Shown here: positions 1-64,000 of the stretch, piece by piece | Layout: the number at the start of each line of letters is the position of its first letter | Position numbering within the stretch: position 1 is the stretch's first letter | DNA from: a virus | Lineage: Duplodnaviria > Heunggongvirae > Uroviricota > Caudoviricetes | Reading direction: 5' to 3' (one strand) | Length of the DNA stretch: 64,000 bases | Virus record (IMG/VR): IMGVR_UViG_2703718815_000003 | The notes under the pieces: generated by a model | Database searches by the model: none | What the model was told of the DNA's origin: nothing | Seen by the model: only the letters and a program-made list of their open reading frames with translations | Translations under genes and position numbers: made by a program

Positions 1-896
1 AGCCGCTGTTTTTGAGCCTGCCGCAGCCGAGGCGCTCTGTCCCGCTGCCGTTTCAGAAGACCTGGCGTTCGTCTCGGACGTTTTTGCCGCCTTCGCGGAA
101 TTTCCTGCCGCCGTTGCCGAGGAAGCGGCATTACTGGCGCTCGAGGCTGCGCTCGTTTCTGATGATTTCGCTGCCTCTTTTGAGGCCGCCGCATCCCGGG
201 CTGAGGTGGCAGCTTCTGACGCCTTCGTGGTCGCGGTGGATGCAGAAGTGGCTGCAGATTTTTGTGACGCTGCAGCATTCGTTTCAGATTTTTTCGCAGC
301 AGTTGCACTCGCACTTGCGGCACTTTGTGAGGATGCCGCAGCGGATGCACTTTGAGACGCTTGAGAGGCTTTTTCTCCAGCGGCATTGGCGCTTTTTGCT
401 GCTGCGGCAGCACTGGCCGCCGCCTCACGAGCTTTGTCGCCAGCAGCATCAATCGCGTCAGTGTTATTTTTATACCACTCAACGTTTTCGTTGTGCTCGT
501 TGACGATCTGCATTAGCGGCTTAACGGTCACTTCTGTACCGTCTTCACGCTCGATTGTCACCTCATCCAGCGCAGTCAACCAACTGCGTATGGACTTGGA
601 ATCAGCCGACATACGCGACATTAGCGCAGTAAAGCGCGCGCTAAACTGTGTTAAGTCGCCTTCATAGGTCGTAATGATTCGGCACGGAACTTCAGACTGA
701 GTTTCGCCGGTATAAGGTTCTGAGAGAACAATGTTCGTATCACTGGTTACGCGCTTGATCTCATACAGCTTATTGTCGGGGCCAATGACGATCATCCCCG
801 GCAACACACCATTAGCTGTTACGTTCCAGGCTGTCCCTGCCCCAACCAGAGTATTGCTGCCCTGTGTAAATGTGATAGTACCTTCCTTGTACCACA
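1..896 (-). CDS. tail fibre protein, partial (runs off window start)
   Basis: Hand translation of minus strand from ATG at 894-896 gives MWYKEGTITFTQGSNTLVGAGTAWNV... then Ala/Ser-rich low-complexity repeats; AAGGAG about 8 nt upstream. Absent from ORF track because no stop inside window. Confidence 0.55.
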
Positions 897-990
897 TGTT
901 GAATATGCTCCTTGATTTGGCGGGCTATCCTTGCCCGCCATTAAGTAAATACTTACCTATTTTTACCGATATAAAATTTTTTTTCCACCA

Positions 991-3900
991 TCACAGACGG
1001 CCAATTCTTACTCGTAAGACGTTGTTATCGTCATAAACGTCAATCCGCTGACCATTTATAACCAATCGCCCATTGCCGCCGCTATTACCGTTGATCTCAA
1101 GCGTTCCATTTTTGCCGAACCGCCATCCAGATCTACCGCTAACAAAATTGGTAGATTGCAGATCGCCTACTTTTGCATTGGTGATTGTGCCATCCTTGAT
1201 ATACGCTCCATTCATATAGGCGATACTGTTTTCGATAACAAATGGCGTTGTGATCTTCCCGTTAACAGAGTTGACCAAACCAAACCTGTCCGCCTGAACC
1301 AAAAACTGAGATAGCCCAGTGGTGTCAATACCAAGCGCAATACCGGCAACATACTTCTGCCCTCCGCTCGTTGAAGTCTCCATTTTCAACGTCCACGCGG
1401 TTGACACTTTTTTGTTGGTATCAGCAATAGCTGTTGCCTGCTGTTGAATTGTCGCGGTATTTCCATTCACCTCTGCTTTCAGAGTATCGATTCGCCCACT
1501 CAGAGCATTATCTGCCTGCGTTCTCGCTTTCGTTTCAGTTGTGACCGCCGCGGAAATGTTGGCTGCCGTTTGAGACTCTAAGTTTGTGATTTGAGTCGCC
1601 AATGCAGCATCTTGCTCTGTACGCGTTTTCGTTTCGGTTGCTACAGCAGCTTTAATATCCTCTTTGTATTGAGAGGTCAGCTTGGTGATCTGAGACGACA
1701 ACGCCGAGTCAGCATCAGTTCGAGCCTGCGTTTCAACTGCAACGGCCGCACTAATATCTTTCGCTGTCTGTGCTTTTAAACTTGAAACCTCTTTTGTTAA
1801 AGCGGTATCACCATCTGCACGAGCCGTTGTTTCTCTGGCAAGAGACGCCTTGAGATCATTAGCTTTTGCTGTAAGAGACGTAATCTGGGTAGACAATGCA
1901 CTATCGGCATCAGTCCTTGCTTTTGTCTCTACAGCAACCGCTGCGGCAATATCAGTTCCGGTTTGTGCTCGCAGGCTGTTAATTTCTCGTGAGAGCGCCT
2001 GGTCAGCACTTGCTCTGGCCTCCTGCTCCTGAGTGATGGCAGCGGATATATCACCGTCAACCTTTGACTGAAGCTGGTTTATTTGTTTGGCTAACGCAGA
2101 GTCCCCGCTTGCTCGGGCCTCCTGCTCACTACGTATTGCAGCAGAAATATCATCATCAACCTTTGCCTGAAGTTGGGTGATCTGGCTTGCCAGAGCCGAA
2201 TCTTCCGTTGCTCGGGCTTCTTGCTCTTCCTTAATAGCTGCGACGATATCGTTGCTTACTTTCGACTCAAGCTGAGTGATCTGTGTCGTCAGAGCTTCAT
2301 CGGCAGATGTACGAGCCTCCTGCTCTGTACTAATCGCCGCGCTGATATCTCCTTCAAACTTAGATTGCAGCTGAGTGACACGCTTTGCCAACGCTTCATC
2401 GCCATCGGCACGAGCGGTGGACTCTTCCAGAATACTGGCCTTAATGTCTTCGCCAATTTCTACGCGAATTTCCTCAACCTTCGTGGCCATTGCAGACATA
2501 TCATCAGCAAAGGTTTTCTGTGTTGTTGCGATCTTCGCGTTATTGACCATCTGCTTGTGCTGGTCTTCATCTTGACGAAGAGCCAGGTCAATATTTGTTT
2601 TGGCTAACGCCTCAATGTTCGTAGTCAGTTCTGCACTGGCACGATCGACCTCTGCAACCGTCTTTTTCATTTCTTCAACGGCAGCGGAGCTTTCCTCTAC
2701 CGTTGACTGCAACACTTCCAGTTGTTTAGCGTTTGCAGCATCGCCTTCAACACGAGCCTCGCTTTCCTTAGCAATAAGAGCCGCCGCTTCATCTCTTGCA
2801 GCCTTTATTGCCTCGACTGTATTAGCGAGAGCTTTATCGTGTTCAGATACGGTGTTTTCGATTTCAACAATTGCAGCATCAGTAGCATCAATTTTTTCAA
2901 ACGCTTCATTGACCTTGTCGATCGTTGCCGAAACCTCACCTTTAAGCTCGGTTTGTGCGTTCTCCAAAGCATCGCTACGCTCGTTGAATTTTATTTCAAA
3001 ATCCGCGAGGTTATCGCTGAACTGCTTATCTAATTCAGCTATATCTTCCTTAACGTCGTTTACCGCCCCCTCCAAAGATTCGACGCTCTGGTTGATATGC
3101 TCATTTAACTCGTCAACTGCTTCTTGAGAGGCTTTGCTGTTGATGTCCTCAAGCAGAGCCTGACCAAGCTCGGAAGATGTAATTTTGCCAGTCAGGAACG
3201 ACAGTACATCGCGAGTTGTCGCCTCTGTACCCAAGTTTGAGTTCGGAGGACTTAACATACCTCGCTTGTTCGATGCTCGAACCCAGTAATACCACGTTTC
3301 GCTATCCCCAAGACCAGCATGTGTAAAGGTGGTGCTTGCAGACTCTGCGATCAGTTTCGCCGTATCCAGATTGTTGGTCTGGGATGCGTAAACATTAATG
3401 TGATCAAGGTCTACCGAATCTGGATTAACCCAATTCAGTATCACATTACGATAGTCTCCAACGGCCGTTAATGACGTTGGGGAATCCGGCGGTGTCATTG
3501 TGCCCAACACCTGATAAACGGCACTGATAATCTCTGTTTTTTTACCGTTGAATGAAACCGCATACAGCTGGAAGTCGTAGCGTCCATTCTCCGCGACATT
3601 AACGATTTCGTATTGCTCTTCGGTTACACGCGCCGATTGCCAGTTCGATACATTGTTTTCATCAGAACGTCGCCAACTGATCCAATACTCTGGAGATTTC
3701 CCTTCCCATGTTGCAGTCAGTTTTACTGACAGGTTGCCCGGGCTTGAGAGATAAGTCCCTTCAGTGATTTGCAGATTAGATGGCTTGGAGTAAGTTGGGT
3801 CCAATACCGTCGTATTCTGCGGGATCAGCGTTGCACCATTGTCGATTGCCTCATATTTAGACGGATTGTTCTCAACAGCGGTGATGTCAAAGCTACCCGG

Positions 3901-5718
3901 CGTTTCCCCCTGCGCGATGTTAACGATGCGAACGCGCATAGGTTCGAGGTCTGGTTCTGTAATAGTCCAGACGCCGTTCAAAACAGGCGTTTCAGCCGAA
4001 GACAGGGCTTTTGAAAACGTAACTTTTGTTATATTTTCGCCAGTTTCAAGAACATCGCGTTCAACGATTTTGCCTTCCTGATTCAGTATTCGAATAAAGC
4101 AGCCGCCTTTGGCTAACGACACAGGCGCATCGAGTGTGACGCTGTTTTTGGTAAACGCCACAATTCGACCTGAGTTACGTTTGCCTGCGCGATATTTGTT
4201 CTGAATCAGAACGGTTTCACCAGGCATCAGAAATGACGCGTCTAAGCCGGCAGTAAATGTAATTACATCCGACTCCATTCTGGCGGTATATAAAAGCCAC
4301 AAACCAACTCGGTGAGCCTGCCCTCGGCTTGTACAGCCAAATGCTACGACTTCTGTCTTACGTTCACCATAACGGCGCATTGCGTCCTGATCTTCAACGT
4401 ACTCGATGTTTTGCTTATAACCGTCCTCCTTGTTGTTGTAGGTTACGAGCGCAACGGATGGGCGATCTTTACGCGCAGAACCTTTATAGGTAAACAATCC
4501 ATCTTTGACGTTAGAGTTGGTAAACATCATTACCGGATCTGATGGGCTATCCTGCATGATGTTAACCATGCCACCAGCCCAAAACACCATACCGCGGAAT
4601 GCACCGGCAATATCCTGAATTAATCGGTATGCGTCCTGTCGACTGGTGATCTGCGTATTGATTGCAAAGCGTTTCTCTTTGCCACCAAAGCCATCATCGA
4701 CCTCTTCGTCACAATATCGACCAATCTGGTACAACTGGCCAAGGTCAATCATAGATTCCGACACATACTGACCAAGGCCATATCGAGCATTGGTCAGCAA
4801 ATCAAAGAGAATCCACGCGGGGTTTGAAGAAGACAACAGCTTAAAAGTGCCATCCCATACACCATCATAAGTGTTGCTGGCCTCGTTGTAGTTTGACGGC
4901 ACGCGAATTTTTAATCCACGTACCAAATACGAACGAGATGGCATGGTGCTACCAAACTGCTCAGAATTAACCTTCAGACCCACCAGCACAGAGTTTGGGT
5001 AGTTCATCGGTGTATCTACAATCTCACCTATTGAGTCCACCCATGTATCGTTATAGAGATACTGGCTGCTGTTATCATCGGTAATACGGACTACACGAAC
5101 CTTGTACGCGCGTCCAGGCTTAGGCAGCTTCAGCTCATAGCTACGGTAATAAACACCTGTCTTCTTTGCTGTTAGCTTAATGCCAACGCTTTTTTCACCT
5201 TCTGCGACCACATCTACAAATGTTGAGTCGCCATTTGCTATCTGGAACTTGTACTCAACAGTCGTACCGTTCGTGTCACCAGTTTTTTTATCTATGCTTC
5301 GCAAAGAAGGAAACTTCATGATGACACGAACCCGATCAGCTTCATCGTTATCGATTGAAACCGTTACATAATGTGTTTTTTTTAACTGGATATTGACGGA
5401 TTTAGGCGTTTCAACGAAATCAAAGCCAGACATTGGAGTCTGGTCTTGTGAACCGTCGCGAAAATCCCATGTGATTCCGCTGAAGTTGGAGGAACCGTCT
5501 TCATTTACAATCGGCAGATCGTCGATAAAAATAGATCTTGCGCCATTTACTAAGCCGCCAATTACCCCTTCCCCAAGAAGATCGAGGATAGCGGCCATTG
5601 CACGAGAATTTACGGTATCGTCGGCTTCAACCGGTGTACGGCTGGAGCTTTTGCTGCTTTTTTTACCACCCGCACCGGCAATAAACAGCGGTAGCTTTTT
5701 CTTCTTGAACTGTTCCAT
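991..5718 (-). CDS. central tail fibre / host specificity protein (lambda gpJ-like)
   Basis: About 1575 aa; position after I-like gene; long coiled-coil repeat region and distinct C-terminal domain. ORF-track start at 5724 is TTG; first ATG at 5716-5718 has AAGGA upstream. Confidence 0.8.
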   Translation of the reverse strand: MEQFKKKKLPLFIAGAGGKKSSKSSSRTPVEADDTVNSRAMAAILDLLGEGVIGGLVNGARSIFIDDLPIVNEDGSSNFSGITWDFRDGSQDQTPMSGFDFVETPKSVNIQLKKTHYVTVSIDNDEADRVRVIMKFPSLRSIDKKTGDTNGTTVEYKFQIANGDSTFVDVVAEGEKSVGIKLTAKKTGVYYRSYELKLPKPGRAYKVRVVRITDDNSSQYLYNDTWVDSIGEIVDTPMNYPNSVLVGLKVNSEQFGSTMPSRSYLVRGLKIRVPSNYNEASNTYDGVWDGTFKLLSSSNPAWILFDLLTNARYGLGQYVSESMIDLGQLYQIGRYCDEEVDDGFGGKEKRFAINTQITSRQDAYRLIQDIAGAFRGMVFWAGGMVNIMQDSPSDPVMMFTNSNVKDGLFTYKGSARKDRPSVALVTYNNKEDGYKQNIEYVEDQDAMRRYGERKTEVVAFGCTSRGQAHRVGLWLLYTARMESDVITFTAGLDASFLMPGETVLIQNKYRAGKRNSGRIVAFTKNSVTLDAPVSLAKGGCFIRILNQEGKIVERDVLETGENITKVTFSKALSSAETPVLNGVWTITEPDLEPMRVRIVNIAQGETPGSFDITAVENNPSKYEAIDNGATLIPQNTTVLDPTYSKPSNLQITEGTYLSSPGNLSVKLTATWEGKSPEYWISWRRSDENNVSNWQSARVTEEQYEIVNVAENGRYDFQLYAVSFNGKKTEIISAVYQVLGTMTPPDSPTSLTAVGDYRNVILNWVNPDSVDLDHINVYASQTNNLDTAKLIAESASTTFTHAGLGDSETWYYWVRASNKRGMLSPPNSNLGTEATTRDVLSFLTGKITSSELGQALLEDINSKASQEAVDELNEHINQSVESLEGAVNDVKEDIAELDKQFSDNLADFEIKFNERSDALENAQTELKGEVSATIDKVNEAFEKIDATDAAIVEIENTVSEHDKALANTVEAIKAARDEAAALIAKESEARVEGDAANAKQLEVLQSTVEESSAAVEEMKKTVAEVDRASAELTTNIEALAKTNIDLALRQDEDQHKQMVNNAKIATTQKTFADDMSAMATKVEEIRVEIGEDIKASILEESTARADGDEALAKRVTQLQSKFEGDISAAISTEQEARTSADEALTTQITQLESKVSNDIVAAIKEEQEARATEDSALASQITQLQAKVDDDISAAIRSEQEARASGDSALAKQINQLQSKVDGDISAAITQEQEARASADQALSREINSLRAQTGTDIAAAVAVETKARTDADSALSTQITSLTAKANDLKASLARETTARADGDTALTKEVSSLKAQTAKDISAAVAVETQARTDADSALSSQITKLTSQYKEDIKAAVATETKTRTEQDAALATQITNLESQTAANISAAVTTETKARTQADNALSGRIDTLKAEVNGNTATIQQQATAIADTNKKVSTAWTLKMETSTSGGQKYVAGIALGIDTTGLSQFLVQADRFGLVNSVNGKITTPFVIENSIAYMNGAYIKDGTITNAKVGDLQSTNFVSGRSGWRFGKNGTLEINGNSGGNGRLVINGQRIDVYDDNNVLRVRIGRL
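1480..2450 (-). repeat. intragenic tandem repeats of about 100 bp (about 34-aa coiled-coil units) inside J-like gene
   Basis: Recurring DNA units (e.g. gctcgggcctcctgctc about every 100 bp) and protein units DISAAI..EQEARA..D.AL..QI..L. Confidence 0.6.
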
Positions 5719-5735
5719 GTTCAAAAAATCCTTGT

Positions 5736-6329
5736 TTACATTAGCTGGTCAATCGTGATTGAAGAACTCACAACCTGTGAGCCAACCAGAATTTCCTCGC
5801 CATAGATAAGTTGTACTGGGTTGCCCTGGTTTTCTGTATTTTGAGGGCCGTCGAAATAATAAGAGTTCGAGTTATCTGCCTGTCTCACACTTTCGTTAGT
5901 GGCTTGCGGCGATATGATTTGTGATATGCCGCCCATCATCAGTGACAAACCGAGAGGTGCTAAAGCAGGCATCACTACCGCCGATACAACCAACAAAGCG
6001 GCCCCTACTACCGTCTGAAACCACCCAAAAGCAGATCCACCGCTTCCTCGCGGAACAGGTGTAATGCGGATTTTGGCAATGTTGTCAGACTGCCCCATCA
6101 TCTGATATTCACTTTCGTCAACAGACCACTTGTGGCCCTGTTTATTGGTGATCTGGATGTGGTAACGGTCATAGGTTTTGATATTGCGCTTCATCCATGC
6201 TTTAAACCCAGGCTTGTTGGCCTCAATTAAATCCAGAGCCTGTTTTGTATTGCGCACCTTTAGATGCCAGTGGCGGCCAAAATGTTTGGCCATAGGGCCG
6301 CCAAGCTGCACATGAACTAACTCAGACAC
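5736..6329 (-). CDS. tail assembly protein (lambda gpI-like)
   Basis: 197 aa; hydrophobic central segment, Gly/Pro-rich C-terminus; position between K-like and J-like genes. Confidence 0.55.
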   Translation of the reverse strand: MSELVHVQLGGPMAKHFGRHWHLKVRNTKQALDLIEANKPGFKAWMKRNIKTYDRYHIQITNKQGHKWSVDESEYQMMGQSDNIAKIRITPVPRGSGGSAFGWFQTVVGAALLVVSAVVMPALAPLGLSLMMGGISQIISPQATNESVRQADNSNSYYFDGPQNTENQGNPVQLIYGEEILVGSQVVSSSITIDQLM

Positions 6330-7141
6330 GTCTCATCTCCCTTGAGCAAGTCTCTGTGACGCAAGTGATGCGTCGTATGTTTCTGATACATTCCGCCGTA
6401 ATAAGCACGACAACTAAGACGGTCGATCTGGTGATGAAGAATCATTCCATCGCCGATATAAACCGCGCAGTGATCTGGCATTTTCCCGTATTGAATAAAG
6501 AAGACGTCCCCACGTTGAGGCTCTGTTCCAGGTGCAAGCCGTACCAATCCCTCGTTTCGGTAGTTCTGGTCGAGAATGTCGTTATCGCCGGTGTACCACG
6601 ATGGAATATGCAGGTGTGCGTTCGGGTTAAGCTCGACGTTAAACTCACGCTTCAAATAGTCCCGACACAACATCCAGCAATCGAATACGCCAAATACATA
6701 CGGTCTACCCAGGTATGGCATTTCGAAACCATCAGGTGTGATCACATTCATCTCGCTAAAATGGAAAGGGGCATCTCCCTCAACATTCTTGCGAATAGCC
6801 AGAATCATCCACGGAACTTCCGTCGCTTCACAGCCTGCACGATCGGCATCAGATGCTTCTGCTGATTCATCAGTATGTGAATGCCAGATTGCGATTACGT
6901 CACCTGCATCCTCTGCCGCCATAATGTCGTCAACGTGCATTACAAAAGTGTTCTGCGGGTTCTCCGAAACATTTCGCGCTTCCATAAAGCGATATTTGTC
7001 GCCATTAGTTCTCACCAGAAAGCCACACGCTTCATTAGGGTAGCGATTTATGGCGCAGAGATAGATTTGCTGCATAACATCAGAGCCAAGCTCAGGGATT
7101 GCTTTATTACCCATATCGCGTAGCTCCAATAAACCCGCCAA
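6317..7141 (-). CDS. tail tip assembly protein (lambda gpK-like; MPN/JAMM + NlpC/P60)
   Basis: JAMM-like HSHTD...S..D motif followed by NlpC/P60-like Cys...His region; domain order as in lambda K. Confidence 0.7.
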   Translation of the reverse strand: MAGLLELRDMGNKAIPELGSDVMQQIYLCAINRYPNEACGFLVRTNGDKYRFMEARNVSENPQNTFVMHVDDIMAAEDAGDVIAIWHSHTDESAEASDADRAGCEATEVPWMILAIRKNVEGDAPFHFSEMNVITPDGFEMPYLGRPYVFGVFDCWMLCRDYLKREFNVELNPNAHLHIPSWYTGDNDILDQNYRNEGLVRLAPGTEPQRGDVFFIQYGKMPDHCAVYIGDGMILHHQIDRLSCRAYYGGMYQKHTTHHLRHRDLLKGDETCLS

Positions 7142-7805
7142 AATGGATCACTCCGTTGGCAAAATAATTCCGACGCGCATTACAGGCGTCATAACGTTTT
7201 GTGCAGTAATCAGCACCAGACATAGACGTCTGCTGGTTATTTTTGTCGAAATATGGACCGGTATAGCCGCATTCTGGCCCTCGGTATTTCCACGGGCAGG
7301 TGTTTTTAATGATCTGACGATACGGCAGTTGCACCCCCATCAAATCGAACACACTGGACAATTCAAACTCGACAACCTGATGAGTTTCGAGAGTTTTCTG
7401 TTCGATAAACCACATTTCATCCGGGAAATGTTGGTTTGGATCTGCTGTTGGGTTGCCGTCTTTAAAATTAACGGCATCGAGGAAGCGAGCCAGCGTCATC
7501 TTGCGAATAATGCGGCAGCCAACAAGATCGTCGTTCGCCTGAACTTCCGCAGAGACGGTTCCGGCAAAGTTCGATACCTGAATTTTTGGACGTGGCAACG
7601 TTCCCTGGCCAGTTTTGTCAAAGCCTGATGCTTTGATTGGCCACGGCTCGTATGTCACTCCTTGCCAGACGACAGGTTGCATCAGTTCGTTTGTTCCGGC
7701 GTGGAAGAATAACTTCCCCCCTGAAGTTGTGTTCGACATATCCAGTACGAACAACTCAATGAGTGCAGAGGGAGATAAGCTCTGAATATCAGCTTTAATT
7801 CCCAT
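7107..7805 (-). CDS. minor tail protein (lambda gpL-like)
   Basis: Conserved C-terminal Cys cluster (C..C......C); start moved to ATG at 7803-7805 with AAGGATG upstream (track start is non-ATG). Confidence 0.65.
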   Translation of the reverse strand: MGIKADIQSLSPSALIELFVLDMSNTTSGGKLFFHAGTNELMQPVVWQGVTYEPWPIKASGFDKTGQGTLPRPKIQVSNFAGTVSAEVQANDDLVGCRIIRKMTLARFLDAVNFKDGNPTADPNQHFPDEMWFIEQKTLETHQVVEFELSSVFDLMGVQLPYRQIIKNTCPWKYRGPECGYTGPYFDKNNQQTSMSGADYCTKRYDACNARRNYFANGVIHFGGFIGATRYG

Positions 7806-7887
7806 TGTTTCATCCTTGAAATAAGTAGGCGCTAACATCCTGTCAGCGCCACAATGATAGTAAATTAGTACTTACTTATCTAGATAC

Positions 7888-8223
7888 TTAAGCCTCAAAT
7901 ACTTGTCTGAATGTAGCTGTTAAGACACAGTACCCCTGATATCGCTTGACCGTATGACTGTCACATACAACTACAATCCGTTTTCCTCTTGGATTAACCC
8001 AATAGAACGACTCAACGCCTGCTCGCTCAGTCAGGAAGTCATCGATTGCATTAATTTCGTTGTATGATCTGGTAAGGGTTAACGACCATTCTTCTTTAAT
8101 ACGATTAAGACCTTGAGCCTGTCGCTGCTCGTAGTCATCACCAAAATTAAGTACCGTTACATTCGGTTTTACGCTTTTTTCAGATTCGTAATCTGGATAC
8201 CAATTAAACGTTTGTCTTTCCAT
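7888..8223 (-). CDS. minor tail protein (lambda gpM-like)
   Basis: 111 aa, immediately downstream of tape measure, upstream of L-like gene. Confidence 0.5.
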   Translation of the reverse strand: MERQTFNWYPDYESEKSVKPNVTVLNFGDDYEQRQAQGLNRIKEEWSLTLTRSYNEINAIDDFLTERAGVESFYWVNPRGKRIVVVCDSHTVKRYQGYCVLTATFRQVFEA

Positions 8224-8240
8224 CTCACATCCTTGTGAGA

Positions 8241-8258
8241 CTGCCCCGGTCGGGGCAG
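8241..8258 (-). other. GC-rich hairpin between tape measure and M-like gene
   Basis: ctgccccg gt cggggcag; no T-run, so not a canonical terminator. Confidence 0.3.
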
Positions 8259-8265
8259 TCGATAG

Positions 8266-11200
8266 TTAGTTACGTTGAGTGTTTGGGTTGAGTGATCCGC
8301 CAGGGCGTTTCTCTTGAGCGATAGTCTCAAGCGCGATTGCTTTCATCCGTTGAGCGGCATTGTTCCATATGCTTTCTGTATCGCCGGATTCAGTTGTGCT
8401 ACCGTCACTATGGACGTTGATCTCAATTGATACCGGAGAAAGAACATTTCCTCCTCCACTCATACCATCGGTACTGAGCGTTACAGGGATTGTTCGACCA
8501 TCAGGCAATGGAACATACGCCTCATTCATATCGCCTTCCCCAAACAACGCCAATTGAGGTGAGTTGGCGATACCGCCTTTCTGGTATGCCCGGAGCGGGA
8601 TCACGCCGTCTTTTCCGAATATGCCACCATTTGCAAAATTCGGAATTGCAGGAATACCATTCGTGCCATCGGCAGCAGAACTGGTCAGATTGTTGAACCC
8701 GGAAGTTGAGCCAGAAGAACCGGACATCAATCCATCGAATCCACCACCAGCCCATACTGAAACCAACCCAGATGCAACTGTCGCGCCGAAATTCAACCAC
8801 TTATTACCAGAGCCGGAAGCATTAGCTCCAAGCATTGCAAACGCGGCAGACAGAGCACCGGTAACAGAGCTGAGGTTCTGCATCGAGAAGATGGAATCCT
8901 TCACTGCTTTTGTCTCAGCATCTTTGGCTTCGGTGCTATCAAATAGCCCTGATACCCAGCTACCAATCGCATTTGTTGCTGTGCCAATTGCGCTGGTGGT
9001 CTGCTGTGTCGTTTGCCCCAATCCAGTTACCGAACTGGACGTCTCCTTCGTGGCTTCTCCTACCGACTTGTCGCCGTTAACAGTGTTGCCCATTCGTACC
9101 CCTTGATTGGCAACGGCGGAAGCAACCCCGGTCAGCAAATTACCACTCTGTGAACTACCAGCTGCGGTGGTTCCCATCCCCAACATGTTCATTAGAGGCA
9201 GCGTGATCTGCGACTTCACGACCATATTGGTGATATCTTTCAAAATGGACTGAGATAGGCTGGAGAAGCTCATCTTCCCGTTAATAACGAAATCAGTCAG
9301 GACATCAGTTAAGCCACTAAACAAATCAGTCCAGGTGCTTTCGATCTGCTCTGCCAGGTTTTCGTATTCCAGTGCCAACTTCTGCGTCGCAGTCCCTGTC
9401 TCTTTAATGAGCGCGGTATTGCCAGCAGCAATAAGTTGATTGATTTTCTTTGTATAAAGCGCCACGACTTTAGGATCAGACGCCTTATCACGAAGTTCTA
9501 TCAACGCTTTGAGATTGCGGTTGTAGGTGTCTTCGAAATCAGCAACTTTCTCTTCGCGAGACGGCGTATAGCCAGCACTAATAATGGAATCCGCCTCCGG
9601 TGCCCAAGTGGAGATCATCTGCTCAACATTGCGGCGATTAAACATCTCGCGATATTCAGGTGTCGCATTTTTGAGGTCTTCAAGACGTTTTTTCGCCTTG
9701 TCGATCATCTCTTGAGTGATGAACTCGTTAGGAACCGCATTAGCCAAATCTGTCAGCGATTTCGTTGTATCGCGAAGAGACTGATCAAACGATACCGTAG
9801 CCTTAGAGCTTTCACCCATTTGCCCCATAAGCTGATCGGCTTTGTCCAGAGCCTTCTGGTATCCGGCTGCCAGTTTCTGTTGCGCTGCCTGTTCCTTCTT
9901 GGCCGCACGCTGCGAGGCGTTAGCTGATCGTTGGGCTGCTTTCTCGGCTGCTGCTGCATCCTGTTCACGAGCTTTAGTCAGTGCGGCAATGGCTGCGGCA
10001 CGCTCTTCATCGCTCATTTTCTCCAGAGAGCTGGCGCTGGATGCTTTCTGCAAATTAAGCTGCGTCTTGAGTTGTTTAGGCCCAATAATCGGCTTACCTT
10101 CGAAGTCCATCATCGGAGTGCCGTCAGGCAAAGTACGTTGATAAGTCGCAGAATCCATCTGGTTTCGCATATATTGCGCCAGCGCCTTCTGAGCTGCTTT
10201 ATCAGTTGTACCTAACCCAAGAACAGTCCCCTGGTTTGACATTACGCCCTTACCAGTTTTGGCCGCGTTATCTCTCTCGAACTCTGCCTGAGTCAGTTCC
10301 TGAGCAACGGTTTCCAAATGCTCCTGATAACCACGAATACTGCCTTGAAGTTTCTGGATCTGCTCGGTATTTCCATCTTTTTTGGCTTTTTCAAGCTGAT
10401 CATTAAGAGTCGCTATTTGCTTCTCGGTCGCATTCTTACGAGAAGAAAGTGAATCAACCAGTTTTTGCGCAGGCTCCAGATAGCTTTTGTTTACCGTTTC
10501 ACGTAACGGTGCCAATAGTTTGTTCTTTTCGTCATCAGAAAGTGAATCGTCATCATTGATTTTTTGGATCTTCTCCAGAGCCTCTTGACGAGCTTTAGCG
10601 AATGTTGCCGCAAAGTCTCTATTCTCTTCCCGTATTTTCTCTATCTGTGATTCTGCCGCATCTTTTGCAAGACGTTTGGCTACAGCAATGTCTCCGCGTT
10701 CAATTGCCCCAGTAGTTTTATCGCGTTTCTTACGAAGGTCATTTAGCTCATTTTCTATACGCTTACGTTCATCCTGATTAATCTTTACTGTAGTTCCGGC
10801 CATACCCGGCCCATAAACCACCTTTTCGCCAGATTTTAACTCTTGTTCCTTTTGCGTGATTTGTTGCTCAAGACGCGCTTTATACTCCGCCATCTGTGCA
10901 CGTTTGGCCGCTGTCATCGCTTCTGGTATTTTCCTAATCTCGTCAACGACCTTTGAAGTTTCGCTGCGGAGCATGGTCATGTACGTGATTAGGCCAGCAA
11001 CAGCTACAGTGGCAACTGTAAATGCTGCCCCTATAGGGTTTGCTGCAATGAACGCCGTTAATCCAGCAAAAGCGCCTTTAAGCCCCGTAATCTCCCCACG
11101 GATGGCGAAAATAAGAGAGGGGATCGGAGCCAGCCCCATACGTGCCGCACGATTGAATCGAGTTACTGCTGTAGCGCCGAGGTTAAATGGAGTCTGTATG

Positions 11201-12864
11201 GCGGTCGCCATCGTGGCAAAGGTGCTAACCATCTGGCTCCCAGCGCCAACTACCCCCATGATCCCTGCTCGCATCAGTTTGAACGCAACCATCGCGGCCA
11301 CGACCTTACCGAGATTAATTACCAGCTCTTGGTTCTTTGCTAACCATTGAGCAAGCTGACGCAACCCATCGATTGCCGTTGTTAACCCCGAACCTAAAGA
11401 ATTGGCAAACGAAATCCCTTCGGCGCTATTCATGATTGAAGCCAGTTCTTTCATCCCCTTCGATAGAGAATCCAGATATCCGGCCTGACCAACCCGATCA
11501 GCAAATAACGTGAATGACGTCTGAAGTTGCGCCAGCGCACCTGTGTAGGTTTGCATCATGTCTTTCGCTGCGTTCTCATTCTCCGCACGCAGACCAACAA
11601 ACATCAGAGACAACGCCTGTTTTGCCTCAACCGTACCGCTGGCAACGGCTTTAGTCAGTTCCCCCATAGTGATGCCTGCGGCGTCTGCCATTGCCTGCAT
11701 CGCGTTAGGAACGGCTTCACCTAATTGCTGACGTAGCTCTTCCATTGACACAACGCCCTTACCGGACATCTGCTGAACGGCCACAGCCGCACGTTTCAAC
11801 AGCTCACTATCACCACCAAAACGAGCAACGGAGTCCACCAGCGCCTTCAGAGAACCATCGGTTGGATCTAAGCCAGCAGAACGAAACTTCACGAAGGAGT
11901 CTGTTAACGCCTGCATCGCGAACGGCGCATTTTGAGCCATGTCTACGATGTACTTCATGTCATCGGCGGCAGCCTGGCCAGGGTTGGACTTCTCCTTATT
12001 CAACCCTCGAAGCATCACCCGCATACGTTCCATTTCGGCCGCAGCTTCAACAATAGGCTTCTGCCACCCAAACATGATGTCAGTAACCGTTCTGGCTGCA
12101 TCTCCGATCTCGCCAAGCAGGAAAATGTTGCCACGAAGGCCAGAGAACATACCTCCTTCGTTACTTTTACCGCTATGGCCAGAAGCGCCGCTACGCCGCC
12201 CGCTACCACCATCGCCACTTCCAGATGTACGAACGCGTACCGGCTTGCTAATCAGTTGCTGACGTCCGATAACTTCGTCCATCTGCTCACGAACCTTTTT
12301 CAGTCCCTCGGCAGCCTGACTCGTTGTGACACCCCAATTACTGAGTCGCTTCGTCGTGGTATTAAGGCGCGTATTCATGCCACTCACGGACGCAGAGGCT
12401 TCTTTGACCTCCGTACCAAAGCGGCTTGCGCTTTTGCTTGCATAGGTCGCCCAATCAGAGAAATCATTTAGCTCTGATTGCACTTTACGTAATGACGCGG
12501 TGAGTTTATCTACTGAAGAAGCTGTCGTATCGACGCGCTCAATCAGGGCTTTAAGACCAGAATTGAGGTTGGTGATGTTGCCACGCATTTTACGCGTAGC
12601 ATCTGAAGCAAGCTCAAAACCGGCAGCTACATCCTGTAGTTTATCTGCCGTAGAATCGAGCTTGCTTTCCAGAACGCCAATGATACGGGCGACCGAACCC
12701 AAAGAGCGTTCAAAGGTTTGGATTTTTTGAGCAGGCTTTGTTACCTGCTCACCAAATCGAGTAAGCAGTTTCCCCGCACGATCGATTGACGCTGTAAACT
12801 GTTTGTCTTCCAGCGACAGGATAAACTCTACGTTTTGTGACATTCCCTGGTCATCCTCTGCCAA
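8266..12864 (-). CDS. tail tape measure protein
   Basis: 1532 aa, coiled-coil rich with central hydrophobic segments and Gly-rich C-terminus; sits between G/GT chaperones and distal tail genes. Confidence 0.85.
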   Translation of the reverse strand: MAEDDQGMSQNVEFILSLEDKQFTASIDRAGKLLTRFGEQVTKPAQKIQTFERSLGSVARIIGVLESKLDSTADKLQDVAAGFELASDATRKMRGNITNLNSGLKALIERVDTTASSVDKLTASLRKVQSELNDFSDWATYASKSASRFGTEVKEASASVSGMNTRLNTTTKRLSNWGVTTSQAAEGLKKVREQMDEVIGRQQLISKPVRVRTSGSGDGGSGRRSGASGHSGKSNEGGMFSGLRGNIFLLGEIGDAARTVTDIMFGWQKPIVEAAAEMERMRVMLRGLNKEKSNPGQAAADDMKYIVDMAQNAPFAMQALTDSFVKFRSAGLDPTDGSLKALVDSVARFGGDSELLKRAAVAVQQMSGKGVVSMEELRQQLGEAVPNAMQAMADAAGITMGELTKAVASGTVEAKQALSLMFVGLRAENENAAKDMMQTYTGALAQLQTSFTLFADRVGQAGYLDSLSKGMKELASIMNSAEGISFANSLGSGLTTAIDGLRQLAQWLAKNQELVINLGKVVAAMVAFKLMRAGIMGVVGAGSQMVSTFATMATAIQTPFNLGATAVTRFNRAARMGLAPIPSLIFAIRGEITGLKGAFAGLTAFIAANPIGAAFTVATVAVAGLITYMTMLRSETSKVVDEIRKIPEAMTAAKRAQMAEYKARLEQQITQKEQELKSGEKVVYGPGMAGTTVKINQDERKRIENELNDLRKKRDKTTGAIERGDIAVAKRLAKDAAESQIEKIREENRDFAATFAKARQEALEKIQKINDDDSLSDDEKNKLLAPLRETVNKSYLEPAQKLVDSLSSRKNATEKQIATLNDQLEKAKKDGNTEQIQKLQGSIRGYQEHLETVAQELTQAEFERDNAAKTGKGVMSNQGTVLGLGTTDKAAQKALAQYMRNQMDSATYQRTLPDGTPMMDFEGKPIIGPKQLKTQLNLQKASSASSLEKMSDEERAAAIAALTKAREQDAAAAEKAAQRSANASQRAAKKEQAAQQKLAAGYQKALDKADQLMGQMGESSKATVSFDQSLRDTTKSLTDLANAVPNEFITQEMIDKAKKRLEDLKNATPEYREMFNRRNVEQMISTWAPEADSIISAGYTPSREEKVADFEDTYNRNLKALIELRDKASDPKVVALYTKKINQLIAAGNTALIKETGTATQKLALEYENLAEQIESTWTDLFSGLTDVLTDFVINGKMSFSSLSQSILKDITNMVVKSQITLPLMNMLGMGTTAAGSSQSGNLLTGVASAVANQGVRMGNTVNGDKSVGEATKETSSSVTGLGQTTQQTTSAIGTATNAIGSWVSGLFDSTEAKDAETKAVKDSIFSMQNLSSVTGALSAAFAMLGANASGSGNKWLNFGATVASGLVSVWAGGGFDGLMSGSSGSTSGFNNLTSSAADGTNGIPAIPNFANGGIFGKDGVIPLRAYQKGGIANSPQLALFGEGDMNEAYVPLPDGRTIPVTLSTDGMSGGGNVLSPVSIEINVHSDGSTTESGDTESIWNNAAQRMKAIALETIAQEKRPGGSLNPNTQRN

Positions 12865-13210
12865 ATATTTGCATCAGTTGCTCTTTGGCGTCAGGGTCTG
12901 CCTTATCCTGGCTTGGATCGTAGACTTTATCTGTTACGACAGGTCTTCCAATCCTGAGTTGCAAACCCTCCATGAACGCCTTCACAGCCTCGCCATCCGC
13001 CTGGGACGCACGAGCGACTTGTAAGTTGCGGACATCCTCTTCCGCACGCAGACGGTCTATATTGCGACTGAGCATCCAGAACATCGTGAGAGGAACGTTC
13101 AGTAGCTCTAATGGCGACACGGCGTAGTGAGCAACTACACGACTGAAATAGAATCCAAGATCTATTGAGACGGTCCTTGTCCCGGATTCATCGCGGGAAA
13201 TTACTTTGCC
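12851..13210 (-). CDS. tail assembly chaperone extension (GT-like, predicted -1 frameshift product)
   Basis: ORF 12851-13120 is in the -1 frame relative to G; I translated the -1 frame from 13237 down to 13120 by hand and found no stop. Candidate slip site GCA AAG UAA at the G stop. Confidence 0.4.
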   Translation of the reverse strand, partial: GKVISRDESGTRTVSIDLGFYFSRVVAHYAVSPLELLNVPLTMFWMLSRNIDRLRAEEDVRNLQVARASQADGEAVKAFMEGLQLRIGRPVVTDKVYDPSQDKADPDAKEQLMQIFGRG

Positions 13211-13518
13211 CCTTCGCCAGCCGCTTTTTCGTTTTCTTCATCAATCACTTCCATAGCGAAGGTGAAGATCTGCTGGAGTTGCGGAACAGTCAGTTTTTCA
13301 AGAACTTCGTCAGGTACTGAAGGGATAACCTTACGAACCAGATCTGCATAAGCTGTCACTTGCTCAACAGGAGACATGTTCATGAGATCTTTGCCTTCCA
13401 TCTGCTTGATGGAAACAAAGAGGCCGACGGTCATTTCAACGATGGGATATTCTTTGCCACCAAATTTGATGCTTTTTTTCGGCGGCAGAATGGAGTCGAG
13501 ATCGAGTAATTTGGTCAT
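13201..13518 (-). CDS. tail assembly chaperone (lambda gpG-like)
   Basis: 105 aa acidic protein directly upstream of tape measure; AAGGA upstream of ATG. Confidence 0.6.
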   Translation of the reverse strand: MTKLLDLDSILPPKKSIKFGGKEYPIVEMTVGLFVSIKQMEGKDLMNMSPVEQVTAYADLVRKVIPSVPDEVLEKLTVPQLQQIFTFAMEVIDEENEKAAGEGAK

Positions 13519-13544
13519 GGTTTAAATCCTTTTAAACTCATACA

Positions 13545-13564
13545 GAGGCCCATCCATGGGCCTC
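13545..13564 (-). terminator. hairpin downstream of major tail protein gene (partial terminator)
   Basis: 8-bp stem gaggccca/tgggcctc; weak T tract on minus strand. Confidence 0.4.
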
Positions 13565-13579
13565 TTGGGTTATCACAAT

Positions 13580-14326
13580 TTAGCTTGCGGCAGTTACAGA
13601 GACGGCTTTGGTCGCCTTCTTGGCACCGTCATTAGTTGTGAAGGTGATATTGGCTGAACCGACAGCTTTACCAGTTACCAGTCCGTTCTGATCTACGGTC
13701 GCTTTATCAGTCGCATCAGAGCTCCACACGCCAGTCTTATTGGTTGCATCGGCCGGGGTGAAGGTTGCGCTCAATTGAACTTTAGTGCCCACTTTTACGG
13801 TCGGTGAAGACGGGGTCAGCGTGACGCTCTCAACCGGCTTTGGGAGGCTCATTTTCCCCAACACGCCAGCGTCGTCCGGGTAAGCGGAAAACTCAACTGA
13901 GAACACGCGAACGTCGTCAGACTGGTAGGTCATGGTGAAGTTACCCGCGGTTGCTGCTTTAGGGATGGTCAGAACATAATCCGTCGCATCCTGCGGGGTC
14001 AGCACCAACTCTTTCGCAACGTCGATCAGGTTCACTCCCTGCGCAGACGTGATGGTTACGGTATCTTCGCCAGAACTCAGCGTGGAACCTGGCATCAGAT
14101 CGACCATGTTTTTCAACACGGATTCAGCCAGCGGCGCAGTAATGGTGATGTTGCGGCCCTGGATCAGCTCGGAGATCGTGGTCTGGCCCAGCTGGTCTAC
14201 GGTCACTTTCAGCGTTTCGGTTGCGATTTCAACCTGAACACCACCTTTGGTGTAACCCAAATCCACACCACCAAACGACACCTTACAGGCACCAAGTTTG
14301 ATGTTTTTTACATGGGTATTAGACAT
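13580..14326 (-). CDS. major tail protein with C-terminal Ig-like (Big_2-type) domain
   Basis: C-terminal segment resembles the repeats of the decoration protein (TVKVGTKVQLSATFTPADATNK...WSS....ATVDQNGLVTG); start set to ATG 14324-14326 with AAGGAG upstream. Confidence 0.7.
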   Translation of the reverse strand: MSNTHVKNIKLGACKVSFGGVDLGYTKGGVQVEIATETLKVTVDQLGQTTISELIQGRNITITAPLAESVLKNMVDLMPGSTLSSGEDTVTITSAQGVNLIDVAKELVLTPQDATDYVLTIPKAATAGNFTMTYQSDDVRVFSVEFSAYPDDAGVLGKMSLPKPVESVTLTPSSPTVKVGTKVQLSATFTPADATNKTGVWSSDATDKATVDQNGLVTGKAVGSANITFTTNDGAKKATKAVSVTAAS

Positions 14327-14400
14327 TGATGGAAAACTCCTTTTTCCGTTAATTCTACGCATTCATTGCGCTAATAGTAAGTATATACTTACCAATTGAG

Positions 14401-14784
14401 TTAATTCAATAAATAGCCAGCAAATTCAACAGGAATGCCTGCTTCTATTAATGCCCCATCATTTTTGGGATAAATGATTGGCATCGCCATCGGTCGTACC
14501 AGTCGAAAATAAACACCACCAGATTCCGTTTCCTCTACTGGAAACATCTCAATGATTTTATTGGCTTTCTCAACCGTCGTAGTAATTGACGAACCACGCA
14601 CAATTATTGTGAATGATTCGTGGTAAAAGCCCTGTAGCTCATGATCGATGCTGATACCGGTATTTGGGTTAATAAGCAGGACGCCAGATTTCACATTGGC
14701 AGGCAAGTAGTGACAGAAAATGTCAGTCCCGACCGTGCCAATCTTTGCCTTCTGCATCAAACTTGCAAACGCTTCAATAAACAC
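14401..14784 (-). CDS. tail terminator / tail completion protein (candidate)
   Basis: Position immediately upstream of major tail gene. Start uncertain: GTG at 14782-14784 with GAGGT upstream overlaps the preceding stop; alternative ATG at 14757. Confidence 0.4.
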   Translation of the reverse strand: MFIEAFASLMQKAKIGTVGTDIFCHYLPANVKSGVLLINPNTGISIDHELQGFYHESFTIIVRGSSITTTVEKANKIIEMFPVEETESGGVYFRLVRPMAMPIIYPKNDGALIEAGIPVEFAGYLLN

Positions 14785-14785
14785 A

Positions 14786-15259
14786 TTAACCTCTCGTAAA
14801 ACCGGCTTTTCTGGCAGCCTCAAGAATCGCTTCTGAGAACTGCTTCTCGCTAATTTCCACCGCTCTTTCCAGAAAGTGTGGCCCAACACGAGGTTTAACA
14901 CCGGCAATTGGTGGGTTTGTCACGTTCTTCATTCGAGAAAGATAACCGAGTCGGTATTTACCCAGCTCCATGTACTTAGCATAGTCACCGACTTCTACGC
15001 CCGGATGCCCCTGACGTGGTTTTGCTCCAGACACAGAAAGCTCAATGCGCAGCCCTGAATAACCTTCTTTAATCACCCTGGCAAAGATGGCTGTCTCCAG
15101 AGATCCGGTTTCCAGCGGGGCCATTGCACGGCTGAGACGCTCAACCAAACGCGCCAGCTTTTCCATGTCCCGAATAAGATATCGCTTAAATGCTTTCTGG
15201 CTGTTGTTGAGTCGATTCACCGCACGTTTGAACTGATGCGCATCGTATTTCAGACCCAT
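14786..15259 (-). CDS. head-tail joining / neck protein (candidate)
   Basis: 157 aa, located between head and tail modules. Confidence 0.4.
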   Translation of the reverse strand: MGLKYDAHQFKRAVNRLNNSQKAFKRYLIRDMEKLARLVERLSRAMAPLETGSLETAIFARVIKEGYSGLRIELSVSGAKPRQGHPGVEVGDYAKYMELGKYRLGYLSRMKNVTNPPIAGVKPRVGPHFLERAVEISEKQFSEAILEAARKAGFTRG

Positions 15260-15594
15260 ATATTCGCCCCCACTTCAAGATGCCCTGGTCTTCCTCGTAG
15301 CCCCCAGCGGCGATGAACACTGGACACCTTTAATTTTTGACCTTCAAGGATCAGCACATCATCAAGTTGTACAGCCGCTTCTAAAGGGACAACTAACACA
15401 GCATCAAACAGCTCCAGACTCGCCTTACCACGACTACCAGAGCTATCAGCACGAACTGACGATTTCTCATTACTCTGTTCGAACTTAACCACGCCGACAT
15501 TCGTCTTCCTGACGAATTGTAATTGCGCCTCGCCGTAAACGTTCTTTGCGCCAAAGCGGTAGATCGCAATTTCTGTTTGCCACGAAATATTCAT
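15250..15594 (-). CDS. head-tail adaptor (candidate)
   Basis: Track ORF 15250-15690 overlaps upstream gene; start set to internal ATG 15592-15594. Confidence 0.35.
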   Translation of the reverse strand: MNISWQTEIAIYRFGAKNVYGEAQLQFVRKTNVGVVKFEQSNEKSSVRADSSGSRGKASLELFDAVLVVPLEAAVQLDDVLILEGQKLKVSSVHRRWGLRGRPGHLEVGANIWV

Positions 15595-15673
15595 GCTCTC
15601 TCTCTGTTGTTGTCGGTCGCTCTCATTACTGGCCAAAAACCCTTTCGACCAAAAGTAAATAATGCGACTGGCG

Positions 15674-16507
15674 TTACGCACGGCGAACAATCATACGGTT
15701 GTTGATGTAACTGACCAGCAAGCGCCAGGTACTGCGAGCCACATGAACGTTTGCAGCTTTACCGGTACGGTACATGTTGGTTGTTTCACCGATTGACTCT
15801 GACAAAATGCCATCCTCTCGTGCTGCGGCAACATCATTGCCATTTGCGATCTCACACGCTTCGTTGACAACGGCAAGCATCAACGCTTCTTTGAAGTAGT
15901 CAGGGAACTCTTCAAACTTCTCTTGCGTCATCTTTTCCCAATCGACTAAATCATGCCGGTACGCTCCATCTGCTCCCCACGGAATGTCATACACATTCAG
16001 CATATTTTGAGGGCGATCGTATCGGTCAAAGTCGATACGTAGAATTTTGCGGATTGAGAACGGTAAAGTTTTAATTCGTCTGGTAGCCTCAATGAGACGC
16101 TTGCGCATTAAGCCTTCACCATCCGACAGCAAAGTGTCCCCATTCAGCATATCGATCGCCTGCATTTGAGCATCAGCGACAGTTGCAAACGACTGTTCTG
16201 GTATCGACAGTTCAAAACTATTCAGCAGAACATACATTTGCCGCTCTTCATGCGTCAGACCCGATGCAACAGCCTTCACAATGACGTACCGCAGATCGCG
16301 TTCTTTCTCAGAGAGCTGGTTATATTCAGCCGACACGACAACCGGAATCGACATTTGACCGCTGGTAATTTCTAGCGGCTCGCCATCAACGAGAATAGCC
16401 CCGGTGCTGTCCTTTACTGTGTAGGTAGCAGATTCGATATCCAGCACGTTGAAGGCAAATGAAAGGGAAACAGCTTCACCGCTACGATACGAGTCGATCT
16501 GCGCCAT
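15674..16507 (-). CDS. hypothetical structural protein (head completion region)
   Basis: 277-aa ORF in late operon; no recognisable motif. Confidence 0.4.
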   Translation of the reverse strand: MAQIDSYRSGEAVSLSFAFNVLDIESATYTVKDSTGAILVDGEPLEITSGQMSIPVVVSAEYNQLSEKERDLRYVIVKAVASGLTHEERQMYVLLNSFELSIPEQSFATVADAQMQAIDMLNGDTLLSDGEGLMRKRLIEATRRIKTLPFSIRKILRIDFDRYDRPQNMLNVYDIPWGADGAYRHDLVDWEKMTQEKFEEFPDYFKEALMLAVVNEACEIANGNDVAAAREDGILSESIGETTNMYRTGKAANVHVARSTWRLLVSYINNRMIVRRA

Positions 16508-16941
16508 TACTCACCGCCTTGTGCTTTCAGGATGCCTTCAATCATCTCGACAATTCCTTTCGCTTTGACACCAACCTGATTACCAATCACACGTAGACCG
16601 GCAATGCCTTCATTGTCTGCAATTGACTCCAACTCTTCTCGTGTGAAAGTCTGGATCTGTTTGGCCGGTTCATCTGGTGTCCCACGTTTCATTGGCACAA
16701 TGTCAGGTGCTGCTGGCTCGGTAATCAGGTCTGCGGTCAACTCGCCACGATCACTGTATGCGGCAGACGGAGAAACATTTTTGCCCTCGACTGTTGATGC
16801 TCGCATTGAGGCACAAATCCTTTGCTGATCGATAAAAGGCAACTCCGCTACGGACACCCCGTTCTCGAACTGAACGCCGCACAACATTCCCGAATAACCG
16901 GAAAATTGCGGTTCTAATAAAACAATTTTTGCTGGTTTCAT
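16507..16941 (-). CDS. hypothetical structural protein
   Basis: 144-aa ORF, translationally coupled to downstream gene. Confidence 0.4.
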   Translation of the reverse strand: MKPAKIVLLEPQFSGYSGMLCGVQFENGVSVAELPFIDQQRICASMRASTVEGKNVSPSAAYSDRGELTADLITEPAAPDIVPMKRGTPDEPAKQIQTFTREELESIADNEGIAGLRVIGNQVGVKAKGIVEMIEGILKAQGGE

Positions 16942-16959
16942 AACGCATTCTCTCTACAT

Positions 16960-16977
16960 GGGCGGCTTTCGCCGCCC
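16960..16977 (-). other. GC hairpin between decoration gene and next gene
   Basis: gggcggc tttc gccgccc 7-bp GC stem. Confidence 0.35.
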
Positions 16978-16985
16978 AATATTGA

Positions 16986-17906
16986 TTATTCCTGTGCAGC
17001 AGTGACTTCTACGGTCGCTGTCGCTTTGTGGCTACCATCTTGGGTAGTAACCTCGATTGTGGCAGTACCAGCCGCAACGCCAGTTACAACACCGGTTTCG
17101 CTATCCACCGTTGCAAATTCGGTATTTTTGGATTCCCAAGTAACGGTTTTATTTGTTGCTCCTGCCGGCTCGACATTTGCTGTCAGCTGAACAGTTTTGT
17201 TTGCCTCAACGGTTGTGCTATTTGGGTCGATTTCGACGCCGGTAACAGCCACAACAGGCGCAGTTACTTCCACCGTTGCAGTTGCCTTTTTGCTACCATC
17301 TTGGGAAACGATCTCAATCGTCGCAGTGCCAACTTCTACACCAGTAACGTTCCCGCTCTGGTCTACCGTTGCCTTATCTTCATTTTTGGAAGACCAGGTA
17401 ACAGCCTTATTCGTCGCATTTGACGGCTGAACATTCGCTTTCAGACTGACTGATTTCCCTTTCTCAACAGAGGTTGAGTCTGGCGTTACCGTTACGGATT
17501 GAACGGCTACCGTATTTACGGTGACTTCCACTGAAGCGGAAAGCTGGGTTTCCTGATCAGTTGCAGTAATTTTTACTTTGCCTGGTGCTACGCCAGTTAC
17601 TAATCCAGTGCCGTTAACGGTTGCAATTTGATCATTGGCTGACTTCCAGGTGAATGAACTGGCACTCTTACCCATACTAATACCTGCACTAAGTTGAACA
17701 GTTTTCCCAACCAAAACTGACGGTGAAGCCGGGGTTATGTTTACGGATTGGGAGATGGGAACCGCCTGCAAACAAGCAGATAGCTGACTTTGTTGCCGCT
17801 CGGTTAAAGGTTCATCGGAGATAGAATTGGTAAATCCGGCGCGGCACATATGCCCCGTAAAATCCGAAAATGCCTCTTCCGTAATCTTCATCTTTTGTTC
17901 TGGCAT
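16986..17906 (-). CDS. head decoration protein with three tandem Ig-like (Big_2-type) domains
   Basis: Three repeats of ..V.V.P.S..V..GK.V.L.A.V.P..ATNK.VTW.S.......ATVD..G.VTG...G.A.I. Confidence 0.6.
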   Translation of the reverse strand: MPEQKMKITEEAFSDFTGHMCRAGFTNSISDEPLTERQQSQLSACLQAVPISQSVNITPASPSVLVGKTVQLSAGISMGKSASSFTWKSANDQIATVNGTGLVTGVAPGKVKITATDQETQLSASVEVTVNTVAVQSVTVTPDSTSVEKGKSVSLKANVQPSNATNKAVTWSSKNEDKATVDQSGNVTGVEVGTATIEIVSQDGSKKATATVEVTAPVVAVTGVEIDPNSTTVEANKTVQLTANVEPAGATNKTVTWESKNTEFATVDSETGVVTGVAAGTATIEVTTQDGSHKATATVEVTAAQE

Positions 17907-17921
17907 TTCTCGCTCCTACAA

Positions 17922-17948
17922 AAAGGGTGGGCGTATAGCCCACCCTTT
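17922..17948 (-). terminator. intrinsic terminator after capsid gene
   Basis: aaagggtgggc gtata gcccaccctt hairpin followed by TTTTT on minus strand, then AGGAG and the decoration-gene ATG. Confidence 0.6.
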
Positions 17949-17979
17949 AACATAGATAATTACTTATCTACTTCACTGA

Positions 17980-18855
17980 TTAAATTTTTACATTGGTCAG
18001 TGCAGCGATAGCCTTATCGTGCTTATTCGCCAGAGAGCAGTACCACTTCACACGGGTACGTACTGCGTCTTTGTTCTGTACAGTACCAATGTTTTCAACA
18101 ACGATACCTGCGTTGTCGCCGCCATACAGACCAGTAACGCCGTTCTCTTCTGACAGATGCAGGCAGTAGATGCTTGCTTTGCCAGAATCGGTCGGGATGA
18201 AGTCGTTGATGATGAACGGAACGCCGTTATGACACAGCATCGGACGACCGAAGTTCTCCATCATGATTTCAGACGGACCTACGTTTACTGTACGCAGCAG
18301 CGCACGGTAAGCACGCAGGTGCTCTGAACGCATCATGATGCAGTCAGCACCAAGATCTTTCACCGCATCGACCAGTTCGTCGAACATAGAGAAAGTCATA
18401 GATGCACCGGCGATATCGATCTTCTGATCTGCGTGCATCAGGCGTGGAATGCCGTCAAACGCCTTGTTGTTGGAGCTGGAGTCACCCAAAATCAGGTTGC
18501 GACGGAACGCACGAGCCAGACCTTTAACTTTCTGACGAACCTGAATAGCCAACTGGTTATTGGTGTCGGCCATAGTGGTTGCCAGGAATTTATCAACGTC
18601 TACGTCACCAGCCAGAATACGCAGTTTCGCAACGCATTCTTCGAAGGTTGCTGCACCTTCAGGGATGGTGTCGTTAACGTCGATGAAGGTAGCTTCACTC
18701 AGCGTTTTTTCACGGTTGTACAGATATGCCTTTGAATTAATTTTCATAAAAGGCAGGATGGCAAACAGGTCATCGCGATCGATGATAGTTTCGATCACAC
18801 CCTGTTCAAGTTCGTTGTTAGACAGCTTTTCAGCTTCTTCACGCAGTAATGGCAT
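17980..18855 (-). CDS. major capsid protein (candidate)
   Basis: 291 aa, between scaffold and decoration genes, followed by strong terminator. Confidence 0.6.
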   Translation of the reverse strand: MPLLREEAEKLSNNELEQGVIETIIDRDDLFAILPFMKINSKAYLYNREKTLSEATFIDVNDTIPEGAATFEECVAKLRILAGDVDVDKFLATTMADTNNQLAIQVRQKVKGLARAFRRNLILGDSSSNNKAFDGIPRLMHADQKIDIAGASMTFSMFDELVDAVKDLGADCIMMRSEHLRAYRALLRTVNVGPSEIMMENFGRPMLCHNGVPFIINDFIPTDSGKASIYCLHLSEENGVTGLYGGDNAGIVVENIGTVQNKDAVRTRVKWYCSLANKHDKAIAALTNVKI

Positions 18856-18880
18856 CTATCAATTCCCTTTGATTTAGATG

Positions 18881-19768
18881 TTACTTAAGTCCAATTTTCC
18901 CCAGACCGGAGGCCAACTTATCCATAGTCGACTTGTTCTTCGGTTGGGATATTGTGTAGGTCGATTTGGAATGTGAGCCTACACCCTGCTTGGCTTCGCT
19001 ACGCATCAATGCGTCAGCTTCCGGATCTGCCCGCACAATGCGTTCAATCGCGGATTCAAACGGCAACGGCTTACCTTCACCGTCAACCAGAACAGCTCGT
19101 TCTTTGTGACCTGCCGGTTTGTCATAACCCACTACGCTACCGTCTTCACCCACTTCAAAATGAGAACCGTAGATCACGCGGGCTTTTGCCGGGGTCATCA
19201 GAACTTTGTCACGTAGGAAGAGAGAGTTACTGAAGGAAGCGCCCACGGTCATCTCGACTAATTGAGATTTCAGTGATGCGTTTTCACTTTCCAGTGCTGC
19301 ATAACGTTCGTCACGCTGTGCCAGCTCTGCCTGGTGTGCTTCGATCATCTGTTTTTTAACAGCATCGAACTCACCACGACGCTCCAGTTCAGCTTGCTCC
19401 GCCTCACGACGTGCGTTTTCTGCGGCCTGTTCAGCTTCTAAAAGCTGGCGAGCACGAGCCGGATCGATATCACCGTACTGAGCAAGCTGATCGGCCAATG
19501 TGCGCTCTTTCTCTTTGCGCTTCATGTTCTCTTTCAGCAGTTCAGCACCAGCTTTCTTGGTTTTGCGAAGTTCGACCAGTAACTCTTCATGAGTCATGCC
19601 AGCGTATTCGTCATCACCCTTCGGCTGCTCTTTTTGTTCACCCTGTTTGTCAGGATCTTGTGTACTCTGCTCATTATCAGCAGCTACACCGCCAGCGCCT
19701 CCACGCTCATGCGCTTCAGCAACATCCATCAGACCACGACGGGCCAAAAGCATTTGCCACAGTTGCAT
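18881..19768 (-). CDS. scaffolding protein (candidate)
   Basis: 295 aa, highly charged N-terminal coiled coil (EAEQAAENARREAEQAELERR); between portal and capsid. Confidence 0.5.
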   Translation of the reverse strand: MQLWQMLLARRGLMDVAEAHERGGAGGVAADNEQSTQDPDKQGEQKEQPKGDDEYAGMTHEELLVELRKTKKAGAELLKENMKRKEKERTLADQLAQYGDIDPARARQLLEAEQAAENARREAEQAELERRGEFDAVKKQMIEAHQAELAQRDERYAALESENASLKSQLVEMTVGASFSNSLFLRDKVLMTPAKARVIYGSHFEVGEDGSVVGYDKPAGHKERAVLVDGEGKPLPFESAIERIVRADPEADALMRSEAKQGVGSHSKSTYTISQPKNKSTMDKLASGLGKIGLK

Positions 19769-19789
19769 AAAAATTCCCTTTGTTACTTA

Positions 19790-21364
19790 TCACTCGTTCT
19801 CTTGAGTAGATGAGTCCCCATTCCCTCGGGGTTGATCTTGCCCGCTTTCTTGGGCTGCGCCTTGATCATAAGTAAGTACTGACTTATTTTCAAGGGTATT
19901 TAGATCATTTTTTGGCGGAAAATTCAAGAGATCTTTATCAAATTCCTTCTTCATCGCCTCAGTGATGTTCGGGAAAATCTTCTCAATCAGCATTTCCATC
20001 TGGTGACGACGTACAGAGTCCGGTGCCTGAAGTAACGACAGTTTCTCGGCAACAGAAAATTCATCAGTAAGGCCACGAATATCGAAACTTTCTGGATACG
20101 CAATTAATGAGTGGTCTTCGTCCAGATCTACCCCCCTCCATTTCGCAACCAGTTGCATGATTTGACGTTCTGCCCTTTCCAGACGTTCTGCTTTTGTGAC
20201 AAGCAAGCTATTTACACGCTGGAAGTCATACATTTTTGCGGCACCAGATGAATTATCTATTCCCTGTGCGTTGTCCTGCTTCGTTCGCTCACCAGCTACA
20301 CCAACTGAATGGTAGATTTCGTTAATCACCGTTTTAATCGTAGTGATGATCATCTGAGCTTGTTTCGGGTCTGGTGACAGATAAAACGGCTGGTTTCCAC
20401 CTTCAGAATCGTAGGTGAAGACTCGTTTTGTACCCATTTCAAGCACTTTAGTGTGGTTTTCATCGCCAGGTAAAAGCGATTGTACCGGTATGGCCAACTG
20501 GCTAAATGTCTGATCCTGAATAATGGCATCAAGGTTTGAAAGATAGTTTGCAACCGCACGATCCAGATAAGCGATATCATCGATTAACGATGGGCTGAAA
20601 TACGGTGATTCGCTTTCTCCAATACAATCAACAGGAAACACCGGAACTACGCCGAGATTATGCGCACCGCTATCCTCTAAAATAACTTTTGCCTGACGGC
20701 GACCTGCTCCACCAGCGCCCTTCTTCACTTCCTCACGGAACAGATACCACTCGTTTTGTGTCCACAGACGATAACGTTGGTATTCCTGACCTGTAGAAGT
20801 AAAAGGATCTGCGTCATCACGAGCGACTTCCACAATTAACGCCCACAACATATTCCCGTCGTCGTCCCATGCCACATCCAGCATTTGCTGAGGTGAAATC
20901 CAGTAGGCGTAGGCGCGAGCATCTTTCTTTTTCTCGTCAGCTACTGACTCAACATCACCACTCATCGTGCTATCGACAACAACCCATATGCGACCGTAAA
21001 TAGACGACTGCAAATCAATAGCGGCCATAAATGAGTCAATAGAGGCATTCTGGCGGGTCGCACGTTTCCAGAAATTGCGGATCTGCTCTGGAGCCTCTTC
21101 AATATTTCTATGAATGTCTTCTTTAAAGAGATATTTGTTGATGAGGTTTACCACCTCACGAGTGTGGTTGAAGCGATAAGCACGCTCAACTCGCTCCTTA
21201 AACTCCTGATCTCCCTCTTTAAAGTAACGAAAGATATTGTCAGTAAACCAACCACGCCCGCCAGCGTAGGTGCTGGCGAGGAAGTCCCAATGTTCTTTTT
21301 TCTTTTCGTATTCCGGGTGGCGTCGCGCCACCAGATCCTTAATTTGTTTGTCGTTCAATTCCAT
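19790..21364 (-). CDS. portal protein
   Basis: 524 aa immediately downstream of large terminase; acidic C-terminal tail. Confidence 0.75.
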   Translation of the reverse strand: MELNDKQIKDLVARRHPEYEKKKEHWDFLASTYAGGRGWFTDNIFRYFKEGDQEFKERVERAYRFNHTREVVNLINKYLFKEDIHRNIEEAPEQIRNFWKRATRQNASIDSFMAAIDLQSSIYGRIWVVVDSTMSGDVESVADEKKKDARAYAYWISPQQMLDVAWDDDGNMLWALIVEVARDDADPFTSTGQEYQRYRLWTQNEWYLFREEVKKGAGGAGRRQAKVILEDSGAHNLGVVPVFPVDCIGESESPYFSPSLIDDIAYLDRAVANYLSNLDAIIQDQTFSQLAIPVQSLLPGDENHTKVLEMGTKRVFTYDSEGGNQPFYLSPDPKQAQMIITTIKTVINEIYHSVGVAGERTKQDNAQGIDNSSGAAKMYDFQRVNSLLVTKAERLERAERQIMQLVAKWRGVDLDEDHSLIAYPESFDIRGLTDEFSVAEKLSLLQAPDSVRRHQMEMLIEKIFPNITEAMKKEFDKDLLNFPPKNDLNTLENKSVLTYDQGAAQESGQDQPRGNGDSSTQENE

Positions 21365-21390
21365 TTGAATAACCTTAGATAATTACTTAC

Positions 21391-22647
21391 CTACCTAGAG
21401 CCACCAAGAATAACACGGTTTTTGACTGGATACCTACGATGTACTGGATAGCCCAATGCGTCTGCACTATGCTCAATGCCACCTGTCTTATCCATATCTC
21501 GTGTTCCAGGCTTGTAGATGACTTTTTCCAGTGAATCAATCAAATGCTTGCACTTCGGATCGATATACAGCCGGATATCTCCAGATGCGGTCATCAGCAT
21601 TCGGTTAACAGCATTAACACGATCCGCAATTGGCGGGTGCTTTTTCGAATAATCGACACGTAAGAATCCCTTCTCTTTGAATATGTCGACGTCAGACTCC
21701 CCGCGAGCATGTTGGCGATAAGCACCTGCCGGATCTGGAAATACCGTTATCTGTGATTTCCAGCGCCAGAAGCGTCTCTCAAGCTCATCACAAACCTCTG
21801 CCGTGTTAGAGGAAAAGAGCACCAATTCATCAATTGCCCATAGCTCACCATTTGGCTGAGGTTGCAAAATTACTGAAGACATCGGGTCAATGTTGAAGTC
21901 CTGCCCTACCCATATAGGCAACCGAGGGTTGAACTGAAGCGGTTTTACATGCACGTTACGATCGAACGGGTAGTAAACGCGCCCGGACATGTTCTCAAAG
22001 CTCGCCAGGTACTCCTGAGCGAACGATTTGGGGTCCATATCGTTCTTAGCAGCTTCAATTTCCGCCGTAGGTACAAACGGAGAATCGGCAGTTACAAACT
22101 GCCAGCTCTTCCACTGTCCCTTTCTTTGCAGCTCTACGTTCTGGCCTATAGTCCACAGTTTGTGAAATTCCGAGAAGCCTTTTGGCGTACCAATGATCAG
22201 CGCACCGCCGCGTGTCGATGAAAGAGTAGGTCGTAACACCTTGTACCAGGTGTCAGCCTTCATATCCTGAAATTCATCAAGCACTACAAAATGCAACGCT
22301 ACGCCGCGCAGAGTGTCAGGCTTATCAGCACCTTTGAGGGCGATCTCCGAACCGTTCTTCAACACGATTGTCATCGTGGTGTCGTTCTTTTTCCTAACCC
22401 ACTTACGAGGCAGAACTTCCTGTAGATCGTCCCACAAAATCTGGCGAGCCATCTGGTAAGTAGGAGCGACATACCAGACTCTTTGCTTTTTTTCCTTTGC
22501 CGCCGCACGAATAATAGTGGAGATCGACAACCGGGATTTTCCCCAGCGTCGACCAGCACAAACAACTTTAAATCGATGCGGAGACTGGAAGACTTTCATC
22601 TGTCCAGAATGCAGTTGCACAAGACTGAGCGAGGACGGGATTGCCAT
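21391..22647 (-). CDS. terminase large subunit
   Basis: Walker A CAGRRWGKS near N-terminus, Walker B VVLDEFQ, C-terminal nuclease-like region with conserved Asp residues. Confidence 0.85.
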   Translation of the reverse strand: MAIPSSLSLVQLHSGQMKVFQSPHRFKVVCAGRRWGKSRLSISTIIRAAAKEKKQRVWYVAPTYQMARQILWDDLQEVLPRKWVRKKNDTTMTIVLKNGSEIALKGADKPDTLRGVALHFVVLDEFQDMKADTWYKVLRPTLSSTRGGALIIGTPKGFSEFHKLWTIGQNVELQRKGQWKSWQFVTADSPFVPTAEIEAAKNDMDPKSFAQEYLASFENMSGRVYYPFDRNVHVKPLQFNPRLPIWVGQDFNIDPMSSVILQPQPNGELWAIDELVLFSSNTAEVCDELERRFWRWKSQITVFPDPAGAYRQHARGESDVDIFKEKGFLRVDYSKKHPPIADRVNAVNRMLMTASGDIRLYIDPKCKHLIDSLEKVIYKPGTRDMDKTGGIEHSADALGYPVHRRYPVKNRVILGGSR

Positions 22648-23279
22648 TATTCGTCCTCCCCTTCACTTCCATCATCTGTCGCATCAAATTCGCTTAGAGC
22701 TTCTTCTTCCAACGTCTCAAGCAATTCGTCATCGATGATTTCAGGCTCGTCGTCTTCCTGACGTAATTTCGCCACCTGGGAAGGCGTAAGCTCACCAAAT
22801 ACCAGGTTCGGAATTTCTTCCTCGTCATTTTCCGCATGATCCATGCCCAATGCTTTGGACGAAACTTCAAAGCATTTTGCAAGGGTATTACTGGCTCTCT
22901 GTAAGCTCTTGAGAGAATCCTCAATCGCCCCTAAAGGCTTACCCTCACGTTTGGCCGTAGTGACTTCGACCATCACCATCTGCCCCAACGCATACGCCCA
23001 GCCGTCATAACGTGTACGACGTTCTTCTATCTTTTCCGCACGGGCTTTAGCGCGAAGCTCTGCGTCAGATTTAAGAGACTCACGAACCATCTTCCCAACA
23101 GAGTCCGCGCCTTTCTCTAATCCTCGCTTTTTGAAATGTCTGGAGAGTGTTTCACGACGAATGCCGTACTCTTCCTCCAGCTTTGAGAGTGTATATTCGC
23201 CTGACGTCCATTTGGCTTCAGCTTCGGCCCACTCCGCTGGTGTCAGGCGAGTTTTTACCTCGTCTTTTTCGACCGTCAT
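22647..23279 (-). CDS. terminase small subunit (candidate)
   Basis: N-terminal HTH-like LSKLEEEYGIRRETLSRHFKKRG, acidic C-terminus; stop overlaps large-terminase start. Confidence 0.6.
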   Translation of the reverse strand: MTVEKDEVKTRLTPAEWAEAEAKWTSGEYTLSKLEEEYGIRRETLSRHFKKRGLEKGADSVGKMVRESLKSDAELRAKARAEKIEERRTRYDGWAYALGQMVMVEVTTAKREGKPLGAIEDSLKSLQRASNTLAKCFEVSSKALGMDHAENDEEEIPNLVFGELTPSQVAKLRQEDDEPEIIDDELLETLEEEALSEFDATDDGSEGEDE

Positions 23280-23374
23280 AGATCCCTCTAAAACACACAG
23301 AGCGCGTCCATGCGCTCTAAAACAACTTGTTTACTGCATCTGCTAACCAACTTGTTTTCTGGGGTGTTTAATTA

Positions 23375-23473
23375 GGTCTGGGCATGTCTTACTAAGCCTG
23401 CTTCCGTATATATTTAATAAGTTACTTATTATTTATATATACAGAAGCAGGTCTTTAAATAAGCTCCCAGACC
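23375..23473. repeat. about 100-bp imperfect inverted repeat; second copy at 54684-54775
   Basis: Arms ggtctggg...cctgcttccgtatatat around an AT-rich centre. Confidence 0.5.
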
Positions 23474-23475
23474 GA

Positions 23476-23742
23476 TTACATCACCAGTAACTTCGCTTTG
23501 GCTCGACCTAAAGTGGTTAACCCAAGAGTCCGGCGGTGATAGCGATTGTCACTGCGTTGGCGCGTATGCCCTTTCTCCACCAGCCCCTTTTTTATCAGAG
23601 CGCGAATTGAGAACTGGATACTTTGCTTGGTTGTCTTGTACGGCAAAACTTCAAGCAATTCGTCCAGATCAAGTAGATGACCTCGCTCATAACCGAGATT
23701 GAGCGTTTTGATGATGTCCTTTTGTTTGTCGGTTAACGTCAT
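23476..23742 (-). CDS. small basic DNA-binding protein (wHTH/RHH-like, candidate regulator or antitoxin)
   Basis: 88 aa, basic C-terminus; last gene of accessory operon, 10 nt after GNAT stop. Confidence 0.4.
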   Translation of the reverse strand: MTLTDKQKDIIKTLNLGYERGHLLDLDELLEVLPYKTTKQSIQFSIRALIKKGLVEKGHTRQRSDNRYHRRTLGLTTLGRAKAKLLVM

Positions 23743-23751
23743 GGCAAATCC

Positions 23752-24642
23752 TTATGCCGGTAAAGCAATTTCTAACGGTTTATCCAAAGGTTGTTTGTCG
23801 AATGCCAGCAGTGGCAACGTGTCAGGCAGTCGACGGCCAAAGTCAGGGTTTCGGTACACACCATACAACGGAGACGTAAAGCTCAGGTTGTGAATGTCCT
23901 TGAGCAGCTTCACAATGCTGGCCTCGTCCACCAGACTGTCGGCAATGTCCTGAATCGTCGTGCCACGATTCCGCCCAGCTTTTGCCAGGGAACTGTTCTT
24001 GTGGTAGTCCGCCACCAGATCACGCAGTGCACGGCGACGACGAGACTCGCTCATTGCGAACAACTCTTTGACGATCGCCTCGTTATCACCCGGGTCGGAA
24101 CGGAAATGGCGCTGGAATACACGCAGTGCACTTTCATAGCTCTTCGGTCGCTCAGGGCGGATGAACTTAAACCCTGCTTTCATGGCGAAGGGATTGTATT
24201 TGCTCATCGAGGACTGGATCTCAATGATTGGCCGGTCATGCATCCTGCTAACCAGGTTAATCATTCGATAAGAGACGCCTACGCCACGATACTGAGTATC
24301 CACAACTGAGCGACTGATCACCGCAAAGTTGTTATTCACGTACCGACCCCAGTACTGGTTAGCCACGGTGGTATTAGTGGTTGGTTTCAACTTAGGAAAC
24401 ATGCGGTGGCGAGGTGCCAGCAGTAGTTTCGGGTAAGCCATAACCACGACGCCCACCAGACGGTCATCAAGTTCGCAGCGATAGTAAGTTGGCGCGAAAG
24501 GTTTGCCGTCTGTTTTGTAGTGAAGCGACTTAAGAGCGTACCAGTCCTCTACAGTTCCCTTTGTGACAGTCATTCGCTCCAGAAAGTCCAGATGACGCGG
24601 AAACTCTTCAGGGCGGTAGCGTTTAATGATGATGTCCGTCAT
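23752..24642 (-). CDS. GNAT-family acetyltransferase-like protein with N- and C-terminal extensions
   Basis: Motif VVDTQYRGVGVSYRMINLV resembles the GNAT acetyl-CoA motif (Q/R-x-x-G-x-G/A); start overlaps ATPase stop. Confidence 0.5.
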   Translation of the reverse strand: MTDIIIKRYRPEEFPRHLDFLERMTVTKGTVEDWYALKSLHYKTDGKPFAPTYYRCELDDRLVGVVVMAYPKLLLAPRHRMFPKLKPTTNTTVANQYWGRYVNNNFAVISRSVVDTQYRGVGVSYRMINLVSRMHDRPIIEIQSSMSKYNPFAMKAGFKFIRPERPKSYESALRVFQRHFRSDPGDNEAIVKELFAMSESRRRRALRDLVADYHKNSSLAKAGRNRGTTIQDIADSLVDEASIVKLLKDIHNLSFTSPLYGVYRNPDFGRRLPDTLPLLAFDKQPLDKPLEIALPA

Positions 24643-25304
24643 GAATGGACCTCATCATGACTACCATTGTGATATTCCACCTTCACGCGTTCTTTGTAGT
24701 GCTTGGTGATCTGCATATCCGGGCGCAGCGCGTTCTTCAGGTCTTCGTGAGTCGTCGCCACCATTACCGTCGCACCAACCTTTCGAGCGGCACGCTGGAG
24801 GTTAGATGCCACAACCTGAGCGGTTACACGGTCGAGAACAGCGCCGAACTCGTCAGCAGCCCACACTTTAGCGCCTGACTCAATCAGTTTGGCAATCTTG
24901 AGACGATATTTCTGACCGTCTGACATTTCAGAAGGCTTGCGAACAAACAGATATGCATCGTTCAGACCAGCCATAGATAACAACCCAAGCGCATCACTGG
25001 TAGTTTTGCCCAGTTGGTCAATGACGTTAACCTCATTATCGAAGGTAAAATCATCGATGGAGGCCACAGATAGCCCTTCATCCTTCATCTGGTGTTGCAG
25101 CTCGCGCAGCACAACGGATTTGCCGGAACCGGATTGGCCGGTAATGTACACCACATCGCCCTGCTTCACTTCCAGCTCCAGATTGTCGTAAAGCGTCCAC
25201 TCTTTTTCGTCCAGGCCAAGCCCGAACGACTCAGCGATTTCCAACGTGCGCGTGGTTTTATTTACGCGTGTCTGAAACGATACGTTGATGATGTATTTGC
25301 TCAT
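24639..25304 (-). CDS. ABC-type P-loop ATPase (stand-alone nucleotide-binding domain)
   Basis: Walker A GQSGSGKS, signature-like SDGQKYRL, Walker B VWAADEFGAVLD; 221 aa with no transmembrane partner nearby. Confidence 0.6.
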   Translation of the reverse strand: MSKYIINVSFQTRVNKTTRTLEIAESFGLGLDEKEWTLYDNLELEVKQGDVVYITGQSGSGKSVVLRELQHQMKDEGLSVASIDDFTFDNEVNVIDQLGKTTSDALGLLSMAGLNDAYLFVRKPSEMSDGQKYRLKIAKLIESGAKVWAADEFGAVLDRVTAQVVASNLQRAARKVGATVMVATTHEDLKNALRPDMQITKHYKERVKVEYHNGSHDEVHS

Positions 25305-25969
25305 GCAGCCATCTCCCCGGAAGAGATCTTCTCCGCATATGCCACAAATGCGTCTACCCCGCTTTCTCCCGTCATTTCTTCCATGTGGGCAAGCAAATCA
25401 CCAACAACAATGGCAGAGCCAGCAGGGAGCGTTTTAAAGCCCAATACGTCGACAACACGTACTTCTTCCGCTGCAACTTCACGACTGATCTCGGTGTGTT
25501 CATCCTTCTGTCGTTTAGTTTCTTCGCCAAGATCGATAACTAGCGAGTCGGTGTCCATTTCTTCTGTCATGCTGCCAACGAGAACATTCAACTCACGCTC
25601 TTCAAAGCCGAAAACCTCGATATCGTCCAGAACAAGCGACTCAAGCTCTTTCTGTAGCTTAATTGCATCGTAATCAATGCTGGCAAGTCGGTTATCTTCA
25701 AGGCGCTTCGCACGAATCTCGTCATCACTGAGATCATCGCGAACAATAACCGGTACGCGCTCAAGTCCAGCAAAAATTGCAGCCTCACGGCGGCCGTGGC
25801 CAGTAATAATTACGTCGTTCTTATCGACCGTAATTGGCTGGTCAAATCCGCGCTTTTTAATGGCTGCGGCTAGATCTCGGATCTGCTGTTCATCATGCTT
25901 TTTGGCATTCATCTCATAGGGAATAAGATCTGCCGGGTCGCGATATACGATTTCAAACTTTTTGGTCAT
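25301..25969 (-). CDS. ParB/Srx-fold (ParB N-terminal domain) protein 1
   Basis: GHGRREAA matches ParB box II (GERRxRA); start ATG 25967-25969 overlaps upstream stop (TAATG). Confidence 0.7.
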   Translation of the reverse strand: MTKKFEIVYRDPADLIPYEMNAKKHDEQQIRDLAAAIKKRGFDQPITVDKNDVIITGHGRREAAIFAGLERVPVIVRDDLSDDEIRAKRLEDNRLASIDYDAIKLQKELESLVLDDIEVFGFEERELNVLVGSMTEEMDTDSLVIDLGEETKRQKDEHTEISREVAAEEVRVVDVLGFKTLPAGSAIVVGDLLAHMEEMTGESGVDAFVAYAEKISSGEMAA

Positions 25970-26649
25970 TACATACGCTCCTTGTAGTAGTCGACCAGCC
26001 ACACCAGAGCCTCACCAGCGTTCTCCATTTCATTACCGGTGTTAATAGCCTGCTCTTTGATGATGTTTTTTATGGTTTCTGCAACGCGATCTGACGCATC
26101 GAAAGTTACTTTGAAGCGCATGGTCTGATGTTCCGCCCCCACACGTTCGGTTTTCTCTCGTTTGTCGGTATCGACAGGCTCATCACTACCACGAGACAAC
26201 GCCTCCAGTGCTTCAAGGTCGATTGCCGCCTCTTTTGCTATAACCATCGAGATTTCGTCGTCATACGGGGCGATTTCAGACAGTTGATAGTCAAGTTCTG
26301 ACTGAATTTCTTCAATGAAGCGTTGCAATGCGATTTGGTCGTCTTCACCGTATCGCTCGTTGTCCACCAGTGACATCTGTTTAGCTACGACATCGCTAAT
26401 TTTGCCCACAGAAAGCACTGGAACCGTTGAAATTCCTTGCTCAATAGCGGCACGCCAGCGATGTTCGCCGCCGAGGATTTCAAAAAATCCATCTTCAAGT
26501 TCACGAGCCAAAATTGGCTTAAAAAAGCCCAATTTTTCGATAGAACCTTTCAGTTTTTCAAAATTCTGCGCACCAACCGAATTGGTGTTCCAGGTATTCG
26601 GGCGAAGGTTGGCAACATCAACCTGCAAAATCGTGATTTTTACATCCAT
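25969..26649 (-). CDS. ParB/Srx-fold (ParB N-terminal domain) protein 2
   Basis: LGGEHRWRAA matches ParB box II; first ATG at 26647-26649 (track start is GTG). Confidence 0.7.
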   Translation of the reverse strand: MDVKITILQVDVANLRPNTWNTNSVGAQNFEKLKGSIEKLGFFKPILARELEDGFFEILGGEHRWRAAIEQGISTVPVLSVGKISDVVAKQMSLVDNERYGEDDQIALQRFIEEIQSELDYQLSEIAPYDDEISMVIAKEAAIDLEALEALSRGSDEPVDTDKREKTERVGAEHQTMRFKVTFDASDRVAETIKNIIKEQAINTGNEMENAGEALVWLVDYYKERM

Positions 26650-26666
26650 TTTATTGCTACAATCCA

Positions 26667-26694
26667 CTAAGTAATCACTTACTTACTATAATAG
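26667..26694. promoter_or_regulatory. palindromic TAAGTA...TACTTA motif in divergent promoter region
   Basis: ctaagtaatcacttacttactataatag between the divergent ParB operon and helicase gene. Confidence 0.4.
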
Positions 26695-26731
26695 CCAAAT
26701 AACATACAAAAGGCACTAAGGAAAGAGGTTT

Positions 26732-28291
26732 ATGACTGTTCGGATTGTATCTAACGCAGTTAATGCGCTTATTTCTGGCGCAGATGACAAGGTAAAGCAA
26801 CTGGTGCAACAGATGTTGAGCTACGAAGTCGAGACTGGCGACTGGAAGGGCACAAGCACAATGTTCAACTGGAGTAAAAACTCGTTCCCTGCAGGCTTTG
26901 CCAAGCCTGTAGCGGCGAACTTGAACAAGGCGGGCATCAAATGTGTTCATATCCGCAAAGACAAAGCCCCGGCGCTTGGAAAACCAAATCCGGCGGTTAA
27001 CCCATTCCCATACAATCCTGATTATGCGTATCAGGATCAGACTGTGGAAACACTGGTTCGAGAGGGAATGATGATTGCGCAGATCGCTACTGGTGGCGGG
27101 AAATCTAATGTTGCCTGCAAAGCAGCTGCACGTATCGGTCGAATGACATTATTTTTAACAACCCGCTCTGTTCTGATGTTTCAAATGGCCGAAAACTTCC
27201 AGAGATCCATCGACTACCGCGCCAAAAATGGCGAACCGTGGTTAAAAGACCAAAAGGTTGGAGTCATTGGCTCGGGTGAGTTCCAGGTATCACGACATAT
27301 CAACGTCGCTACAGTTCAAACTCTTGCAAGTTTCCTTGAAGAACCACCACGCGATGCAACACCAGATAAAAAGAGCTACCACCTCAAACGTCGGGAGCTA
27401 GTGAAACGCTTCCTTTCAAGTGTGTCTCTGCTTATTCTGGAAGAAGCGCATGAGTCTTCAGGCTCTAATTTCTATGACATTGCCAGATTATGTGTGAACG
27501 CAGACTATCGTCTGGCGCTTACGGCCACGCCGTTCATGAAGGATTCTACAGAAGCCAACATGCGTCTGATGGCTGTGGCCGGTCGAATTGAAATTAAAGT
27601 CACAGAAAAGTACCTGATTGATCGAGGCATTCTGGCAAAACCGTACTTCCTTTATCATAAAGTTGCTTACAAGCCAGACGAGGTCAGAATCAAGGCGGAA
27701 CTTGCCAACAAACACCTTAATTTTAGAGTAGGTATGAGCACAGCCTACCAAAAGGCTTATCAGTTGGGGATCGTGTATAATTTGGGACGTAATGAGGCCA
27801 TTGTTCGCGAAGCATTGCTCTATAAGCAACATTCTCTCAATTGTATGACTCTGGTTCGTCTTAAACGCCACGGGCAAATCCTGATGGAAATGATGAAAGA
27901 GTCCGGCCTTAGAGTTGACTTCATTTATGGGGAATCGAACCAGTCGACAAGGCAAGCAAAGCTGAACAGTTTAGCGTCTGGTGAAATAGATGTTTTAATA
28001 GGCTCGACTATTCTGGATGTTGGTGTTGATGTGCCAAGCGTTGGTGCGGTCATTCTTGCTGGTGGTGGGAAAGCAGAAGTTGAAATGAGACAGCGTGTCG
28101 GTCGTGGCTTACGAGCCAAGAAGAATCAGGCAAACGTGTGTTTTATCACTGATTTCATTGACATTAGCAACAAATACCTGTTGTCTCACTCTTATGAGCG
28201 AAAACACATCATCGACACCACACCTGGCTTTGCAGAAGGTGTATTGCCTATTGATGGCGCATTCGATTTTGGAGTTCTGAAACGAGATTAG
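26732..28291 (+). CDS. SF2 DEAD/DEAH-box helicase
   Basis: Walker A ATGGGKS, DEAH-like LILEEAHE, motif III TATP, motif VI-like QRVGRGLR; AGGAAAGAGG upstream. Confidence 0.8.
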   Translation: MTVRIVSNAVNALISGADDKVKQLVQQMLSYEVETGDWKGTSTMFNWSKNSFPAGFAKPVAANLNKAGIKCVHIRKDKAPALGKPNPAVNPFPYNPDYAYQDQTVETLVREGMMIAQIATGGGKSNVACKAAARIGRMTLFLTTRSVLMFQMAENFQRSIDYRAKNGEPWLKDQKVGVIGSGEFQVSRHINVATVQTLASFLEEPPRDATPDKKSYHLKRRELVKRFLSSVSLLILEEAHESSGSNFYDIARLCVNADYRLALTATPFMKDSTEANMRLMAVAGRIEIKVTEKYLIDRGILAKPYFLYHKVAYKPDEVRIKAELANKHLNFRVGMSTAYQKAYQLGIVYNLGRNEAIVREALLYKQHSLNCMTLVRLKRHGQILMEMMKESGLRVDFIYGESNQSTRQAKLNSLASGEIDVLIGSTILDVGVDVPSVGAVILAGGGKAEVEMRQRVGRGLRAKKNQANVCFITDFIDISNKYLLSHSYERKHIIDTTPGFAEGVLPIDGAFDFGVLKRD

Positions 28292-28293
28292 TT

Positions 28294-28572
28294 ATGAGCG
28301 AAAAGAAAACAACTTATTGCCAAGTGGCATTGTCTGATAAGGCCAATGAAAAACTTGGAAAATTTCAAATAAAACTCAAAGAGAAAAAAATCAAGATGTC
28401 TAAAGCTGAAGTTATCAATGCCATTCTGGAGACGATGACTATGGCTGAATTTGACAAAGTCACATCTGCTGTTGGGGTTTCCGCTAAGACGCGTGAGAAA
28501 ATCATGCGCATCTATGAAAACTCCAATATGACAAAAAAAGATTTAGAGGAAATACTGAGCAGGTTGCCGTAA
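28294..28572 (+). CDS. hypothetical small protein
   Basis: 92-aa Lys-rich ORF directly after helicase. Confidence 0.4.
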   Translation: MSEKKTTYCQVALSDKANEKLGKFQIKLKEKKIKMSKAEVINAILETMTMAEFDKVTSAVGVSAKTREKIMRIYENSNMTKKDLEEILSRLP

Positions 28573-28637
28573 CATTTCATATTTACCCCCTATCTACTAA
28601 TTCTATGATGTGCTCACTTGTTAGAAAGGAGCACATC

Positions 28638-29204
28638 ATGAGTTGGTTAAAAGAATTATCATTTGTTGACACCACTGGCGCTAAGAAAAATCATTCTTTC
28701 TGGAAAGTCAGCGATCCTTCTGATTTTCTTGTTGGCGCTAATGCTGCTTTTGAATTGCTTAACTTTTATCAACGTTATCCTGAAATGAAACACAGTCCAC
28801 TCCTGTACAGAATAACAAACGATATGAATAGGTCTGGTTTATTATCAAGTGAGTCAGCGAAAGGCTTTTTTAGCAAAATAACGCCACACATATCATTCGA
28901 TGCTGCAAACGAAATTGATTATCTATCCACGAAACCTCAAGAACAATTGTCTGTACCACCTGAGAAAAAAGAAAGACGAATTGCCAGCATTGAAAATATA
29001 TCGAAAGAGCTTCGCACAACAACGTTGAGGCTGCTGAACTTTCTTACGCTACTAAATTGGATAGATGATCAAACATTGATTCCATCAACCGATGCGTTGG
29101 ATAACAGAGTCCTTAGGCTGAACAAAAAATCGCAATTTGGTTTTGTGTTCACCAAAAAAGGTGAAGATTTAATCAAAAGAAAATATAGATTATTGAATGA
29201 TTAA
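28638..29204 (+). CDS. hypothetical protein (AT-rich cargo)
   Basis: Start set to ATG 28638 with AAAGGAG upstream; low-GC region. Confidence 0.5.
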   Translation: MSWLKELSFVDTTGAKKNHSFWKVSDPSDFLVGANAAFELLNFYQRYPEMKHSPLLYRITNDMNRSGLLSSESAKGFFSKITPHISFDAANEIDYLSTKPQEQLSVPPEKKERRIASIENISKELRTTTLRLLNFLTLLNWIDDQTLIPSTDALDNRVLRLNKKSQFGFVFTKKGEDLIKRKYRLLND

Positions 29205-29210
29205 TAGTCT

Positions 29211-29256
29211 ACATGCAGGTGTATGAGAGCACCTGCATGTGACATTCATCACATTT
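29211..29256 (+). terminator. intrinsic terminator
   Basis: 10-bp stem acatgcaggt/acctgcatgt followed by TTTTTT. Confidence 0.5.
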
Positions 29257-29349
29257 TTTGAAGCACACACCTCCGGCTGAAAAAATTTCTTGATTGGCTG
29301 AACGATATTTGTAGGCTTTTCAATTGATAACTAAGGTCGGATACTGCAG

Positions 29350-29838
29350 ATGAGTATTTCTATAAACAAAATAATTAACTCTTTACGACATAAAATATCA
29401 CATGGAAAAGATGTTCTTTTTAAAGAAAAATATTATCTATTCAACTTAGAGCCGTACAAATGTACAAAATTTTATATCACTCGGAACCGTAAATATTCAG
29501 TTTCAATCACAAAAGACATGAAGAAAATCTCTTCAGAAGAGTACTTCATATCACATATTTATATCTACCCATTTAAATTAGAACCATTAAATATAATTCT
29601 TCCTACAATAAAAGGGGTTGAACTTGAAGGTTATACTTTAAGCTCTAACTTTAATGATATGGGTGTACAAAAACCAGGGACAAGGTCATACTACGCCTAC
29701 AAAGTAAAATGCAATAACTACAACGCACTTAACATGCTAATCAGCAAACTTGAAACGGAGATAGTCGAAGGAAATCTAAATGATGATCATGAAAAATTAG
29801 AACAAATAGAAAAACTTAGAAAGTGTGATGTTAAATAA
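29350..29838 (+). CDS. hypothetical protein (AT-rich cargo)
   Basis: 162-aa ORF in low-GC island. Confidence 0.45.
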   Translation: MSISINKIINSLRHKISHGKDVLFKEKYYLFNLEPYKCTKFYITRNRKYSVSITKDMKKISSEEYFISHIYIYPFKLEPLNIILPTIKGVELEGYTLSSNFNDMGVQKPGTRSYYAYKVKCNNYNALNMLISKLETEIVEGNLNDDHEKLEQIEKLRKCDVK

Positions 29839-30453
29839 TTGGATTATCATGATATGAAAATGAAACTTTCGTTACTCCTTGCTTGTATATACCTCCCGGC
29901 GTTTTCCGCCAACGCATTATCAGATTTCGTCTATGACATGCAAAAAACGTACAGCATGTTTACCTCCGAAGACGTAGTAGAATACAAATCACGAGGTCTG
30001 AATCAGCCAGTTTGGTTCAGATTCTCAGACAACGCAGAAGAAACAATACTTAATGGAGGAAAAGAAAGATTACGGTTGCAAATTAACGGGACCGCTGTAC
30101 CAGAAAACGTTAATGTAAGCTCTGACGAAGCCATGAAGCCATCTGGAATTGTTTTAGAAGTTCAAGACGGCACACTTTACTGTGATGAAATGGCTACAAC
30201 AGGTTGCCAAGTAAACATTAGGGTTGGCAATGAAGAGCCTATCGTTACTTACGCCAAGGCTGAAGGGAATACAAGTGGAAAGGTATTGTTTATCGATGAA
30301 AATATCTCAAAACGTATCGTTCGTGACATACAGAAAACAGCTAACTCTAAATCCGTCGATAAAAAAATCTATGTTGAGGTTCCCTTCTTTGTCGTTGGTA
30401 ACAAAGAATTTAAATTTGGGTTGCTGAAAACACCTCTAAGAGTATCAGAATGA
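29839..30453 (+). CDS. predicted secreted protein
   Basis: N-terminal signal-peptide-like MKMKLSLLLACIYLPAFSANA; exact start uncertain (ATGs at 29839, 29854, 29860). Confidence 0.5.
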   Translation: MDYHDMKMKLSLLLACIYLPAFSANALSDFVYDMQKTYSMFTSEDVVEYKSRGLNQPVWFRFSDNAEETILNGGKERLRLQINGTAVPENVNVSSDEAMKPSGIVLEVQDGTLYCDEMATTGCQVNIRVGNEEPIVTYAKAEGNTSGKVLFIDENISKRIVRDIQKTANSKSVDKKIYVEVPFFVVGNKEFKFGLLKTPLRVSE

Positions 30454-30974
30454 GAACATTGGACATCACCTACGGCATACCGGCTGAAGTCTGGCCGCGA
30501 GACTACGAACATGCTGAGAACATACTTATGTTCTGGCGGAAGAACAACATTCCTGTAAGAGTCACGCTTGAAGACGGTCAGGTGTTTTGCATGTACGTTC
30601 AGGGGACAATGCCTTCACGCAATAAGCTAGATTTATGCCCGATTCCATATGATAAAGAAAATCGTATAAGACTCCCACTTGAGCGCATTAGCACAATTGA
30701 ATCAGGTGTAATCGATGGCATTGCTCGCGAGTTCAAAGGTAGGCTAACAATACATCCAGACTATGTTGACAATCAGCCATCACGCCGTGACTTTTTTGCG
30801 ATATGTCGCAAGGCTTATCAAAACGACCAATCTATAAGGGTCTACATGACAGACGGTCGTGAAATAGAAGGGGTGTCAAGAGGCGTTGATGCTTGCCAGG
30901 TCACTCTTAAGTTAGAAGACGGCAGAAAAATACTTGTTTTCTTCGATTGGGTTGAACGAATCCTTCCATTTTAA
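30450..30974 (+). CDS. hypothetical protein
   Basis: 174-aa ORF overlapping previous stop. Confidence 0.5.
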   Translation: MRTLDITYGIPAEVWPRDYEHAENILMFWRKNNIPVRVTLEDGQVFCMYVQGTMPSRNKLDLCPIPYDKENRIRLPLERISTIESGVIDGIAREFKGRLTIHPDYVDNQPSRRDFFAICRKAYQNDQSIRVYMTDGREIEGVSRGVDACQVTLKLEDGRKILVFFDWVERILPF

Positions 30975-31165
30975 ATCTATAAGGGTAATAACCGGCTAAG
31001 TCCGGTTATTATTTTACATGCCATTCATTTAAAACTCTTTCAATGCCACCCCGTATAAATATATAAGGTTAAAGGCCCGAATTGATTATTTATTTAGGGA
31101 ACACCTTCGACGATCTCGCTTTTATTTCTAGGACTTTCATCCCTGCAGAAAATTTAAAAAAACAC

Positions 31166-31194
31166 TTGCAATCTTTTTTCACGTATTGATAATT
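31166..31194 (+). promoter_or_regulatory. sigma70-like promoter
   Basis: TTGCAA - 17 nt - ATAATT upstream of the 31269 gene. Confidence 0.4.
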
Positions 31195-31268
31195 GAACTC
31201 GTCGAAAGCGAGCTGGCTAACGACAGTAAAAAATAAATTCATTTTAATTTTTCGTAAGGATGTCCATC

Positions 31269-31919
31269 ATGGCTAACATTATCATTTCTAAAAAGTCCAT
31301 CATTGAAGCTGCTGCCATTGTATCCGACGAGCTGCGCGAAAAAGCAGATCTGGCAACTCAAACATATAACGAACATTATAAAAATGGTACGCACACAAAA
31401 GCAGACAAAGCAAATATGCAAGCTGCAACCACCAAACTTGCTTACTTCATCAACAACGTCGTAAACGCAGTAGAAGACGAAAAATTATGCTCTGTTTTCT
31501 ACTATGCGATCAAAGCAAGTAAACAAGCGCCAGAAGTATTTTTCCGTGATGCAATGACTAATAGTTATTCACTGGAAAAACTGGTTTATCTGGTTAAATC
31601 CATTAAAGCTGGTAAATGTGTTTATTCCGTCGCTGATATGTCAGGATCTCGTGTGTTCGCTTTAATCGATATGATTAACGACGAGATCGACACGTTCACC
31701 AATGGCGCTGTTTTCGATTTAATGAATGAAGCTAAAAAAGCGTGCGAAATTAAATTGGACGCTGGCTATACTCAAGCCAACCAGCTTATCAATCTTTGCG
31801 AACGTCTTGGACTTGTTGAGAAAGTCAAAGGAATGGGAAGCGCAAAAGCTGGTACGCAGCAATATCGCTTTATTAAAAATGATTTCTATAACTATCTGGC
31901 TGATGCTTTCAAAGCGTAA
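31269..31919 (+). CDS. hypothetical protein
   Basis: AAGGA 8 nt upstream of ATG 31269; 216 aa. Confidence 0.55.
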   Translation: MANIIISKKSIIEAAAIVSDELREKADLATQTYNEHYKNGTHTKADKANMQAATTKLAYFINNVVNAVEDEKLCSVFYYAIKASKQAPEVFFRDAMTNSYSLEKLVYLVKSIKAGKCVYSVADMSGSRVFALIDMINDEIDTFTNGAVFDLMNEAKKACEIKLDAGYTQANQLINLCERLGLVEKVKGMGSAKAGTQQYRFIKNDFYNYLADAFKA

Positions 31920-31932
31920 TTAATGGAATCTG

Positions 31933-31953
31933 GCGCCCACTATGGGCGCTTTT
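31933..31953 (+). terminator. intrinsic terminator (GCGCCCA cta TGGGCGC + TTTT)
   Basis: Perfect 7-bp GC stem followed by T-run. Confidence 0.6.
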
Positions 31954-31966
31954 AAGGAGCTTAATC

Positions 31967-32197
31967 ATGTTTATTCTTATCGCTGGCGTTAACGTGCGCA
32001 ATGAATATTTTGTTAATCGCATCGCTGGGATCGCTGGTTACGCTGGGCGCGCAGTCGAGCTTATAGATGAAACGACGCGCAAAATTGACTTATTGAGCGA
32101 CCAGGAGCGAAAAAAAGCAGACGTGAATGACGCTGATATATTTTTAATGTTAAAAGCGTTTGTAGAAATGGGATTTGAAATCAGTTTACATAAATAA
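31967..32197 (+). CDS. hypothetical small protein
   Basis: AAGGAG 7 nt upstream; 76 aa; bracketed by two identical terminator hairpins. Confidence 0.5.
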   Translation: MFILIAGVNVRNEYFVNRIAGIAGYAGRAVELIDETTRKIDLLSDQERKKADVNDADIFLMLKAFVEMGFEISLHK

Positions 32198-32203
32198 AAT
32201 CGA

Positions 32204-32226
32204 GCGCCCACTATGGGCGCTTTTTT
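32204..32226 (+). terminator. intrinsic terminator, same hairpin as 31933
   Basis: GCGCCCA cta TGGGCGC + TTTTTT. Confidence 0.6.
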
Positions 32227-32229
32227 CGT

Positions 32230-32680
32230 TTCCAATACTCCCACCATAACGCGCCATCATTAGCGCGTTTTTTATTGTCTTTGACTCACACCAACAACAT
32301 AAAAATAAGCGCCAAAATAACGCCATAGACGCGCTTTTATATCCTTACCAGTACATACCCATTACTTAGCGCATTAACGCGCTTAAATCGCGTTATATTG
32401 CGTTATGGTGTATGGTTAATCATTGGTTTTTATTCTTGCTATGTGATCCGCGTTTAATTGTCGGCGCGGATCGGCATTTTGTTTTGTTCCGTATCCGCTC
32501 GCGTATTATGTGCGCGTGATTTTTCACATAATCACACCACTTAATCACATATGTGATTACGCTACGAAAGAAATCTGGATGTCTCAGGCGACGAAAGTCA
32601 TCATAATTTTCCCCGCTCACCTGTCCGACAACCGCTGGTTGGATTCCACCAGCTTCCCGATGTTTTTTCTATATAAAGGC
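32230..32680. other. structured non-coding region with multiple GCGC-based hairpins and palindrome atcacatatgtgat
   Basis: No convincing ORF; several short inverted repeats (aacgcgcc..gcgcgtt, gatccgcg..cgcggatc). Confidence 0.4.
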
Positions 32681-32810
32681 GAATGCAGCCGTTTCCCGAA
32701 AAAATCCTGGCCGTTTCCCGTCGGCTCATGAATGCGTTCCTCGCCGTTTCTGAAAATTTCCCTGCGGCAGCTGGTGGCTATAGAGAAAGGGCCGTTTCTG
32801 GCCCTCTTCT
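32680..32810. repeat. iteron-like direct repeats, cluster 1 (core GCCGTTTCC/GCCGTTTCT)
   Basis: At least 4 copies: cagccgtttcccgaaaaa, ggccgtttcccgtcgg, cgccgtttctgaaaat, ggccgtttctggcc. Confidence 0.5.
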
Positions 32811-32813
32811 CAG

Positions 32814-33296
32814 TTACACGCCATCAAGGATGTGGATGCGGTTGCTTGCGTATACATTCAGCATAAAGTTAGCGCAAAACAGTTTCCATGTGTCAACGCC
32901 AGCGGTATACGTAATGTTTTTGCATTTAATCGCATTGTTGGCGATCCGCATCCCCTGCGATACTGCTTCATCGTCGGAAAATTTGAACGACGATTGAGTT
33001 TTAATCCAGACAGAAATCTGCGTAGCGAACTCAATCAGCTTGGACTGGCAGAATCGCCCGGAGCGCACCGGAAAGACGAACGTTCCGAACCCAGAATTTA
33101 CCACATACGCTTTCTCAAATACCCGCGAGTAACGACGATTGCCAATGATGTCGCGTGCAATAATGCATTTTTCTTGTGCTGACAGTTCTACCGTCTCATT
33201 GTCGCGCCATGCACCAAGTACTCGTTTTTCAATGTCAGAGAACGTTACAGCGATATTGCCATGTGCGGGTGCGTTTACAGTAGCGATAAAATTCAT
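32814..33296 (-). CDS. hypothetical protein
   Basis: 160 aa; ATG preceded by early promoter/operator motif and AGGA. Confidence 0.5.
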   Translation of the reverse strand: MNFIATVNAPAHGNIAVTFSDIEKRVLGAWRDNETVELSAQEKCIIARDIIGNRRYSRVFEKAYVVNSGFGTFVFPVRSGRFCQSKLIEFATQISVWIKTQSSFKFSDDEAVSQGMRIANNAIKCKNITYTAGVDTWKLFCANFMLNVYASNRIHILDGV

Positions 33297-33302
33297 GATT
33301 AA

Positions 33303-33345
33303 TTCCTTATCGTAAATAACAAATTGTTTTCTTGTTGGTGTTAAT
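33303..33345 (-). promoter_or_regulatory. early promoter/operator motif (GATAAT..CACCAAC.AGAAAACAA.TTGTT)
   Basis: Minus-sense cgataattaacaccaacaagaaaacaatttgttatt about 20 nt upstream of ATG. Confidence 0.45.
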
Positions 33346-33500
33346 TATCGTTGTACGAATAAGGCGTCAAAGTGGAAAGTTGCGGTAGCCGGACGGGAAC
33401 AGGTGGGTTTGTCGGTTGCCTGGAGGTAAGAGGTTGGTGTTTTTAGCCTGCGGGAAACAGGATGGTCATTTAAGGCCACCAGCATTGGTGGCCTTAATCT

Positions 33501-33782
33501 TTAGTGGAGCAGACCGATGTCGATGGTATCCCCTGAATCATCCACACGGATCATCAGCATGGCAAAGGCGTTTAGTGGATAGCTTGCGTGCCATTCAGGG
33601 AAGCGGTCATCTCGCATGAAGTCGGCAATGTCGTAAACGCATCCCTCAAAGTGGAAGAATCGCGTGCTTACCTGCTCGTCATAATCCACATGATCCATTT
33701 CTTGCTGTTCTGTTTCCGGCAAGTCCAGCCATGATTCAAGGAATACATTTTGTGCTTTAGGGGTAATGGTGAAATCAGTCAT
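33501..33782 (-). CDS. hypothetical acidic protein
   Basis: Start set to ATG 33780-33782 with GAGGA upstream; motif copy upstream at about 33795-33835. Confidence 0.5.
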   Translation of the reverse strand: MTDFTITPKAQNVFLESWLDLPETEQQEMDHVDYDEQVSTRFFHFEGCVYDIADFMRDDRFPEWHASYPLNAFAMLMIRVDDSGDTIDIGLLH

Positions 33783-34117
33783 GAGCATATCCTCACTGCG
33801 TAAACATATTGTTTTCTTGTTGGTGTAATTATCGCAGTGTAGATAAGGCATAAAAGAAGTTAATACAGGCTGAATACACAAGAAAGGTTCTGGAAGTTGA
33901 TAGCCAGGTTTCAAACTAACCTTCGGTTATTAAAAGTCATTTAAGACCACCAATGCTGGTGGCCTTAATAATTATCGCCCGATTACGCTAAGGATCTTTT
34001 CCTCAACTGATTTGTTGTTGCGACTAAACTGCCTTGCGTATCTGATGACAGAAGAGGCGTTTCGCTTTCTGACCATCTCGGCTCTCTCCTTCAGGCGTTT
34101 CTTGAAATCGCCCATAT

Positions 34118-34492
34118 TTACCACCAGGCGCAGAAGGTCAGTCTGTTATTGTGAAAGTCGTGGTTCTTAATCAGATCTTCCACAAGCTCTTTCAACTCCC
34201 CCACATCATGCCAGTAACCTTCATCGTACTCCTGACTGCCGAAGAAAAAACCTTCCCGGGTAGGCAAGTACTCTTCGCAATTACTTTCGTTTATGTGCAT
34301 CAAATGAGCCTTCAGAAAACAAATGTCATTCATCGTTAATTCTAAAAGCTCACAATTTTCGACTTCACCTACGTTGCGCTCCATCCACCCAACGAGCGCA
34401 TTGAACTTACGGAAGTAAGCAACCTGCTTTCTGGATGCCTCGTTATTCAGATCGTTTTTAGGCTGTGTCTCGATATAGATATCAAGTCCCAT
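34118..34492 (-). CDS. hypothetical protein
   Basis: Start ATG 34490-34492 with AAGGA upstream. Confidence 0.5.
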   Translation of the reverse strand: MGLDIYIETQPKNDLNNEASRKQVAYFRKFNALVGWMERNVGEVENCELLELTMNDICFLKAHLMHINESNCEEYLPTREGFFFGSQEYDEGYWHDVGELKELVEDLIKNHDFHNNRLTFCAWW

Positions 34493-34609
34493 GATGGTTT
34501 CCTTATTAAGTTGCTTCAGTGAAATCATTTTCACAAATCAGATAAGGCAGAAAACAAATTGTTATCGGGCATAAGAAAATGGCGCGGTTTACGCGCCATT
34601 CAAAGAGGA

Positions 34610-35005
34610 TTAAGCGAATACGCTTTCAGGGATTAAGGTGTCAGCAGGAATGCCAGAGGTAATGCGCAGGCCGTACTGACCAATCCAGGTAGTGTTGGTA
34701 TTCAGGTTGGAGGCGAATACGGTGTTAACCATATTCATCATGGTTTCAAACACCTCTTCATCAACCTGGCGGAAGTAGTTCTCGATTTTCAGCAGCAGCG
34801 GGTCAGTTGCATCGAGAATGGACTGGTATTGAGTCGCGTACTCGCCGCCGGAGGCATCACCTTTACGCACGATCGTACTGGCCTGGACTTCGGCACCAGT
34901 TTCGGTGTTGTGCGTAACAACGGTGATTTTTGCCACATTCTTACCTTCGGCGGTTTCAGAGGCATAGTAAACATCAACTGTCAGTTTTTCGCGTTTAACG
35001 GTCAT
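34610..35005 (-). CDS. hypothetical protein
   Basis: Start ATG 35003-35005 with GGAGAG upstream; 131 aa. Confidence 0.5.
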   Translation of the reverse strand: MTVKREKLTVDVYYASETAEGKNVAKITVVTHNTETGAEVQASTIVRKGDASGGEYATQYQSILDATDPLLLKIENYFRQVDEEVFETMMNMVNTVFASNLNTNTTWIGQYGLRITSGIPADTLIPESVFA

Positions 35006-35131
35006 TTCACTCTCCGTAGTGTTTTGGTTATTTTTATATTCTATGATAGTAAGTATGTACTTACAATACAAAAAAGCCCCGTAAGGATGGCGGGGCTGTC
35101 GTACTGTCGACTAATTGCCACTTGCACATTA

Positions 35132-35443
35132 TCAGGCTATTGCCATCACTGATGCTCTCTGAATCTCTTGCTGGGCCACGCGGTTAACTTCCATCAAAGC
35201 CAGTTCGAGCTGATGTTCCGGCCACATTCTTTGAAATGCCACCCAGCCTTTTCCACGCTGGCGACGAACATTCATTACATAACGAGTAAAGGTGTTTTTA
35301 TCGAAAGATACCGCTGTTTCACGGAACAGACGAATAGAGGTTCCATTGGCAACGATGTCCAGCAAAGTTAATTGAGCAACCAGCGCAGGCTTCTCTTTTC
35401 TCTTCTGGTCTTTGTCCAGACCAAGAACCAATGATTTTTTCAT
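35132..35443 (-). CDS. hypothetical basic protein
   Basis: Start ATG at 35443 downstream of motif gagaaaacaagttgtttacggag. Confidence 0.5.
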   Translation of the reverse strand: MKKSLVLGLDKDQKRKEKPALVAQLTLLDIVANGTSIRLFRETAVSFDKNTFTRYVMNVRRQRGKGWVAFQRMWPEHQLELALMEVNRVAQQEIQRASVMAIA

Positions 35444-35596
35444 TACAACTCCGTAAACAACTTGTTTTCTCAATGGCGTAAATAATACCAGTAAGAAAAC
35501 GGCTACAAAGCATATTGATCAGGCGCATGAGCGATATGCAGGTTCTTCCCTGCGGCTATAGAGAAATTAAGCCAGCAATGCTGGCTTTGGTTGGGG

Positions 35597-35926
35597 TTAC
35601 TCGAATACTTCAAGAAACTCCTGAACGTCCCAATGCTGGACGAGGTGAAGATAGACCTTAGAAATCACGTCATTTTCGCTATCGCATGTGAAGTAGTACT
35701 TCTGGCTGCGGTTGTATGTGTCCACACAAAATTCGCTCATATCCATAAAGTCAGCATCTTCACCCATGTCGCAAATCATCAAAGCAGGTGCGTCATCACG
35801 AGTCATCAGCTCAAGCACCCACCGCGAATTGATCAGAGTGGAAGACCAACCTTCTAACTCATAAAACTGATCAAACTCTTTTTGAGTTAATTTCTTGATT
35901 TGGTTGATGTCGATATTTGCAAACAT
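35597..35926 (-). CDS. hypothetical acidic protein
   Basis: ATG 35924-35926 with AAGGA; motif aacaagttgttt immediately upstream (track start is TTG). Confidence 0.5.
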   Translation of the reverse strand: MFANIDINQIKKLTQKEFDQFYELEGWSSTLINSRWVLELMTRDDAPALMICDMGEDADFMDMSEFCVDTYNRSQKYYFTCDSENDVISKVYLHLVQHWDVQEFLEVFE

Positions 35927-36279
35927 AAAGCAATCCTTAAACAACTTGTTTTCTCGTTGGTGTTATTATCGCAATAACGCACAGGCGAAAAAGGATTTTA
36001 TTCCGGTGAATGTTGTTTTGGCAGTGAGTTTTCAGGTTCAGTATCGAGTACACTTTTTACATTATTCTGATTTAGTGGCCGAAGGTGGCTGGTGGCAGAG
36101 TAATCCTCTCCCCAAAAACCTACTGAAATCGATTGTGCCCCGTTGGCTGTCTGGCACAATTACGCTGTAGCTGGGCATTCAGAGGGAATCCAGCGGTAAG
36201 CAAGTCCGCCTACGTGAGCGCCTCTCTTCTTCCCGCACATTACAGGTGGGTAGCCGCAACTCTCCCTCTCGCTATACCG

Positions 36280-36430
36280 GTACGCCGCCGTTCCTGAACC
36301 GGCATCGAGCCTTCTCCCGAAATCCACACAGGCAACTCGACCGTTTCCCTGAAAACCTCCAGCCGTTCCCCGAAGGCAACCCAGCCGTTTCTGTAGCGGG
36401 ATGCAACCTTTTCCCTGTATGGACCGAAGG
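36280..36430. repeat. iteron-like direct repeats, cluster 2
   Basis: gccgttcctgaacc, gaccgtttccctgaaaa, agccgttccccgaagg, agccgtttctgtagc, aaccttttccctg. Confidence 0.5.
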
Positions 36431-36599
36431 CTGACCGTAGGGGTTTTACGGGGGATAAAATCAGGAGTTGAATAAATACGAAAAAGGAGGCGACACCCCT
36501 CCTTCCCTCCCCACTTATACATACCTGGCTTCTTCGCTATACATGTTGTGTTTTATCTGTCTCAACCTCTCTATAGGCGTTAATGCTCACTCCTTCCAG

Positions 36600-37330
36600 A
36601 ATGTTCTATACGGCGACTATTTCTGTTGGTGAATTGGGTGTGTTGTTCTCTCTGTCGGTGTATGTGGTTTCGTTCGTTTTGCGGTGGTTCTTCTATGGGG
36701 TGTTCTCGTCGTTTTGGTGATTGTTCTTCTCCGTGTATGGAGTAATGGCAGGTGGGCGATTCCTTTCGTTGTTGTGTTTGAGTTGTTTGTCTGGAGTGTG
36801 TGAAAGGCTTTTGTAGTTATTCGTGTATTGGGTAATGGCATTTCCCGTGATTGTTATGTTTCGTGTCTTTTGGGATTGAGAGAATCCTTGCGGTTACAGG
36901 CTTCGTTGGGGTTTCAGTGATTCTGGTGTTTCTTCGCTGTTTGGGGAATGGCGTGTCGTGGGTATCGCGCGTATGAATGTTTTCGGATTGCCTGTGAAAG
37001 TTAGGTTGGTTGTCCGGTAGCCTGGGGAGAAGAGGTGGGTTGTTTTTGGAAATGGCATGTGTGTTATTTAGTTGTTTTGTTATGCCTGAAAATAAGTTGT
37101 TTATATGGTTGTGTAACGCAACGGGAGCGATTTTGAGCGTGTGTTTTTGTTGGTAGTGTGTTGGGTCGTCTGTGGTGAAAATTGGACGCTGTGGCGCTGT
37201 CTGCTGCGTAGAGTTGCGGGTATAAGAAGTGATGTGTGAAAACGTCAATTTTTTAGACCAAATCGGGTGAAAGCGTTGACGTTTCGTTGATCTGTTATTT
37301 AGTTGTTTTCTTATTTGTATAAACAACCAT
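36600..37330. repeat. GT-skewed (plus strand) degenerate tandem repeat tract, unit about 90-100 bp
   Basis: Plus strand almost entirely G+T; units end in g(a/g)gtaATGGCA / ggaaATGGCA at about 36743, 36833, 36943, 37043. Confidence 0.5.
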
Positions 37331-37436
37331 AACCTATTGATATTTAAGGGTATGATTGCAGGTATGGAAGGGGAGTAGTGGCGATCAACGGATTCTTATA
37401 GAAAAGAATCAAATTGTGACCGCCATTATCAATGTT

Positions 37437-38171
37437 TTACATAGTTTTGTTTAGCAGAGAGAGAATTTCATCACTAATTTCACTCGCCTGTTTGATAGCC
37501 AATGCAGTTACCTCTTCTATGGTTGGTGACTGTTGATGCTCATGTTTGGTTTCAGTTATGACAATGTGTTCTTCACCTGAATTTGCGCATAGTGCCGCAT
37601 TGACGATAAGGTTTGAGTAAGAATTTAGCAGAGCACTGTTGATGAACGCTTTCACGGTATTACTGTCTGCACCAAATACATCTTTTCTGACCGCTTCAGC
37701 CTCACAGCGAACCCCTGCAGCAACATCGTGAAGAACATGTATGGCCTTGGAGCTTGTTTGTTCACAGTACTCAATCATTATTGTCGAATTGTTCTGTTCA
37801 ACAAACGATCTGATGCCTGACGATTCACCCATAGCATCGAAGGCAGCATGACCCGCACTGGTAGAGATATCTTCATAGAGTTCTTCATCGCTATCTTTTT
37901 CTTCAGGTGTCGAGGTGTCTTCATCGTCGTAATAGATATTGCCTTTAATCAGTGTCTTGGACACTTGATATAAACAATAAGAAACGAGATTTAAGCATTG
38001 GATTTTAGCTGTATTGTCCTTTGTCGCCTCGCTCTTCAGTTCTTTCGCTTCTTCAGTAAGGCTGTTGATAAGACTTTGTATTTTTTCCAACGCGTTAGGC
38101 GCACACTCCGCGTTGTCCATAAAGAATTTATAACCAGTCCCAGGGATTTCTAAACTTTTCAACTTTTTCAT
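37437..38171 (-). CDS. hypothetical protein
   Basis: 244-aa ORF. Confidence 0.5.
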   Translation of the reverse strand: MKKLKSLEIPGTGYKFFMDNAECAPNALEKIQSLINSLTEEAKELKSEATKDNTAKIQCLNLVSYCLYQVSKTLIKGNIYYDDEDTSTPEEKDSDEELYEDISTSAGHAAFDAMGESSGIRSFVEQNNSTIMIEYCEQTSSKAIHVLHDVAAGVRCEAEAVRKDVFGADSNTVKAFINSALLNSYSNLIVNAALCANSGEEHIVITETKHEHQQSPTIEEVTALAIKQASEISDEILSLLNKTM

Positions 38172-38216
38172 TTCTTTGATAATCCTAAAAACAAACTACC
38201 AATGCTTTAATATCTG

Positions 38217-38516
38217 TTACCAGTTCCAGCACTCAAGCCCTTCAACGACCGGCGCACCACAATCAAAATGTACAGAGTCAAAGCCTACATCAAGTACTTT
38301 CTGAATGTTAGCAATCGCGCCTTCGGATATACCATATCGACGCAAGTCGTCTTTCCAGACATCATTCTGTAACCCGGCGTGAACAATACAACCGCCATCA
38401 ATTTGTGAAACCCAATCCAGCTCATTGCTTGCGATCATGAATCGGCGAGCATCTTCCTCTGATGTATGAGATGAACTGATCAATGCCACCTGGTAGGCTT
38501 GGGTAATGTTCAACAT
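38217..38516 (-). CDS. hypothetical protein
   Basis: 99-aa ORF; two copies of early motif upstream/downstream (38520-38600). Confidence 0.5.
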   Translation of the reverse strand: MLNITQAYQVALISSSHTSEEDARRFMIASNELDWVSQIDGGCIVHAGLQNDVWKDDLRRYGISEGAIANIQKVLDVGFDSVHFDCGAPVVEGLECWNW

Positions 38517-38677
38517 TTCAACTACTCCAAAACAAGTTGTTTTCTTATGTGGCTTATTATCTCAATCAACAAAAGGTAGAAAACAAATTGTTTTAGGGCT
38601 TGTGTAAATCAGGAGGGATTGTGTCTATATGAAAATGCCCAGCGTGTTGCCGGGCATTGTGAAAAATGGTTGTTTAG

Positions 38678-40711
38678 TTACTTAACTTGGTGGCCTGGTT
38701 TAGCACCAGCATCCGGGCTTAACAGGAAGATATCTTTTCCGCCAGGGCCAGCAGCCATCACCATGCCTTCGGAGATACCGAAGCGCATTTTACGCGGTGC
38801 CAGGTTAGCCACCATAATGGTGTGACGACCAATCAGTGCCTGTGGGTCTGGATAAGCAGAACGGATGCCTGAGAAGACATTGCGTTTTTCACCGCCGAGA
38901 TCCAGCGTCAGGCGCAGCAGTTTGTCAGAACCTTCAACAAACTCTGCGTTTTCGATCAGTGCCACGCGCAGGTCAACTTTGGCAAAGTCGTCAAAGGTGA
39001 TGGTTTCCTGAATCGGGTCGTCTGCCAGCGGGCCAGTAACTGGCGCGGCAGCTGCTTTCACTTCTTCTTTGGATGCTTCCACCAGTGCTTCAACCTGCTT
39101 CATATCGATGCGGTTATACAGTGCCTTGAACGGATTCACTTTATGGCCCAGCAGCGGTTGCTGGATACCATCCCAGGTCAGTTCTGTATTCAGGAATGCT
39201 TCTGCACGTTCAGTCAGTTTCGGCAGTACCGGCTTCAGGTACGTCATCAGCACGCGGAACAGGTTAATGCCCATAGAGCAAATCGCCTGCAGATCGGCAT
39301 CGCGTCCTTCCTGCTTCGCCACCACCCACGGAGCCTGTTCATCGACATAGCGGTTAGCCAGGTCAGCCAATGCCATGATTTCACGGATAGCTTTACCAAA
39401 TTCACGGCTTTCCCATGCTTCGCCAATCACTTCAGCGGCATCAGTAAAGGTTTTGTACAGTTGCGGGTCAGCCAGTTCGCTTGCCAGCACGCCGTCAAAA
39501 CGCTTGTTGATAAAGCCTGCATTACGGGAGGCCAGGTTAACCACTTTGTTCACGATATCGGCATTCACGCGCTGAACGAAATCCTCCAGGTTGAGATCGA
39601 TATCATCAATGCGCGAAGAGAGTTTCGCAGTGTAGTAGTAACGCAGGCTGTCAGCGTCAAAATGATTCAGCCAGGTGCTGGCTTTAATAAAGGTGCCGCG
39701 AGACTTGGACATCTTCGCGCCGTTCACCGTCACATAGCCGTGAACAAACAGGTTGGTCGGCTTGCGGAAGTTGCTGCCTTCCAGCATGGCAGGCCAGAAC
39801 AGGCTGTGGAAGTAAACAATATCTTTACCGATGAAGTGGTACAGCTCGGCGGTGGAGTCTTTCTTCCAGTATTCATCGAAGCTGGTGGTATCGCCGCGCT
39901 TGTCGCACAGATTCTTGAAGGAACCCATGTAGCCAATCGGCGCGTCCAGCCAGACGTAGAAATATTTGCCCGGCGCGTTCGGAATTTCAAAACCGAAGTA
40001 GGGCGCATCTCGGGAGATATCCCACTGTTGCAGGCCGGATTCAAACCATTCCTGCATTTTGTTCGCCACCTGCTCCTGCAACGCGCCGCTGCGGGTCCAT
40101 GCCTGCAACATTTCGCTGAAAGAAGGCAGATCAAAGAAGAAGTGTTCGGAATCACGCATTACCGGGGTAGCGCCAGAAACCACCGATTTCGGCTCGATCA
40201 ATTCAGTCGGGCTATATGTTGCGCCGCAGACTTCACAGTTATCGCCGTATTGATCTGGCGCTTTACATTTCGGGCAGGTGCCTTTTACAAAACGATCCGG
40301 CAGGAACATGCCTTTTTCCGGGTCGTACAACTGAGAGATAGTGCGGTTTTTAATAAAACCGTTCTCTTTCAGGCGAGTATAGATAAGCTCAGACAACTGA
40401 CGGTTCTCTTCGCTGTGCGTCGAGTGATAGTTGTCATAGCTGATGTTAAAGCCTGCGAAATCAGTCTGGTGTTCCTGACTCATTTCGCCAATCATCTGCT
40501 CCGGTGTGATACCAAGCTGCTGTGCTTTCAGCATGATCGGCGTACCGTGGGCATCGTCGGCACAGATGAAATTAACCTCGTGGCCGCGCATTCGCTGGTA
40601 ACGAACCCAGACATCAGCCTGGATGTGCTCCAGCATATGGCCGAGGTGGATTGAGCCGTTAGCGTACGGCAGCGCGCACGTCACCAGAATTTTCTTCGCG
40701 ACTTGGGTCAT
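38678..40711 (-). CDS. metG: methionyl-tRNA synthetase (host-type MetG)
   Basis: 677 aa from [26 protein letters not shown]; class I motifs SIHLGH and KMSKS, CPKC/CEVC zinc knuckle, C-terminal tRNA-binding domain. Matches enterobacterial MetG as I recall it, not verified by search. Confidence 0.95.
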
Positions 40712-40868
40712 AGTAGGCATTACTTCTTTGTAGTGAAAAGGGGCTTGATAGTAACAAAATGGCCTTATGTCTGCCATGTGATAACAGCATTTCTCATAAA
40801 TGATTAAATGTCGTAGCTGGAGTACACTACAAGGCGACAATTGCGCAAATTAAAATAAAGGAGACGGG

Positions 40869-41969
40869 ATGAGCGAGTCCAAATCGCCGGATGCCCTGAG
40901 AGCAATGGTAGCCGGTACGCTGGCTAATTTTCAGCACCCAACCCTGAAACACAACCTGACTACGCTTAAAGCGTTACACCATGTTGCGTTGATGGATGAC
41001 ACACTGCATGTCGAACTAATCATGCCTTTCGTGTGGAATAAGCCTTTTGAAGACCTGAAAGAGCAATGTAGTGGTGATCTGCTCCGTATCACTGGCGCAA
41101 AGGCTATTGACTGGAAGCTGTCGTACAACATTGCCACGCTTAAGCGCGTCAAAAACCAACCAGGCATTAATGGCGTTAAGAACATTATCGCCGTCAGCTC
41201 AGGCAAGGGCGGCGTGGGTAAATCCTCCACGGCGGTAAACCTGGCACTGGCGTTGGCTGCTGAAGGTGCGAAAGTTGGTATTTTGGATGCCGATATCTAT
41301 GGTCCATCAATTCCAACCATGCTGGGCGCGGAAAACCAACGTCCAACCTCACCTGACGGTACTCACATGGCACCTATCATGTCTCATGGCCTGGCAACCA
41401 ACTCTATTGGTTATCTGGTCACCGACGACAATGCAATGGTGTGGCGTGGACCGATGGCGAGCAAGGCGTTAATGCAGATGTTGCAGGAAACATTGTGGCC
41501 TGATCTGGACTATCTTGTTCTCGATATGCCGCCGGGCACTGGTGATATTCAGTTGACGCTGGCGCAGAACATTCCTGTAACTGGTGCTGTTGTGGTAACT
41601 ACGCCGCAAGACATCGCGCTGATCGATGCGAAGAAAGGCATTGTGATGTTCGAAAAAGTCGAAGTGCCGGTACTTGGTATCGTCGAAAACATGAGTGTGC
41701 ATATTTGCAGTAACTGCGGTCATCACGAGCCAATTTTTGGCACCGGTGGCGCAGAGAAACTGGCCGAGAAATACAACACGCAGTTGTTAGGCCAAATGCC
41801 ACTTCATATCTCTCTTCGTGAAGATCTGGATAACGGAACACCAACCGTTATTAGTCGTCCAGATAGTGAATTTACGGCTATTTATCGTGACCTCGCAGAT
41901 CGCGTTGCTGCCCAAATGTATTGGCAAGGTGAAGTAATACCTGGCGAAATCGCATTCCGCGCAGTGTGA
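40869..41969 (+). CDS. apbC: Fe-S cluster carrier ATPase ApbC/Mrp
   Basis: Mrp/NBP35 P-loop SSGKGGVGKS and CSNCGH motif; divergent from metG as in enterobacterial chromosomes. Confidence 0.95.
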   Translation: MSESKSPDALRAMVAGTLANFQHPTLKHNLTTLKALHHVALMDDTLHVELIMPFVWNKPFEDLKEQCSGDLLRITGAKAIDWKLSYNIATLKRVKNQPGINGVKNIIAVSSGKGGVGKSSTAVNLALALAAEGAKVGILDADIYGPSIPTMLGAENQRPTSPDGTHMAPIMSHGLATNSIGYLVTDDNAMVWRGPMASKALMQMLQETLWPDLDYLVLDMPPGTGDIQLTLAQNIPVTGAVVVTTPQDIALIDAKKGIVMFEKVEVPVLGIVENMSVHICSNCGHHEPIFGTGGAEKLAEKYNTQLLGQMPLHISLREDLDNGTPTVISRPDSEFTAIYRDLADRVAAQMYWQGEVIPGEIAFRAV

Positions 41970-41970
41970 T

Positions 41971-41994
41971 AAAAAGGCGGTGCATTGCACCGCC
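41971..41994. terminator. hairpin terminator between apbC and UmuD'-like gene
   Basis: ggcggtgca t tgcaccgcc with A-run on plus strand (T-run on minus). Confidence 0.5.
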
Positions 41995-42006
41995 TAATCA
42001 GTTCTC

Positions 42007-42396
42007 CTACATCACGGGACAATCATCAAACTCGCCACTTCTTGCGTCGTTGATAATGTGAGTGATCACACCAAACACGGCATTGCTGCCCGTGCATCCA
42101 TCGTCATCCTTTGGCAATGCTTCCTTCTTACCGGTTCTTAAATCCTCCAGATGCTGACGTGGGTACTTCCGGTATCTTTTTACGCGATATTCCCCATCCA
42201 GAGCGCATACAAGCAGAGAACCATCAACCGGGGTAAGTGAGGAATCGACCACCAGCAATGCACCCTGTAATATTCCCTCACGATGATGACTATCAGCTGC
42301 CCTCATGAAGTAGGTCGCTGAAGGATGTCTAATTATCTGCTGATCAAGAGAAATACGGCTCTCAGCATAATCCGCCGCAGGAGAAGGGAAGCCCAT
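42007..42396 (-). CDS. UmuD'-like S24 peptidase-fold protein (pre-truncated UmuD homologue)
   Basis: Starts MGFPSPAADYAE...HPSATYF, i.e. at the UmuD segment after the RecA-cleavage site; Ser (AADSH) and Lys (VKRYRK) positions retained; no umuC partner; AGAGG RBS. Confidence 0.75.
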   Translation of the reverse strand: MGFPSPAADYAESRISLDQQIIRHPSATYFMRAADSHHREGILQGALLVVDSSLTPVDGSLLVCALDGEYRVKRYRKYPRQHLEDLRTGKKEALPKDDDGCTGSNAVFGVITHIINDARSGEFDDCPVM

Positions 42397-42412
42397 AATA
42401 CTCGCCTCTTAA

Positions 42413-42432
42413 TACTGTATACACATACAGTA
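42413..42432. promoter_or_regulatory. LexA (SOS) box
   Basis: TACTGTATACACATACAGTA, perfect CTGT-N8-ACAG, about 17 bp upstream of UmuD'-like start. Confidence 0.75.
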
Positions 42433-42728
42433 TATATTGAAGCTATATATTTTTGAACTCTATCTCTTAAAAAAGATGTTAATAAGATGCTAACTATTGA
42501 AAGGCATAAATATATACAATTCAAACAAACGTTATTTTTAACAAATTTTTTCTTCCCATTGACTTTTTCGAACGCCTTGTCCGGTCTAAAGTGCGCAGAA
42601 GTCACTTTTTCCTTCCTGAGTTATCCACAGGCTTATGCACTTGCATGAAAAATCTATTCACACTATCTTAATTCGCAAGACACTGATGTTGCAGTATTGA
42701 GGGTATGTTGGGTTAAAAATAGACATTA

Positions 42729-42758
42729 AAAAGCCCAGTTGACTAGGCTGGGCTTTTT
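42729..42758. terminator. bidirectional intrinsic terminator
   Basis: aaaagcccag ttgactagg ctgggcttttt. Confidence 0.55.
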
Positions 42759-43058
42759 AAAAGGAAACAGAGTTTGCGGCTCTGTTCCTGAGCCATAAGT
42801 ATCTGGCGACTGAATTAAGATTAACCGAATGTACTGGATTCATCAAGAAAGGTTGAGTGGTCATACCAGGTAATAATGACCATTTACTAAACATCGTTGT
42901 TCTCAAAGAAGATTTAAGTCCAGGTTTTTGGTGACTCTAAAACCTTACCTTAACTCGAAATCGTGCCGTAAGTATCTGGCGACTACAGATATTGCAACTG
43001 CAAAGGCAAGCCCAAAGGTATTTGCAGCTAGGCGCGATAAAACTAAGTGAGGCCTGTT

Positions 43059-43142
43059 ATGGTTAACTTACTGTTCAAAATCGTGCCGCCGATGTTCGCG
43101 ATTATCAAAGCGATCATTGAGTACGTAAACCAGCGTCCATAA
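43059..43142 (+). CDS. small hydrophobic peptide (27 aa)
   Basis: MVNLLFKIVPPMFAIIKAIIEYVNQRP; GTGAGG 6 nt upstream of ATG; hairpin terminator follows; below ORF-track threshold. Confidence 0.35.
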   Translation: MVNLLFKIVPPMFAIIKAIIEYVNQRP

Positions 43143-43155
43143 CGCTAGTTGCTAC

Positions 43156-43180
43156 AGGCCCCATCAAGAGCATGGGGCCT
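43156..43180. terminator. hairpin terminator
   Basis: aggccccat caagagc atggggcct 9-bp stem. Confidence 0.5.
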
Positions 43181-43197
43181 CTTTATCGTACTATTGC

Positions 43198-43824
43198 TTA
43201 TTTTTTACGGACTGAGTTGTTCACTGCTCTGGCAATCTTCTCCCGCAATTGCTGCGTTCCGTGGTACTGAACCGCAATATCTCTCAACTCGTTCACCAGT
43301 TCTCGAATCTGGTGATCTTTAAGCTCATTATTTGGGTGATTGGTAACAACTCTGGTTAATTCACCCTTGTCTTTTGCTCTTACGTATGCAGCTCTTGTGC
43401 ATTCGACCCATGTATTACCGCCTACATTAACTTCGTAGATTAGGCTGGACTTATCTGTCAATTCGGAACAAATACGGGCCGTGGTCTGGCAACTAGAGCA
43501 TTCGCAGTTATCGCGGAAACCGTGATCTACCGGTCGAGAAAGAGGTTTAACTTTTTCATCCAACTTCATCACAGCATCGTGATAAGCGTTCCAGCCGTCA
43601 TCTTTACCAAGTTGATAAATCTCTGAAGGCTCCATGTAGTCTATATCGCAACCTTCTTCATCCGATCTATCTGGTCGCTTCCCTGGTAATCGCTCATAAA
43701 AACGATTTCTGTCTCGACGTTCGGCTCTCAGTGCTAACGCAAGAAGTTGCTCAAGCGAGGTATTTGCACCAGCAATAATTTTATTGAGAATATCTTCTGT
43801 GAGATCTTTCGCTACCGTGCTCAT
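43198..43824 (-). CDS. hypothetical protein
   Basis: 208-aa ORF with Cys cluster CECSSC. Confidence 0.5.
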   Translation of the reverse strand: MSTVAKDLTEDILNKIIAGANTSLEQLLALALRAERRDRNRFYERLPGKRPDRSDEEGCDIDYMEPSEIYQLGKDDGWNAYHDAVMKLDEKVKPLSRPVDHGFRDNCECSSCQTTARICSELTDKSSLIYEVNVGGNTWVECTRAAYVRAKDKGELTRVVTNHPNNELKDHQIRELVNELRDIAVQYHGTQQLREKIARAVNNSVRKK

Positions 43825-44204
43825 TTATCTCTCTCAGTATGTTGCGATGGCGTAAATTTGACGACATCAAATATTTTGGATGGCATCAACTTTATCCGCG
43901 AGCTTAGTTCGGCTCTTCTCTGTAATGCGGTTAATAATGTTTTCGTTCTGACGCCTTCGTGTATCCTCATCCCTGGCACAAGAACTACATCGCAGGGGAG
44001 ATGCTCAGGTGACAAATCATTTTGGGCATCGCTAATCAGTCGTGTAATCTCTCTTTCAAGCCGACCGCCTAGCTCTGTTTTAGTGCAATGTTCTGACCAA
44101 TCGCCAGCCTCAAGCAGCGCGAGAATGCTTAAAATATCGTCCAATAGATCAGTGGTATTATCGACTTCCTTCTGAAACTCACCGGCTACTGATTTATGCA
44201 TCAT
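43821..44204 (-). CDS. hypothetical protein
   Basis: 127-aa ORF, overlapping stop/start with neighbours. Confidence 0.5.
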   Translation of the reverse strand: MMHKSVAGEFQKEVDNTTDLLDDILSILALLEAGDWSEHCTKTELGGRLEREITRLISDAQNDLSPEHLPCDVVLVPGMRIHEGVRTKTLLTALQRRAELSSRIKLMPSKIFDVVKFTPSQHTERDK

Positions 44205-44854
44205 TCGTCATCCTCATCCGAGTCATCCTCATCACAGGATGAGAGTAGTGGGTTAGTCATTCGCCCTACTTGAGTGGCGTAGCCACGCCGACAGAGATTG
44301 CGCAGCACACTGTATATTTCGAACATCTCGGTTCGTTCATCGCCAACATCAAGCTCAGATGCTATAGCGTGGCATTCAGTCGCGAGAGCCGATATTTTCT
44401 GAAATAACTCTGCATTATTCACTGTTCGACTCCTGCGGCGTTCTGGTAGTGGCATCCAGTGTGTGACATTGCTAATCAGACCATATTCATTAGTTTGAGG
44501 ATGGTTGCCGTTAGCGTCTCCGTATTTAAGACTCTCCATAAAGCCATAATGCCTATCACCATTAACGCTCACAAAGCCGTAATAAGCAGGTATAACGCCG
44601 ATCTCACACGTAACCAGTAAAGGAAAACTAGTTCTCCAATTTAGCTCGCCAATTACAGGCATTCGCTCACTACAGCTTATCCAACCATCCTTAGATGCGG
44701 CTGTATTGGCATAGGCCTTACGGTGCTTCTGTAGCTCTGCTGCAATCGCTCTCACGACTTCAACTGGTGCTCTTGCAGCAAACTCAATGTTGGTGATCAG
44801 CTCATTAAGATATTTCTCGCTTGGGTAGCATTTCTTATTGTTAACGGTGGTCAT
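44201..44854 (-). CDS. hypothetical phage protein (DUF551-like C-terminus?)
   Basis: C-terminal THWMPLP motif reminiscent of DUF551 prophage proteins; acidic tail. Confidence 0.45.
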   Translation of the reverse strand: MTTVNNKKCYPSEKYLNELITNIEFAARAPVEVVRAIAAELQKHRKAYANTAASKDGWISCSERMPVIGELNWRTSFPLLVTCEIGVIPAYYGFVSVNGDRHYGFMESLKYGDANGNHPQTNEYGLISNVTHWMPLPERRRSRTVNNAELFQKISALATECHAIASELDVGDERTEMFEIYSVLRNLCRRGYATQVGRMTNPLLSSCDEDDSDEDDE

Positions 44855-45039
44855 TAGGCAGCTCTCTCAACAACAAGCAATTCGTCGTAGTCATAATCAG
44901 TTTCGGAACCATCCGTACCGAACAGAGTCACTTTGTCATTTTCCATCCAAAAAGATTTAACCGCACATTGTTGACCTTTAGATGTTATGAGCACATCACC
45001 AGGGATTACGTCTTCAGCGCGAACCTCTAGTGTTCTCAT
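44854..45039 (-). CDS. hypothetical small protein
   Basis: 61-aa ORF coupled to neighbours. Confidence 0.35.
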   Translation of the reverse strand: MRTLEVRAEDVIPGDVLITSKGQQCAVKSFWMENDKVTLFGTDGSETDYDYDELLVVERAA

Positions 45040-45566
45040 CGTGCTGCCCCCTCTTTGGTGAAAATGCCTGCTGCAATGCTGTTTATGATGCTGTCAGTGC
45101 ATGGAGTAGAAAGCTGGGCATCTCCAGCAATTTTCATGACCTCAACATCCGCATATCGAATACCGAGGTGTATCAGACCGGCTATACCTGACTTAAGTCG
45201 AACATTTTCCATAAACAGATCTTTTTCCCGCTGTTTAGCGCCTTCCAACTCCATCGACAATTTTTCCAACTGCTCTTTATGCTTCTTGTATTCCTGATAC
45301 GCGTGCCAAGACTGACCTTTGCGCACACTATCAGTGATATCAGCAACCTGCTCTGGTGTTAGCGTGGTCAGTGGCTGTGCTGGAAAAATCATCACTTGCC
45401 CGGCATCCCAATCAAAACCCGCCTGAATTGACTGAACCTCAACTGATGGTGTTGAACCGATGCGACCAGGCGAATGAACAACGATCGTTACATCCATATC
45501 GCGACGATGGCTGTGGTTGTTGGACAAAATACGATTCACCAACTCAGAAAATTTGGAAAATTTCAT
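45036..45566 (-). CDS. hypothetical protein
   Basis: Start set to MKFSKF ATG at 45566 overlapping upstream stop. Confidence 0.45.
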
Positions 45567-45886
45567 GCTGATCCCTCTTTCTCTCCCCGGATAATTCTGT
45601 TGCACACATCCACACACTCGTCGCAGATGAAAACGGCGTCCCCAGCAATTAACTTTTTGACGGCGTACTGGGATTTGTTGCAGAAGCTGCAACAAAGTGT
45701 TCGCCTGACTGATAAGGATGGAGCGCCAGATGTCAGCCGCTCCATATCGTTCTTGCGACGCAATATCACACGGCTGAACTCAACCAGTTTCTCCGGGGAT
45801 ATATCCTCCTCCGTAGCAAGCGCCTCTAATCGTTCGAGTATGTGGAAGGCTTTTTCCTGGGTAATTGCAGAATGCGATGTGGTCAT
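45563..45886 (-). CDS. protein with ClpX-type N-terminal zinc-binding domain (ZBD)
   Basis: C-terminal [36 protein letters not shown] closely resembles the ClpX N-terminal C4 zinc finger; no AAA+ module. Confidence 0.6.
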
Positions 45887-45887
45887 C

Positions 45888-46490
45888 TCACTCTCCTTTG
45901 ATGCGAATGCCAGCGGCGCGGGAATCATTCCATCGCTTTACTTCTTCACGAATTACGTCAATGCATTCTTTCGAATCCATTAGGTAATCTTCATCAAAAA
46001 GACGTTCCTGTTCGTTTTCTATCGCAACAATGATTGCTTCAACTAACTTTTGTGCCTGAGAATCACTTTCTAACTCTGCTATGCGCTTACTCCCATCCGA
46101 GATAACACCTTCGTAATATTCACGCTGTTCGTTGAGTTTTGATTTTGTCTCCTCAAGCTCAACACGCAGCTTCTCAAGCGTTAGGACCATCTCTACGTTC
46201 TCCTGCTCAAGACGTCGGATGTGTTGCTGTCTTTTATCCAGTTCGTCCAGCAGTGCAATCACATCGGGATCACTAGCATCAACTACTGTTACGCGTGATT
46301 TTTCATAATGTTCGTCTGCAAAAGTACGCCCTATCTTAAAATATCCGTCATCACCCTCACCGGAACAGGCATAAACAACATGTGCTCCAGATATGCGCTG
46401 TATTGACATTTCCTCGCCACAAACAGAGCATTTAGGCGCTGGTTTTGGTGAATAACGTTCACGTAACGTCAGGTAGTAAATCTCATTCAC
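45888..46490 (-). CDS. zinc-ribbon + coiled-coil protein
   Basis: CSVCGEE...C motif then long coiled coil. Confidence 0.5.
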
Positions 46491-46942
46491 TGTTTATTTC
46501 CTTTGCGAAGCTCAGCGGCGAAGGCTACTGCGTGATCATGATGTTCAAGTGTGTATGCGCACTCAGCAAACATCTCCACGCCCTGCGCACGTACTTCAGC
46601 CAGAAAAGCATCGGTGGCTGGAGTCTCCGTTAATTCGCTAACCCAATTATCTCCGTGTTCCTCGGCACACATCGCATCGAATGCTCGCTCAGATTCTTTC
46701 AGGGCTGCATTCTCCGCCGCTAATGCGTCTCTTTGCGCCCGCAACTTCTCAATTTCGGCAGCCATGTAGTAACCAACCATAGCGAAGACGGCAAAAGAGT
46801 TGTCTGCCTCATCAGGCGACACTGAGGCCATTAGCAGGCCATCGTAAAAATCGTGACTCCCATTGGTGATCGCCACCGCATAGGAGTCGTGGTTCTCGCG
46901 CTTGTGAATGAGAACTACGGGATTTTCGATTTTGTTACTCAT
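46487..46942 (-). CDS. hypothetical protein
   Basis: 151-aa ORF. Confidence 0.5.
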   Translation of the reverse strand: MSNKIENPVVLIHKRENHDSYAVAITNGSHDFYDGLLMASVSPDEADNSFAVFAMVGYYMAAEIEKLRAQRDALAAENAALKESERAFDAMCAEEHGDNWVSELTETPATDAFLAEVRAQGVEMFAECAYTLEHHDHAVAFAAELRKGNKQ

Positions 46943-47080
46943 GTGTTTTTCTCTTCTTTGCTGTTACATAAGCACTACCAAGTGCTGGTTTATTTTCACA
47001 AATAAGAAAAGGTAGAAAACAATTTATTTAAGGCCATAAGTTATGGCCTTTATTTATTCATGCAGAAGGATTTGTAGCGC

Positions 47081-47461
47081 CTAATTGCCGGATAAAATGG
47101 GTTGAGGTGCTTGCCAGTAAGCTCCACCGTCCCATGTGAACCCCATGCGAATAAGAGTGTTTATTGCGGCTTTGGTAGACTCTGATTCGACACTGACTTT
47201 TCGAAACTCTTGAACCTCTTTCGCCAACCTGTATGTAATTGTGCAGGGGACGATTGCAGCCCAGCCTTTCTCATGACTGTTAATGACCATCTGGATGTGA
47301 CCATCCAGAATAGGTTGATTAGGCATGTTATTGAAAATGTCTGCCTGTTTTTGAATGTGAAGAAAAAGCCTTGCCAGTGCCATTTGCTCACTACGAGACA
47401 AGGGATTATCAAGAGGACTTTTTGCAAAAGCGGCTATACGCTGTGCATCAATGCCAAACAT
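47081..47461 (-). CDS. hypothetical protein
   Basis: 126-aa ORF. Confidence 0.45.
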   Translation of the reverse strand: MFGIDAQRIAAFAKSPLDNPLSRSEQMALARLFLHIQKQADIFNNMPNQPILDGHIQMVINSHEKGWAAIVPCTITYRLAKEVQEFRKVSVESESTKAAINTLIRMGFTWDGGAYWQAPQPILSGN

Positions 47462-48165
47462 CAGCGCACCTCACCATCTTTATGGCTGGAGTTAACTTCC
47501 GCCATTAAATGTCTGACGTAATCGACAAGAGAGCCACCTGGTGGAATCTGGCATTCCTCAACTAACTGGAAGTAGATATCCGCTGCATTACGTGTATTAC
47601 TACCCTCGCATATTCTTTCTTCCCGAAGTGCATGAAGCTCGCTGATCAAACGGTCACACTCTCCGTTACGCTGATCCACAACGGCCTCAAGCTCTGCGAC
47701 GCGTTCACCTGGCGTCTTACCTTCTTTGCGTTGGATGGTAACGACGAAATCGCCAATTGCAGGGACGTTGTAATCCAGCTCAAGGTAGTTTTTGGCACCG
47801 CTGCGGACGAACTCACCCGCGAACATGGTGGCGAACATCGCAGAGGCCACTTCGCCGTTGAAAAGTGACTCCAGATCTAACGGAGTCCCGGCAGCAAGAG
47901 CCTCTTTTGCTGTATCCATTGCATCCATGAACCGATCAAACTCACTAGCGCGCTTTTCCAGGTCTTTCCATTGCTCGCTCCAACGTTTGGCAACGAAGTC
48001 TATGAATGTTTTCGCGGATTCATCAAAATTCCCCTCAAACTTAACGATGCCTTTATCAATAATGATCTGGCCTACCGCATCCTCTGCATAACCTTTCAAT
48101 GTAAACTTGAAAGGAAAATCAGAATGGCCTGTGACGTTAAAATGCTCTAACTGGAGGTTGTTCAT
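47461..48165 (-). CDS. hypothetical protein
   Basis: 234-aa ORF. Confidence 0.5.
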   Translation of the reverse strand: MNNLQLEHFNVTGHSDFPFKFTLKGYAEDAVGQIIIDKGIVKFEGNFDESAKTFIDFVAKRWSEQWKDLEKRASEFDRFMDAMDTAKEALAAGTPLDLESLFNGEVASAMFATMFAGEFVRSGAKNYLELDYNVPAIGDFVVTIQRKEGKTPGERVAELEAVVDQRNGECDRLISELHALREERICEGSNTRNAADIYFQLVEECQIPPGGSLVDYVRHLMAEVNSSHKDGEVR

Positions 48166-48226
48166 GTGTTTTTCTCTTATCGTTTAGTTACTACATTCTT
48201 ACACAAATTAAGTAAGTATTTACCTA

Positions 48227-49912
48227 TCATTTAACGCATTTGAAAACGTATACGCTGACTGTGATCCCTGTGTCTTCAAACTCGTTGGTAAACGACTTCC
48301 CTCTGGCATAAACGTAATTATCCATCGTCATCCAGTCCAGTATTGGCGCAGTGCCCGGCAATACTGCTACAAGACGCCCGCCGACTTTCAGATGCCCCAG
48401 CGCAGCCAGCGTGTGCTCTCTATGACGACCAAGCGAGTACGGCGGGTTCATAACGATTTTGTCGAACTGATAACCTGCGTTGTCCTCAGACCACTTTATG
48501 AAGTCGCAGCAAATCGTGTTCGTATACCCTTTTCCAAGCAGGATATCAGCGAAGAGAGGTGCGATTTCTATGCAGGTAACATCTTCCAGATCGGCGTTAA
48601 TATAGGCCAGAAGATCCCCACGTCCGGCTTGAGGCTCCAGCAGCTTCTCACCAGGCTTCAATTCAGTGGCTCTGGCAACGTACTCAGCAATCAAGCGTGG
48701 GGTAGGGTAGAACTGGTGTGATTTTGTATCCGGTATTAAACCGGTAGCCACAATCGTATTTAGCGTATGGCCGATGTCATACGGGAACTGCCAGTGCTTT
48801 TTCTCCTGCACGCCGCCAATGAAGCTCAGTGTGCGCTCAAGCTCTTCCACCTGCGACTTCTGGAGAGCTGAATCAGAGAAGTACCATACGCCTTTGTCTT
48901 TGCTCAATCGCCCGTCACGAAGCGCAGTGCGAACCGGCACGGAGATCGTCTTCTGGATTAACCCGAACTGCTTTGGTGCCCGTGTTTTTGGCGCAGTTCG
49001 GCATGGCGCGGGGATTGCAGCAGGCATACTGTAAGCCAGCACCTCATTCAACTTCCAGGCCACGTCAGGATGTATTTCAAAGTGAACGTTGCCGTTCTTG
49101 AACATCTTCACGCGCATCAGATTTCCATCGACGTTCATCCAGTCACCGGTCTGGCAGTCGTTTGCTCGATACGCAGCTGATAGCACCTCAGCAGTGCGGT
49201 TGATGGTAATAAATTCTTTGTGCGCGAAGAAATGAAGCAAGACACGCAGATCGTCGATGTAGTCCTCTTTGCGATAGTTCACGCTAACGCTGTCCCGCCA
49301 GAAATCAGAAATGCAGTCAGCGATTATCAGACGCTCGCTGAAACCGTTTGTCTTATTTGTCTTGTGCGCAGGACTCAGCGCCTTAAACAAGCCATACACG
49401 CGCTCAGAGAGATATTTGTGCCTGTCATTCAGCAAATTAAGCATCGTGGGTATGACCGTTTCTGCTTTGAACTCCGGTACACCAACGAACTCTTTAACCT
49501 TCATCTGGTAGCCGGTTCTGTCAGTTTTGATGACTTCCTGTTTGCCCTCTATAAACTGCTCGCGCCACTCATCTCGACGGGAAGCTGGCATGATCAGCAA
49601 AACGTTAGTCATGTCCGTGACCTTCCTCCAGTACTCGGCCCAAATATTCTGTTTCACCCATTCCAGATCGACTTTATCCAACCAACCTCGATTTAAACGC
49701 GAGCGATCTTCATCTGGTCGATGGTTTAGTCTCAGCAGGCGATTAATCATGTTGTGGCGTTCGTCGCCATAAACGAAGTCGTGAACCTGATACATGAAGG
49801 CGATCTCTTTCTCGCACTCGGCCACAATTTCGTGGATGACGTTCATTTCCTGCCGATAGTCGATAGCAGTGTTTGAGTTGGCATCGTCGATGATGGAAAG
49901 GGCTGTATTCAT
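48227..49912 (-). CDS. DNA methyltransferase (N6A/N4C type) with large N-terminal domain
   Basis: C-terminal AdoMet motif LEPQAGRGDL followed by catalytic MNPPYS. Confidence 0.65.
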   Translation of the reverse strand: MNTALSIIDDANSNTAIDYRQEMNVIHEIVAECEKEIAFMYQVHDFVYGDERHNMINRLLRLNHRPDEDRSRLNRGWLDKVDLEWVKQNIWAEYWRKVTDMTNVLLIMPASRRDEWREQFIEGKQEVIKTDRTGYQMKVKEFVGVPEFKAETVIPTMLNLLNDRHKYLSERVYGLFKALSPAHKTNKTNGFSERLIIADCISDFWRDSVSVNYRKEDYIDDLRVLLHFFAHKEFITINRTAEVLSAAYRANDCQTGDWMNVDGNLMRVKMFKNGNVHFEIHPDVAWKLNEVLAYSMPAAIPAPCRTAPKTRAPKQFGLIQKTISVPVRTALRDGRLSKDKGVWYFSDSALQKSQVEELERTLSFIGGVQEKKHWQFPYDIGHTLNTIVATGLIPDTKSHQFYPTPRLIAEYVARATELKPGEKLLEPQAGRGDLLAYINADLEDVTCIEIAPLFADILLGKGYTNTICCDFIKWSEDNAGYQFDKIVMNPPYSLGRHREHTLAALGHLKVGGRLVAVLPGTAPILDWMTMDNYVYARGKSFTNEFEDTGITVSVYVFKCVK

Positions 49913-50015
49913 AATTGCACCATTAAGAAGTGATTTGTTTAATGGTGCAATTATTTCAAAAATGAAAAGGTACTAAATAGAAATAAACAGGCAATCCTTC
50001 AAATAAAGGCATTGG

Positions 50016-50687
50016 CTAATCATACTTGGAGGTATTTATCACCAGAATTTTGTTTGTATAAATCTTCTTAATATCCCATGTGACATTACCGGAATACCAT
50101 TGACCGTTATATACTTGGTTTCCAGTTGCACCTGTCATTGTTACATAGACAGGTCTGTCGTAATCGGTTCGTCTATAGTTATATACTCCAACCATAGCAG
50201 GCATTACCGCACATGGATACCCCATATCTATTGTAAATTGAGGGTCAGAAATAGTGATAAGTTTCGCATCAAGGGGCATCATCTCACCGTGATACACCAT
50301 TGCGCCTGCGCTGTTATACATGGCAATGCCATAGCCAGAATGTGGTAACACCATATCAGAAAAAGCATAAACTGTTATTGTTCCGGGGCTACCATTTACC
50401 TGATGCAATCTGAGAGCATTGTATCCGTTACTATGCTCATGAATAAACATCATGTTCGCCTTATTACTGCTTTTTATGAAAAAAAAACATGATTTGTTTG
50501 ATGGGATTGATGTTTGAAAAACAGAACCTTTAGATGTAGACATTGTCCCTTTATTAATCAGATTTTGCGGAGTAAATTCTGGACTCATCCACAAACTTCC
50601 ATCTGATTGAGTAATTGACATCCCGAACATAATTATCCCCAGTATGTGTATATGTAAGAACCAAGCCCCGTATATAAATTTGACCAA
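50016..50687 (-). CDS. hypothetical protein (low-GC cargo); possibly one disrupted gene with 50633-50914
   Basis: Two ORFs overlap by about 55 nt in different frames. Confidence 0.35.
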   Translation of the reverse strand: MVKFIYGAWFLHIHILGIIMFGMSITQSDGSLWMSPEFTPQNLINKGTMSTSKGSVFQTSIPSNKSCFFFIKSSNKANMMFIHEHSNGYNALRLHQVNGSPGTITVYAFSDMVLPHSGYGIAMYNSAGAMVYHGEMMPLDAKLITISDPQFTIDMGYPCAVMPAMVGVYNYRRTDYDRPVYVTMTGATGNQVYNGQWYSGNVTWDIKKIYTNKILVINTSKYD

Positions 50688-50914
50688 CTAACCGTATTTC
50701 CATTAATAGTAACATTTGGAACAGGTAAATTGATGTAGTTGTCGTTGTTAAGAGGCATTAATGACCACACGGCATGTAGTGATTTACCCGGTGGCGGATT
50801 AGAGTACGTCTTAGAGCCTGATGACGCCGTAAATCGATCAAGAAAAAAAATAGGTGTAAGGAAGCCAGTAACGTTAATTCCTTTATTGTTGTAAATCCCT
50901 GTACCGTATGACAT
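50633..50914 (-). CDS. hypothetical protein / N-terminal fragment
   Basis: 93-aa ORF overlapping 50016-50687. Confidence 0.3.
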   Translation of the reverse strand: MSYGTGIYNNKGINVTGFLTPIFFLDRFTASSGSKTYSNPPPGKSLHAVWSLMPLNNDNYINLPVPNVTINGNTVSWSNLYTGLGSYIYTYWG

Positions 50915-50968
50915 TTTTCACCCTTGTTTTTATCAACACAATATGGCCGATCATGCGGCCATATCAGA

Positions 50969-51538
50969 TCAATTAGAGCTTTGAAAGACTTTGTGTGGTT
51001 GTGTTGCGAGGTTATGTCGATGGCTTAACTCACGCATCATGTCTTCAAGCCGACTCTTTGTGTCGTCGAGTTGGTCGGCCATTGCTCCCAAAAGCTGACG
51101 AACGGCCATCGGATCATCGCTGTTTAGTGATGGCATTTTATAACCCGCCTGAGAAGACATAAGATTGAACGCAGACATCAACATCGTTAGAGAGGATTTA
51201 AGCCCAGCAATTTCACGATCTTTGCTGGCAATAATCGCCTCACTCTTGTTAGTGTCATCAGTTCGTTGAGTCTCGCTCACCATATCCAAAGTCGCCTGCA
51301 ACTTATCAGCGCGCTCTTTTTCAGCAAGATAATGAACACCGAAATGATGTGCTAAAGCTACAACCTGAGTTGGCTCTTCAAAGGTGGACTCAAAATTAAG
51401 TGCTGTAACCACTCTCTCAAATATGGAAACGTCTTCTATTCCTCGAAGAATGGCTAACATTTTGACCAGTTCATTAGCATCCATTTCTTCGAATAAGGCG
51501 TTTTGTTCATCAGCTATCGCTTTGCATTTCTTGCACAT
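50969..51538 (-). CDS. hypothetical protein
   Basis: 189 aa; early motif gccaataagaaaacaacttgtttaagc upstream. Confidence 0.5.
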   Translation of the reverse strand: MCKKCKAIADEQNALFEEMDANELVKMLAILRGIEDVSIFERVVTALNFESTFEEPTQVVALAHHFGVHYLAEKERADKLQATLDMVSETQRTDDTNKSEAIIASKDREIAGLKSSLTMLMSAFNLMSSQAGYKMPSLNSDDPMAVRQLLGAMADQLDDTKSRLEDMMRELSHRHNLATQPHKVFQSSN

Positions 51539-51677
51539 GTGTTTTTCCTAATGCTTAAACAAGTTGTTTTCTTATTGGCTTTATTGTGATGTGGCATAAA
51601 AGGGGAGCAAGCTAAACGTAAAGGTGCAAACTCTCTATTTCGGTCAACGAAACACAAGGGCCATTTGGCCCTTGTCA

Positions 51678-51836
51678 TTAACACGTTGCTTTACGGACTA
51701 GCGGATAAGCGAAGTAGATCGCCAGACCAATGAGGACGCCATCAGAAATGACAGACATCATCTTTCCCGTAAAATCCACCAACACCGCCATCACCAGAAG
51801 AGCAATGACGATCACAAGCCGGAATCTCTCAAGCAT
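51678..51836 (-). CDS. small membrane protein (52 aa)
   Basis: Hand translation MLERFRLVIVIALLVMAVLVDFTGKMMSVISDGVLIGLAIYFAYPLVRKATC; below ORF-track threshold. Confidence 0.3.
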   Translation of the reverse strand: MLERFRLVIVIALLVMAVLVDFTGKMMSVISDGVLIGLAIYFAYPLVRKATC

Positions 51837-52261
51837 TAGAGATAAGCATCCAGTGACAACTGAAGCGCCTGGGCGATCTTTTTCAGTGCCTGCTCTTCTT
51901 GTTCACCAATGCCGTCCTGATCGGCAATATCAAGGCACAGACACAGAACATCGACCGCCTCTGGAGTACCCGCAATATCAGACAGCTCACGAATAGCCTG
52001 TGCATTAGCAGAACGAGGGGACGCTTCGTAACGAGCACGGATATTGGCGCTCATTTGGGCAATTTCACCAGCAAACGGAGAAAACGCAGGCAGAGCTGCA
52101 ATTGTCTTCTCAAGAATGGCAATTTCTTTTGCGTCACATGTGCCGTCGGCATAGGAGATCATGTACGCGCCCCACACGGTGGCCTCAACCGCATCACGGT
52201 TCTCCATTTTTTTGACTTCGATAACAGCTTTACGAGTTTTCTTTTTGAAGAAACCTAACAT
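51836..52261 (-). CDS. hypothetical protein
   Basis: 141 aa; early motif upstream. Confidence 0.5.
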   Translation of the reverse strand: MLGFFKKKTRKAVIEVKKMENRDAVEATVWGAYMISYADGTCDAKEIAILEKTIAALPAFSPFAGEIAQMSANIRARYEASPRSANAQAIRELSDIAGTPEAVDVLCLCLDIADQDGIGEQEEQALKKIAQALQLSLDAYL

Positions 52262-52354
52262 GTGCTTTCCTTTTATTATTTGTCAAAACAAGTTGTTTTC
52301 TAATTACATAAATTGCTTACGCAGAGATGGTCAATGCATATGCACTAACAGCCG

Positions 52355-52543
52355 TCAGAAATAACCAAGTACCGAACCAACTGGAAAAACAAAAATCCCA
52401 ACTACACGAGCCAAGGTCATGCCAGCCTGAAACTGGAGATCGCCAGAGCAAACAAGTTTTATAATGTTCGATACCCAACCGGCGGCCATAAGGGCAAGAA
52501 TTGCCAGCCAAATTTTTCCAAAGTGATTTGAAAACCAGTTCAT
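52355..52543 (-). CDS. small membrane protein
   Basis: 62 aa with two hydrophobic segments. Confidence 0.4.
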   Translation of the reverse strand: MNWFSNHFGKIWLAILALMAAGWVSNIIKLVCSGDLQFQAGMTLARVVGIFVFPVGSVLGYF

Positions 52544-52552
52544 ACAACCGCC

Positions 52553-53047
52553 TTAGTCACAGCATGATCCTGAGTAACTGGATGAACTTGAGGTATCGCA
52601 TCCACCGCCATCCCATCCAGAGTGACAGGACGCTCCACTGGAGTGGTGGTAATTGTCGTCGACGAAGGTGTGGTGATGGATGAATCCGGCATCAAAAGGC
52701 TCTGACCGGCTGGAACGGCTACCGTCGCCAGTGAAACTATAATGAGAACGTAGGCCATTGGTTTCAGCCTCTTTCTTTGAAAATTTTCCATTCGAACTGT
52801 CCTTGTTGTTTTTCTCCTTCACTAAAGGCCGTGCATTTTTCGCTTCGCGTGAAGAGCCAGAGGCAACAATCGCCCCCACGTTCGCAACAACTGACGCTTG
52901 ATTATCTAAACGTTCATTCAGCAACCGAACGGTAGTCTCTAGTTCTTCAAGGCGTGACATAACACGACCGCTAAATAATTCGGCCAAAATTTGACGTAAA
53001 GAACGAGGGCGTTTAGTTACAGAAGTGAAATAGGTTTGACGTGCCAT
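52553..53047 (-). CDS. hypothetical protein; C-terminal half low-complexity, alternative embedded ORF 52540-52791
   Basis: N-terminal coiled coil; second half Ser/Gly/His-rich; embedded out-of-frame ORF has a hydrophobic N-terminus. Confidence 0.35.
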   Translation of the reverse strand: MARQTYFTSVTKRPRSLRQILAELFSGRVMSRLEELETTVRLLNERLDNQASVVANVGAIVASGSSREAKNARPLVKEKNNKDSSNGKFSKKEAETNGLRSHYSFTGDGSRSSRSEPFDAGFIHHHTFVDDNYHHSSGASCHSGWDGGGCDTSSSSSYSGSCCD

Positions 53048-53195
53048 GTGGACTCCATCCAGTGTCAGAAAGAGTTGCGGCTGGCGATTGCCAGCCGCCT
53101 TTCTCGTTCCATCCTGGAACTGTGTCTTACCGACACATTGTCATCCTGACGCCGATAAGATACATGATTTAAAATGATAGGTAAACACTTACTTA

Positions 53196-53786
53196 CTATT
53201 TATTATAAACAAAACCAATATCTTTCTTGTGAGGCATATCTGCTGCTGAAAAAGCTGCGATCTTCGCGAGTCGATCACATATTTCATTTTCACGATGCCC
53301 GGCGTGACCTTTAACCCACTTCCAGCGAACATTATGTCGACTTGCGGCCTCATCCAGACGCTTCCACAGATCAACATTCTTTACCGGTTTTTTGTCAGAA
53401 GTCATCCATCCATTGCGTTTCCACCATTTCATCCACTGTGTCATGCCGTTTTTCAGATACTGGCTATCAGAGTGCAAAATAACGTTGCATGGATATTTCA
53501 AACGCTCCAGCCCGATAAGTGCCCCCATCATCTCCATGCGGTTATTGGTGGTGCTATGAAAACCATCTGAGAACTCGCGTTCCTCACCACGATACTGGAG
53601 AACTATACCGTAACCGCCCGGGCCACCCGGATTTTTAAGGCAAGAGCCATCACTGAAGATTTTCACGGTTTTAAGCTGGGGATTGAACTCTACGACAGGC
53701 GTTGTGGAATTGGTGCGGGGAGAATTTTTGTTTTTGGCTTTTTTGCGAGTTTTTTCTTGCGATCGGGCTGGTGTCTTCGTCGTCAT
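53196..53786 (-). CDS. rnhA: ribonuclease H (RnhA-like)
   Basis: RNase H1-like motifs [37 protein letters not shown]; start ATG 53786 with AGGAG. Confidence 0.8.
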
Positions 53787-53879
53787 ATAAACTCCTGAAT
53801 CAAGCGCCGCGCCGATTTTTTTTCCTCGCGCGTGCGCACACGCGTGCGTGTTAATAATTATTAAAATAAACAAATTACT

Positions 53880-54370
53880 TCCCAGAACAGGTTTTTATAA
53901 ACCTGAACTGAACGAACGAAGTGAGTGAAGTTCACCTCGAACGAAGTGAGAGGTTGTCTTTTCAGGTAATACTCTCCCAGGGAGGTGAGTATAAAAATCC
54001 CTCACCAACCTGGTCGTTTCATAACCTGAAAAGTTATGGTCTAAGTCTACTGCCAGCTTAGACTTGGGAAGTTATGGATGACAGCACCCCAGAACCGAGA
54101 TCTTCCCACACTTTATGAAGGGGAGTACTGGATTCAACCTCTCGAAACACCCCAGACTCGACAATCATAAAGTGACCCTTGTCTCCGCTCACTTTGGTTC
54201 CCCCTTCCCCGACACCTAAACGGCACCAGTTCTACGCTGGTAGTGAGCTTTTTTAAACCTGACGCCAGTGACGCTTACCCCCACCCATCAGGTCGAGTCT
54301 CCAGTCTACGACTGGAAACTATCAGATCTTAGCACTTACAATTCACTTTATGAATAGTTTGTACTTATCT
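53880..54370. other. about 500-bp non-coding region with direct repeats and hairpins
   Basis: cgaacgaagtgag x2, aagttatgg x2, hairpin ctaagtctactgccagcttagacttgg; no convincing ORF. Confidence 0.4.
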
Positions 54371-54371
54371 A

Positions 54372-54602
54372 TCATTGTGATTGATTATTTTCTCTACCAT
54401 GTAGTTGAACATTCAAGGCAAACACCTCATTGATCAACTCACCTAAAAGCTGTTCAACAAGTTCGCGATGCTCGCCAAGATGCAAGCACTTAATTGCCCA
54501 TTCGTACAAGTTGAAAGCCTGCTCACGATCTTTCATCATTTCACGAGCCTGGGCCAGAAAATCGCTCTCTACGAGCGCAACGACATTAGTCGGGTATGAC
54601 AT
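54372..54602 (-). CDS. hypothetical small protein
   Basis: Start ATG 54602 with AAGGA upstream. Confidence 0.45.
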   Translation of the reverse strand: MSYPTNVVALVESDFLAQAREMMKDREQAFNLYEWAIKCLHLGEHRELVEQLLGELINEVFALNVQLHGRENNQSQ

Positions 54603-54683
54603 GTTGGTTTCCTTAAAGTGGTTCATAAAATCGATTTTAAAGCGTCTGGGAAGGGGTTCTAGTGGATTCTGTAGTGATGTTCA

Positions 54684-54775
54684 GGTCTGGAGTCTCTGAT
54701 ACAAAACAGCCTGCTTCCGTATATTAATAATTAATATGTAGTTATTTATATATACAGAAGCAGGCTAATTACAGA
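54684..54775. repeat. second copy of the imperfect inverted repeat seen at 23375-23473
   Basis: Shares ggtctgg...agcctgcttccgtatat...atatatacagaagcagg. Confidence 0.5.
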
Positions 54776-54787
54776 CGCCAGAACAAA

Positions 54788-55381
54788 CTAAGCAGCCTTC
54801 TTTGATGGTCTTTTTTTCCTGATCACATTCGCAGGATCATACCCTCCCAGACTTTTCATGACGTCCAAAGGGATCTTGCTTATAGAGTGCCCAGCGTCCT
54901 GACAGAATCCTCGAAAAACAACGAGCATACTGCCACCTGGGTTGATGTTTACTTCTACCTGACCCAGATTGACGTCAGGCTCGACAAACGCTACGCGGCC
55001 ACCAGACAGAATAATCGTCTCATTCGCACACTCTGTTGCACGCTCATACCACTTTGTATCTAGGGATTGAGGAATTAGCATCACTGTTGTAACTCCGCGA
55101 GCCTGCTCACGTATAGCCGCATCAATCCAGGGGGAGATTTTGGAGTAGGGTGGATTGAGGAAGGCAATTGTACCTGGCTGTCCCCATTCAGATTTCAAAG
55201 CATCACGCTCAACGCCTATGAAATTAGGCAGCTTTGCATTGTCCTTGTTGCAGGCAACGTCAACATCAAATGTCACTCCAAGATAACGTTGAATGGCAGA
55301 AAACAGCCAGTCAGGTGTTCTCCAGAGGTCACGAAGAGAGTTGTCGCGCTTTCGCTGTTTGATTTTTTCGGCTGCAATCAT
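54788..55381 (-). CDS. phage-type N6-adenine DNA methyltransferase (Dam-like)
   Basis: WRTPDWLF N-terminus and FLNPPYS catalytic motif. Confidence 0.8.
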   Translation of the reverse strand: MIAAEKIKQRKRDNSLRDLWRTPDWLFSAIQRYLGVTFDVDVACNKDNAKLPNFIGVERDALKSEWGQPGTIAFLNPPYSKISPWIDAAIREQARGVTTVMLIPQSLDTKWYERATECANETIILSGGRVAFVEPDVNLGQVEVNINPGGSMLVVFRGFCQDAGHSISKIPLDVMKSLGGYDPANVIRKKRPSKKAA

Positions 55382-55564
55382 CTTCTTTCTCGATAGGTAA
55401 GTAAATACCTATTTTTGCATTTGATTTTATGTCTGGCAATCAAATAAAACGCGCCAGAAATGCAAACGAGAAGCTCTCTGGCGCGTTTTTGTGGTGCTGG
55501 GTATGTGATTGGCTTACCCAGCACTATAAAGCTCTCTATGGGCTTTATTTTCAGTAGGGGAACG

Positions 55565-56374
55565 TCATCCAATAGTGTACTCCGCGACAAACTTCTTAAC
55601 GATCGGTGATTCTTCGTTCAATGTTAGATTTCCACCGTCTCTAACGGCAATTCCTGTCGCTGGAAATACAGCCATCATTTGCCCAGCCTGAGTTGACGCA
55701 GTGTTAAGCGGATACGGTTTTTCTGGATTGCTCATTAAAGCAATCTTAATACTATTACTTGTAGCCTTCTTTTCTGTGAGAAGGTGTCTCATGGAAATTA
55801 CCGTGTAAACACTAATATCTGGACCTCCGCTAAACCAATTAAGAAGGTTTAATATCTTATCCTTTGCTTTGACAGGCGCGTTATCGTAAGCGTCTAAAAA
55901 AATATCTTTCTCTAAACCCGCTTTATTGAAAAACGCATCATCTTTATCACTTAGAGCAAAACGAGGACCTCTTGCAGTACGCGCTTTTTTATTTGTGTTG
56001 CTATCATTTGACTGTTGAACTTTTAATTCATCATTAATCTCAACACACCCTTCAACCTCGATGATCCCCAACTGTTCTGGTTCGTTTTCGGCAGCTTCAC
56101 CACTTTCAGCGTTAATTACGTTTATAGGCTCATGCGCTAACTCCAACTCATTTAAAGCTGAGCTGAAATCACCTGCTTTTTCTTCATTGAACAGTTCTTC
56201 GGCAACATCATCAGAACTCATGGCTACGCCAGCATCTAGGCCGAGCAGCAGATCGTCAATATCATCAGTATTTTCAACCTGTGCAGCTTTTTTTACTGGT
56301 TCATCAAGTGATTGCAACATGGCTGCCAGCTCGTCCAGATCATCATTTGTCATTACATTTTCAACCGAACTCAT
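55565..56374 (-). CDS. hypothetical acidic protein
   Basis: 269 aa, very acidic N-terminal half; AGGAG RBS. Confidence 0.5.
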   Translation of the reverse strand: MSSVENVMTNDDLDELAAMLQSLDEPVKKAAQVENTDDIDDLLLGLDAGVAMSSDDVAEELFNEEKAGDFSSALNELELAHEPINVINAESGEAAENEPEQLGIIEVEGCVEINDELKVQQSNDSNTNKKARTARGPRFALSDKDDAFFNKAGLEKDIFLDAYDNAPVKAKDKILNLLNWFSGGPDISVYTVISMRHLLTEKKATSNSIKIALMSNPEKPYPLNTASTQAGQMMAVFPATGIAVRDGGNLTLNEESPIVKKFVAEYTIG

Positions 56375-56532
56375 GTAAGTCTCCTTCTGTTTGGTTACAT
56401 TTGCGTTTCGATGGCTACATTTTGACTAAACCTATCAGGCGGAAAAGTATTAAATACAGGCAGGAAATGATTGAAAGGCGACTGTTCTTTAAAAGAAAGC
56501 CTACTTTAAACTTTTTAAAGTAGGCTTTTGTT

Positions 56533-57090
56533 TTACACAATTTCAGAGGGTAATTTAAAAAATCCGTACTTATTACGTGCCTTAAAGAAGCATTGCATCA
56601 TTAAGTTTGTGTCATATAAGGCACTATGTGCTTTGGCATGATCGTATATAAAGCCAAGAGAGAAGGCCAACTCTTCAAGGCGGGGACGTTTACCGTCTTC
56701 TGTGGCCCACAATCCCGATAACATAGTATCTATAACAGGAACTTCTGGCAGTCTTACTCCATACCCTGAAAACTCGTGTCGAATAAATGGTATATCAAAT
56801 GCTTCGCCGTTATGAGCAACCCACACACTACATGCCCCCATATAAGCGCCAATTTCGCTGGCATGATTTGACAACAAAGGTTCAGCTGCGAGCTGTTCCA
56901 ATGAAATGCCATGAACGGCTTGAGCTTTCGGATCTATGTTTCTGCGAGGGTTAAAACGCATCTCCAGACTATCAATATGTCTCTGTGTCTCCAGTTCATA
57001 GCGGGTAATTGCGATTTCAATAATTTTATGACCAGCAAGGAAATCCAGTCCCGTAGACTCGATATCGATGCCTGCAACAATCGTTGTCAT
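56533..57090 (-). CDS. DnaQ-like 3'-5' exonuclease (DEDDh)
   Basis: Exo I DIESTG, Exo II HNGEAFD, Exo III H....YD. Confidence 0.75.
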   Translation of the reverse strand: MTTIVAGIDIESTGLDFLAGHKIIEIAITRYELETQRHIDSLEMRFNPRRNIDPKAQAVHGISLEQLAAEPLLSNHASEIGAYMGACSVWVAHNGEAFDIPFIRHEFSGYGVRLPEVPVIDTMLSGLWATEDGKRPRLEELAFSLGFIYDHAKAHSALYDTNLMMQCFFKARNKYGFFKLPSEIV

Positions 57091-57099
57091 CAGAACTCC

Positions 57100-57519
57100 T
57101 TACAACTTCTTAGCGCCCTTAAGTAGTGCGCTACGTACAAATTGAGCCGCTTTTTTCAAAGTTTCTTCACTGGTTTCACAGACAATCGGATCTTTCCACT
57201 TACCTGACACAGTGTTGAGAATATTGATTTGGTTGCTATCCAGACAAACAGAGATATAAAGCACCGTGCCACCAGCCAGCATCAAATGCATAGGAAACAG
57301 AGGCTTTTTACTGCCTTCACTGAACTGAGACATGGCGATGTTAATGGCTTCACCCACTTGTGTACCAACAAGCCCCTGCGCAGTTTCGAATATGGCACGA
57401 ATAGCCAGACGAGCCTCTCGATCGCTCATAAGCGACCGGGAATGTTCGTCCGCTACACGAATCAAAGCCTCTGTTGTTTTCCGATCCAGTTCATCTTCAA
57501 GCAACATTTCACTAAACAT
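57100..57519 (-). CDS. hypothetical protein
   Basis: 139-aa ORF. Confidence 0.5.
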   Translation of the reverse strand: MFSEMLLEDELDRKTTEALIRVADEHSRSLMSDREARLAIRAIFETAQGLVGTQVGEAINIAMSQFSEGSKKPLFPMHLMLAGGTVLYISVCLDSNQINILNTVSGKWKDPIVCETSEETLKKAAQFVRSALLKGAKKL

Positions 57520-57580
57520 TTTTTATCCTTAACCCATTTTGAGAGTTTTATTGTCGCAATGTCGAAGAGGCGAACAATTT

Positions 57581-58225
57581 CTAATGAACGGTCACTCGGC
57601 CACAGAACCGGTTTTCTATCTTTTCTACAGCGTTATCTAGCATTCTCATCACTGATCTGGCTCTTGCTTCAACCGTGCGATATCGGTTGGAAACGACGAA
57701 GGTTTGCAGATCTCCCCTTTGCGGATGCAGGTGAATTTTTGTCAGTTCCCCGCACATCAACGCATCAATACGAGCGACATACAGACGGTCTAATGATGCT
57801 CGTTGTGATCGCAAGTAATCTCGCTCTGAGAGAGCGACTCCCGGGCGTAAGCCAGCAATGGCGTTAAAGTTTGAAATAGCAGTTTTGTGGCAAAACTTTT
57901 CGATATCGAGGGCTAACTCAATACACCGATCTTCATTTGTATGGCCGACCAAATCCAACGTGTAGGCCATAACATCAGCAGGTGTGCGATCGATAACAAA
58001 GCCTTCAACACCACGCGTAAGTAGCTCTATATGCTTTGCTATTTCCATTTGAATCTGAAGCCGCTCATATAGAGGCATAGAATCACCTACTCGAACACCG
58101 AGGCGGCTCATCAAACTTCCGACACCAGCATCCACGTAAGGGATTCCGTAATGTTTGTCGATATATTTAGCCAGGGTTGTTTTCCCACTGCCCTGAGCAC
58201 CAGTGATCCCAATCCGGTAATCCAT
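57581..58225 (-). CDS. P-loop kinase (candidate dNMP/nucleoside kinase)
   Basis: Walker A GAQGSGKTT near N-terminus; location in nucleotide-metabolism module. Confidence 0.55.
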   Translation of the reverse strand: MDYRIGITGAQGSGKTTLAKYIDKHYGIPYVDAGVGSLMSRLGVRVGDSMPLYERLQIQMEIAKHIELLTRGVEGFVIDRTPADVMAYTLDLVGHTNEDRCIELALDIEKFCHKTAISNFNAIAGLRPGVALSERDYLRSQRASLDRLYVARIDALMCGELTKIHLHPQRGDLQTFVVSNRYRTVEARARSVMRMLDNAVEKIENRFCGRVTVH

Positions 58226-58701
58226 TACGACCTTCTGTATACGATCTGCGAAAAGCCAGGCTCTTCCTCGCTGGCTCGTTGGGTATAAGCTGTTTCAACA
58301 GGCACAAAGCCTAAATTACGCATCATGCTTGCCGGGAAGAATGCATCGGCGTTTGGCACATCAACGCCGATGTGGGAGAGCCAAATCTCTTCAACATGCG
58401 GCATGAATAGCGAGTAAATTTGTTCCCCGCCAATCACCCACACAGGCTCTGGTAATCGCAACACATCATCCACACCAGCAGGGTAGAATCCATTTGGTAC
58501 AAAGCCATGAGAGCGCGTCAAAACGAGGTTATGACGCTCTGGAAGAGGGCGTTTGAGACTTTCCATCGTTTTACGCCCCATAACGACAGTGGCGTTTTTG
58601 GTGAGTCTCTTAAATAGCTTCAGATCGGTAGAACAACGCCAGGGGAGTTCATTCGCTATGCCGATCTCATAGTTACGGCCAACAGCAGCGATCATCTTCA
58701 T
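58225..58701 (-). CDS. frd: dihydrofolate reductase
   Basis: MKMIAAVGRNYEIGIANELPW N-terminus and VVMGRKT, VIGG motifs; 158 aa. Confidence 0.85.
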   Translation of the reverse strand: MKMIAAVGRNYEIGIANELPWRCSTDLKLFKRLTKNATVVMGRKTMESLKRPLPERHNLVLTRSHGFVPNGFYPAGVDDVLRLPEPVWVIGGEQIYSLFMPHVEEIWLSHIGVDVPNADAFFPASMMRNLGFVPVETAYTQRASEEEPGFSQIVYRRS

Positions 58702-59111
58702 TTGCTCACCTCATAGATGACCGGTCGATGGTGAGAGTCGGCTAAAGCGGCACGGAGTCGAGGATCGTGCACCAGCGCAGCGATAAGCAGATCGCCTTTA
58801 TGCTCCGCTAATGTGCGCTTAATATGCTTCTCATAACTGGTGCCATTCGGTACGAGATGAAGCCAGTCATAATCAACGCCAAAATCTTTCAGCCATCGTT
58901 TAGTTGGCGCTTCAAGAGTTTCAGAGCGGCTACTGATAAGCACCACTTCAGCCCCTGAGCGAGCAAAACCACGCAACATACGGCTGGTGGGGAAAATGAG
59001 TTCATCACCGGCAATGAGCTGGCCTGCATCCGCGTCAGATACTGATTTACGATGGCTGGCATTTGCCAGCACACCTTCAATTTCGCATAAGACATACATA
59101 CCTCTTGCCAT
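58698..59111 (-). CDS. hypothetical protein (possible nucleotidase/phosphatase)
   Basis: Function guessed only from position between thymidylate synthase and DHFR; start uncertain. Confidence 0.35.
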   Translation of the reverse strand: MARGMYVLCEIEGVLANASHRKSVSDADAGQLIAGDELIFPTSRMLRGFARSGAEVVLISSRSETLEAPTKRWLKDFGVDYDWLHLVPNGTSYEKHIKRTLAEHKGDLLIAALVHDPRLRAALADSHHRPVIYEVSK

Positions 59112-59112
59112 A

Positions 59113-60243
59113 TCACACCGCCACTGGAACCTTGATCCACGATAGAGGGTCATAGCCAAGAATTAAAACCTCGTCCCATTTGAAATCATCCAACTCTGAC
59201 CATTCATGAGGGAAAATAACGACCGGATCTGAATGCTCTGGAGCCTGTCGTTTCATTAGCTCACACACACCTTCCATGTGGTTGTTGTACAAATGCACGT
59301 CAAAGCCAAAATGCACAAATGCACCGGCCATGTGACCCGTAATCTTCGCGAGAAAATGAGTGAGAATGCCATAGCCAGCAATATTGAATGGCATACCAAC
59401 AAAAGTGTCTACGCTACGCTGTACGAGGCAGGAGTTGAGGATGCGTTTGGGGATTCCAAGTTCATCCAGTTCAGCTTCAGTAACACTGCCGTCCATCTCC
59501 AGATCGTATAGCATCTTGGTGTAGATAGACTCGTAACCGAGGCGACTGTGTTGAAGACCAATGTCAGTTGCCATCGTTAAACGGGTTTCAAAATCCAGCT
59601 CACGACTCCACAAAGAGAAGACAAAGTGGCAAGGTGGCAGTTTCATATCCTCAAGCTCGCCTACGTTCCATGCGTTAAGCATGATGCGACGATCGGTAGG
59701 GTTCGTGCGCAGTGTATCGACAATACGCTGTAGCTGATCGATTTCACGGGACAGCACTACGCGATCTTCACTGATACCCAGGTATCCCTCGACTTTGTAC
59801 CCGCGTTCACGGAAAGTAGCGATCTTGCTCAGATATTCACTATGGCTCACGATGCGGGTATCTTCCCATCGACGCCACTGCTTACCGTAAACCGGCCCCA
59901 AATCGCCATTCTCATCGGCCCATGCATCCCAAATCTTAACGCCGTTATCCTTGAGAAATTGGATGTTGCCCGTGCCTTTCAGATACCACTCAAGTTCGAC
60001 AAGCAGTGGCTTAAGATTTACCGCCTTTCCAGAAATAAGCGGCACAGTCCCACCAGTAAGCATGTAGTAAGAGGGAACGTAGCAGGTGCTTAAAGTACCA
60101 GTGCCTGTGCGATCATCAGCCTGCACGCCGCTTTTAAGCACCGTCTCAATAACTTTTGCATACGATGCGTTTGTTACCTGACCGTTCGTATGCTCACGAT
60201 TCAAAAGGAGTGACACAAAAACCTCACAAAGATAAGTAACCAC
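59113..60243 (-). CDS. thyA: thymidylate synthase (ThyA family, with insertions)
   Basis: DRTGTGT, GDLGPVYGKQWR, LPPCH active-site motif; track start is GTG, true start may be GTG at 60216 (GAGG upstream). Confidence 0.9.
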   Translation of the reverse strand: MVTYLCEVFVSLLLNREHTNGQVTNASYAKVIETVLKSGVQADDRTGTGTLSTCYVPSYYMLTGGTVPLISGKAVNLKPLLVELEWYLKGTGNIQFLKDNGVKIWDAWADENGDLGPVYGKQWRRWEDTRIVSHSEYLSKIATFRERGYKVEGYLGISEDRVVLSREIDQLQRIVDTLRTNPTDRRIMLNAWNVGELEDMKLPPCHFVFSLWSRELDFETRLTMATDIGLQHSRLGYESIYTKMLYDLEMDGSVTEAELDELGIPKRILNSCLVQRSVDTFVGMPFNIAGYGILTHFLAKITGHMAGAFVHFGFDVHLYNNHMEGVCELMKRQAPEHSDPVVIFPHEWSELDDFKWDEVLILGYDPLSWIKVPVAV

Positions 60244-60386
60244 TTATTAATTACGTGAGTTTACATTTATTGAGAGAACAAGACCAGACAGATAAAAAAA
60301 TGGTGGCCATAGGCCACCAAAACGAATAGTCATTCCAGAGTTTTATTACGCATGTTAAATATACACAGATAGATAACTACCTACAA

Positions 60387-61259
60387 TTATTTTTTGATCA
60401 TTCCGTACATTGCTGAGGCTTTAGCTTGCTCAACAAAGGAGGATAAATCGACATCACTATAGGTTGGAGACTTCAGAATCTTTCCATCGGAAATTCGAAA
60501 ACCGATCATCTTATCGGTGCCATCAGCATGGCGGAATCCCAGATCTGAAGAGTCGTATTTGCAGTTGGCCACAGCCTGGCGACGTTCCTCAACATCAGCA
60601 GGCCATAATTTTGTCATGTTAGACCGATGAATTTCGCCAACCAGCTCGACGACATTGATACCGAGGAAATCAGCCAGTCGATAAGTCATCATGCACGCCA
60701 CATAGATTTTGTTCATTACACGGCGCAGTTCCTGAATCAGCTCAGAATCCTTAACAGTCTTCTTCTCAAGTTTATCTGCCAGCTCTTCGAGCATACATGA
60801 CGCCTCACGAGCTTCCTGAAATGGCATTGCCATATCATCGAAAACAGTGTTACCGGGCACAAAAATTGTCTGCATAAAGCGATCAATGCTCTGTTCCTGC
60901 GTGTAATAGGTCATGCCGGTAGAAATACCACCTTTGATGGAGACCATCGTACCAACACCAACGTATAAAAAGTCGGCCATTGCATCCAGCAGTTGCTCAA
61001 TATCCCCATTCATTGCGGCTGGAATACCTTCCACTACAGCTTCTTCATGAATCAGGCTTGCACGGAGACGAAGCAGCTCTGGTGTCGGCATAACGCGTCT
61101 CGGATGCTGGAAGAGTTCATGAAACTGATCGACCATCTTGTAAATACTTTCAGTGGCTACACCATGGCCTTCATGCAACTCATATGGTTCTGGCTTAAAT
61201 CCAATGAGTCGATCGGTGGCAAGTTTCAGGTGGTCAGTCAGTTTGGTAAAGTTCATGCT
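60387..61259 (-). CDS. all-alpha NTP pyrophosphohydrolase-like protein (MazG/dimeric dUTPase-like, candidate)
   Basis: Two helical segments with E..EE...D/E patterns (LIHEEAVVEG..IEQLLDAMAD; VELVGEIHRSN); start set to MNFTK ATG at 61259. Confidence 0.4.
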   Translation of the reverse strand, partial: SMNFTKLTDHLKLATDRLIGFKPEPYELHEGHGVATESIYKMVDQFHELFQHPRRVMPTPELLRLRASLIHEEAVVEGIPAAMNGDIEQLLDAMADFLYVGVGTMVSIKGGISTGMTYYTQEQSIDRFMQTIFVPGNTVFDDMAMPFQEAREASCMLEELADKLEKKTVKDSELIQELRRVMNKIYVACMMTYRLADFLGINVVELVGEIHRSNMTKLWPADVEERRQAVANCKYDSSDLGFRHADGTDKMIGFRISDGKILKSPTYSDVDLSSFVEQAKASAMYGMIKK

Positions 61260-61333
61260 AGTTTTGTTCCTTCTTAATTCTTGTGATCCATTGTGGCCCA
61301 GCGTTGCCAGGCCACATAATGCTTTGTATCGGT

Positions 61334-62476
61334 TTACAGGTCTGCAAACTGGCTTAGAGAAGCCTTGTCCACGGTAGAATCGATCTGACCTACCAGATAT
61401 GTGCTTTGCTCTGCCTCTTGTGGTGCAATTTGCAGTGTGTCGGTTAACAACCACTTGTTCATCCAGACCAGCGGATCTGTGGTAACTTCTGGAAATAAAG
61501 CCTTCAGGCCAAGACGATTCATAGCCAGATTGGTGCGGTATTTTACATAGGTCTTCAGAATATCCGCGTTTAAACCAATCATCGAACCGTCTTTGAAGAG
61601 ATAGTCTGCCCAGTTCATTTCTTGTTCGGCGACTGATTTCATGGTGTCGTAAATGACGTTTTCTTCATCAGCAGCAATCTCTTTCCACAATAAACCTTCG
61701 CGACCGGTACGCATGAAGCGGATCATGCGTTCAGTTCCTTCGCAATGCAGAGCTTCATCACGGGCAATAAAGCGCATAATTTTGGTGTTACCCTCAAGCA
61801 ACTTCCGTTCGCCAAAGGCAAACGTACATGCAAAACTTACATAGAAACGGATCGCCTCAAGCGCATTAATGGACACCAACGTGCGGAAAAGCTGACGGTG
61901 CAAAGGGTATGGCTCCCAGCCATATTCATTTACGTACAGACGTTCAAACTCTTTCTCACCTAACGACTGGCGCTCGCAGGTCATCCCATAAAGCCTGTCA
62001 TATTCAGCAGAGATACTGATCGCTCGGTTGATGATTTCTTCATCCGTAACAATACCGTCAAAAACAATGCTCGGATCGTCCACCATGCCACGAATAATGT
62101 GGGTGTAGCTGCGGCTATGGATAGTCTCAGAGAAAGACCATGTTTCAACCCACGTTTCCAGTTCAGGAATAGAGATAAGCGGCAGCAGCGTTGCATTTGG
62201 GCTACGTCCCTGAACTGAATCGAGTAACGTTTGATAACGGAGATTGCTCAGAAAAATGTGACGTTCGTGGTCCCGCAGCTTCGTGTTGAAGTCGATACGA
62301 TCGCTCGAAATATCAACTTCTTCCGGCCGCCAGAAGAAAGACAATTGACGTTCAATCAACTTTTCAAAATCACGGTATTTTTGCTGATCGTAACGTGCCA
62401 CGTTGACAGATTGTCCGAGGAACATAGGCTCTTTGGTTGCATCATTAGCACCCAAACGGAACGTTGAATATGACAT
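61334..62476 (-). CDS. nrdB: ribonucleotide reductase small subunit
   Basis: Class Ia R2 features (FFWRPEEVD, iron-ligand E/H pairs); diverged from host type. Confidence 0.9.
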
Positions 62477-62489
62477 GTGTTTTTCCTTT

Positions 62490-62540
62490 TTCTTTTTTGG
62501 TGCGTTTAAACAAGTTGTTATCTTATGTGTTTAAACAAGG
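62490..62540 (-). promoter_or_regulatory. early promoter/operator motif upstream of nrdB
   Basis: Minus-sense taagataacaacttgtttaaacgcacc about 25 nt upstream of nrdB ATG. Confidence 0.45.
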
Positions 62541-62557
62541 CTTACAAATCAAAGAGA

Positions 62558-62576
62558 AGGTGGGGATATCCCCCAC
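62558..62576 (-). terminator. intrinsic terminator after nrdA
   Basis: ggtgggg atatc ccccacc followed by T-rich ttctctttgattt on minus strand. Confidence 0.55.
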
Positions 62577-62582
62577 CATATG

Positions 62583-64000
62583 TCAGATTTTGCAGGCTCC
62601 GTCGCACTCATCTTCTGGCTCGACGGCTACAGCTTGCGTCAGTGGATTATGCGGTTCGTCGTCATCACGCTTTCCTGCCCCATCTCTGGTGTTGTGGTAG
62701 TAAAGCGTTTTAACTCCCATCTTGTAGGCGAGAAGCAAATCTGACAGTAGCGTCATCATTGGGACTTTATCGCCTTCAAAGCGAGAAGGGTCATAGTTGG
62801 TATTGGCTGAAATAGCCTGGTCAAAGAACTTCTGGATGATCGCCACCTTTGTCAGATAGCCGCGGTTGTCCGGCATATCCCACAGGTATTCATACTGTTC
62901 CTTCAGTTTTTCAAACTCAGGCACGACCATCTTAACGATGCCGTCCTTAGAAGATTTCACCGACACCAGGCCACGAGGCGGTTCGATGCCGTTGGTGGAA
63001 TTAGTGATCTGGCTGGAAGTCTCGCATGGCATTTGTGCCGTCAGTGTGGAGTTGCGAAGGCCGTATTTTGCAATACGTTCACGCAGTTCTTCCCACGGCA
63101 TCTTTAACTCAAAGTTGGTTTCGCCACTTTCGTCTAATGAAGAACGGTAATGGTCGATCGGCAACTGACCAATTGCGTACTTGGTCTGCTCAAACCAGTC
63201 ACACTCACCTTTTGCTTCAGCAAGTCGGCAGCTGGCATCAAGAAGGTAATACTGGATAGCTTCGAACGTTTCATGCACCAGTTTATTGCCAGCGGTATCA
63301 GAATAACGAACGCCATTCTTTGCCAGGTAATAAGCAAAGTTGGTTACACCAATTCCCAAGCTACGACGAGCTTTGGCAGGCACTTCGGCTGCCTCCATCG
63401 GATAGTCTTGATAATCCAGTAACGAATCCAGTGCAGCAACGGCATAGAACGCCACCTCTTTAAGAGACTCCAGTGAACGGATGGCTCCGAGGTTAAAAGC
63501 GGATAAAGTGCATAGCGCGATCTCACCGTTCGGGTCGTCGGTAAATGCCAGTGGACGAGTGGGTAGAGTGATCTCCATGCACAGGTTTGACTGGCGAACA
63601 GGTGCAAGAGCAGGAATGAAAGCGCCATGCTCGTTAATATGATCTACGTTCGCAATATAAATTCGGCCCGTGGACGCTCGTTCCTGCATCAGAGATGAGA
63701 ACAGCTCAATGGCAGGTACTGACTTCTTGCGAATTGAATCATCGGCTTCGTATTTATGGTACAGCTTTTCAAACAGCTCCTGGTCTGTGAAGAAGGCTTC
63801 GTACATATCAGGCACATCATGCGGGCTGAACAGAGTGATGTTCTCGCTTCTGACGAGTCGACGGTACATTAGACGGTTACTCATGACGCCGTAATCAAGA
63901 TGGCGAACGCGGTTTTCATCAATACCACGGTTATTTTTCACCACCAGCAGACTTTCAACTTCAAGATGCCAGATCGGGTAAAACGCTGTTGCTGCGCCAC
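62583..64000 (-). CDS. nrdA: ribonucleotide reductase large subunit, C-terminal part (gene continues beyond window end)
   Basis: Class Ia R1 motifs (NLCMEI, CTLSAFNLG, PCETSSQ, C-terminal CDGACKI); frame stays open to the window edge. Confidence 0.9.
   Translation of the reverse strand, partial: GAATAFYPIWHLEVESLLVVKNNRGIDENRVRHLDYGVMSNRLMYRRLVRSENITLFSPHDVPDMYEAFFTDQELFEKLYHKYEADDSIRKKSVPAIELFSSLMQERASTGRIYIANVDHINEHGAFIPALAPVRQSNLCMEITLPTRPLAFTDDPNGEIALCTLSAFNLGAIRSLESLKEVAFYAVAALDSLLDYQDYPMEAAEVPAKARRSLGIGVTNFAYYLAKNGVRYSDTAGNKLVHETFEAIQYYLLDASCRLAEAKGECDWFEQTKYAIGQLPIDHYRSSLDESGETNFELKMPWEELRERIAKYGLRNSTLTAQMPCETSSQITNSTNGIEPPRGLVSVKSSKDGIVKMVVPEFEKLKEQYEYLWDMPDNRGYLTKVAIIQKFFDQAISANTNYDPSRFEGDKVPMMTLLSDLLLAYKMGVKTLYYHNTRDGAGKRDDDEPHNPLTQAVAVEPEDECDGACKI

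Follow-up and report, generated by a model that had tools for sequence, protein, structure and literature searches.

A metG-apbC gene pair of chromosomal type is a fixed cassette of an SSU5-like phage-plasmid lineage in Escherichia and Shigella

The window, the whole 64,000-nucleotide stretch of viral DNA that was analysed, carries genes for a methionyl-tRNA synthetase (MetRS) and for ApbC/Mrp between phage genes. A preliminary description called the pair host-type and offered two explanations, the capture of a host housekeeping block by a phage or a junction or chimera in the sequence. The locus raises the question of how two housekeeping genes came to lie in this element and what they may do there. 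The window probably belongs to an SSU5-like phage-plasmid of Escherichia/Shigella, in the pECOH89/pLF82 (Cyrano)/pWPMR2 lineage. The confidence is about 0.75, a figure that covers the anatomy and the evolutionary history of the cassette together. The features of the locus are given in Table 1.

Table 1. Features of the metG-apbC cassette and its surroundings (window positions).
Feature	Position	Strand	Basis
DUF5983 backbone gene, 99 aa, left flank, directly downstream of metG	38217-38516	minus	Pfam DUF5983; tblastx
Promoter/operator-like cassette, two palindromes AAAACAA-N-TTGTTTT around a GATAAT -10-like element	38529-38594	minus	sequence contexts
Terminator-like hairpin, 10-bp stem, 5-nt loop, then UUUCAU, ~20 nt past the metG stop	38634-38658	minus	fold
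metG, methionyl-tRNA synthetase, full-length, 677 aa	38678-40711	minus	NF001100, motifs, K-12 identity
metG-apbC divergent intergenic/promoter region, 157 bp	40712-40868		homology to enterobacterial spacer
apbC/mrp, iron-sulfur cluster carrier P-loop ATPase, 366 aa	40869-41969	plus	NF008669
G+C-rich hairpin between convergent apbC and humD	41975-41995		terminator scan (minus strand), fold
humD, P1-type UmuD' homologue, S24 peptidase, right flank	42007-42396	minus	NF051876
LexA (SOS) box CTGTATACACATACAG upstream of humD	42415-42430		sequence read, CTG-N10-CAG

The product of metG begins with MTQVAKK, and the mechanical open reading frame extends further, to a TTG at 40840. The protein matches the NCBIfam MetRS equivalog NF001100 with 1019.6 bits (cut-off 587) over profile positions 3-676 of 676, and its C-terminal domain scores 162.8 bits against TIGR00399. 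The class I motifs IHLG(H) at residues 21-25 (HLGH) and KMSKS at 333-337 are present, as are all four zinc-knuckle cysteines (146, 149, 159 and 162). ApbC has a score of 759.7 bits against the equivalog NF008669 (cut-off 348); the GKGGVGKS motif served to locate apbC reading frames in chromosomal loci. The host-type identity of both genes is thereby confirmed. The earlier wording that they are essentially unchanged holds for the proteins, with 670 of 677 MetG residues (99%) and 348 of 366 ApbC residues identical to K-12, but not for the DNA, where metG is 94.3% identical to E. coli K-12 (dS 0.28, dN/dS 0.019) and apbC is 82-83% identical to E. coli (dN/dS 0.023, with a dS of ~1.5 that is near saturation and approximate). 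The 99% identity and the dN/dS of 0.019 suggest that the window MetG is active in aminoacylation.

MetG is intact at 677 aa in all 10 phage-plasmids examined, within which its gene has a pN/pS of 0.014. Only T112, A151, T275 and T276 are typical of the phage-plasmid MetG, and three of these four are the Citrobacter/Salmonella state. The MetRS alleles associated with persistence are G263S/S264F, a deletion of residues 569-572 and a C-terminal frameshift (PMC11004401). None of them is present, and the typical positions do not coincide with them. The apbC gene varies within the 10 phage-plasmids almost only at synonymous sites (pS 0.089, pN 0.0007, pN/pS 0.008) and gives only three protein variants. 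MetG and ApbC of the cassette are essentially wild-type proteins under strong purifying selection.

The native divergent arrangement described earlier is that of the chromosome. The Enterobacteriaceae metG-apbC (mrp) locus has the same order, lengths and motifs, and a spacer of 131-157 bp. The window block differs from it in the absence of the DUF4132/yehH and yehE flanks, in an N-terminal deletion of three residues in ApbC, and in a largely different spacer. Nothing in this spacer aligns with Escherichia except the 47 bp adjoining metG, and 135 bp align with Citrobacter at 78%. It is near-invariant among 10 phage-plasmids (pi 0.6%) and contains no copy of the phage palindrome. Its assignment as a promoter region was made by spacer homology and not by the simple promoter scan, which returned 7 matches against 6.0 expected in shuffled sequence, none of them within the spacer.

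Chromosomal homology is confined to positions 38678 to 41962-41965, i.e. it ends at both stop codons. The G+C content, a check that had been proposed, is 0.50-0.52 in the block versus 0.41-0.45 in the flanks. The host block as first drawn, from 38678 to 42432, is correct for metG and apbC but too long, since it includes humD, which is not host-type, and its LexA box. HumD matches NF051876 with 219.8 bits (cut-off 120, positions 1-129 of 129), and humD is ~89-90% identical to P1 and D6. This gene is non-host-chromosomal and is part of a module shared with the P1/D6 phage-plasmids. The sequence upstream of it fits CTG-N10-CAG, the LexA box consensus. The hairpin between apbC and humD (-17.5 and -18.6 kcal/mol) leads into a U-run on one strand only, that of humD (minus).

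The left flank is also of phage-plasmid type. Pfam DUF5983 was assigned on an identical protein, the gene has a tblastx match to SSU5_105, and it adjoins metG in other phage-plasmids too. The phage motifs reported near the metG stop and elsewhere are real. The palindrome AAAACAANTTGTTTT occurs at 38529 and 38580 and has nine copies in the window, where 0.04 are expected by chance. The pair lies directly upstream of the RBS and ATG of the DUF5983 gene, the sequence contexts show a -10-like element, palindrome, RBS and ATG, and positions 38518-38598 have 85% identity to an intergenic element of which SSU5 has copies at several places. The palindromes near the metG stop probably form the promoter of the neighbouring DUF5983 gene and may act as its operator. 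A recombination scar was considered and rejected because of these recurrent promoter/operator-type contexts and the SSU5 counterpart. The terminator-like hairpin beyond metG (-16.9 kcal/mol, z = -5.9) was missed by the simple terminator scan and has no homology to chromosomal DNA downstream of metG.

Positions 36000-45000 match complete circular plasmids of ~105-120 kb end to end at 98.4%, and 102 records in the plasmid comparison cover at least 80% of this region. More than 100 finished circular plasmids have the same junctions as the window, and so do phage genome records, those matching the region being Cyrano, PhiR41_1 and CMS-2020a. The gene order DUF5983 - metG - apbC - humD is common to the complete plasmids and the phage records. 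Both flanks are the backbone of one SSU5-like element and are syntenic with SSU5 by tblastx. The portal protein and terminase large subunit of the phage (19790-22647) were located at 245 plasmid places versus none on finished chromosomes. In the PLSDB, 203 of 208 block-matching and 732 of 758 backbone-matching plasmids are typed as non-mobilizable. By its homologous portal/terminase and syntenic flanks, its occurrence on ~100-120 kb non-mobilizable plasmids and the absence of chromosomal copies, the element is a member of the SSU5 supergroup, and it carries an additional metG on an SSU5-like phage-plasmid, as in the pWPMR2 type.

At 95% identity or more, the block is found in 216 E. coli plasmid records and the portal/terminase of the lineage likewise in 216, compared as totals and not record by record; the corresponding PLSDB counts are 189 and 186 plasmids. 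Since block and backbone occur in like numbers, the metG-apbC cassette is a fixed feature of this phage-plasmid lineage. With lower identities included, the backbone occurs in the 758 PLSDB plasmids mentioned above, from Klebsiella, Enterobacter, Yersinia, Salmonella and others. No tRNA and no Rfam family was found within the window. Cyrano has a copy number of ~5.5 per chromosome and its virions are inducible by ciprofloxacin (PMC9928086). By analogy with this close relative, the window element would produce virions and be maintained as a plasmid.

These comparisons bear directly on the suspicion of a chimera, in which a chromosomal metG-apbC was mis-joined between phage contigs or the two flanks come from different elements. 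Such joins exist in draft assemblies (L101 and L099, see below), but the likelihood here is negligible, given the single SSU5-syntenic backbone on both sides, the 98.4% collinearity with complete plasmids and phage genomes, and the block DNA itself. When compared with host chromosomes, as had been advised, the block reaches no more than ~90-91% identity with E. coli chromosomes (90.8% at best), so it is not host chromosomal DNA. Of the two explanations first offered, the capture is the one that stands. A recent transfer of the block out of the current E. coli host, by aberrant recombination or a transduction-like event that left the genes as mere passengers, might be read from the 99% identity of MetG to K-12 and from the parts of metG that are identical to E. 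coli chromosomes. It is extremely improbable, because apbC is only 82-83% identical to E. coli, the spacer is mostly unalignable to it, and both genes are under purifying selection within the phage-plasmid clade. The same block boundaries are also seen in ~200 plasmids that differ from each other by 2-6% and come from E. coli, Shigella, E. albertii and E. fergusonii.

The metG-apbC pair appears to have been captured long ago and not lately from the present host, since the block is at most 90.8% identical to E. coli chromosomes and the distance of apbC, its more diverged half, from E. coli is about that of Citrobacter. Neighbour joining of nucleotide sequences places the phage-plasmid apbC next to Escherichia on a long branch. 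An ancestor of the lineage would long ago have captured the chromosomal divergent pair with its shared promoter region. Of the captured piece nothing outside the two coding sequences and their spacer would remain, and it occupies a variable accessory slot with phage transcription units on either side. SSU5 and pHCM2, the supergroup's type members, have backbone synteny around this slot and share the recurrent intergenic promoter/operator element, but lack metG, apbC and humD; their slot holds SSU5_103 to SSU5_100 (ydfZ-like, LprI-like and others). No donor chromosome was identified, the matches listed including two Escherichia-type chromosomes and other genera. The DNA comparison was made without chromosomes of E. 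albertii, E. fergusonii and E. marmotae, where a closer donor is possible. No cluster representative other than the phage-plasmid copies was closer than ~95% in the ApbC protein search, in which the 90% clustering could mask a nearer donor.

The two genes differ in their later exchange with the host. In the mosaic metG of the phage-plasmids, sequence of phage-plasmid type is interspersed with sequence of E. coli chromosomal type, and tracts identical to particular E. coli chromosomes reach 647 bp in pEC881_2, 314 bp in p09EL50, 296 bp in PhiR41_1 and 227 bp in an E. albertii phage-plasmid. The longest such tracts in apbC are 29-80 bp. Diversity among 10 phage-plasmids is 4.1% for metG, 2.1% for apbC and 0.6% for the intergenic region. 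Chromosomal metG of the host has repeatedly replaced parts of the phage-plasmid copy, with conversion in at least four phage-plasmids, and apbC is untouched. Probably metG has stayed so similar to its host counterpart that homologous recombination still overwrites its interior with the resident allele, and apbC, ~18% diverged, has escaped this.

A further reading, for which the chance is small, is that the cassette is a standing homology arm between the phage-plasmid and an essential chromosomal gene, beyond providing an extra gene dose. If it were true, infection could shuttle metG alleles between strains, tolerance-conferring ones included, and Campbell-type integration at metG might occasionally occur, through which adjoining chromosomal DNA could be mobilised or transduced. 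The asymmetry between the two genes would in that case be one of homogenisation against isolation, with metG within recombining distance and apbC drifted out of it. Two long drafts, contig L101 (427 kb) and scaffold L099 (235 kb), join chromosomal DUF4132 and the metG 3' end to phage-plasmid-type sequence with the metG 5' end, apbC and humD. Chromosomal integration at metG was rejected for them and an assembly artefact is most likely, because L099 switches at a 100-N scaffold gap, L101 switches inside a ~300 bp tract identical in both copies, and no finished chromosome carries the backbone.

An extra metG on a phage-plasmid and its connection with antibiotic survival in Shigella are already known. 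Phage-plasmid metG is reported to promote antimicrobial survival in Shigella sonnei, the phenotype being a drug-surviving (tolerant/persister) subpopulation (Tam et al. 2024, medRxiv 10.1101/2024.10.27.24316207, as summarised in PMC12452169). According to that summary, expression of metG from the phage-plasmid gave rise to a subpopulation of bacteria with a predisposition to acquiring resistance to third-generation cephalosporins. In the plasmid (lysogenic) state of the present element, autonomous expression of the cassette, as of a moron, is most likely, because its promoter region is of enterobacterial type and lacks phage operator palindromes. The additional MetRS and ApbC per cell would scale with phage-plasmid copy number. 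A phenotype would stem from dosage, or from its variation between cells, and not from an altered enzyme, since both proteins are essentially wild-type and strongly conserved by selection. That dosage leads to tolerance in this element is conceivable but falls somewhat short of an even chance. Persistence has been linked to lower, not higher, MetRS activity (PMC11004401), so simple extra dosage is not obviously tolerance-raising.

Alternatively, the extra MetRS, with ApbC, may benefit lytic growth, keeping up the initiation and elongation of translation and the maturation of iron-sulfur enzymes while the phage replicates, as with the synthetases of large phages and giant viruses, and host tolerance would be a side effect. 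The cassette is fixed and strongly selected and metG is co-oriented with the leftward phage operons. For metG of Cyrano no strong expression was reported in the LF82 lysogen, which leaves room for expression at induction (PMC9928086). This benefit to the phage is nevertheless unlikely, considering the enterobacterial-type promoter region, the hairpin between metG and the downstream phage gene, the window without a tRNA, the lysogen phenotype reported in PMC12452169, and the expression of apbC in the Cyrano lysogen, at 9-fold above prophage background (PMC9928086). It is likewise improbable, and rather more so, that metG alone is selected and apbC is a passenger kept through the compact divergent promoter region. 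The phenotype reported in PMC12452169 concerns metG alone, and the 157-bp spacer is shared by both genes; however, a passenger would gather replacements and frameshifts, which the pS of 0.089, pN of 0.0007 and three variants in 10 elements contradict, and apbC of Cyrano is transcribed in the lysogen.

Plasmid-borne duplicate synthetases are a well-established resistance mechanism. An inhibitor-resistant second synthetase in the manner of the IleRS MupA, shielding the host from a natural or clinical MetRS inhibitor, would have this precedent, and the profile search of the window proteins gave matches to the MupA/MupB models, weak ones only. Resistance is not expected because the enzyme is so near to that of the host: 4-7 conservative differences separate it from the sensitive enzyme, none of them in HIGH or KMSKS, and the metG interior has been repeatedly replaced by host sequence. 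The chance of such a function is very slim. The IleRS of mupA and the synthetases of jumbo phages and giant viruses are likewise mobile second copies of an essential synthetase gene, but the window copy encodes an enzyme near-identical to that of the host instead of a divergent or resistant paralogue, and it still recombines with the host gene.

The cassette is of wider significance in several respects. Phage-plasmids spread by infection and persist as plasmids, so that a fixed housekeeping gene is a mobile changer of core physiology. Phage-plasmid metG has been connected with antimicrobial survival in epidemic Shigella sonnei, and in an E. coli element the cassette flags a possible tolerance determinant overlooked by resistance-gene screens. 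The shared metG leads to mis-joins of chromosome and phage-plasmid in drafts and confounds read mapping and metG copy-number calls. That an essential gene on a mobile element exchanges sequence with its chromosomal counterpart matters for the interpretation of metG variants in association studies.

The closest systems share the cassette. Cyrano (pLF82, OV696614) is 98.0% identical over 88% of window 30-50 kb, with CYRAN_100 as MetRS and CYRAN_99 as ApbC, there annotated as MinD. Along with pECOH89, p09EL50 and PhiR41_1, it belongs to the same lineage and has the same cassette and junctions, but differs from the window in the metG mosaic pattern and in the accessory genes on either side. In two plasmids with IS elements in the region the insertions are nearby and outside the block, and neither disrupts metG-apbC. 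The metG phage-plasmids of pWPMR2 type have been designated clade K (bioRxiv 10.1101/2025.09.12.675607). An extra metG is common to the window and to pWPMR2 and related S. sonnei and E. coli SSU5-like phage-plasmids, and the window may share a sub-clade with pWPMR2. The S. sonnei plasmid p38 (NZ_CP099775.1) has the identical DUF5983 - metG - apbC - humD order and is 97.5% identical to the window block. At position 554 of MetG the window has A and p38 has T.

The window carries a host-type metG and apbC inside a phage element. This observation of the preliminary description is confirmed by the ORF list and by family scans. With the MetRS equivalog NF001100 (cut-off 587), the metG product reaches 1019.6 bits, and it contains HLGH, KMSKS (333-337) and all four zinc-knuckle cysteines. 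The divergent order of the two genes is the chromosomal order, and the G+C content of the block is 0.50-0.52 versus 0.41-0.45 in the adjoining sequence. The region first delimited reaches to 42432 and therefore also includes humD, which is not a host housekeeping gene, and its LexA box. The 503-aa ORF antisense to metG is not a gene but a shadow of the metG reading frame, which is highly biased. The same artefact is annotated as a 282-aa gene in the draft assembly L099.

Features in and around the metG-apbC block (window coordinates)
Feature	Coordinates	Strand	Description
Palindrome AAAACAANTTGTTTT	23319, 33316, 34551, 35454, 35938, 38529, 38580, 51556, 52285		nine copies, 15 bp
244-aa protein	37437-38171	minus	two genes downstream of metG; no family match
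DUF5983 gene	38217-38516		
Palindrome element	38518-38598		80 bp
Hairpin	38634-38658		10-bp stem, -16.9 kcal/mol, z = -5.9; separates palindrome element from metG
metG	38678-40711	minus	677 aa, N-terminus MTQVAKK; mechanical ORF extends to TTG at 40840
503-aa ORF	39143-40654	plus	antisense to metG
Spacer	40712-40868		157 bp
apbC	40869-41969	plus	366 aa; NF008669, 759.7 bits (cut-off 348)
humD, P1-type	42007-42396	minus	NF051876
LexA box	42415-42430		belongs to humD
Terminator-like hairpins	42732-42749; 43156-43180		between humD and next gene

Window positions 36000-45000 match complete circular plasmids of 105-120 kb from end to end at 98.4%, with a coverage of 80% or more in 102 records. The 30-50 kb part is 95-98% identical to the phage records Cyrano (= pLF82), CMS-2020a and PhiR41_1, whereas SSU5 gives only a patchy match (20% coverage). 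In 5,426 complete E. coli genomes searched, the portal/terminase segment has 245 locations on plasmids and none on a chromosome. Therefore, the window is an Escherichia/Shigella-lineage SSU5-like phage-plasmid. In its relative Cyrano, the copy number is 5.5 and virion formation is ciprofloxacin-inducible (PMC9928086).

The preliminary description offered either capture of host genes by the phage or a junction or chimera. On the left, the DUF5983 gene and the intergenic element 38518-38598 both have SSU5 counterparts, and SSU5 backbone homology restarts at 46990. Both flanks are thus the backbone of one SSU5-like element, which rejects the chimera and leaves the capture of a host gene pair supported. 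SSU5 has four unrelated small genes between the two backbone stretches in place of the cassette; therefore, the cassette, humD and the Ea-type genes fill a variable accessory slot. The order DUF5983-metG-apbC-humD is recurrent in E. coli, S. sonnei and E. fergusonii phage-plasmids; a plasmid of E. albertii lacks humD and has the other three.

Joins between chromosomal and phage-plasmid sequence at metG are present in two drafts, L101 (JBOBKV010000001.1, 427 kb) and L099 (JBAOUL010000001.1, 235 kb). At 4800-7000 in each, a chromosomal DUF4132 gene and metG 3' end lead into a phage-plasmid-type metG 5' end, apbC and humD. The switch point in L099 is a 100-N scaffold gap, and that in L101 is inside about 300 bp over which the two metG copies are identical. 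A true Campbell integration at metG is a formal possibility for L101; however, no phage-plasmid backbone was found in the finished chromosomes of the 5,426 complete E. coli genomes. The joins are probably assembly chimeras arising from the shared metG, and they have no bearing on the window.

Chromosomal homology is confined to 38678 through 41962-41965, bounded by the two stop codons, and the hairpins bordering the block on both sides are not of chromosomal sequence. The description of both genes as essentially unchanged holds only at the protein level; in DNA, metG is 94.3% identical to K-12 and apbC only 82-83% identical to E. coli. The metG dS of 0.28 equals that between K-12 and the chromosome of Escherichia sp. 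E1V33, the only further Escherichia species in this comparison. The dS of apbC is about 1.5, which is near saturation; E. coli and Citrobacter apbC are 84% identical with a dS of about 1.2. In the spacer, 47 bp can be aligned to Escherichia and 135 bp to Citrobacter (78%). In neighbour-joining trees, the phage-plasmid copies form a long branch, beside Escherichia for apbC nucleotides and within the Escherichia-Salmonella-Citrobacter group for ApbC protein. Among 5.8 billion protein clusters searched, only phage-plasmid copies were closer to the window's ApbC than about 95%. The pair was either captured long ago or derives from a relative that has not been sampled. The record L004 (CP170191.1), labelled Enterobacter hormaechei strain B56, has a metG identical to K-12-type E. 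coli metG (dS 0), and its apbC is 82.8% identical to the window over 1090 bp, the same as K-12. This record is probably mislabelled or contaminated.

The most variable part of the cassette among phage-plasmids is metG, with a diversity of 4.1% (maximum 6.5%), compared to 0.6% in the spacer and 2.1% in apbC. Site patterns in metG form blocks in which single phage-plasmids take on a haplotype found in certain E. coli chromosomes. The metG of pEC881_2 has 0-1 differences per 100 bp to E. coli chromosomes over 39278-40478, including 647 identical bases. Identical tracts of 314, 296 and 227 bp are found in p09EL50, PhiR41_1 and the E. albertii phage-plasmid, and one of 146 bases in the window (39570-39715). 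Both metG ends retain the phage-plasmid signature, and the longest identical tracts in apbC are 29-80 bp. The simplest reading of these patterns is that the resident chromosomal metG repeatedly converts the phage-plasmid copy and that apbC is now too diverged for gene conversion. Such conversion would explain the unchanged look of metG in an old cassette. Transfer from the phage-plasmid to the chromosome may also occur. In four E. coli chromosomes compared (L002, L090, L091 and L092), metG has blocky haplotypes and differs by up to 4.5% (mean 3.1%), which is high for a housekeeping gene. This diversity may come from recombination in the region or from exchange with phage-plasmid copies. The asymmetric divergence and recurrent metG conversion were not found in the papers available; they refine a known case and are not a new kind.

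The dN/dS versus K-12 is 0.019 for metG and 0.023 for apbC. Among ten phage-plasmid copies, apbC has a pS of 0.089, a pN of 0.0007 and three protein variants; metG has a pS of 0.177 and a pN of 0.0025 and is intact in all ten. IS elements in two relatives are outside of the block. Judged from these rates, both genes seem to have been kept functional during phage-plasmid residence. ApbC residue 296 (41754-41756) is Glu in the window, whereas the nine further phage-plasmid copies compared have Gln; the window protein is nonetheless present in exactly this form on 538 contigs.

Annotations of the phage-plasmid metG-apbC cassette already exist in hundreds of records, and a functional description has been given. 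The cassette looks moron-like: the enterobacterial-type spacer presumably has its own promoters, and hairpins are located after metG and between apbC and humD. In the Cyrano lysogen, transcription of the apbC homologue is 9-fold above the prophage background, and MetRS is absent from the list of genes at least 5-fold above it (PMC9928086). A benefit to the phage during lytic growth is a live alternative to a role in the lysogen. The only MetG residues typical of phage-plasmid copies are T112, A151, T275 and T276, three of which are the Citrobacter/Salmonella state, and none coincides with the known persistence alleles. Since the phage-plasmid MetG is wild-type-like, any effect should be due to gene dosage, which follows the copy number of the phage-plasmid, or to differences in dosage among cells. 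Extra wild-type MetRS could raise survival by tRNA-Met sequestration or by increased methionine misacylation. Persistence is usually raised by reduced MetRS activity (PMC11004401), in contrast to the extra wild-type MetRS here. According to the summary of Tam et al. 2024 in PMC12452169, multi- and variable-copy phage-plasmid metG in S. sonnei is associated with multidrug resistance, and its expression produces a subpopulation predisposed to acquire cephalosporin resistance.

The chromosomal metG-apbC pair is present in 5,426 of 5,426 E. coli genomes, where the block is 88.9-90.8% identical to that of the window. In the same genomes the block at 95-99% is found in 216 records, all within the plasmid size range, and portal/terminase at 95% or more in exactly 216. 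At this threshold, PLSDB has 189 plasmids with the block and 186 with the portal/terminase backbone. The agreement of these total counts suggests that the cassette is fixed in the Escherichia/Shigella lineage. The wider backbone family, with 758 PLSDB plasmids (307 from Klebsiella, 90 from Enterobacter, 62 from Yersinia, 49 from Salmonella, and others), lacks the phage-plasmid-type block.

The phage motifs beside the metG stop codon belong to a repeated element. The palindrome AAAACAANTTGTTTT has 9 copies in the window versus 0.04 expected, each just after a GATAAT-like -10 element and just before the RBS and ATG of a leftward phage gene. The element beside metG is 85% identical to SSU5 intergenic elements. 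It is interpreted as a putative regulatory cassette (promoter/operator or 5' leader) belonging to a phage regulon that looks conserved in SSU5; at this site it would serve the DUF5983 gene. The palindrome does not occur in the metG-apbC spacer. Relatives encode a Flag1_repress-type regulator nearby.

On the right, humD and the next Ea-type genes (42007-46630) are about 89-90% identical to the P1 and D6 phage-plasmids; therefore, this flank is a module common to unrelated phage-plasmid families (P1/D6 and SSU5-like). The interval from humD to the next gene (42433-43197, about 760 bp) has no convincing ORF and no match to an Rfam family or tRNA. The equivalent stretch of pCTX (NZ_CP047004.1) contains an ISKox3 element. 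On the left, the 244-aa protein is homologous to the coiled-coil CYRAN_102 of Cyrano, whose transcription in the lysogen is 6-fold above the prophage background, so it may be another moron.

Follow-up and report, generated by a model that had tools for sequence, protein, structure and literature searches.

What does a stand-alone UmuD'-like gene, set under a LexA box, contribute to the virus that carries it, and with which partner would its product act? The question is raised by positions 42,007 to 42,432 of a 64,000-nucleotide stretch of DNA from a tailed virus of the Caudoviricetes (the whole stretch is referred to here as the window). The initial annotation had described the gene as a UmuD' homolog made directly in the activated, post-cleavage form, lying about 17 bp downstream of a perfect LexA box, unaccompanied by umuC, and, since stand-alone homologs are known from P1-type phage-plasmids, indicative of a temperate or plasmid lifestyle and an SOS-coupled function. 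In outline such a gene is not new. The humD gene of the window, its family and its control by LexA are already in public records, where the protein is correctly named HumD in RefSeq, and descriptions of P1 dating from 1999 to 2004 reportedly covered the gene, the family, the pre-truncated design and the LexA control. The gene is very probably the ortholog of P1 humD, forming a self-contained SOS cassette on a phage-plasmid of the SSU5/Cyrano type and serving the UmuC of the host.

The humD Gene and Its Truncated N-Terminus

The coding sequence and the signals closest to it are as follows.

42007..42396, minus strand: humD coding sequence, 129 aa plus stop, encoding a pre-truncated UmuD' homolog (from the list of open reading frames)
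42405..42410, minus strand: Shine-Dalgarno sequence AAGAGG, 8 nt 5' of the ATG, read from the sequence and invariant in four related phage-plasmids
41975..41995, minus strand: hairpin resembling an intrinsic terminator and followed by a T-run, 12 nt 3' of the humD stop (terminator scan)

The N-terminus of the protein reads MGFPSPAADY. When aligned with K-12 UmuD (sequence verified against K-12), Gly2 of HumD pairs with UmuD Gly25, which is residue 1 of UmuD', and both the N-terminal arm and the cleavage site are missing, in agreement with the proposed start at the post-cleavage residue. A TAA codon lies in frame four codons 5' of the ATG, which rules out a longer N-terminus and means that the short start is no artefact of open reading frame calling. 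The catalytic dyad, for which alignment to UmuD had been recommended as a check, is kept in the window protein: Ser36 corresponds to UmuD Ser60, the nucleophile, and Lys73 to UmuD Lys97. Downstream of the gene, the terminator-like hairpin consists of a GC-rich 9-bp stem, with seven GC pairs, followed by TTTTATCACA. Comparison with P1 humD gave a dN/dS of 0.05 at a dS of 0.80, indicating strong purifying selection on the gene in the window.

Family Membership and Predicted Fold

Residues 1-129 of the protein match positions 1-129 of the 129-position NCBIfam HumD equivalog model NF051876 ('HumD family translesion DNA polymerase') with 219.8 bits, against a cut-off of 120. The RefSeq protein WP_000506720.1, which bears the same family name and is encoded by 100%-identical DNA in RefSeq plasmids, is identical to the window protein, as is the HumD of Escherichia phage Cyrano (100%). 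The closest characterized relative is P1 HumD at 91-92% identity, which bears out the view that the gene encodes a UmuD' homolog. The protein falls outside the UmuD type proper, scoring 87 bits on the UmuD autoproteolytic-subunit model NF007621 (cut-off 110), lacking the arm with Cys24-Gly25 and having no umuC operon. It likewise falls outside the LexA/CI-type repressors: the LexA model TIGR00498 gave 27 bits against a cut-off of 111, confined to model positions 91-166 in the C-terminal domain, and the protein has only 129 aa. Its sole Pfam match is Peptidase_S24.

A UmuD'-type S24 beta fold, as expected from the initial annotation, is supported by sequence comparison and by modeling. The solved UmuD' structure (PDB 1umu) was matched at 44% identity (E=6.7e-23), and the top five PDB hits returned by Foldseek for a HumD model were all UmuD' or UmuD (probability 1.00, TM 0.5-0.66). 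The model itself, an AlphaFold2 prediction from a 30-sequence alignment, is mediocre, with a mean pLDDT of 62 and a core of about 80; pLDDT falls below 50 in the N-terminal 23 residues and in the C-terminal tail, and the model therefore says nothing structural about the tail. Window HumD thus shares with E. coli UmuD/UmuD' (b1183; PDB 1umu, 1ay9, 1i4v, 8gmt) the predicted S24 fold, 44% identity and the dyad positions, but it differs in lacking the 24-residue N-terminal arm, the Cys-Gly site and an operonic umuC, and in two additions, a conserved C-terminal tail of 13 residues and a short insertion that precedes the last strand.

LexA Operator and Promoter

Two further elements lie immediately 5' of the Shine-Dalgarno sequence.

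42413..42432, no strand assigned: LexA operator TACTGTATACACATACAGTA (CTGT-N8-ACAG), 16 nt 5' of the humD ATG (consensus scan)
42429..42457, minus strand: sigma-70-like promoter with -35 TTCAAA (42457..42452), a 17-nt spacer and -10 TATACT (42434..42429), scoring 9/12 in a consensus scan

The 8-nt arms of the operator form a perfect palindrome, and both mismatches to the consensus fall in the central spacer. No other site with three or fewer mismatches from the 20-nt LexA consensus was found in the 64 kb, where none was expected from 100 dinucleotide-preserving shuffles, and the runner-up CTG-N10-CAG site has eight mismatches. The LexA box announced for this gene is accordingly present, perfectly palindromic in its arms and unique in the window; the distance needs correcting from about 17 to 16 nt. 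The operator of K-12 umuDC also carries two mismatches from the consensus and lies at a similar distance, 19 nt, from its ATG. The predicted -10 element overlaps the LexA box by 4 nt. The promoter is a pattern match, and such matches are no more frequent in this region than expected from shuffled sequence. Across four related plasmids the arms of the box, the Shine-Dalgarno sequence, the -35 and the -10 are invariant and the center of the box is variable.

LexA boxes are also located 5' of humD in P1, N15 (14 nt before the gene), Cyrano, Hafnia phage yong1 and HK140, where dinI diverges from a two-gene operon and the box stands ahead of both. In P1 the gap is 19 nt, compared with 16 nt in the window, and the site is recorded as common to humD and the divergent lxr (P1 GenBank record); humD has been listed as a LexA-regulated SOS gene (PMC9603915). 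LexA binding at 42413..42432 and the transcription start are predicted from the P1 ortholog, at 92% identity, and from the conserved architecture.

umuC Is Missing From the Element and Present in the Host Species

A UmuC probe identical to K-12 UmuC, and containing the IMS domains, found no umuC by tblastn in either the 64-kb window or the related plasmid pSTEC409_1 (best E=1.4). Nor is a Y-family polymerase present among the 128 annotated features of pSTEC409_1, a complete plasmid that is 98% identical to the window. The segments of the window that do not align to this plasmid are each 1.5 kb or less and are occupied by other open reading frames. The description of window humD as a gene without umuC is upheld by both the search and the annotation of the relative. 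In the host species, umuC DNA occurs in 5423 of 5426 complete E. coli genomes and is nearly always chromosomal. The humD contexts of Citrobacter prophages and Klebsiella N15-like plasmids have no nearby umuC either.

The Carrier Element and Movement of the Cassette

The window represents the reverse complement of a phage-plasmid; between the tail-fiber genes and nrdA it runs collinear with the 110.9-kb plasmid pSTEC409_1, to which it is about 98% identical. pSTEC409_1 encodes RepB and ParB as well as terminase, portal and capsid proteins, and it also encodes homologs of RecA and DnaE. For the structural module (window positions 1-25000), identity is 97.6% with Escherichia phage Cyrano and, across 82% of its length, 80.5% with Salmonella phage SSU5. 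Cyrano corresponds to the plasmid pLF82 of E. coli LF82, which has been described as an SSU5-like phage-plasmid with siphovirus virions (PMC9928086). By these sequence comparisons, the carrier is classified as a temperate siphoviral phage-plasmid of E. coli belonging to the SSU5 supergroup (Cyrano/pLF82-type). The temperate, plasmid lifestyle read from the presence of humD is in this way retained, with the refinement that the carrier is not of the P1 type: P1 is a myovirus (Punavirus). Annotation of humD is useful as a sign that the window belongs to an SOS-responsive, temperate phage-plasmid of SSU5/pLF82 (Cyrano) type.

SSU5 itself yielded no humD in a tblastn search, which makes the gene accessory within the SSU5 group. 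DNA similarity to hundreds of P1-like plasmids extends from about 10 nt 5' of the LexA box to the stop codon of humD. Confinement of the similarity to this interval shows that the LexA box and humD have moved together as a cassette, a unit that travels between unrelated phage-plasmid backbones. The flanks of the cassette differ: the divergent neighbor is lxr in P1 and a truncated open reading frame of the phrog_28987 group in the window, while phd-doc follows humD in P1 and apbC-metG follows it in the window.

The HumD Family and Related Systems

Close homologs of HumD form more than 500 clusters, many already named HumD; nearly all are of 126-130 aa and derive from Escherichia, Citrobacter, Klebsiella, Enterobacter, Salmonella, Kluyvera and Trabulsiella. 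Such a gene is carried by 772 of 5426 complete E. coli genomes (about 14%), mostly on phage-plasmids, and stand-alone HumD genes are also found in phages of the N15/phiKO2, lambdoid and P22-like types and in enterobacterial prophages. The truncated start is a constant of the family, 29 of the 30 aligned members beginning with MGFPSPA and the remaining one with MAFPSPA. Equally constant is the 13-residue C-terminal tail, INDARSGEFDDCPVM in the window protein, which is nearly invariant in the 30 members and absent from the UmuD proteins of K-12 and phage Oslo. At the dyad positions of these 30 members the lysine is invariant and the serine is either Ser or Thr. In a more distant member from Hafnia phage yong1 (1501..1878; 44% identity) the MGFPSPA start and an SEFDD tail motif are retained and a LexA box precedes the gene by 15 nt, but Tyr and Arg replace the catalytic Ser and Lys, so peptidase chemistry seems to be dispensable in the HumD family.

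P1 HumD (AAQ14181.1) resembles the window protein in its length of 129 aa, in having MGFPSPA at the UmuD' position and the C-terminal tail, and in being encoded by a stand-alone gene on a phage-plasmid. The truncated N-terminus, the tail, the LexA box and the stand-alone arrangement are also common to N15 gp26, phiKO2 gp23, HK140 gp28 and the UmuD-like protein of HK639, which are 64-71% identical to window HumD and have Thr in place of the catalytic Ser; in this set humD usually has dinI as its divergent neighbor or, in HK140, belongs to a two-gene operon. The back-to-back pairing with dinI is found in HK140, in Citrobacter prophages and in Klebsiella N15-like plasmids. A different arrangement is seen in the mobile umuDC-type operon of Salmonella phage vB_SosS_Oslo, in which the UmuD, although about 43% identical to window HumD, possesses the full N-terminal arm with its CG cleavage site, lacks the C-terminal tail and is followed directly by umuC.

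Two Klebsiella contigs carry dinI-humD-sopB-sopA twice in 5682..12384, mirrored around a central gap, in what looks like a linear phage-plasmid of the N15/phiKO2 kind, either in its head-to-head (telomere-joined) form or as an assembly. In a further contig the genes dinI-humD-sopB-sopA adjoin that of the TelK protelomerase.

Proposed Mechanism and Alternative Functions

As a pre-cleaved partner of host UmuC, HumD would act as follows. In the undamaged cell, host LexA bound at 42413..42432 would block the overlapping humD promoter. DNA damage would lead to RecA-stimulated self-cleavage of LexA and hence to derepression of humD, and HumD would be produced already in the UmuD' form, bypassing the slow RecA-mediated cleavage of UmuD to UmuD'; it should need no processing because its first residue corresponds to that of UmuD'. 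HumD dimers would bind the host's SOS-induced UmuC to give a polymerase V-like translesion enzyme, which would carry out error-prone replication past lesions in both host and phage-plasmid DNA. The partnership with UmuC and its mutagenic outcome are extrapolated from the P1 ortholog and from knowledge of polymerase V. Substitution for UmuD' alongside UmuC in SOS mutagenesis is known only for P1 HumD, which is the subject of an experimental paper (McLenigan et al. 1999, J Bacteriol 181:7005) and is stated in the P1 GenBank record to functionally complement E. coli UmuD'; it is predicted for the window copy. Phage-plasmids with humD could shorten the delay before error-prone synthesis under antibiotic-induced SOS, a putative link to mutagenesis under treatment.

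A simple model in which HumD is a copy of UmuD' leaves the conserved 13-residue tail INDARSGEFDDCPVM unaccounted for. It is conceivable, though unlikely, that the HumD family is more than a pre-cleaved UmuD' and has a phage-specific function, such as the capture of host UmuC/UmuD or docking on the RecA/DnaE of the element, because the tail is near-invariant, the dyad is lost in distant members and the gene is repeatedly packaged with LexA-controlled morons (dinI, lxr, phrog_28987). If so, phage-plasmid replication would be sustained during SOS and mutagenesis would be a side effect.

It is also rather improbable that HumD mainly modulates other SOS or replication partners and so keeps the element replicating during SOS, with the conserved tail as the interaction surface. 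Possible partners would include the RecA filament, subunits of polymerase III, the element's own RecA/DnaE and host UmuD, in which last case a heterodimer with HumD could cancel the UmuD2C checkpoint. Such a role would fit a tail that is nearly invariant in 30 members, retained in the yong1 protein at 44% identity and missing from UmuD; the catalytic serine varies between S and T within the family and yong1 has lost both dyad residues, which places the conservation elsewhere. Two observations make partners besides UmuC possible: humD stands back-to-back with the gene for DinI, which modulates the RecA filament, in HK140, Citrobacter prophages and Klebsiella N15-like plasmids, and pSTEC409_1 encodes RecA and DnaE homologs. 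Nevertheless, the P1 protein, at 92% identity, is recorded as complementing UmuD', which is enough to explain the gene, and the AlphaFold tail, with its pLDDT below 50, is uninformative. Modulation and a polymerase V role are not mutually exclusive.

Some database names ('LexA family transcriptional regulator', 'S24 family peptidase') suggest instead a LexA/CI-type repressor or an active, self-cleaving S24 peptidase. The Peptidase_S24 match and the retention of Ser36/Lys73 in the window copy would agree with these names, but a protein of only 129 aa with neither a DNA-binding domain nor a cleavage-site region, scoring 27 against 111 bits on TIGR00498 and 87 against 110 on the UmuD model, and belonging to a family in which the dyad is not conserved, is very improbable in either role; the missing DNA-binding domain and cleavage site, and the loss of the dyad in relatives, rule them out. 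The chance that humD is a decaying, 5'-truncated umuDC remnant without function, as the missing UmuD arm and the lack of an adjacent umuC might imply, is negligible, and selection and conservation together effectively dismiss the idea, given a dN/dS of 0.05 at a dS of 0.80, the MGFPSPA start (one MAFPSPA) in 30/30 members and also in yong1 HumD at 44% identity, a dedicated Shine-Dalgarno sequence, LexA box, promoter-like site and terminator-like hairpin, and a full-length score on a curated equivalog model.

A role for HumD as antagonist of an S24-type repressor on the element was also considered and rejected, since the candidate regulator at 30450..30974 is FljA-like (Flag1_repress) and not of the S24 type. 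This gene, on the plus strand, encodes 174 aa with a 270-bit match to Pfam Flag1_repress (FljA-like phase-1 flagellin repressor) and a weak Hfq-like signal, and its product is labeled simply 'transcriptional regulator' in relatives.

The Divergent Open Reading Frame and the Upstream Spacer

On the other side of the LexA box lie two further features.

42487..42648, plus strand: small divergent open reading frame matching phrog_28987 (function unknown; PHROG E=5e-29, positions 1-53 of 80)
42732..42749, no strand assigned: bidirectional terminator-like hairpin with an A-run before and a T-run after it, invariant in four related plasmids (terminator scan)

The divergent frame is cut by a TGA to 53 of 80 codons in the window and is intact (80 aa) in pMTY13926_NA1; inspection of the alignment by eye suggests that it is also intact in Cyrano and p503829. 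The first 20 or so codons are invariant and the middle of the protein is highly variable. A promoter-like site on the plus strand (42409..42438) overlaps the LexA box, and the phrog_28987 frame may encode a second SOS-controlled product of the cassette, in a position like that of lxr in P1 and dinI elsewhere. The hairpin at 42732..42749 is a putative terminator of the divergent transcript that would insulate humD from the minus-strand genes upstream.

The 765-nt spacer 5' of humD (42433..43197) has no annotated gene in RefSeq relatives. Rfam searches of this spacer for a structured RNA or type I toxin gave sub-threshold matches only (AgrB, Thr_leader and OrzO-P), all centered on one terminator hairpin. 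AgrB is known as the antisense RNA to dinQ, a toxin under LexA control. Its match (42725..42806, minus strand) reached 27.6 bits against a gathering threshold of 40, with an E value of about 0.02-0.04, and is probably driven by the terminator; all three candidate RNAs were treated as chance or terminator-driven. A PADLOC search for defense systems returned nothing for HumD, its neighbors or the divergent frame.

Other Genes of the Element

A second strong LexA box, TACTGTTTACTTATACAGTA, is present in pSTEC409_1 at 2175..2194, 26 nt 5' of a frameshifted tyrosine recombinase gene (2221..3323); this site and the humD box are the only near-consensus LexA boxes in the 110.9-kb plasmid. In the window, humD adjoins a region (38678..41969) with metG (minus strand, about 38678..40711) and apbC (plus strand, 40869..41969), which encode a full methionyl-tRNA synthetase and an Fe-S carrier and are divergent as on the E. 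coli chromosome. The metG/apbC of the phage-plasmid shares about 90.5% identity with its chromosomal counterpart; complete E. coli genomes contain 222 plasmid-borne copies. As cited in PMC12452169, a preprint on Shigella sonnei (Tam et al. 2024) has tied phage-plasmid metG to antimicrobial survival. Further along the window, from about 51000 to 64000, lies a nucleotide-metabolism block in which a 158-aa open reading frame (58225..58701, minus strand) matches by position the RefSeq DfrA51 (trimethoprim-resistant) of pSTEC409_1, whose gene lies near those for thymidylate synthase, nrdA, nrdB, an exonuclease, RNase HI and an adenine methyltransferase.

Follow-up and report, generated by a model that had tools for sequence, protein, structure and literature searches.

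In zorO/orzO of E. coli O157:H7 and in shoB/ohsC, the 5' end of a small RNA (sRNA) pairs over 18-20 nt with the 5' UTR of the toxin mRNA. ShoB/OhsC and Zor/Orz belong, with TisB/IstR-1 and DinQ/AgrB, to a class of layouts in which the antisense RNA is encoded 5' of the mRNA without overlapping it (PMC8594479). Experiments have established the plasmid module dqlB/agrB, which has the same layout, as an addiction system (PMC12365149, PMC12317039), and the dql family is defined by similarity of the leader, that is, of the 5' UTR (PMC5066626). Here we describe a locus of comparable arrangement in a virus of the Caudoviricetes (record IMGVR_UViG_2703718815_000003), of which a stretch of 64,000 nucleotides, hereafter the window, was analyzed. 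The site of the locus is an unannotated gap of about 800 bp in SSU5/pLF82-type phage-plasmids (E. coli phage-plasmid). Comparison with relatives leads us to read positions 42726-43180 as a probable two-gene, RNA-controlled module of the type I toxin-antitoxin kind (probability about 0.72), and this module looks like a new family of trans-encoded type I systems in which the toxin role of the peptide is putative.

On the plus strand, a short mRNA is made up of a structured leader of about 140 nt, a 27-codon ORF and a private terminator, while the sRNA gene, on the opposite strand and pointing away, is located upstream of the mRNA, some 110 nt from its conserved 5' hairpin. The sRNA:mRNA duplex, both RNA structures and the peptide are all conserved among diverged relatives. 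Three features place the locus in the subclass outlined above: a separate, non-overlapping sRNA gene on the opposite strand, 5' of the mRNA and within about 300 nt of it; a gene for a small (<60 aa) hydrophobic peptide that is truly coding, judged by length, pN/pS, GRAVY and amphipathicity; and at least 15 nt of sRNA:mRNA complementarity kept in evolution. The predicted elements, with the basis of each in brackets, are the following.

42726-42760, either strand: sRNA terminator, a perfect 13-nt inverted repeat between A and T runs (sequence; stem covariation).
42728-42811, minus strand: sRNA of about 84 nt, with a single-stranded 5' tail, stem-loop 1 and an intrinsic terminator (model R1, covariation).
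42763-42788, minus strand: sRNA stem-loop 1, GGAACAGAG-CCGCAAA-CUCUGUUUCC (fold, covariation).
42792-42811, minus strand: sRNA seed, the 5' tail AGUCGCCAGAUACUUAUGGC, copy 1 of repeat 1 (repeat, duplex tests).
42818-42823, minus strand: -10 of the sRNA promoter, TAATCT (spacer of 17 nt to the -35).
42841-42846, minus strand: -35 of the sRNA promoter, TTGATG (sequence).
42922-42945, plus strand: conserved 5' hairpin of the mRNA, AGGUUUU...AAAACCU, with the conserved loop UUGGUGA (helix 1 of alignment A3).
42961-42967, plus strand: leader element X1 (UCGUGCC), which closes the leader domain by pairing with Y and is part of repeat 2 (helix 2 of A3).
42965-42984, plus strand: sRNA target site in the 5' UTR, GCCGUAAGUAUCUGGCGACU, copy 2 of repeat 1, 75-95 nt upstream of the start codon (RNAduplex, intermolecular covariation).
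42972-42992, plus strand: target hairpin, GUAUCU / AGAUAU (helix 3 of A3).
42998-43027, plus strand: leader hairpin CUGCAAAGG...UUUGCAG, with a nearly invariant stem (search pattern for relatives).
43031-43037, plus strand: leader element Y (GGCGCGA), partner of X1, with X2 as possible alternative partner in the window clade (A3, fold).
43047-43052, plus strand: Shine-Dalgarno (SD) GUGAGG (6-nt spacer to the ATG).
43059-43142, plus strand: toxin-type ORF of 27 aa, MVNLLFKIVPPMFAIIKAIIEYVNQRP (relatives' length, pN/pS, amphipathicity).
43081-43087, plus strand: element X2 (UCGUGCC, codons I-V-P), in the second copy of repeat 2, a possible alternative partner of Y (MFE fold).
43156-43180, plus strand: mRNA terminator hairpin, its stem of 9 bp including 6 GC pairs and its loop measuring 7 nt (sequence).

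The first-pass annotation of this DNA had placed a small hydrophobic peptide gene at an ATG at 43059, preceded by GTGAGG and followed by a terminator with a 9-bp stem, and each of these elements was found again: the start codon reads 43059-43061, GTGAGG occupies 43047-43052 with a spacer of 6 nt, and the hairpin spans 43156-43180. The T-tail of the latter is weak (CTTTAT), which counts against our explanation; all relatives have a differing GC-rich hairpin followed by a T-run at the same place, directly past the last small ORF. The program-made ORF list gave 31 aa from an upstream GTG that falls within the SD and that relatives do not share. A role as attenuator or leader peptide of a gene further along was rejected, as the ORF is followed by its own terminator and the genes beyond it lie on the opposite strand. 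The gene is conserved as protein: its length is 27 codons in 8/8 intact single-ORF relatives, other relatives carry paralogous ORFs of 25-28 aa, tandem paralogous ORFs align without gaps over 26 positions, and pN/pS is <0.7 in 26 of the 27 computable pairs (1.15 in the other). With a GRAVY of 0.86 and a helical hydrophobic moment of 1.78, a value reached by 0.1% of shuffles, the product looks like a strongly amphipathic hydrophobic helix of membrane type. The peptide has a proline pair mid-peptide (positions 10-11), which is unusual in a transmembrane helix and counts against our explanation. When five family peptides were compared with Pfam at E up to 10, with the Hok, Ldr and TisB models included, no relevant match was obtained, and the TisB control was detected. 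In an exact-sequence look-up of public collections, the window peptide appears only as a hypothetical or uncharacterized protein, whereas DqlB is widely named.

Upstream, the minus-strand promoter predicts a +1 at the A of 42811, 7 nt past the -10, which coincides exactly with the end of a direct repeat. All 17 distinct sRNA-gene regions that were extracted keep the arrangement TTGAAG/TTGATG - 17 nt - TAAGCT/TAATCT/TAAGAT - 6 nt - +1. A covariance model of the sRNA (R1), built from 15 relatives, gives the window sRNA 97.5 bits; pairing in the fold reaches 96.3% across relatives, and covariation scores 0.307, above the 0.176 of shuffles and also above slid controls. Stem-loop 1 keeps its inner GAG/CUC pairs unchanged, while its lower stem covaries. 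The terminator could work in both directions, since its inverted repeat is flanked by A and T runs. R1 also matched positions 55447-55544 of the window, an ordinary intergenic terminator region that we set aside. Among the intact loci whose record includes the upstream region, one divergent upstream sRNA is present in 18/18. One further locus (L134) has the mRNA without an sRNA in the approximately 500 bp of upstream sequence present in its record, which counts against our explanation. The divergent gene, with its conserved promoter and terminator, supports the earlier suggestion that the layout resembles small toxin loci under antisense RNA control.

That suggestion had drawn on two direct repeats, one placed at 42797 and 42967 and the other, aaatcgtgccg, at 42957 and 43083. 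Both are present, at positions that differ by 1-5 nt. Repeat 1 has an exact core of 16 nt, taagtatctggcgact, at 42796 and 42969 and a full extent of 20 nt with one mismatch (42792-42811 and 42965-42984); repeat 2 lies at 42958 and 43078 and, if one mismatch is allowed, covers 14 nt (42955-42968 and 43075-43088), its second copy being inside the ORF, as had been noted. When 42400-43400 was shuffled 1000 times with dinucleotides preserved, 0.2% of the shuffles held an exact direct repeat of 16 nt or longer, so repeat 1 is beyond chance, whereas 13% held a repeat of at least 11 nt, so that repeat 2 taken alone is not significant. Copy 1 of repeat 1 forms the 5' end of the minus-strand sRNA, and the peptide mRNA carries copy 2 in its 5' UTR. 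The upstream copy of repeat 2 provides one strand of a conserved leader helix; the ORF copy encodes K-I-V-P and matches the helix partner perfectly in the window clade only. Of the two repeats proposed as features of antisense control, taagtatctggcgact appears to be the antisense determinant, with a trans action on a 5' UTR site some 75-95 nt ahead of the start codon, and aaatcgtgccg does not serve as an antisense site within the coding sequence.

The complementarity between the sRNA 5' tail and the leader, with compensatory and wobble-only changes across relatives, argues for the antisense control that had been proposed. Over 11 diverged loci, the duplex of 24 pairs is 96.2% paired, against about 30% in slid controls, and 10 pairs are changed on both sides, against 2.4 +/- 1.3 in shuffles, a value reached by 0/500 of them. 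In the first 20 nt, all one-sided changes are G-U wobbles: the repeat mismatches are all A in the sRNA gene versus G in the mRNA, or C versus T, each giving a G-U wobble in the RNA duplex, and the reverse, disruptive combinations were not found in these 20 nt across the compared loci. For the window, RNAduplex gives -38.5 kcal/mol at the target site versus -19.8 +/- 2.8 for shuffled seeds; cognate duplexes measure 20-25 bp and -38 to -47 kcal/mol, and the same site is the best in 12/12 loci. The seed covariation forms specificity groups across the family. Gene conversion could homogenize direct repeats and mimic two-sided covariation. What argues specifically for RNA pairing is the wobble-only character of the one-sided changes, which amount to a handful of independent events.

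Pairing in the leader fold itself (alignment A3) stands at 94%; both sides have changed in 8 of its pairs, where shuffles give 3.4 +/- 1.2. Helix 1 is 93.9% paired with 5/7 pairs changed on both sides; helix 2 is 95.9% paired, with exchanges U-G/U-A/C-G and C-G/A-U; helix 3 is 86.6% paired, both sides having changed in 2 of its pairs. This third helix displays in its loop the sequence GGCGACUAC, the complement of the first 7 nt of the sRNA. The CUGCAAAGG...UUUGCAG helix neither supports nor opposes the structure, because 8/9 of its pairs never vary. The MFE structure of the window mRNA has a Y:X2 helix that encloses the SD and the AUG. Clades other than that of the window use GTA for the valine, giving an A-C mismatch halfway along this helix, so the Y:X2 pairing is not established. 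The SD is mostly paired in the predicted fold of the full-length mRNA (probability unpaired 0.13). When the target site was blocked in silico, the predicted accessibility of the SD was unchanged, which counts against our explanation. By eye, a pairing of the 3' side of the 5' hairpin (CCUUAC) with the SD GUGAGG is plausible in several members; we do not claim it. Transcription of the toxin mRNA must start upstream of the conserved 5' hairpin. On the plus strand, no sigma-70 consensus site was found between 42440 and 43400, and inspection of the alignment by eye showed none of several -35/-10 candidates to be conserved with correct spacing in the window-type clade, which counts against our explanation.

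By megablast, the module is present in 124/5426 complete E. coli genomes (about 2%), at 115 places on plasmids and 10 on chromosomes, and it is found in 98 PLSDB plasmids. Behind the same leader, plasmid relatives from Citrobacter, Enterobacter and Kosakonia have either a single peptide ORF or two paralogous ones in tandem, and in plasmid relatives the module is no more than about 1 kb away from replication genes (repA in L004, RepB in L007). It also occurs in integrated prophages, adjoining early-region genes. One copy (L108) is decayed: a deletion between the repeat copies removed both promoters, and the ORF has an in-frame stop. A pattern scan of metagenomes was too loose, most of its loci from L036 onward being chance, and was filtered by leader and peptide motifs. 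In the window, the only strong LexA box (42413-42432) lies before a humD-like gene, about 500 bp from the mRNA 5' hairpin. A prophage sRNA, svsR, was considered and is unrelated, as it lies at the 3' end of cI (PMC12803456). Literature searches, whether by the sequences of the peptide and of the seed or on type I toxins in SSU5 or phage-plasmids, returned nothing. Standard annotation and toxin-antitoxin surveys report nothing at this place because no curated protein or RNA model recognizes the module.

By analogy with dinQ/agrB, zorO/orzO and tisB/istR-1, the sRNA would be constitutive and short-lived and would pair with the leader, leading to a block of translation and/or cleavage by RNase III. 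The full-length mRNA would be poorly translatable, since its SD is predicted to be paired, and would probably need processing for activity. If the element were lost or sRNA synthesis stopped, the stable mRNA would be translated, and the peptide could then harm the inner membrane so that the cell is killed or arrested. The most likely role on these analogies would be addiction, that is, post-segregational killing that stabilizes the phage-plasmid, related plasmids and prophages. Such an addiction module would help to explain the stable carriage of these phage-plasmids and would interfere with curing strategies, as recently shown for the equally overlooked dqlB/agrB of pOXA-48 and IncX3 plasmids (PMC12365149, PMC12317039). 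With its seed specificity groups, tandem toxin paralogues and decayed copy, the family also offers a clean comparative set for the diversification of sRNA-toxin pairs. A more far-reaching proposal, which we consider possible if rather doubtful, is that of a type I family not described before and confined to the phage-plasmids, plasmids and lambdoid prophages of Enterobacteriaceae, in which one sRNA acts on a modular mRNA with one or two paralogous amphipathic pore-type peptides; the sRNA would perhaps be a remote relative of AgrB, which would join DinQ/Dql to a wider superfamily of addiction or abortive-infection systems of mobile elements, and the module could be the main, so far missing, stability determinant of SSU5-like phage-plasmids and could be coupled to the neighboring LexA-controlled humD region during induction.

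It is unlikely that the module is an ordinary, hence already known, member of the described DinQ/AgrB-Dql family (dinQ-like genes such as plasmid dqlB), although the layout and a toxin of 27 aa, as in DinQ, would suit it. At gathering thresholds Rfam matched nothing anywhere in the window; at relaxed thresholds it gave only sub-threshold matches to AgrB, Thr-leader, RNAI and OrzO-P, largely driven by terminators. For the window sRNA AgrB (RF02891) was the best of these, if weak (27.6 bits, E = 0.083, threshold 40), whereas the sRNAs of other members weakly match RNAI or OrzO-P in its place. R1 in turn found as its best non-self matches agrB (20.7 bits) and agrA (19.2 bits) of K-12 and agrB of pOXA-48 (22.8 bits), at annotated or expected positions and with rough E values of 1e-4 to 1e-2. 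Stem-loop 1 and AgrB have in common the inner GAG/CUC stem and a similar 7-nt loop, which could be homology or convergence. Against membership, the NCBIfam models of DinQ (NF041472) and DqlB (NF041473) are silent on five family peptides, as is the rest of NCBIfam at E up to 10, while the control toxins reach 54 bits (DinQ) and 73.5 bits (DqlB) with their own models and cross-match each other. When a profile of the family was compared with nine known type I toxins (the TisB sequence being confirmed by its models), DqlB scored best (4.2 bits, reached by 10/1000 shuffles) and LdrD marginally (2.9 bits, 19/1000), but both fail correction for nine tests, and DinQ did not exceed its own shuffles. 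A tblastn search of plasmids with DinQ gave no match because this query is short and of low complexity. The leader, whose similarity defines dql (PMC5066626), resembles neither dinQ nor dqlB: blastn-short and nhmmer found nothing significant against these loci, whereas dinQ against dqlB gave a collinear series of matches. Nor was a LexA box, as expected of the SOS-induced DinQ and TisB, found at the toxin promoter. A very distant common origin may nevertheless exist.

We find it rather improbable that the sRNA represses a small membrane protein with a regulatory or accessory function for the phage (transporter, lysis or superinfection) and that neither toxin nor addiction is involved. Many enterobacterial membrane peptides of 20-30 aa are indeed regulators rather than toxins, and addiction is less obviously needed in the integrated prophages where the module adjoins early-region genes. 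But the full architecture is a hallmark of type I toxin loci (PMC8594479), with a dedicated divergent sRNA, a perfect duplex of at least 20 nt, a long structured leader, a sequestered SD and a private terminator; moreover, the tandem duplicated ORFs and the decayed copy with its stop codon fit a costly gene, and the module sits near plasmid replication genes. Control by a cis-antisense transcript overlapping the coding sequence, as the aaatcgtgccg copy within the ORF might suggest, is very improbable. A promoter-like site with a 9/12 match to the sigma-70 consensus lies inside the ORF on the minus strand (43129 to 43101), yet the region holds 3 consensus promoter matches against 2.6 expected from shuffles; the aaatcgtgccg copies, being on the same strand of the same mRNA, cannot pair mutually, the repeat by itself does not exceed chance, and the ORF copy is not exactly kept in other clades. 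Scarcely credible at all is that the repeats act as DNA (protein-binding sites or recombination scars) beside a chance ORF without RNA regulation: short ORFs and short repeats are common and a deletion between the two copies did occur in L108, but this would leave unexplained the wobble-only one-sided changes, the conserved promoter, fold and terminator of the sRNA with their covariation, the conserved ORF length with its low pN/pS, and the rarity of a 16-nt exact repeat in shuffles (0.2%).

Compared with known systems, this putative type I module comes closest to dinQ/agrB of E. coli K-12 and dqlB/agrB of pOXA-48 and pOXA-484. In all of these, a divergent, non-overlapping sRNA gene lies upstream of the toxin mRNA, the 5' region of the sRNA pairs with a long 5' UTR (over 20-35 nt in the known loci), and a hydrophobic toxin or toxin-type peptide of 27-31 aa is followed by a private terminator. 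The resemblance of the sRNA to AgrB is weak and reciprocal. Like plasmid dqlB/agrB, which lies near repA and works as an addiction module, the plasmid relatives of the module are found near replication genes. The window locus has one sRNA gene, whereas the dinQ system has agrA plus agrB; its peptide is far more amphipathic than DinQ (hydrophobic moment 1.78 versus 0.72); and, unlike dinQ and dql, some relatives have two tandem paralogous toxin ORFs on one mRNA. The gene layout is also that of zorO/orzO and shoB/ohsC (layout class in PMC8594479), but the peptides are dissimilar, since ZorO (-4.4 bits) and ShoB (-1.7 bits) score within shuffles against the family profile, and the OrzO-P model gives 34.2 bits, far short of its threshold of 60, on the sRNA of a single Enterobacter relative (L005). 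As proposed for the present module, the sRNA of tisB/istR-1 binds about 75-100 nt upstream of the ribosome-binding site, and the SD is sequestered in the primary transcript, which for the present module is a prediction. The helix of TisB is amphipathic and bears a charged or polar stripe, and the window peptide is likewise predicted to form such a helix. However, the TisB models match the TisB control and not the family peptides, the proline pair has no counterpart in TisB, and the window toxin promoter is not under LexA control. Finally, the module may be likened to hok/sok and ldr/rdl for plasmid or prophage addiction, a small membrane toxin, long-range folding of the mRNA and an unstable antisense RNA; in those loci the antisense RNA is cis-encoded and overlaps the mRNA, whereas the window sRNA has a separate gene and would act via a repeated sequence.

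The first-pass annotation had described a small-peptide locus with the layout of a type I toxin and antisense RNA, and this reading is upheld, at the level of sequence, by the sRNA gene, the pairing and the coding ORF described here. The start codon (ATG at 43059), its SD (GTGAGG, 43047-43052, spacer of 6 nt), the ORF of 27 codons ending at 43142 and its own terminator, a 9-bp hairpin at 43156-43180 with a weak T-tail, were all recovered. Both direct repeats that it reported are present, 1-5 nt away from the positions it gave. The first, of 16 nt, grows to 20 nt with one mismatch (42792-42811, copy 1, and 42965-42984, copy 2), and the second, of 11 nt, grows to 14 nt with one mismatch (42955-42968 and 43075-43088). 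When the 1-kb region was shuffled 1000 times at the dinucleotide level, an exact repeat of 16 nt or more turned up in 0.2% of the shuffles and one of 11 nt or more in 13%, so the first repeat is the only one beyond chance on its own.

Since copy 1 has a promoter, a hairpin and a terminator on the minus strand, this strand is predicted to encode an RNA of ~84 nt:
Upstream of copy 1, minus strand: sRNA promoter, TTGATG-17-TAATCT
42763-42788, minus strand: 9-bp hairpin after copy 1
42726-42760, minus strand: perfect sRNA terminator after copy 1
The predicted start, an A at 42811, is exactly the final base of the repeat, and copy 2, a plus-strand site preceding the ATG by 75-95 nt, has the single-stranded 5' tail of the predicted sRNA as its reverse complement.

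Distant blastn against plasmids gave loci 60-85% identical in Citrobacter, Enterobacter and Kosakonia, and more were collected from genomes, viral contigs and metagenomes with the conserved leader motif AACTGCAAAGG-N14-TTTGCAGCYAGGC, leading to ~15 distinct variants after de-duplication. All intact relatives whose record covers the upstream region show the same order: a leftward sRNA gene, then a rightward unit made of a 5' hairpin, the target site, an invariant hairpin, the SD, the small ORF(s) and a terminator. The sRNA promoter is kept (TTGAAG/TTGATG-17-TAAGCT/TAATCT/TAAGAT-6-+1). The consensus fold of the sRNA, with a free 5' tail, stem-loop 1 and the terminator, is 96.3% paired, and its covariation score (0.307) is well above that of shuffles (0.176 +/- 0.017) and of slid controls. 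Plasmid relatives also carry, just past the sRNA terminator, a conserved block opening with a near-consensus promoter (TTGACAT...TATAAG) and including ...AAAATCAACTCTTGTACTGAAAAGAATCCTTACTAGAATACTCACC; it had no Rfam match and may be a further small transcript:
L004 2300-2500, L005 2100-2290, L006 1330-1450, L007 1150-1270, L008 1095-1215 (stored relative loci): conserved ~130-nt block

In the leader of the toxin mRNA the fold consists of a 5' hairpin, the long-range X1:Y helix, a target hairpin and the invariant hairpin. This leader fold is 94% paired, with 8 compensated pairs versus 3.4 +/- 1.2 in shuffles; in the 5' hairpin, 5 of the 7 pairs are compensated.
42961-42967, plus strand: X1, long-range leader helix partner of Y
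43031-43037, plus strand: Y, long-range leader helix partner of X1
43081-43087, plus strand: X2, the ORF copy of the second repeat, coding for K-I-V-P
The target hairpin carries in its loop the sequence GGCGACUAC, complementary to the first bases of the sRNA. Over 24 pairs in 11 distinct loci, the sRNA:mRNA duplex is 96.2% paired, versus ~30% in slid registers, and 10 pairs are changed on both sides (2.4 +/- 1.3 in shuffles, reached by 0/500). Seeds are clade-specific (…AAGUAUCUGGCGAC, …AAAACACUGGCGAC, …AUGUAUCUGGCAGC, …AUGUGUCUGGCUAC), the change always being present in both genes. Gene conversion between the direct repeats could produce such two-sided changes. The one-sided differences in the first 20 nt are all A in the sRNA gene versus G in the mRNA, or C versus T, which yields G-U wobbles, and no reverse, disruptive combination was found within these 20 nt of the duplex; without RNA pairing such an asymmetry would not be expected, which argues that the two RNAs do pair. 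Cognate duplexes reach -38 to -47 kcal/mol versus about -20 for shuffled seeds, and the cognate site is the best one on the mRNA in 12/12 loci.

The ORF copy of the second repeat, aaatcgtgccg, is K-I-V-P coding sequence. The upstream copy of this repeat includes X1, which forms one side of the conserved leader helix. As the minimum-energy fold of the window mRNA pairs Y with X2 instead of X1, enclosing the SD and the AUG, X1 and X2 could be alternative partners of Y, a kind of switch known in the hok, dinQ and tisB mRNAs. In clades other than the window type, valine is encoded by GTA, giving an A-C mismatch in the middle of the 7-bp Y:X2 helix; thus, the predicted Y:X2 pairing is a possibility limited to that clade, and no antisense site. 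The toxin ORF also contains a promoter-like site in antisense direction (TTTACG-17-GATAAT, 9/12; window 43101-43129, minus strand), which does not exceed chance expectation for the region.

Judged by its codons, the peptide ORF is truly coding. Its 27 codons are retained in eight single-ORF relatives (e.g. MADLLIKIVPPIIVIVTAIIEYVNQRP, MVNLIFKIVPPLVVIVQAIVEYVNQRP) with largely synonymous differences (9 synonymous and 2 non-synonymous between the window and the relative L098), and pN/pS is below 0.7 in 26 of the 27 computable pairs, the remaining one giving 1.15. In some plasmid relatives two small ORFs follow the leader (e.g. MQMLLLFLKLAHPVAVIIMTLLGYWKDR then MVSLLLKILPPLVAIITTIIDYINKR), and further ones have the first type alone:
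L005 2640-2830, L004 2840-3030, L007 1650-1850, L009 (compare L006, L008): tandem paralogous ORFs on one mRNA
The alignment of the two types is gap-free and spans 26 positions, with invariant M1, L4 and I15, near-invariant K7 and frequent P11, E/D21, Y/F22 and R26; the two types are therefore considered paralogues. A single ORF, of the one or the other type, is found in some relatives; in window-type loci an ORF1-like SD precedes an ORF2-type coding sequence, and ORF1-only loci have an ORF2-like SD (GAGGCTCA), mixed combinations which suggest recombination between the paralogues. The window peptide is hydrophobic (GRAVY 0.86). As a helix it is strongly amphipathic, having a hydrophobic moment of 1.78, reached by 0.1% of shuffles (TisB sequence, 1.21), and its polar residues (3, 7, 10, 14, 17, 21, 24) form a single stripe. 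The exact peptide appears in sequence collections as a hypothetical protein only.

In the full-length mRNA most of the SD is predicted to lie in base pairs (for the window, the probability of being unpaired is 0.13). Since blocking the target site in silico left the SD prediction unchanged in 12/13 members, refolding of the SD is probably not the way in which the sRNA acts. If tisB/istR-1, zorO/orzO and dinQ/agrB are a guide, the sRNA would occlude a ribosome-loading site further upstream and/or generate a substrate for RNase III, and the primary toxin transcript would require processing to be translatable. No toxin mRNA promoter was identified in the module region or in the relatives' alignment.

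The 601 bases around the module are 99-100% identical in E. coli plasmids of ~108-112 kb and 98.7% identical in Escherichia phage Cyrano (pLF82), an SSU5-type phage-plasmid. Of 5426 complete E. coli genomes, 124 contain the module stretch, and a few chromosomal lambdoid prophages also carry it. In RefSeq records the module is flanked on one side by metG, apbC and an S24-peptidase (HumD/UmuD-like) gene and on the other by a leftward operon of small phage early-region genes; the 800 bp between the flanking genes (window 42397-43197) are without annotation in these records. Because plasmid relatives have the module no more than about 1 kb away from repA or repB and its carriers are low-copy phage-plasmids, post-segregational killing would be the most economical reading of its role. 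Its presence in integrated prophages and its conserved place beside the LexA-controlled humD-like gene leave room for abortive infection or induction-linked killing.

The neighbourhood shows the following features:
42007-42396, minus strand: humD/umuD-like S24 peptidase gene, with a LexA box 17 nt upstream
42413-42432: near-consensus LexA box TACTGTATACACATACAGTA, sole such site in 64 kb
42487-42648, plus strand: ORF of 53 aa inside the unannotated ~290 bp
The LexA box overlaps a plus-strand promoter-like site (42409-42438). The unannotated ~290 bp (window 42440-42725) run from the humD-like gene to a potentially bidirectional terminator common with the sRNA; a rightward LexA-controlled transcript stopping there, or reading through antisense to the sRNA, is conceivable. 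A humD-like gene is likewise neighbour of the toxin module in the relatives L012 and L002. Full-length metG (methionine-tRNA ligase) and apbC/mrp adjoin the module on the phage-plasmid (window 38678-41969), and are named as such by RefSeq in the identical plasmid pAVS0223-B. One chromosomal prophage bearing a family member is located ~10 kb away from the SraC/RyeA-SdsR/RyeB sRNA locus (L011 13350-13494; Rfam 159 and 112 bits), which we take to be a prophage insertion region.

The relative L108 is a decayed copy. In its stored locus (minus strand; match of the sRNA model at 10217-10300), a deletion between the repeat copies took both promoters and joined the sRNA body straight to the leader, and the ORF has an in-frame TAG, as expected for a costly gene after loss of control. 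In another relative, L134 (1-700), leader and ORF (MVNLIIKIVPAMIVIIEAIFEYVNQRP) are intact and no sRNA gene lies within the ~500 bp upstream present in the record; either this toxin is an orphan or its sRNA gene might sit at another site.

Membership of the DinQ/Dql family was weighed and ruled against. The NCBIfam DinQ and DqlB models, which detected controls and each other, matched 0/5 family peptides. With the family peptide profile, DqlB scored 4.2 bits (10/1000 shuffles) and LdrD 2.9 bits (19/1000), DinQ fell under its own shuffles, and no known toxin was significant after nine tests. The leader had no similarity to dinQ or dqlB, while the dinQ-versus-dqlB control gave collinear matches, and the sole strong LexA box in the window (42413-42432) belongs to the humD-like gene. 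The window sRNA scores 27.6 bits against Rfam AgrB, the DinQ antitoxin, which is sub-threshold (threshold 40, E = 0.083) and served as a pointer without classifying the RNA, and the best non-self matches of our sRNA covariance model are agrB, agrA and pOXA-48 agrB (19-23 bits), a weak and reciprocal resemblance. The inner GAG/CUC stem is common to AgrB-type and family sRNAs, and their loops are similar; the sRNAs of other family members match RNAI or OrzO-P instead of AgrB. Remote homology with AgrB-type sRNAs is possible. None of the papers searched contains the peptide or seed sequences. With an antisense RNA gene 5' of the mRNA and no overlap, the window module shares the layout by which ShoB/OhsC, TisB/IstR-1, Zor/Orz and DinQ/AgrB are grouped (PMC8594479); plasmid dqlB/agrB modules, which belong to this group, were recently shown to be addiction systems (PMC12365149, PMC12317039). 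Judged by sequence comparison, the module is probably a new family of the already known type I toxin-antitoxin kind, and not a new kind.

Follow-up and report, generated by a model that had tools for sequence, protein, structure and literature searches.

Two predicted N6-adenine DNA methyltransferase genes with no detectable restriction partner in an SSU5/pHCM2-type phage-plasmid

The window analyzed here, a stretch of 64,000 nucleotides from a virus of Caudoviricetes (IMG/VR record IMGVR_UViG_2703718815_000003), contains two genes that resemble those of DNA methyltransferases between positions 48,227 and 55,381. Their presence raises the question of what the two enzymes are, and what they do for the element that carries them. 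The best explanation, which we consider probable as a whole, is that two independent N6-adenine DNA methyltransferase genes reside in the early DNA-metabolism block of a phage-plasmid.

Genomic context of the two genes

Sequence comparison found Escherichia phage Cyrano/CMS-2020a to be 98-99% identical to the window (98.3% over positions 47000-57000), and the window is part of an SSU5/pHCM2-type phage-plasmid. The Cyrano reference genome is complete (108 kb), and both methyltransferase genes are already annotated in it: the coordinates of CYRAN_90 ('DUF4942 domain-containing protein') and CYRAN_79 ('Adenine methyltransferase') coincide with those of the ORFs for a 561-aa and a 197-aa protein, respectively. 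The first-pass annotation had proposed two orphan DNA methyltransferases in this region, an NPPY enzyme of 561 aa and a Dam-like enzyme. This proposal was borne out, as both ORFs are exact and lie on the minus strand, and their products match the family profiles and the fold. The two genes share their strand orientation with the surrounding replication and nucleotide-metabolism genes, and the synteny of both is kept in SSU5 and Klebsiella phage-plasmids. Altogether, both genes are intact, conserved, under strong purifying selection and found on many mobile elements, and encode family members with the matching fold. Neither is new, as they are annotated in public, near-identical genomes and their families are catalogued in PHROG, Pfam and NCBIfam. 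Few accessory genes of phages and plasmids are as common as those for orphan methyltransferases, and the finding as such is of little weight.

A phage T1-type methyltransferase of 197 aa

The gene for the 197-aa protein (54788-55381, minus strand; a listed ORF) encodes the catalytic (D/N)PPY motif as NPPY at aa 76-79 (positions 55145-55156). The protein scored 131.8 bits against Pfam Dam PF05869 (cutoff 28.1) and 113.9 bits against TIGR01712 (phage_N6A_met; cutoff 97.05). The initial description of this enzyme as 'Dam-like' holds in the sense of the phage T1-type PF05869 family but not in that of the E. coli Dam family, PF02086, which is separate. The 197-aa protein shares the PF05869 family, the NPPY motif and the orphan, phage-borne state with T1 Dam and the enzymes of Stx and lambdoid prophages. 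The 197-aa protein and its ortholog in SSU5, SSU5_088, share 86% identity, whereas outside SSU5-like elements the identity is just ~30-40% (39% for the enzymes of Stx- and lambda-like phages); relatives were found in 1979 phage records. We regard the 197-aa protein as a standard phage T1-type methyltransferase with predicted m6A activity on DNA. The target of T1 Dam is GATC.

A DUF4942-methyltransferase fusion of 561 aa

The second gene (48227-49912, minus strand, with the stop codon at 48227-48229; likewise a listed ORF) encodes a fusion of DUF4942 and a methyltransferase. The protein begins with a poorly conserved helical region (aa 1-85; 49658-49912, minus strand), which shows 12% identity to distant homologs and pLDDT values below 50 at aa 1-17 and 69-74. 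There follow a conserved core containing Pfam DUF4942 (aa 86-310, with DUF4942 at aa 140-295; 48983-49657, minus strand) and a variable, small alpha/beta linker domain with ~29% identity to distant homologs (aa 311-395; 48728-48982, minus strand), which directly precedes the catalytic domain. The latter is a compact, gamma-type N6-adenine methyltransferase domain with motifs X, I and IV (aa 396-561; 48230-48727, minus strand; NPPY at 48437-48448). DUF4942 (PF13708) was detected at 74 bits against a gathering threshold of 25, and the profile was matched by all of the 28 aligned homologs. At full length, the protein matched phrog_6263 ('DNA methyltransferase') with an E-value of 1.8e-298, and a RefSeq cluster of 1384 sequences is 99% identical to it. 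Comparison with the SSU5 ortholog yielded a dN/dS of 0.087 for the whole gene and of 0.039 for the DUF4942 core. Positions 660-903 of the 1259 positions of phrog_9133 match aa 328-558 of the query, so that the linker domain co-occurs with the methyltransferase domain.

The catalytic motifs are arranged in the linear order X-I-IV (FYPTP at aa 401-405, LEPQAGRGD at aa 425-433 and NPPY at aa 489-492) and are invariant or nearly so across the 28 homologs, and the domain adopts a class I Rossmann methyltransferase fold close to that of TaqI-type enzymes. The 561-aa protein is an adenine-methyltransferase family member by sequence and fold. Its similarity to gamma-class N6-adenine DNA methyltransferases nevertheless stays under the Pfam thresholds: N6_Mtase (PF02384) gave 13.3 bits (E-value of 0.051) against a cutoff of 20.4, and neither N6_Mtase nor Eco57I scored above threshold. 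The gamma-class enzymes M.TaqI, M.BseCI and CamA have a target-recognition domain on the C-terminal side of the catalytic domain, whereas the 561-aa protein has none in that position and ends ~70 aa past NPPY. Instead, its extra module, the DUF4942 region of 395 aa, lies at the N-terminus, with an unrelated fold for which no match was found. The best PHROG relatives of the catalytic domain outside its own family are parts of very large proteins (1200-3900 aa) of phages and plasmids, and one tblastn match is annotated as 'DarB-like antirestriction'. In contrast to these proteins, the 561-aa enzyme is free-standing and carries neither a helicase nor other effector domains.

The DUF4942 module

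The first-pass annotation had described the N-terminal domain as being of unknown function. The domain proved to contain Pfam DUF4942, and the description stands: structure prediction and fold searches with the N-terminal ~385-395 aa brought up no matching structure whose function is known, the search of BFVD returned only uncharacterised proteins, and a profile search of PDB sequences gave no match. Nor did we find an experimental target, a specificity or a role of the N-terminal module for the DUF4942-methyltransferase family in the searchable literature. The DUF4942 core equals the catalytic domain in its degree of conservation and contains invariant His, Asp and Asn residues. The two modules occur in both orders. 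In a Tunicatimonas protein, the methyltransferase domain (aa 60-197) is followed by DUF4942 (aa 352-556), and phrog_32703 is arranged alike. Among the 149 best relatives of the N-terminal domain, 137 contain an (N/S)PP(F/Y/W) motif. As DUF4942 is found on either side of the same methyltransferase clade, it is apparently a dedicated partner module of this clade.

Most likely, the module containing DUF4942 supplies DNA or target binding. Target-recognition domains are expected to vary among enzymes with different specificity. The constancy of the DUF4942 core counts against a variable recognition domain and would fit a fixed target, non-specific binding or a second activity. More tentatively, with a chance that we put well below even, DUF4942 may not be a variable target-recognition domain of the conventional kind but a new, highly constrained module (e.g., a fixed-structure or single-strand DNA binder, or an additional catalytic site). 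The module would then mark out a large clade of adenine methyltransferases, so far uncharacterised, that temperate phages have in common with phage-plasmids and IncHI2 resistance plasmids and that plays a special part as the element becomes established in a new host.

Distribution of the 561-aa family

A profile search retrieved 1511 clusters (at 50% identity), of which 417 had E-values below 1e-30, almost all being of 510-580 aa. Phages, ICEs and plasmids encode DUF4942 (PF13708) proteins that have the two modules in common with the 561-aa protein. The latter represents the phage-plasmid (SSU5-type) branch, from which the copies of IncHI2 plasmids and prophages differ in being 31-39% identical, and some relatives in having the opposite domain order. 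Homologs were found in 2821 PLSDB plasmids, IncHI2 resistance plasmids included. Copies with ~31% identity occur in ~1975 plasmid records, mostly of 150-380 kb among the records listed, and one such plasmid that we inspected is IncHI2A. Of 5426 complete E. coli genomes, 251 (~4.6%) carry the family, nearly always on plasmids. In the early regions of lambdoid prophages, copies with 33-39% identity adjoin repressor, replication and recombination genes. The gene neighbors of the family differ completely between contexts, and a second orphan adenine or cytosine methyltransferase adjoins several of the prophage and plasmid homologs. Some phage-plasmids hold only fragments or truncated copies of the 561-aa gene, and thus the gene is dispensable.

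Given its occurrence in E. coli genomes and PLSDB plasmids and the strong purifying selection on it, the DUF4942-methyltransferase family is of modest value for follow-up. Its target motif, once known, would aid methylation-based linking of plasmids to hosts and help to predict which restriction barriers are crossed by the resistance-spreading elements that carry this enzyme.

Putative roles of the two methyltransferases

If both genes are co-expressed with the surrounding replication and nucleotide-metabolism genes, the element's own DNA would be methylated. On entering a new host, the plasmid copy and the packaged genomes would then be safe from the outset from restriction enzymes with the same target sites. 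Pre-emptive self-methylation against host restriction is most likely the function for which both enzymes have been selected. Orphan methyltransferases are reported to be a prominent anti-defence class in the leading regions of plasmids and have proved protective in phages (PMC11541004, PMC7736820). The kinship of the catalytic domain to a 'DarB-like antirestriction' protein was also counted in favor of this role. We found no methylation data for either protein in the searchable literature (SSU5, pHCM2, phage-plasmid, DUF4942 and PF05869). E. coli hosts are already Dam+, and therefore an enzyme methylating GATC would add little protection in E. coli. GATC is not depleted in the window (observed/expected of 0.86), a figure that is uninformative about the site methylated by the 197-aa enzyme.

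M.EcoGIX and M.BceJIII, the single-strand-specific orphan methyltransferases of plasmid leading regions, are, like the enzymes of the window, orphan adenine methyltransferases of mobile elements, and have been proposed or shown to shield incoming DNA from restriction. They are, however, not homologous to the enzymes of the window in motif order or domain content: kinship was ruled out, as M.EcoGIX and M.BceJIII are of the beta class with DPPY (PMC7736820), whereas the 561-aa enzyme has the gamma order and NPPY. The enzymes of the window are not known to act strand-specifically or promiscuously. Kinship to M.EcoGII was ruled out as well, as this enzyme likewise belongs to the beta class.

It is possible, albeit unlikely, that the two methyltransferases serve the element's own life cycle, with methylation as an epigenetic cue in the replication of the plasmid, in packaging, or in a lysis-lysogeny or late-gene switch. 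There is a precedent, as Dam methylation acts at oriR and pac of P1 and for mom of Mu. The synteny that both genes keep in SSU5-like elements from three genera (Escherichia, Salmonella and Klebsiella), the strong purifying selection on both, and the invariant DUF4942 core, which suggests one fixed target family-wide, are consistent with such a signal. Nevertheless, no GATC cluster was found in the 64-kb window (a maximum of 5 per 200 bp, with 0.65 such windows expected by chance), where the scan covered the terminase end, repA lying outside the window. Furthermore, members of the 561-aa family are present in lambdoid prophages and IncHI2 plasmids, which are unrelated and use other replication and packaging systems, and truncated copies exist in some phage-plasmids. 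Self-methylation against host restriction is still the reading that we prefer.

Substrate of the 561-aa enzyme

We infer that DNA is the substrate of the 561-aa enzyme. It seems improbable that the protein is not a DNA methyltransferase but acts on RNA (m6A in rRNA or tRNA) or on protein glutamine, with DUF4942 binding that substrate, given that DNA enzymes score almost as high (M.BseCI, 17.8; M.TaqI, 17.3; CamA, 16.6). In addition, N6_Mtase was the most frequent secondary Pfam match, found in 24 of the 28 homologs at E-values up to 0.1 (best 7.9e-6), and the PADLOC matches of the protein were all DNA methyltransferases. FYPTP, the motif X of the protein, resembles the (F/Y)xTP motif of gamma-class DNA enzymes, and the homologs repeatedly adjoin other DNA methyltransferases in the early regions of mobile elements.

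Search for a restriction partner

No cognate restriction gene was detectable in the window, the reference genome or the homologous loci. The first-pass annotation had recognized no endonuclease near either gene and had named the discovery of an adjacent one by homology as evidence against its proposal; we looked for such a gene and found none. The neighboring proteins gave no nuclease or restriction match in PADLOC, Pfam or NCBIfam, a profile scan of the 64-kb window (76 non-overlapping ORFs of at least 80 aa) detected no restriction endonuclease, and the complete annotation of Cyrano (108 kb) includes no restriction enzyme. Restriction enzymes diverge fast and divergent endonucleases may escape profile searches, so that missing matches are not proof of absence. 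In five other contexts (prophages and IncHI2 plasmids), there was neither an endonuclease partner nor a conserved partner gene, and the lack of the latter across unrelated contexts further supports the orphan status.

A fused restriction-modification enzyme (Type IIG/IIL-like) with an N-terminal nuclease is highly improbable, as the 561-aa protein showed no nuclease domain (PD-(D/E)xK or similar) alongside its methyltransferase domain. We give equally little credence to the methyltransferase being the modification component of an unrecognized multi-gene defence system (MADS-like) on the phage-plasmid. In PADLOC, the catalytic domain matches mad2 of MADS best (2e-15), and another protein of the window matches mad3 and mad8. 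Nevertheless, the neighbors of the 561-aa gene are not shared between contexts, the other mad components are absent, no mad1-mad8 locus surrounds the methyltransferase gene, and the mad3 and mad8 matches correspond to a short P-loop (aa 29-85) in an ATPase encoded at 24642-25304, 23 kb away.

Three apparent signs of restriction-modification genes were set aside. The only 'Type IV REase' match goes back to a UvsW-like helicase, where it falls on the helicase C-domain, the label 'RE endonuclease' given to the homolog in phage Dolphis was judged unsupported, and an 'MTase_II' match was traced to two ParB_N proteins.

Genomic context and orphan status of the methyltransferase genes

The region spanning 47000-57000 of the window was 99.0% and 98.3% identical to Escherichia phages CMS-2020a and Cyrano, respectively, while the identities to Salmonella phage SSU5 and Klebsiella phage-plasmids were 83% (over approximately half of the region length) and approximately 78-81%. 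The window thus belongs to a phage-plasmid of the SSU5/pHCM2 type. Between 43 and 64 kb, almost every gene is on the minus strand, and the block around the two methyltransferase genes encodes ribonucleotide reductase, ThyX, DHFR, MazG, Pnkp, RNase H, and a DnaQ-like exonuclease. The two genes have the same orientation within this block of metabolism genes. They are probably expressed together with replication functions. A full methionyl-tRNA synthetase is encoded at 38681-40840 (-; Pfam tRNA-synt_1g, E 5e-166) and is annotated as MetRS in Cyrano. Across the whole window, CTAG is scarce (24 observed vs 77 expected; ratio 0.31), which we take to be the usual enterobacterial avoidance of CTAG, and the counts of other 4-bp palindromes, GATC among them (0.86), lie close to the expected values.

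Both ORFs described in the first-pass annotation are present. The one at 48227-49912 (-) encodes the 561-aa protein with NPPY at aa 489-492 and coincides with the Cyrano CDS annotated as 'DUF4942 domain-containing protein'; the Dam-like ORF at 54788-55381 (-) encodes 197 aa and coincides with 'Adenine methyltransferase'. Both sequences are 99-100% identical to deposited, annotated genes; phrog_6263 and the DUF4942 family both include the 561-aa protein.

The absence of a recognizable endonuclease near either gene, also claimed initially, held in all searches. No nuclease or restriction model of Pfam, NCBIfam, or PADLOC was matched by the proteins between and beside the two genes (among them Ead/Ea22-like, Eaa-like, a JenP1-like membrane-protein pair, TciA/TerB-like, RNase HI, small hypotheticals, a 269-aa acidic protein, and the DnaQ-like exonuclease), and no restriction enzyme was found among 76 non-overlapping ORFs of the window or in the complete Cyrano annotation. 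Suggestive matches in the 76-ORF scan were traced to generic domains. The intervals 25304-26667 (-) and 23755-25304 (-) hold two adjacent ParB_N-domain proteins of 233 and 232 aa followed by two ATPase-like genes, one of which bears P-loop matches to MADS mad3/mad8. The similarity of the ParB_N pair to a PADLOC Type II methyltransferase model is confined to the first ~135 positions of the model, which represent the ParB-like head of ParB-methyltransferase fusions.

The 197-aa methyltransferase

The 197-aa protein, with NPPY at aa 76-79, matched Pfam PF05869 with 131.8 bits (curated cutoff 28.1) and TIGR01712 'phage N-6-adenine-methyltransferase' with 113.9 bits (curated cutoff 97.05), as well as phrog_111. 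Its relatives occur in 1979 phage records, and the nearest ones outside SSU5-like elements are Stx/lambdoid and Vibrio phage enzymes of ~40% identity. It is an unremarkable representative of the phage T1-type enzymes (PF05869/TIGR01712), a family distinct from PF02086, the family of E. coli Dam. The gene directly upstream (55565-56374, -) encodes a protein of 269 aa whose N-terminal half is very acidic; it belongs to phrog_5235 but matched none of the Pfam, NCBIfam, or PADLOC families. The counterpart position in SSU5 is occupied by the hypothetical gene SSU5_087.

The 561-aa DUF4942-methyltransferase

FYPTP (aa 401-405) and NPPY follow the motif order X, I, IV, which is that of the gamma class, and the protein likely resembles gamma-class adenine methyltransferases in mode of action. 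Among the PADLOC models, it matched mad2 (2e-15) as well as several for Type II methyltransferases, and phmmer aligned motif I and NPPY in register with M.TaqI, albeit at a non-significant E of 0.11. Unlike typical gamma-class enzymes, the protein reached no Pfam methyltransferase threshold (N6_Mtase, E 0.051), although N6_Mtase and MTS matched 24 and 18 of 28 homologs, respectively (E up to 0.1). In addition, it ends ~70 aa past NPPY, leaving no room for the C-terminal recognition domain of that class. Nor does it belong with the M.EcoGIX-type enzymes.

The N-terminal domain of unknown function noted initially corresponds to Pfam DUF4942 (aa 140-295). With this part of the protein, BFVD returned uncharacterized proteins only, a profile search of PDB sequences yielded no match, and no nuclease fold or motif was found. 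A profile of the N-terminal region retrieved 1511 clusters (50% identity), 417 of them below 1e-30 and nearly all of 510-580 aa; (N/S)PP(F/Y/W) was present in 137 of the 149 best relatives. The sizes and the motif indicate that the DUF4942-methyltransferase fusion is the rule. A 604-aa protein on Tunicatimonas pelagia plasmid NZ_CP120684.1 (locus L011, 1711-3525), adjoined by PRTRC-system and DUF3560 genes, is permuted: its related methyltransferase domain (aa 60-197; 38% identity, E 2e-15) precedes DUF4942 (aa 352-556; E 1.7e-32), and phrog_32703 has the same arrangement. The two modules thus travel together in either order, which marks DUF4942 as a partner dedicated to this clade of methyltransferases. 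DUF4942 takes the place that the recognition domain has in classical gamma enzymes. A typical recognition domain is variable, whereas the DUF4942 core (aa 86-310) is as conserved among distant homologs as the catalytic domain (40% vs 41% identity). Constraint within the gene is also strongest in this core, with a dN/dS against SSU5 of 0.039 (catalytic domain, 0.095; whole gene, 0.087). Variable stretches lie at aa 1-85 and 311-395 and near aa 521-540.

Homologs in other mobile elements

Homologs of the 561-aa protein were found in the early regions of lambdoid prophages (33-39% identity) and in roughly 1975 plasmid records (~31%), the latter mostly of 150-380 kb among the matches listed; the single plasmid inspected was IncHI2A. 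The larger of the two window genes was present in 251 of the 5426 complete E. coli genomes; of the 256 places where it occurred, 247 were on plasmids. The neighbors of the inspected prophage and plasmid homologs differed wholly between contexts and included no endonuclease, and the homologs repeatedly adjoined other orphan methyltransferases (PF01555, PF00145, PF02086). At loci L005, L007, L008, and L010, which comprise prophages, a contig of 116 kb, and an IncHI2 plasmid, a second orphan methyltransferase gene of a different family lay within 0-3 kb. Two prophages had PF01555 and one had PF00145, and the plasmid and the contig had PF02086/Dam-family genes. This recurrent proximity suggests small methyltransferase islands in mobile elements.

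Putative role

The most economical reading is self-methylation against restriction: both enzymes would methylate the DNA of the element itself, and plasmid copies and packaged genomes would then resist restriction in the next host. To engage DNA, the compact catalytic domain of the 561-aa enzyme presumably relies on the DUF4942 module, perhaps together with the variable subdomain at aa 311-395. We consider this scheme as a whole somewhat probable; the designation 'orphan N6-adenine DNA methyltransferases' stands on far firmer ground than 'selected for anti-restriction'. The anti-restriction reading agrees with the roles reported for orphan methyltransferases carried by phages and by the leading regions of plasmids (PMC11541004, PMC7736820), and also with the related catalytic domains found in giant proteins and in one protein annotated as 'DarB-like antirestriction'.

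Epigenetic control of the life cycle of the element is supported by conservation. It is weakened by the absence of GATC clusters and by the occurrence of the family on elements that replicate and package their DNA by unrelated systems, and we consider it rather unlikely. A fused restriction-modification enzyme is highly improbable: the sole hint is the 562-aa homolog gp121 of Pseudomonas phage Dolphis (L012, 2307-3995), annotated as 'RE endonuclease', and this label looks like a misannotation as no nuclease fold or motif was found in the family. The missing nuclease fold also contradicts the fused-enzyme reading itself. Membership in a MADS-like defense system, to which domain-level matches only point, is equally hard to credit. 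Of the whole, only the role of the strongly constrained DUF4942 module holds some promise, as its carriers are clinically relevant.

Other accessory genes

Two ORFs between the methyltransferase genes (50016-50914, -) show ~78-79% DNA identity to a gene pair of JenP1, JenP2, and BRET, unrelated ~60-kb phages; one belongs to phrog_425 'membrane associated protein' and its 93-aa partner is an 'outer membrane protein'. SSU5 has an antirepressor gene in place of this pair. The pair looks like an exchanged moron cassette. GC content in the window is lowest at 28-32 kb (0.37-0.40), where a 174-aa protein (30450-30971, +) matches Pfam Flag1_repress, i.e., FljA, the repressor of phase-1 flagellin, over its full length (E 9.1e-81). 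A phage-plasmid with a repressor of flagellin expression could change the motility or antigenicity of its host.
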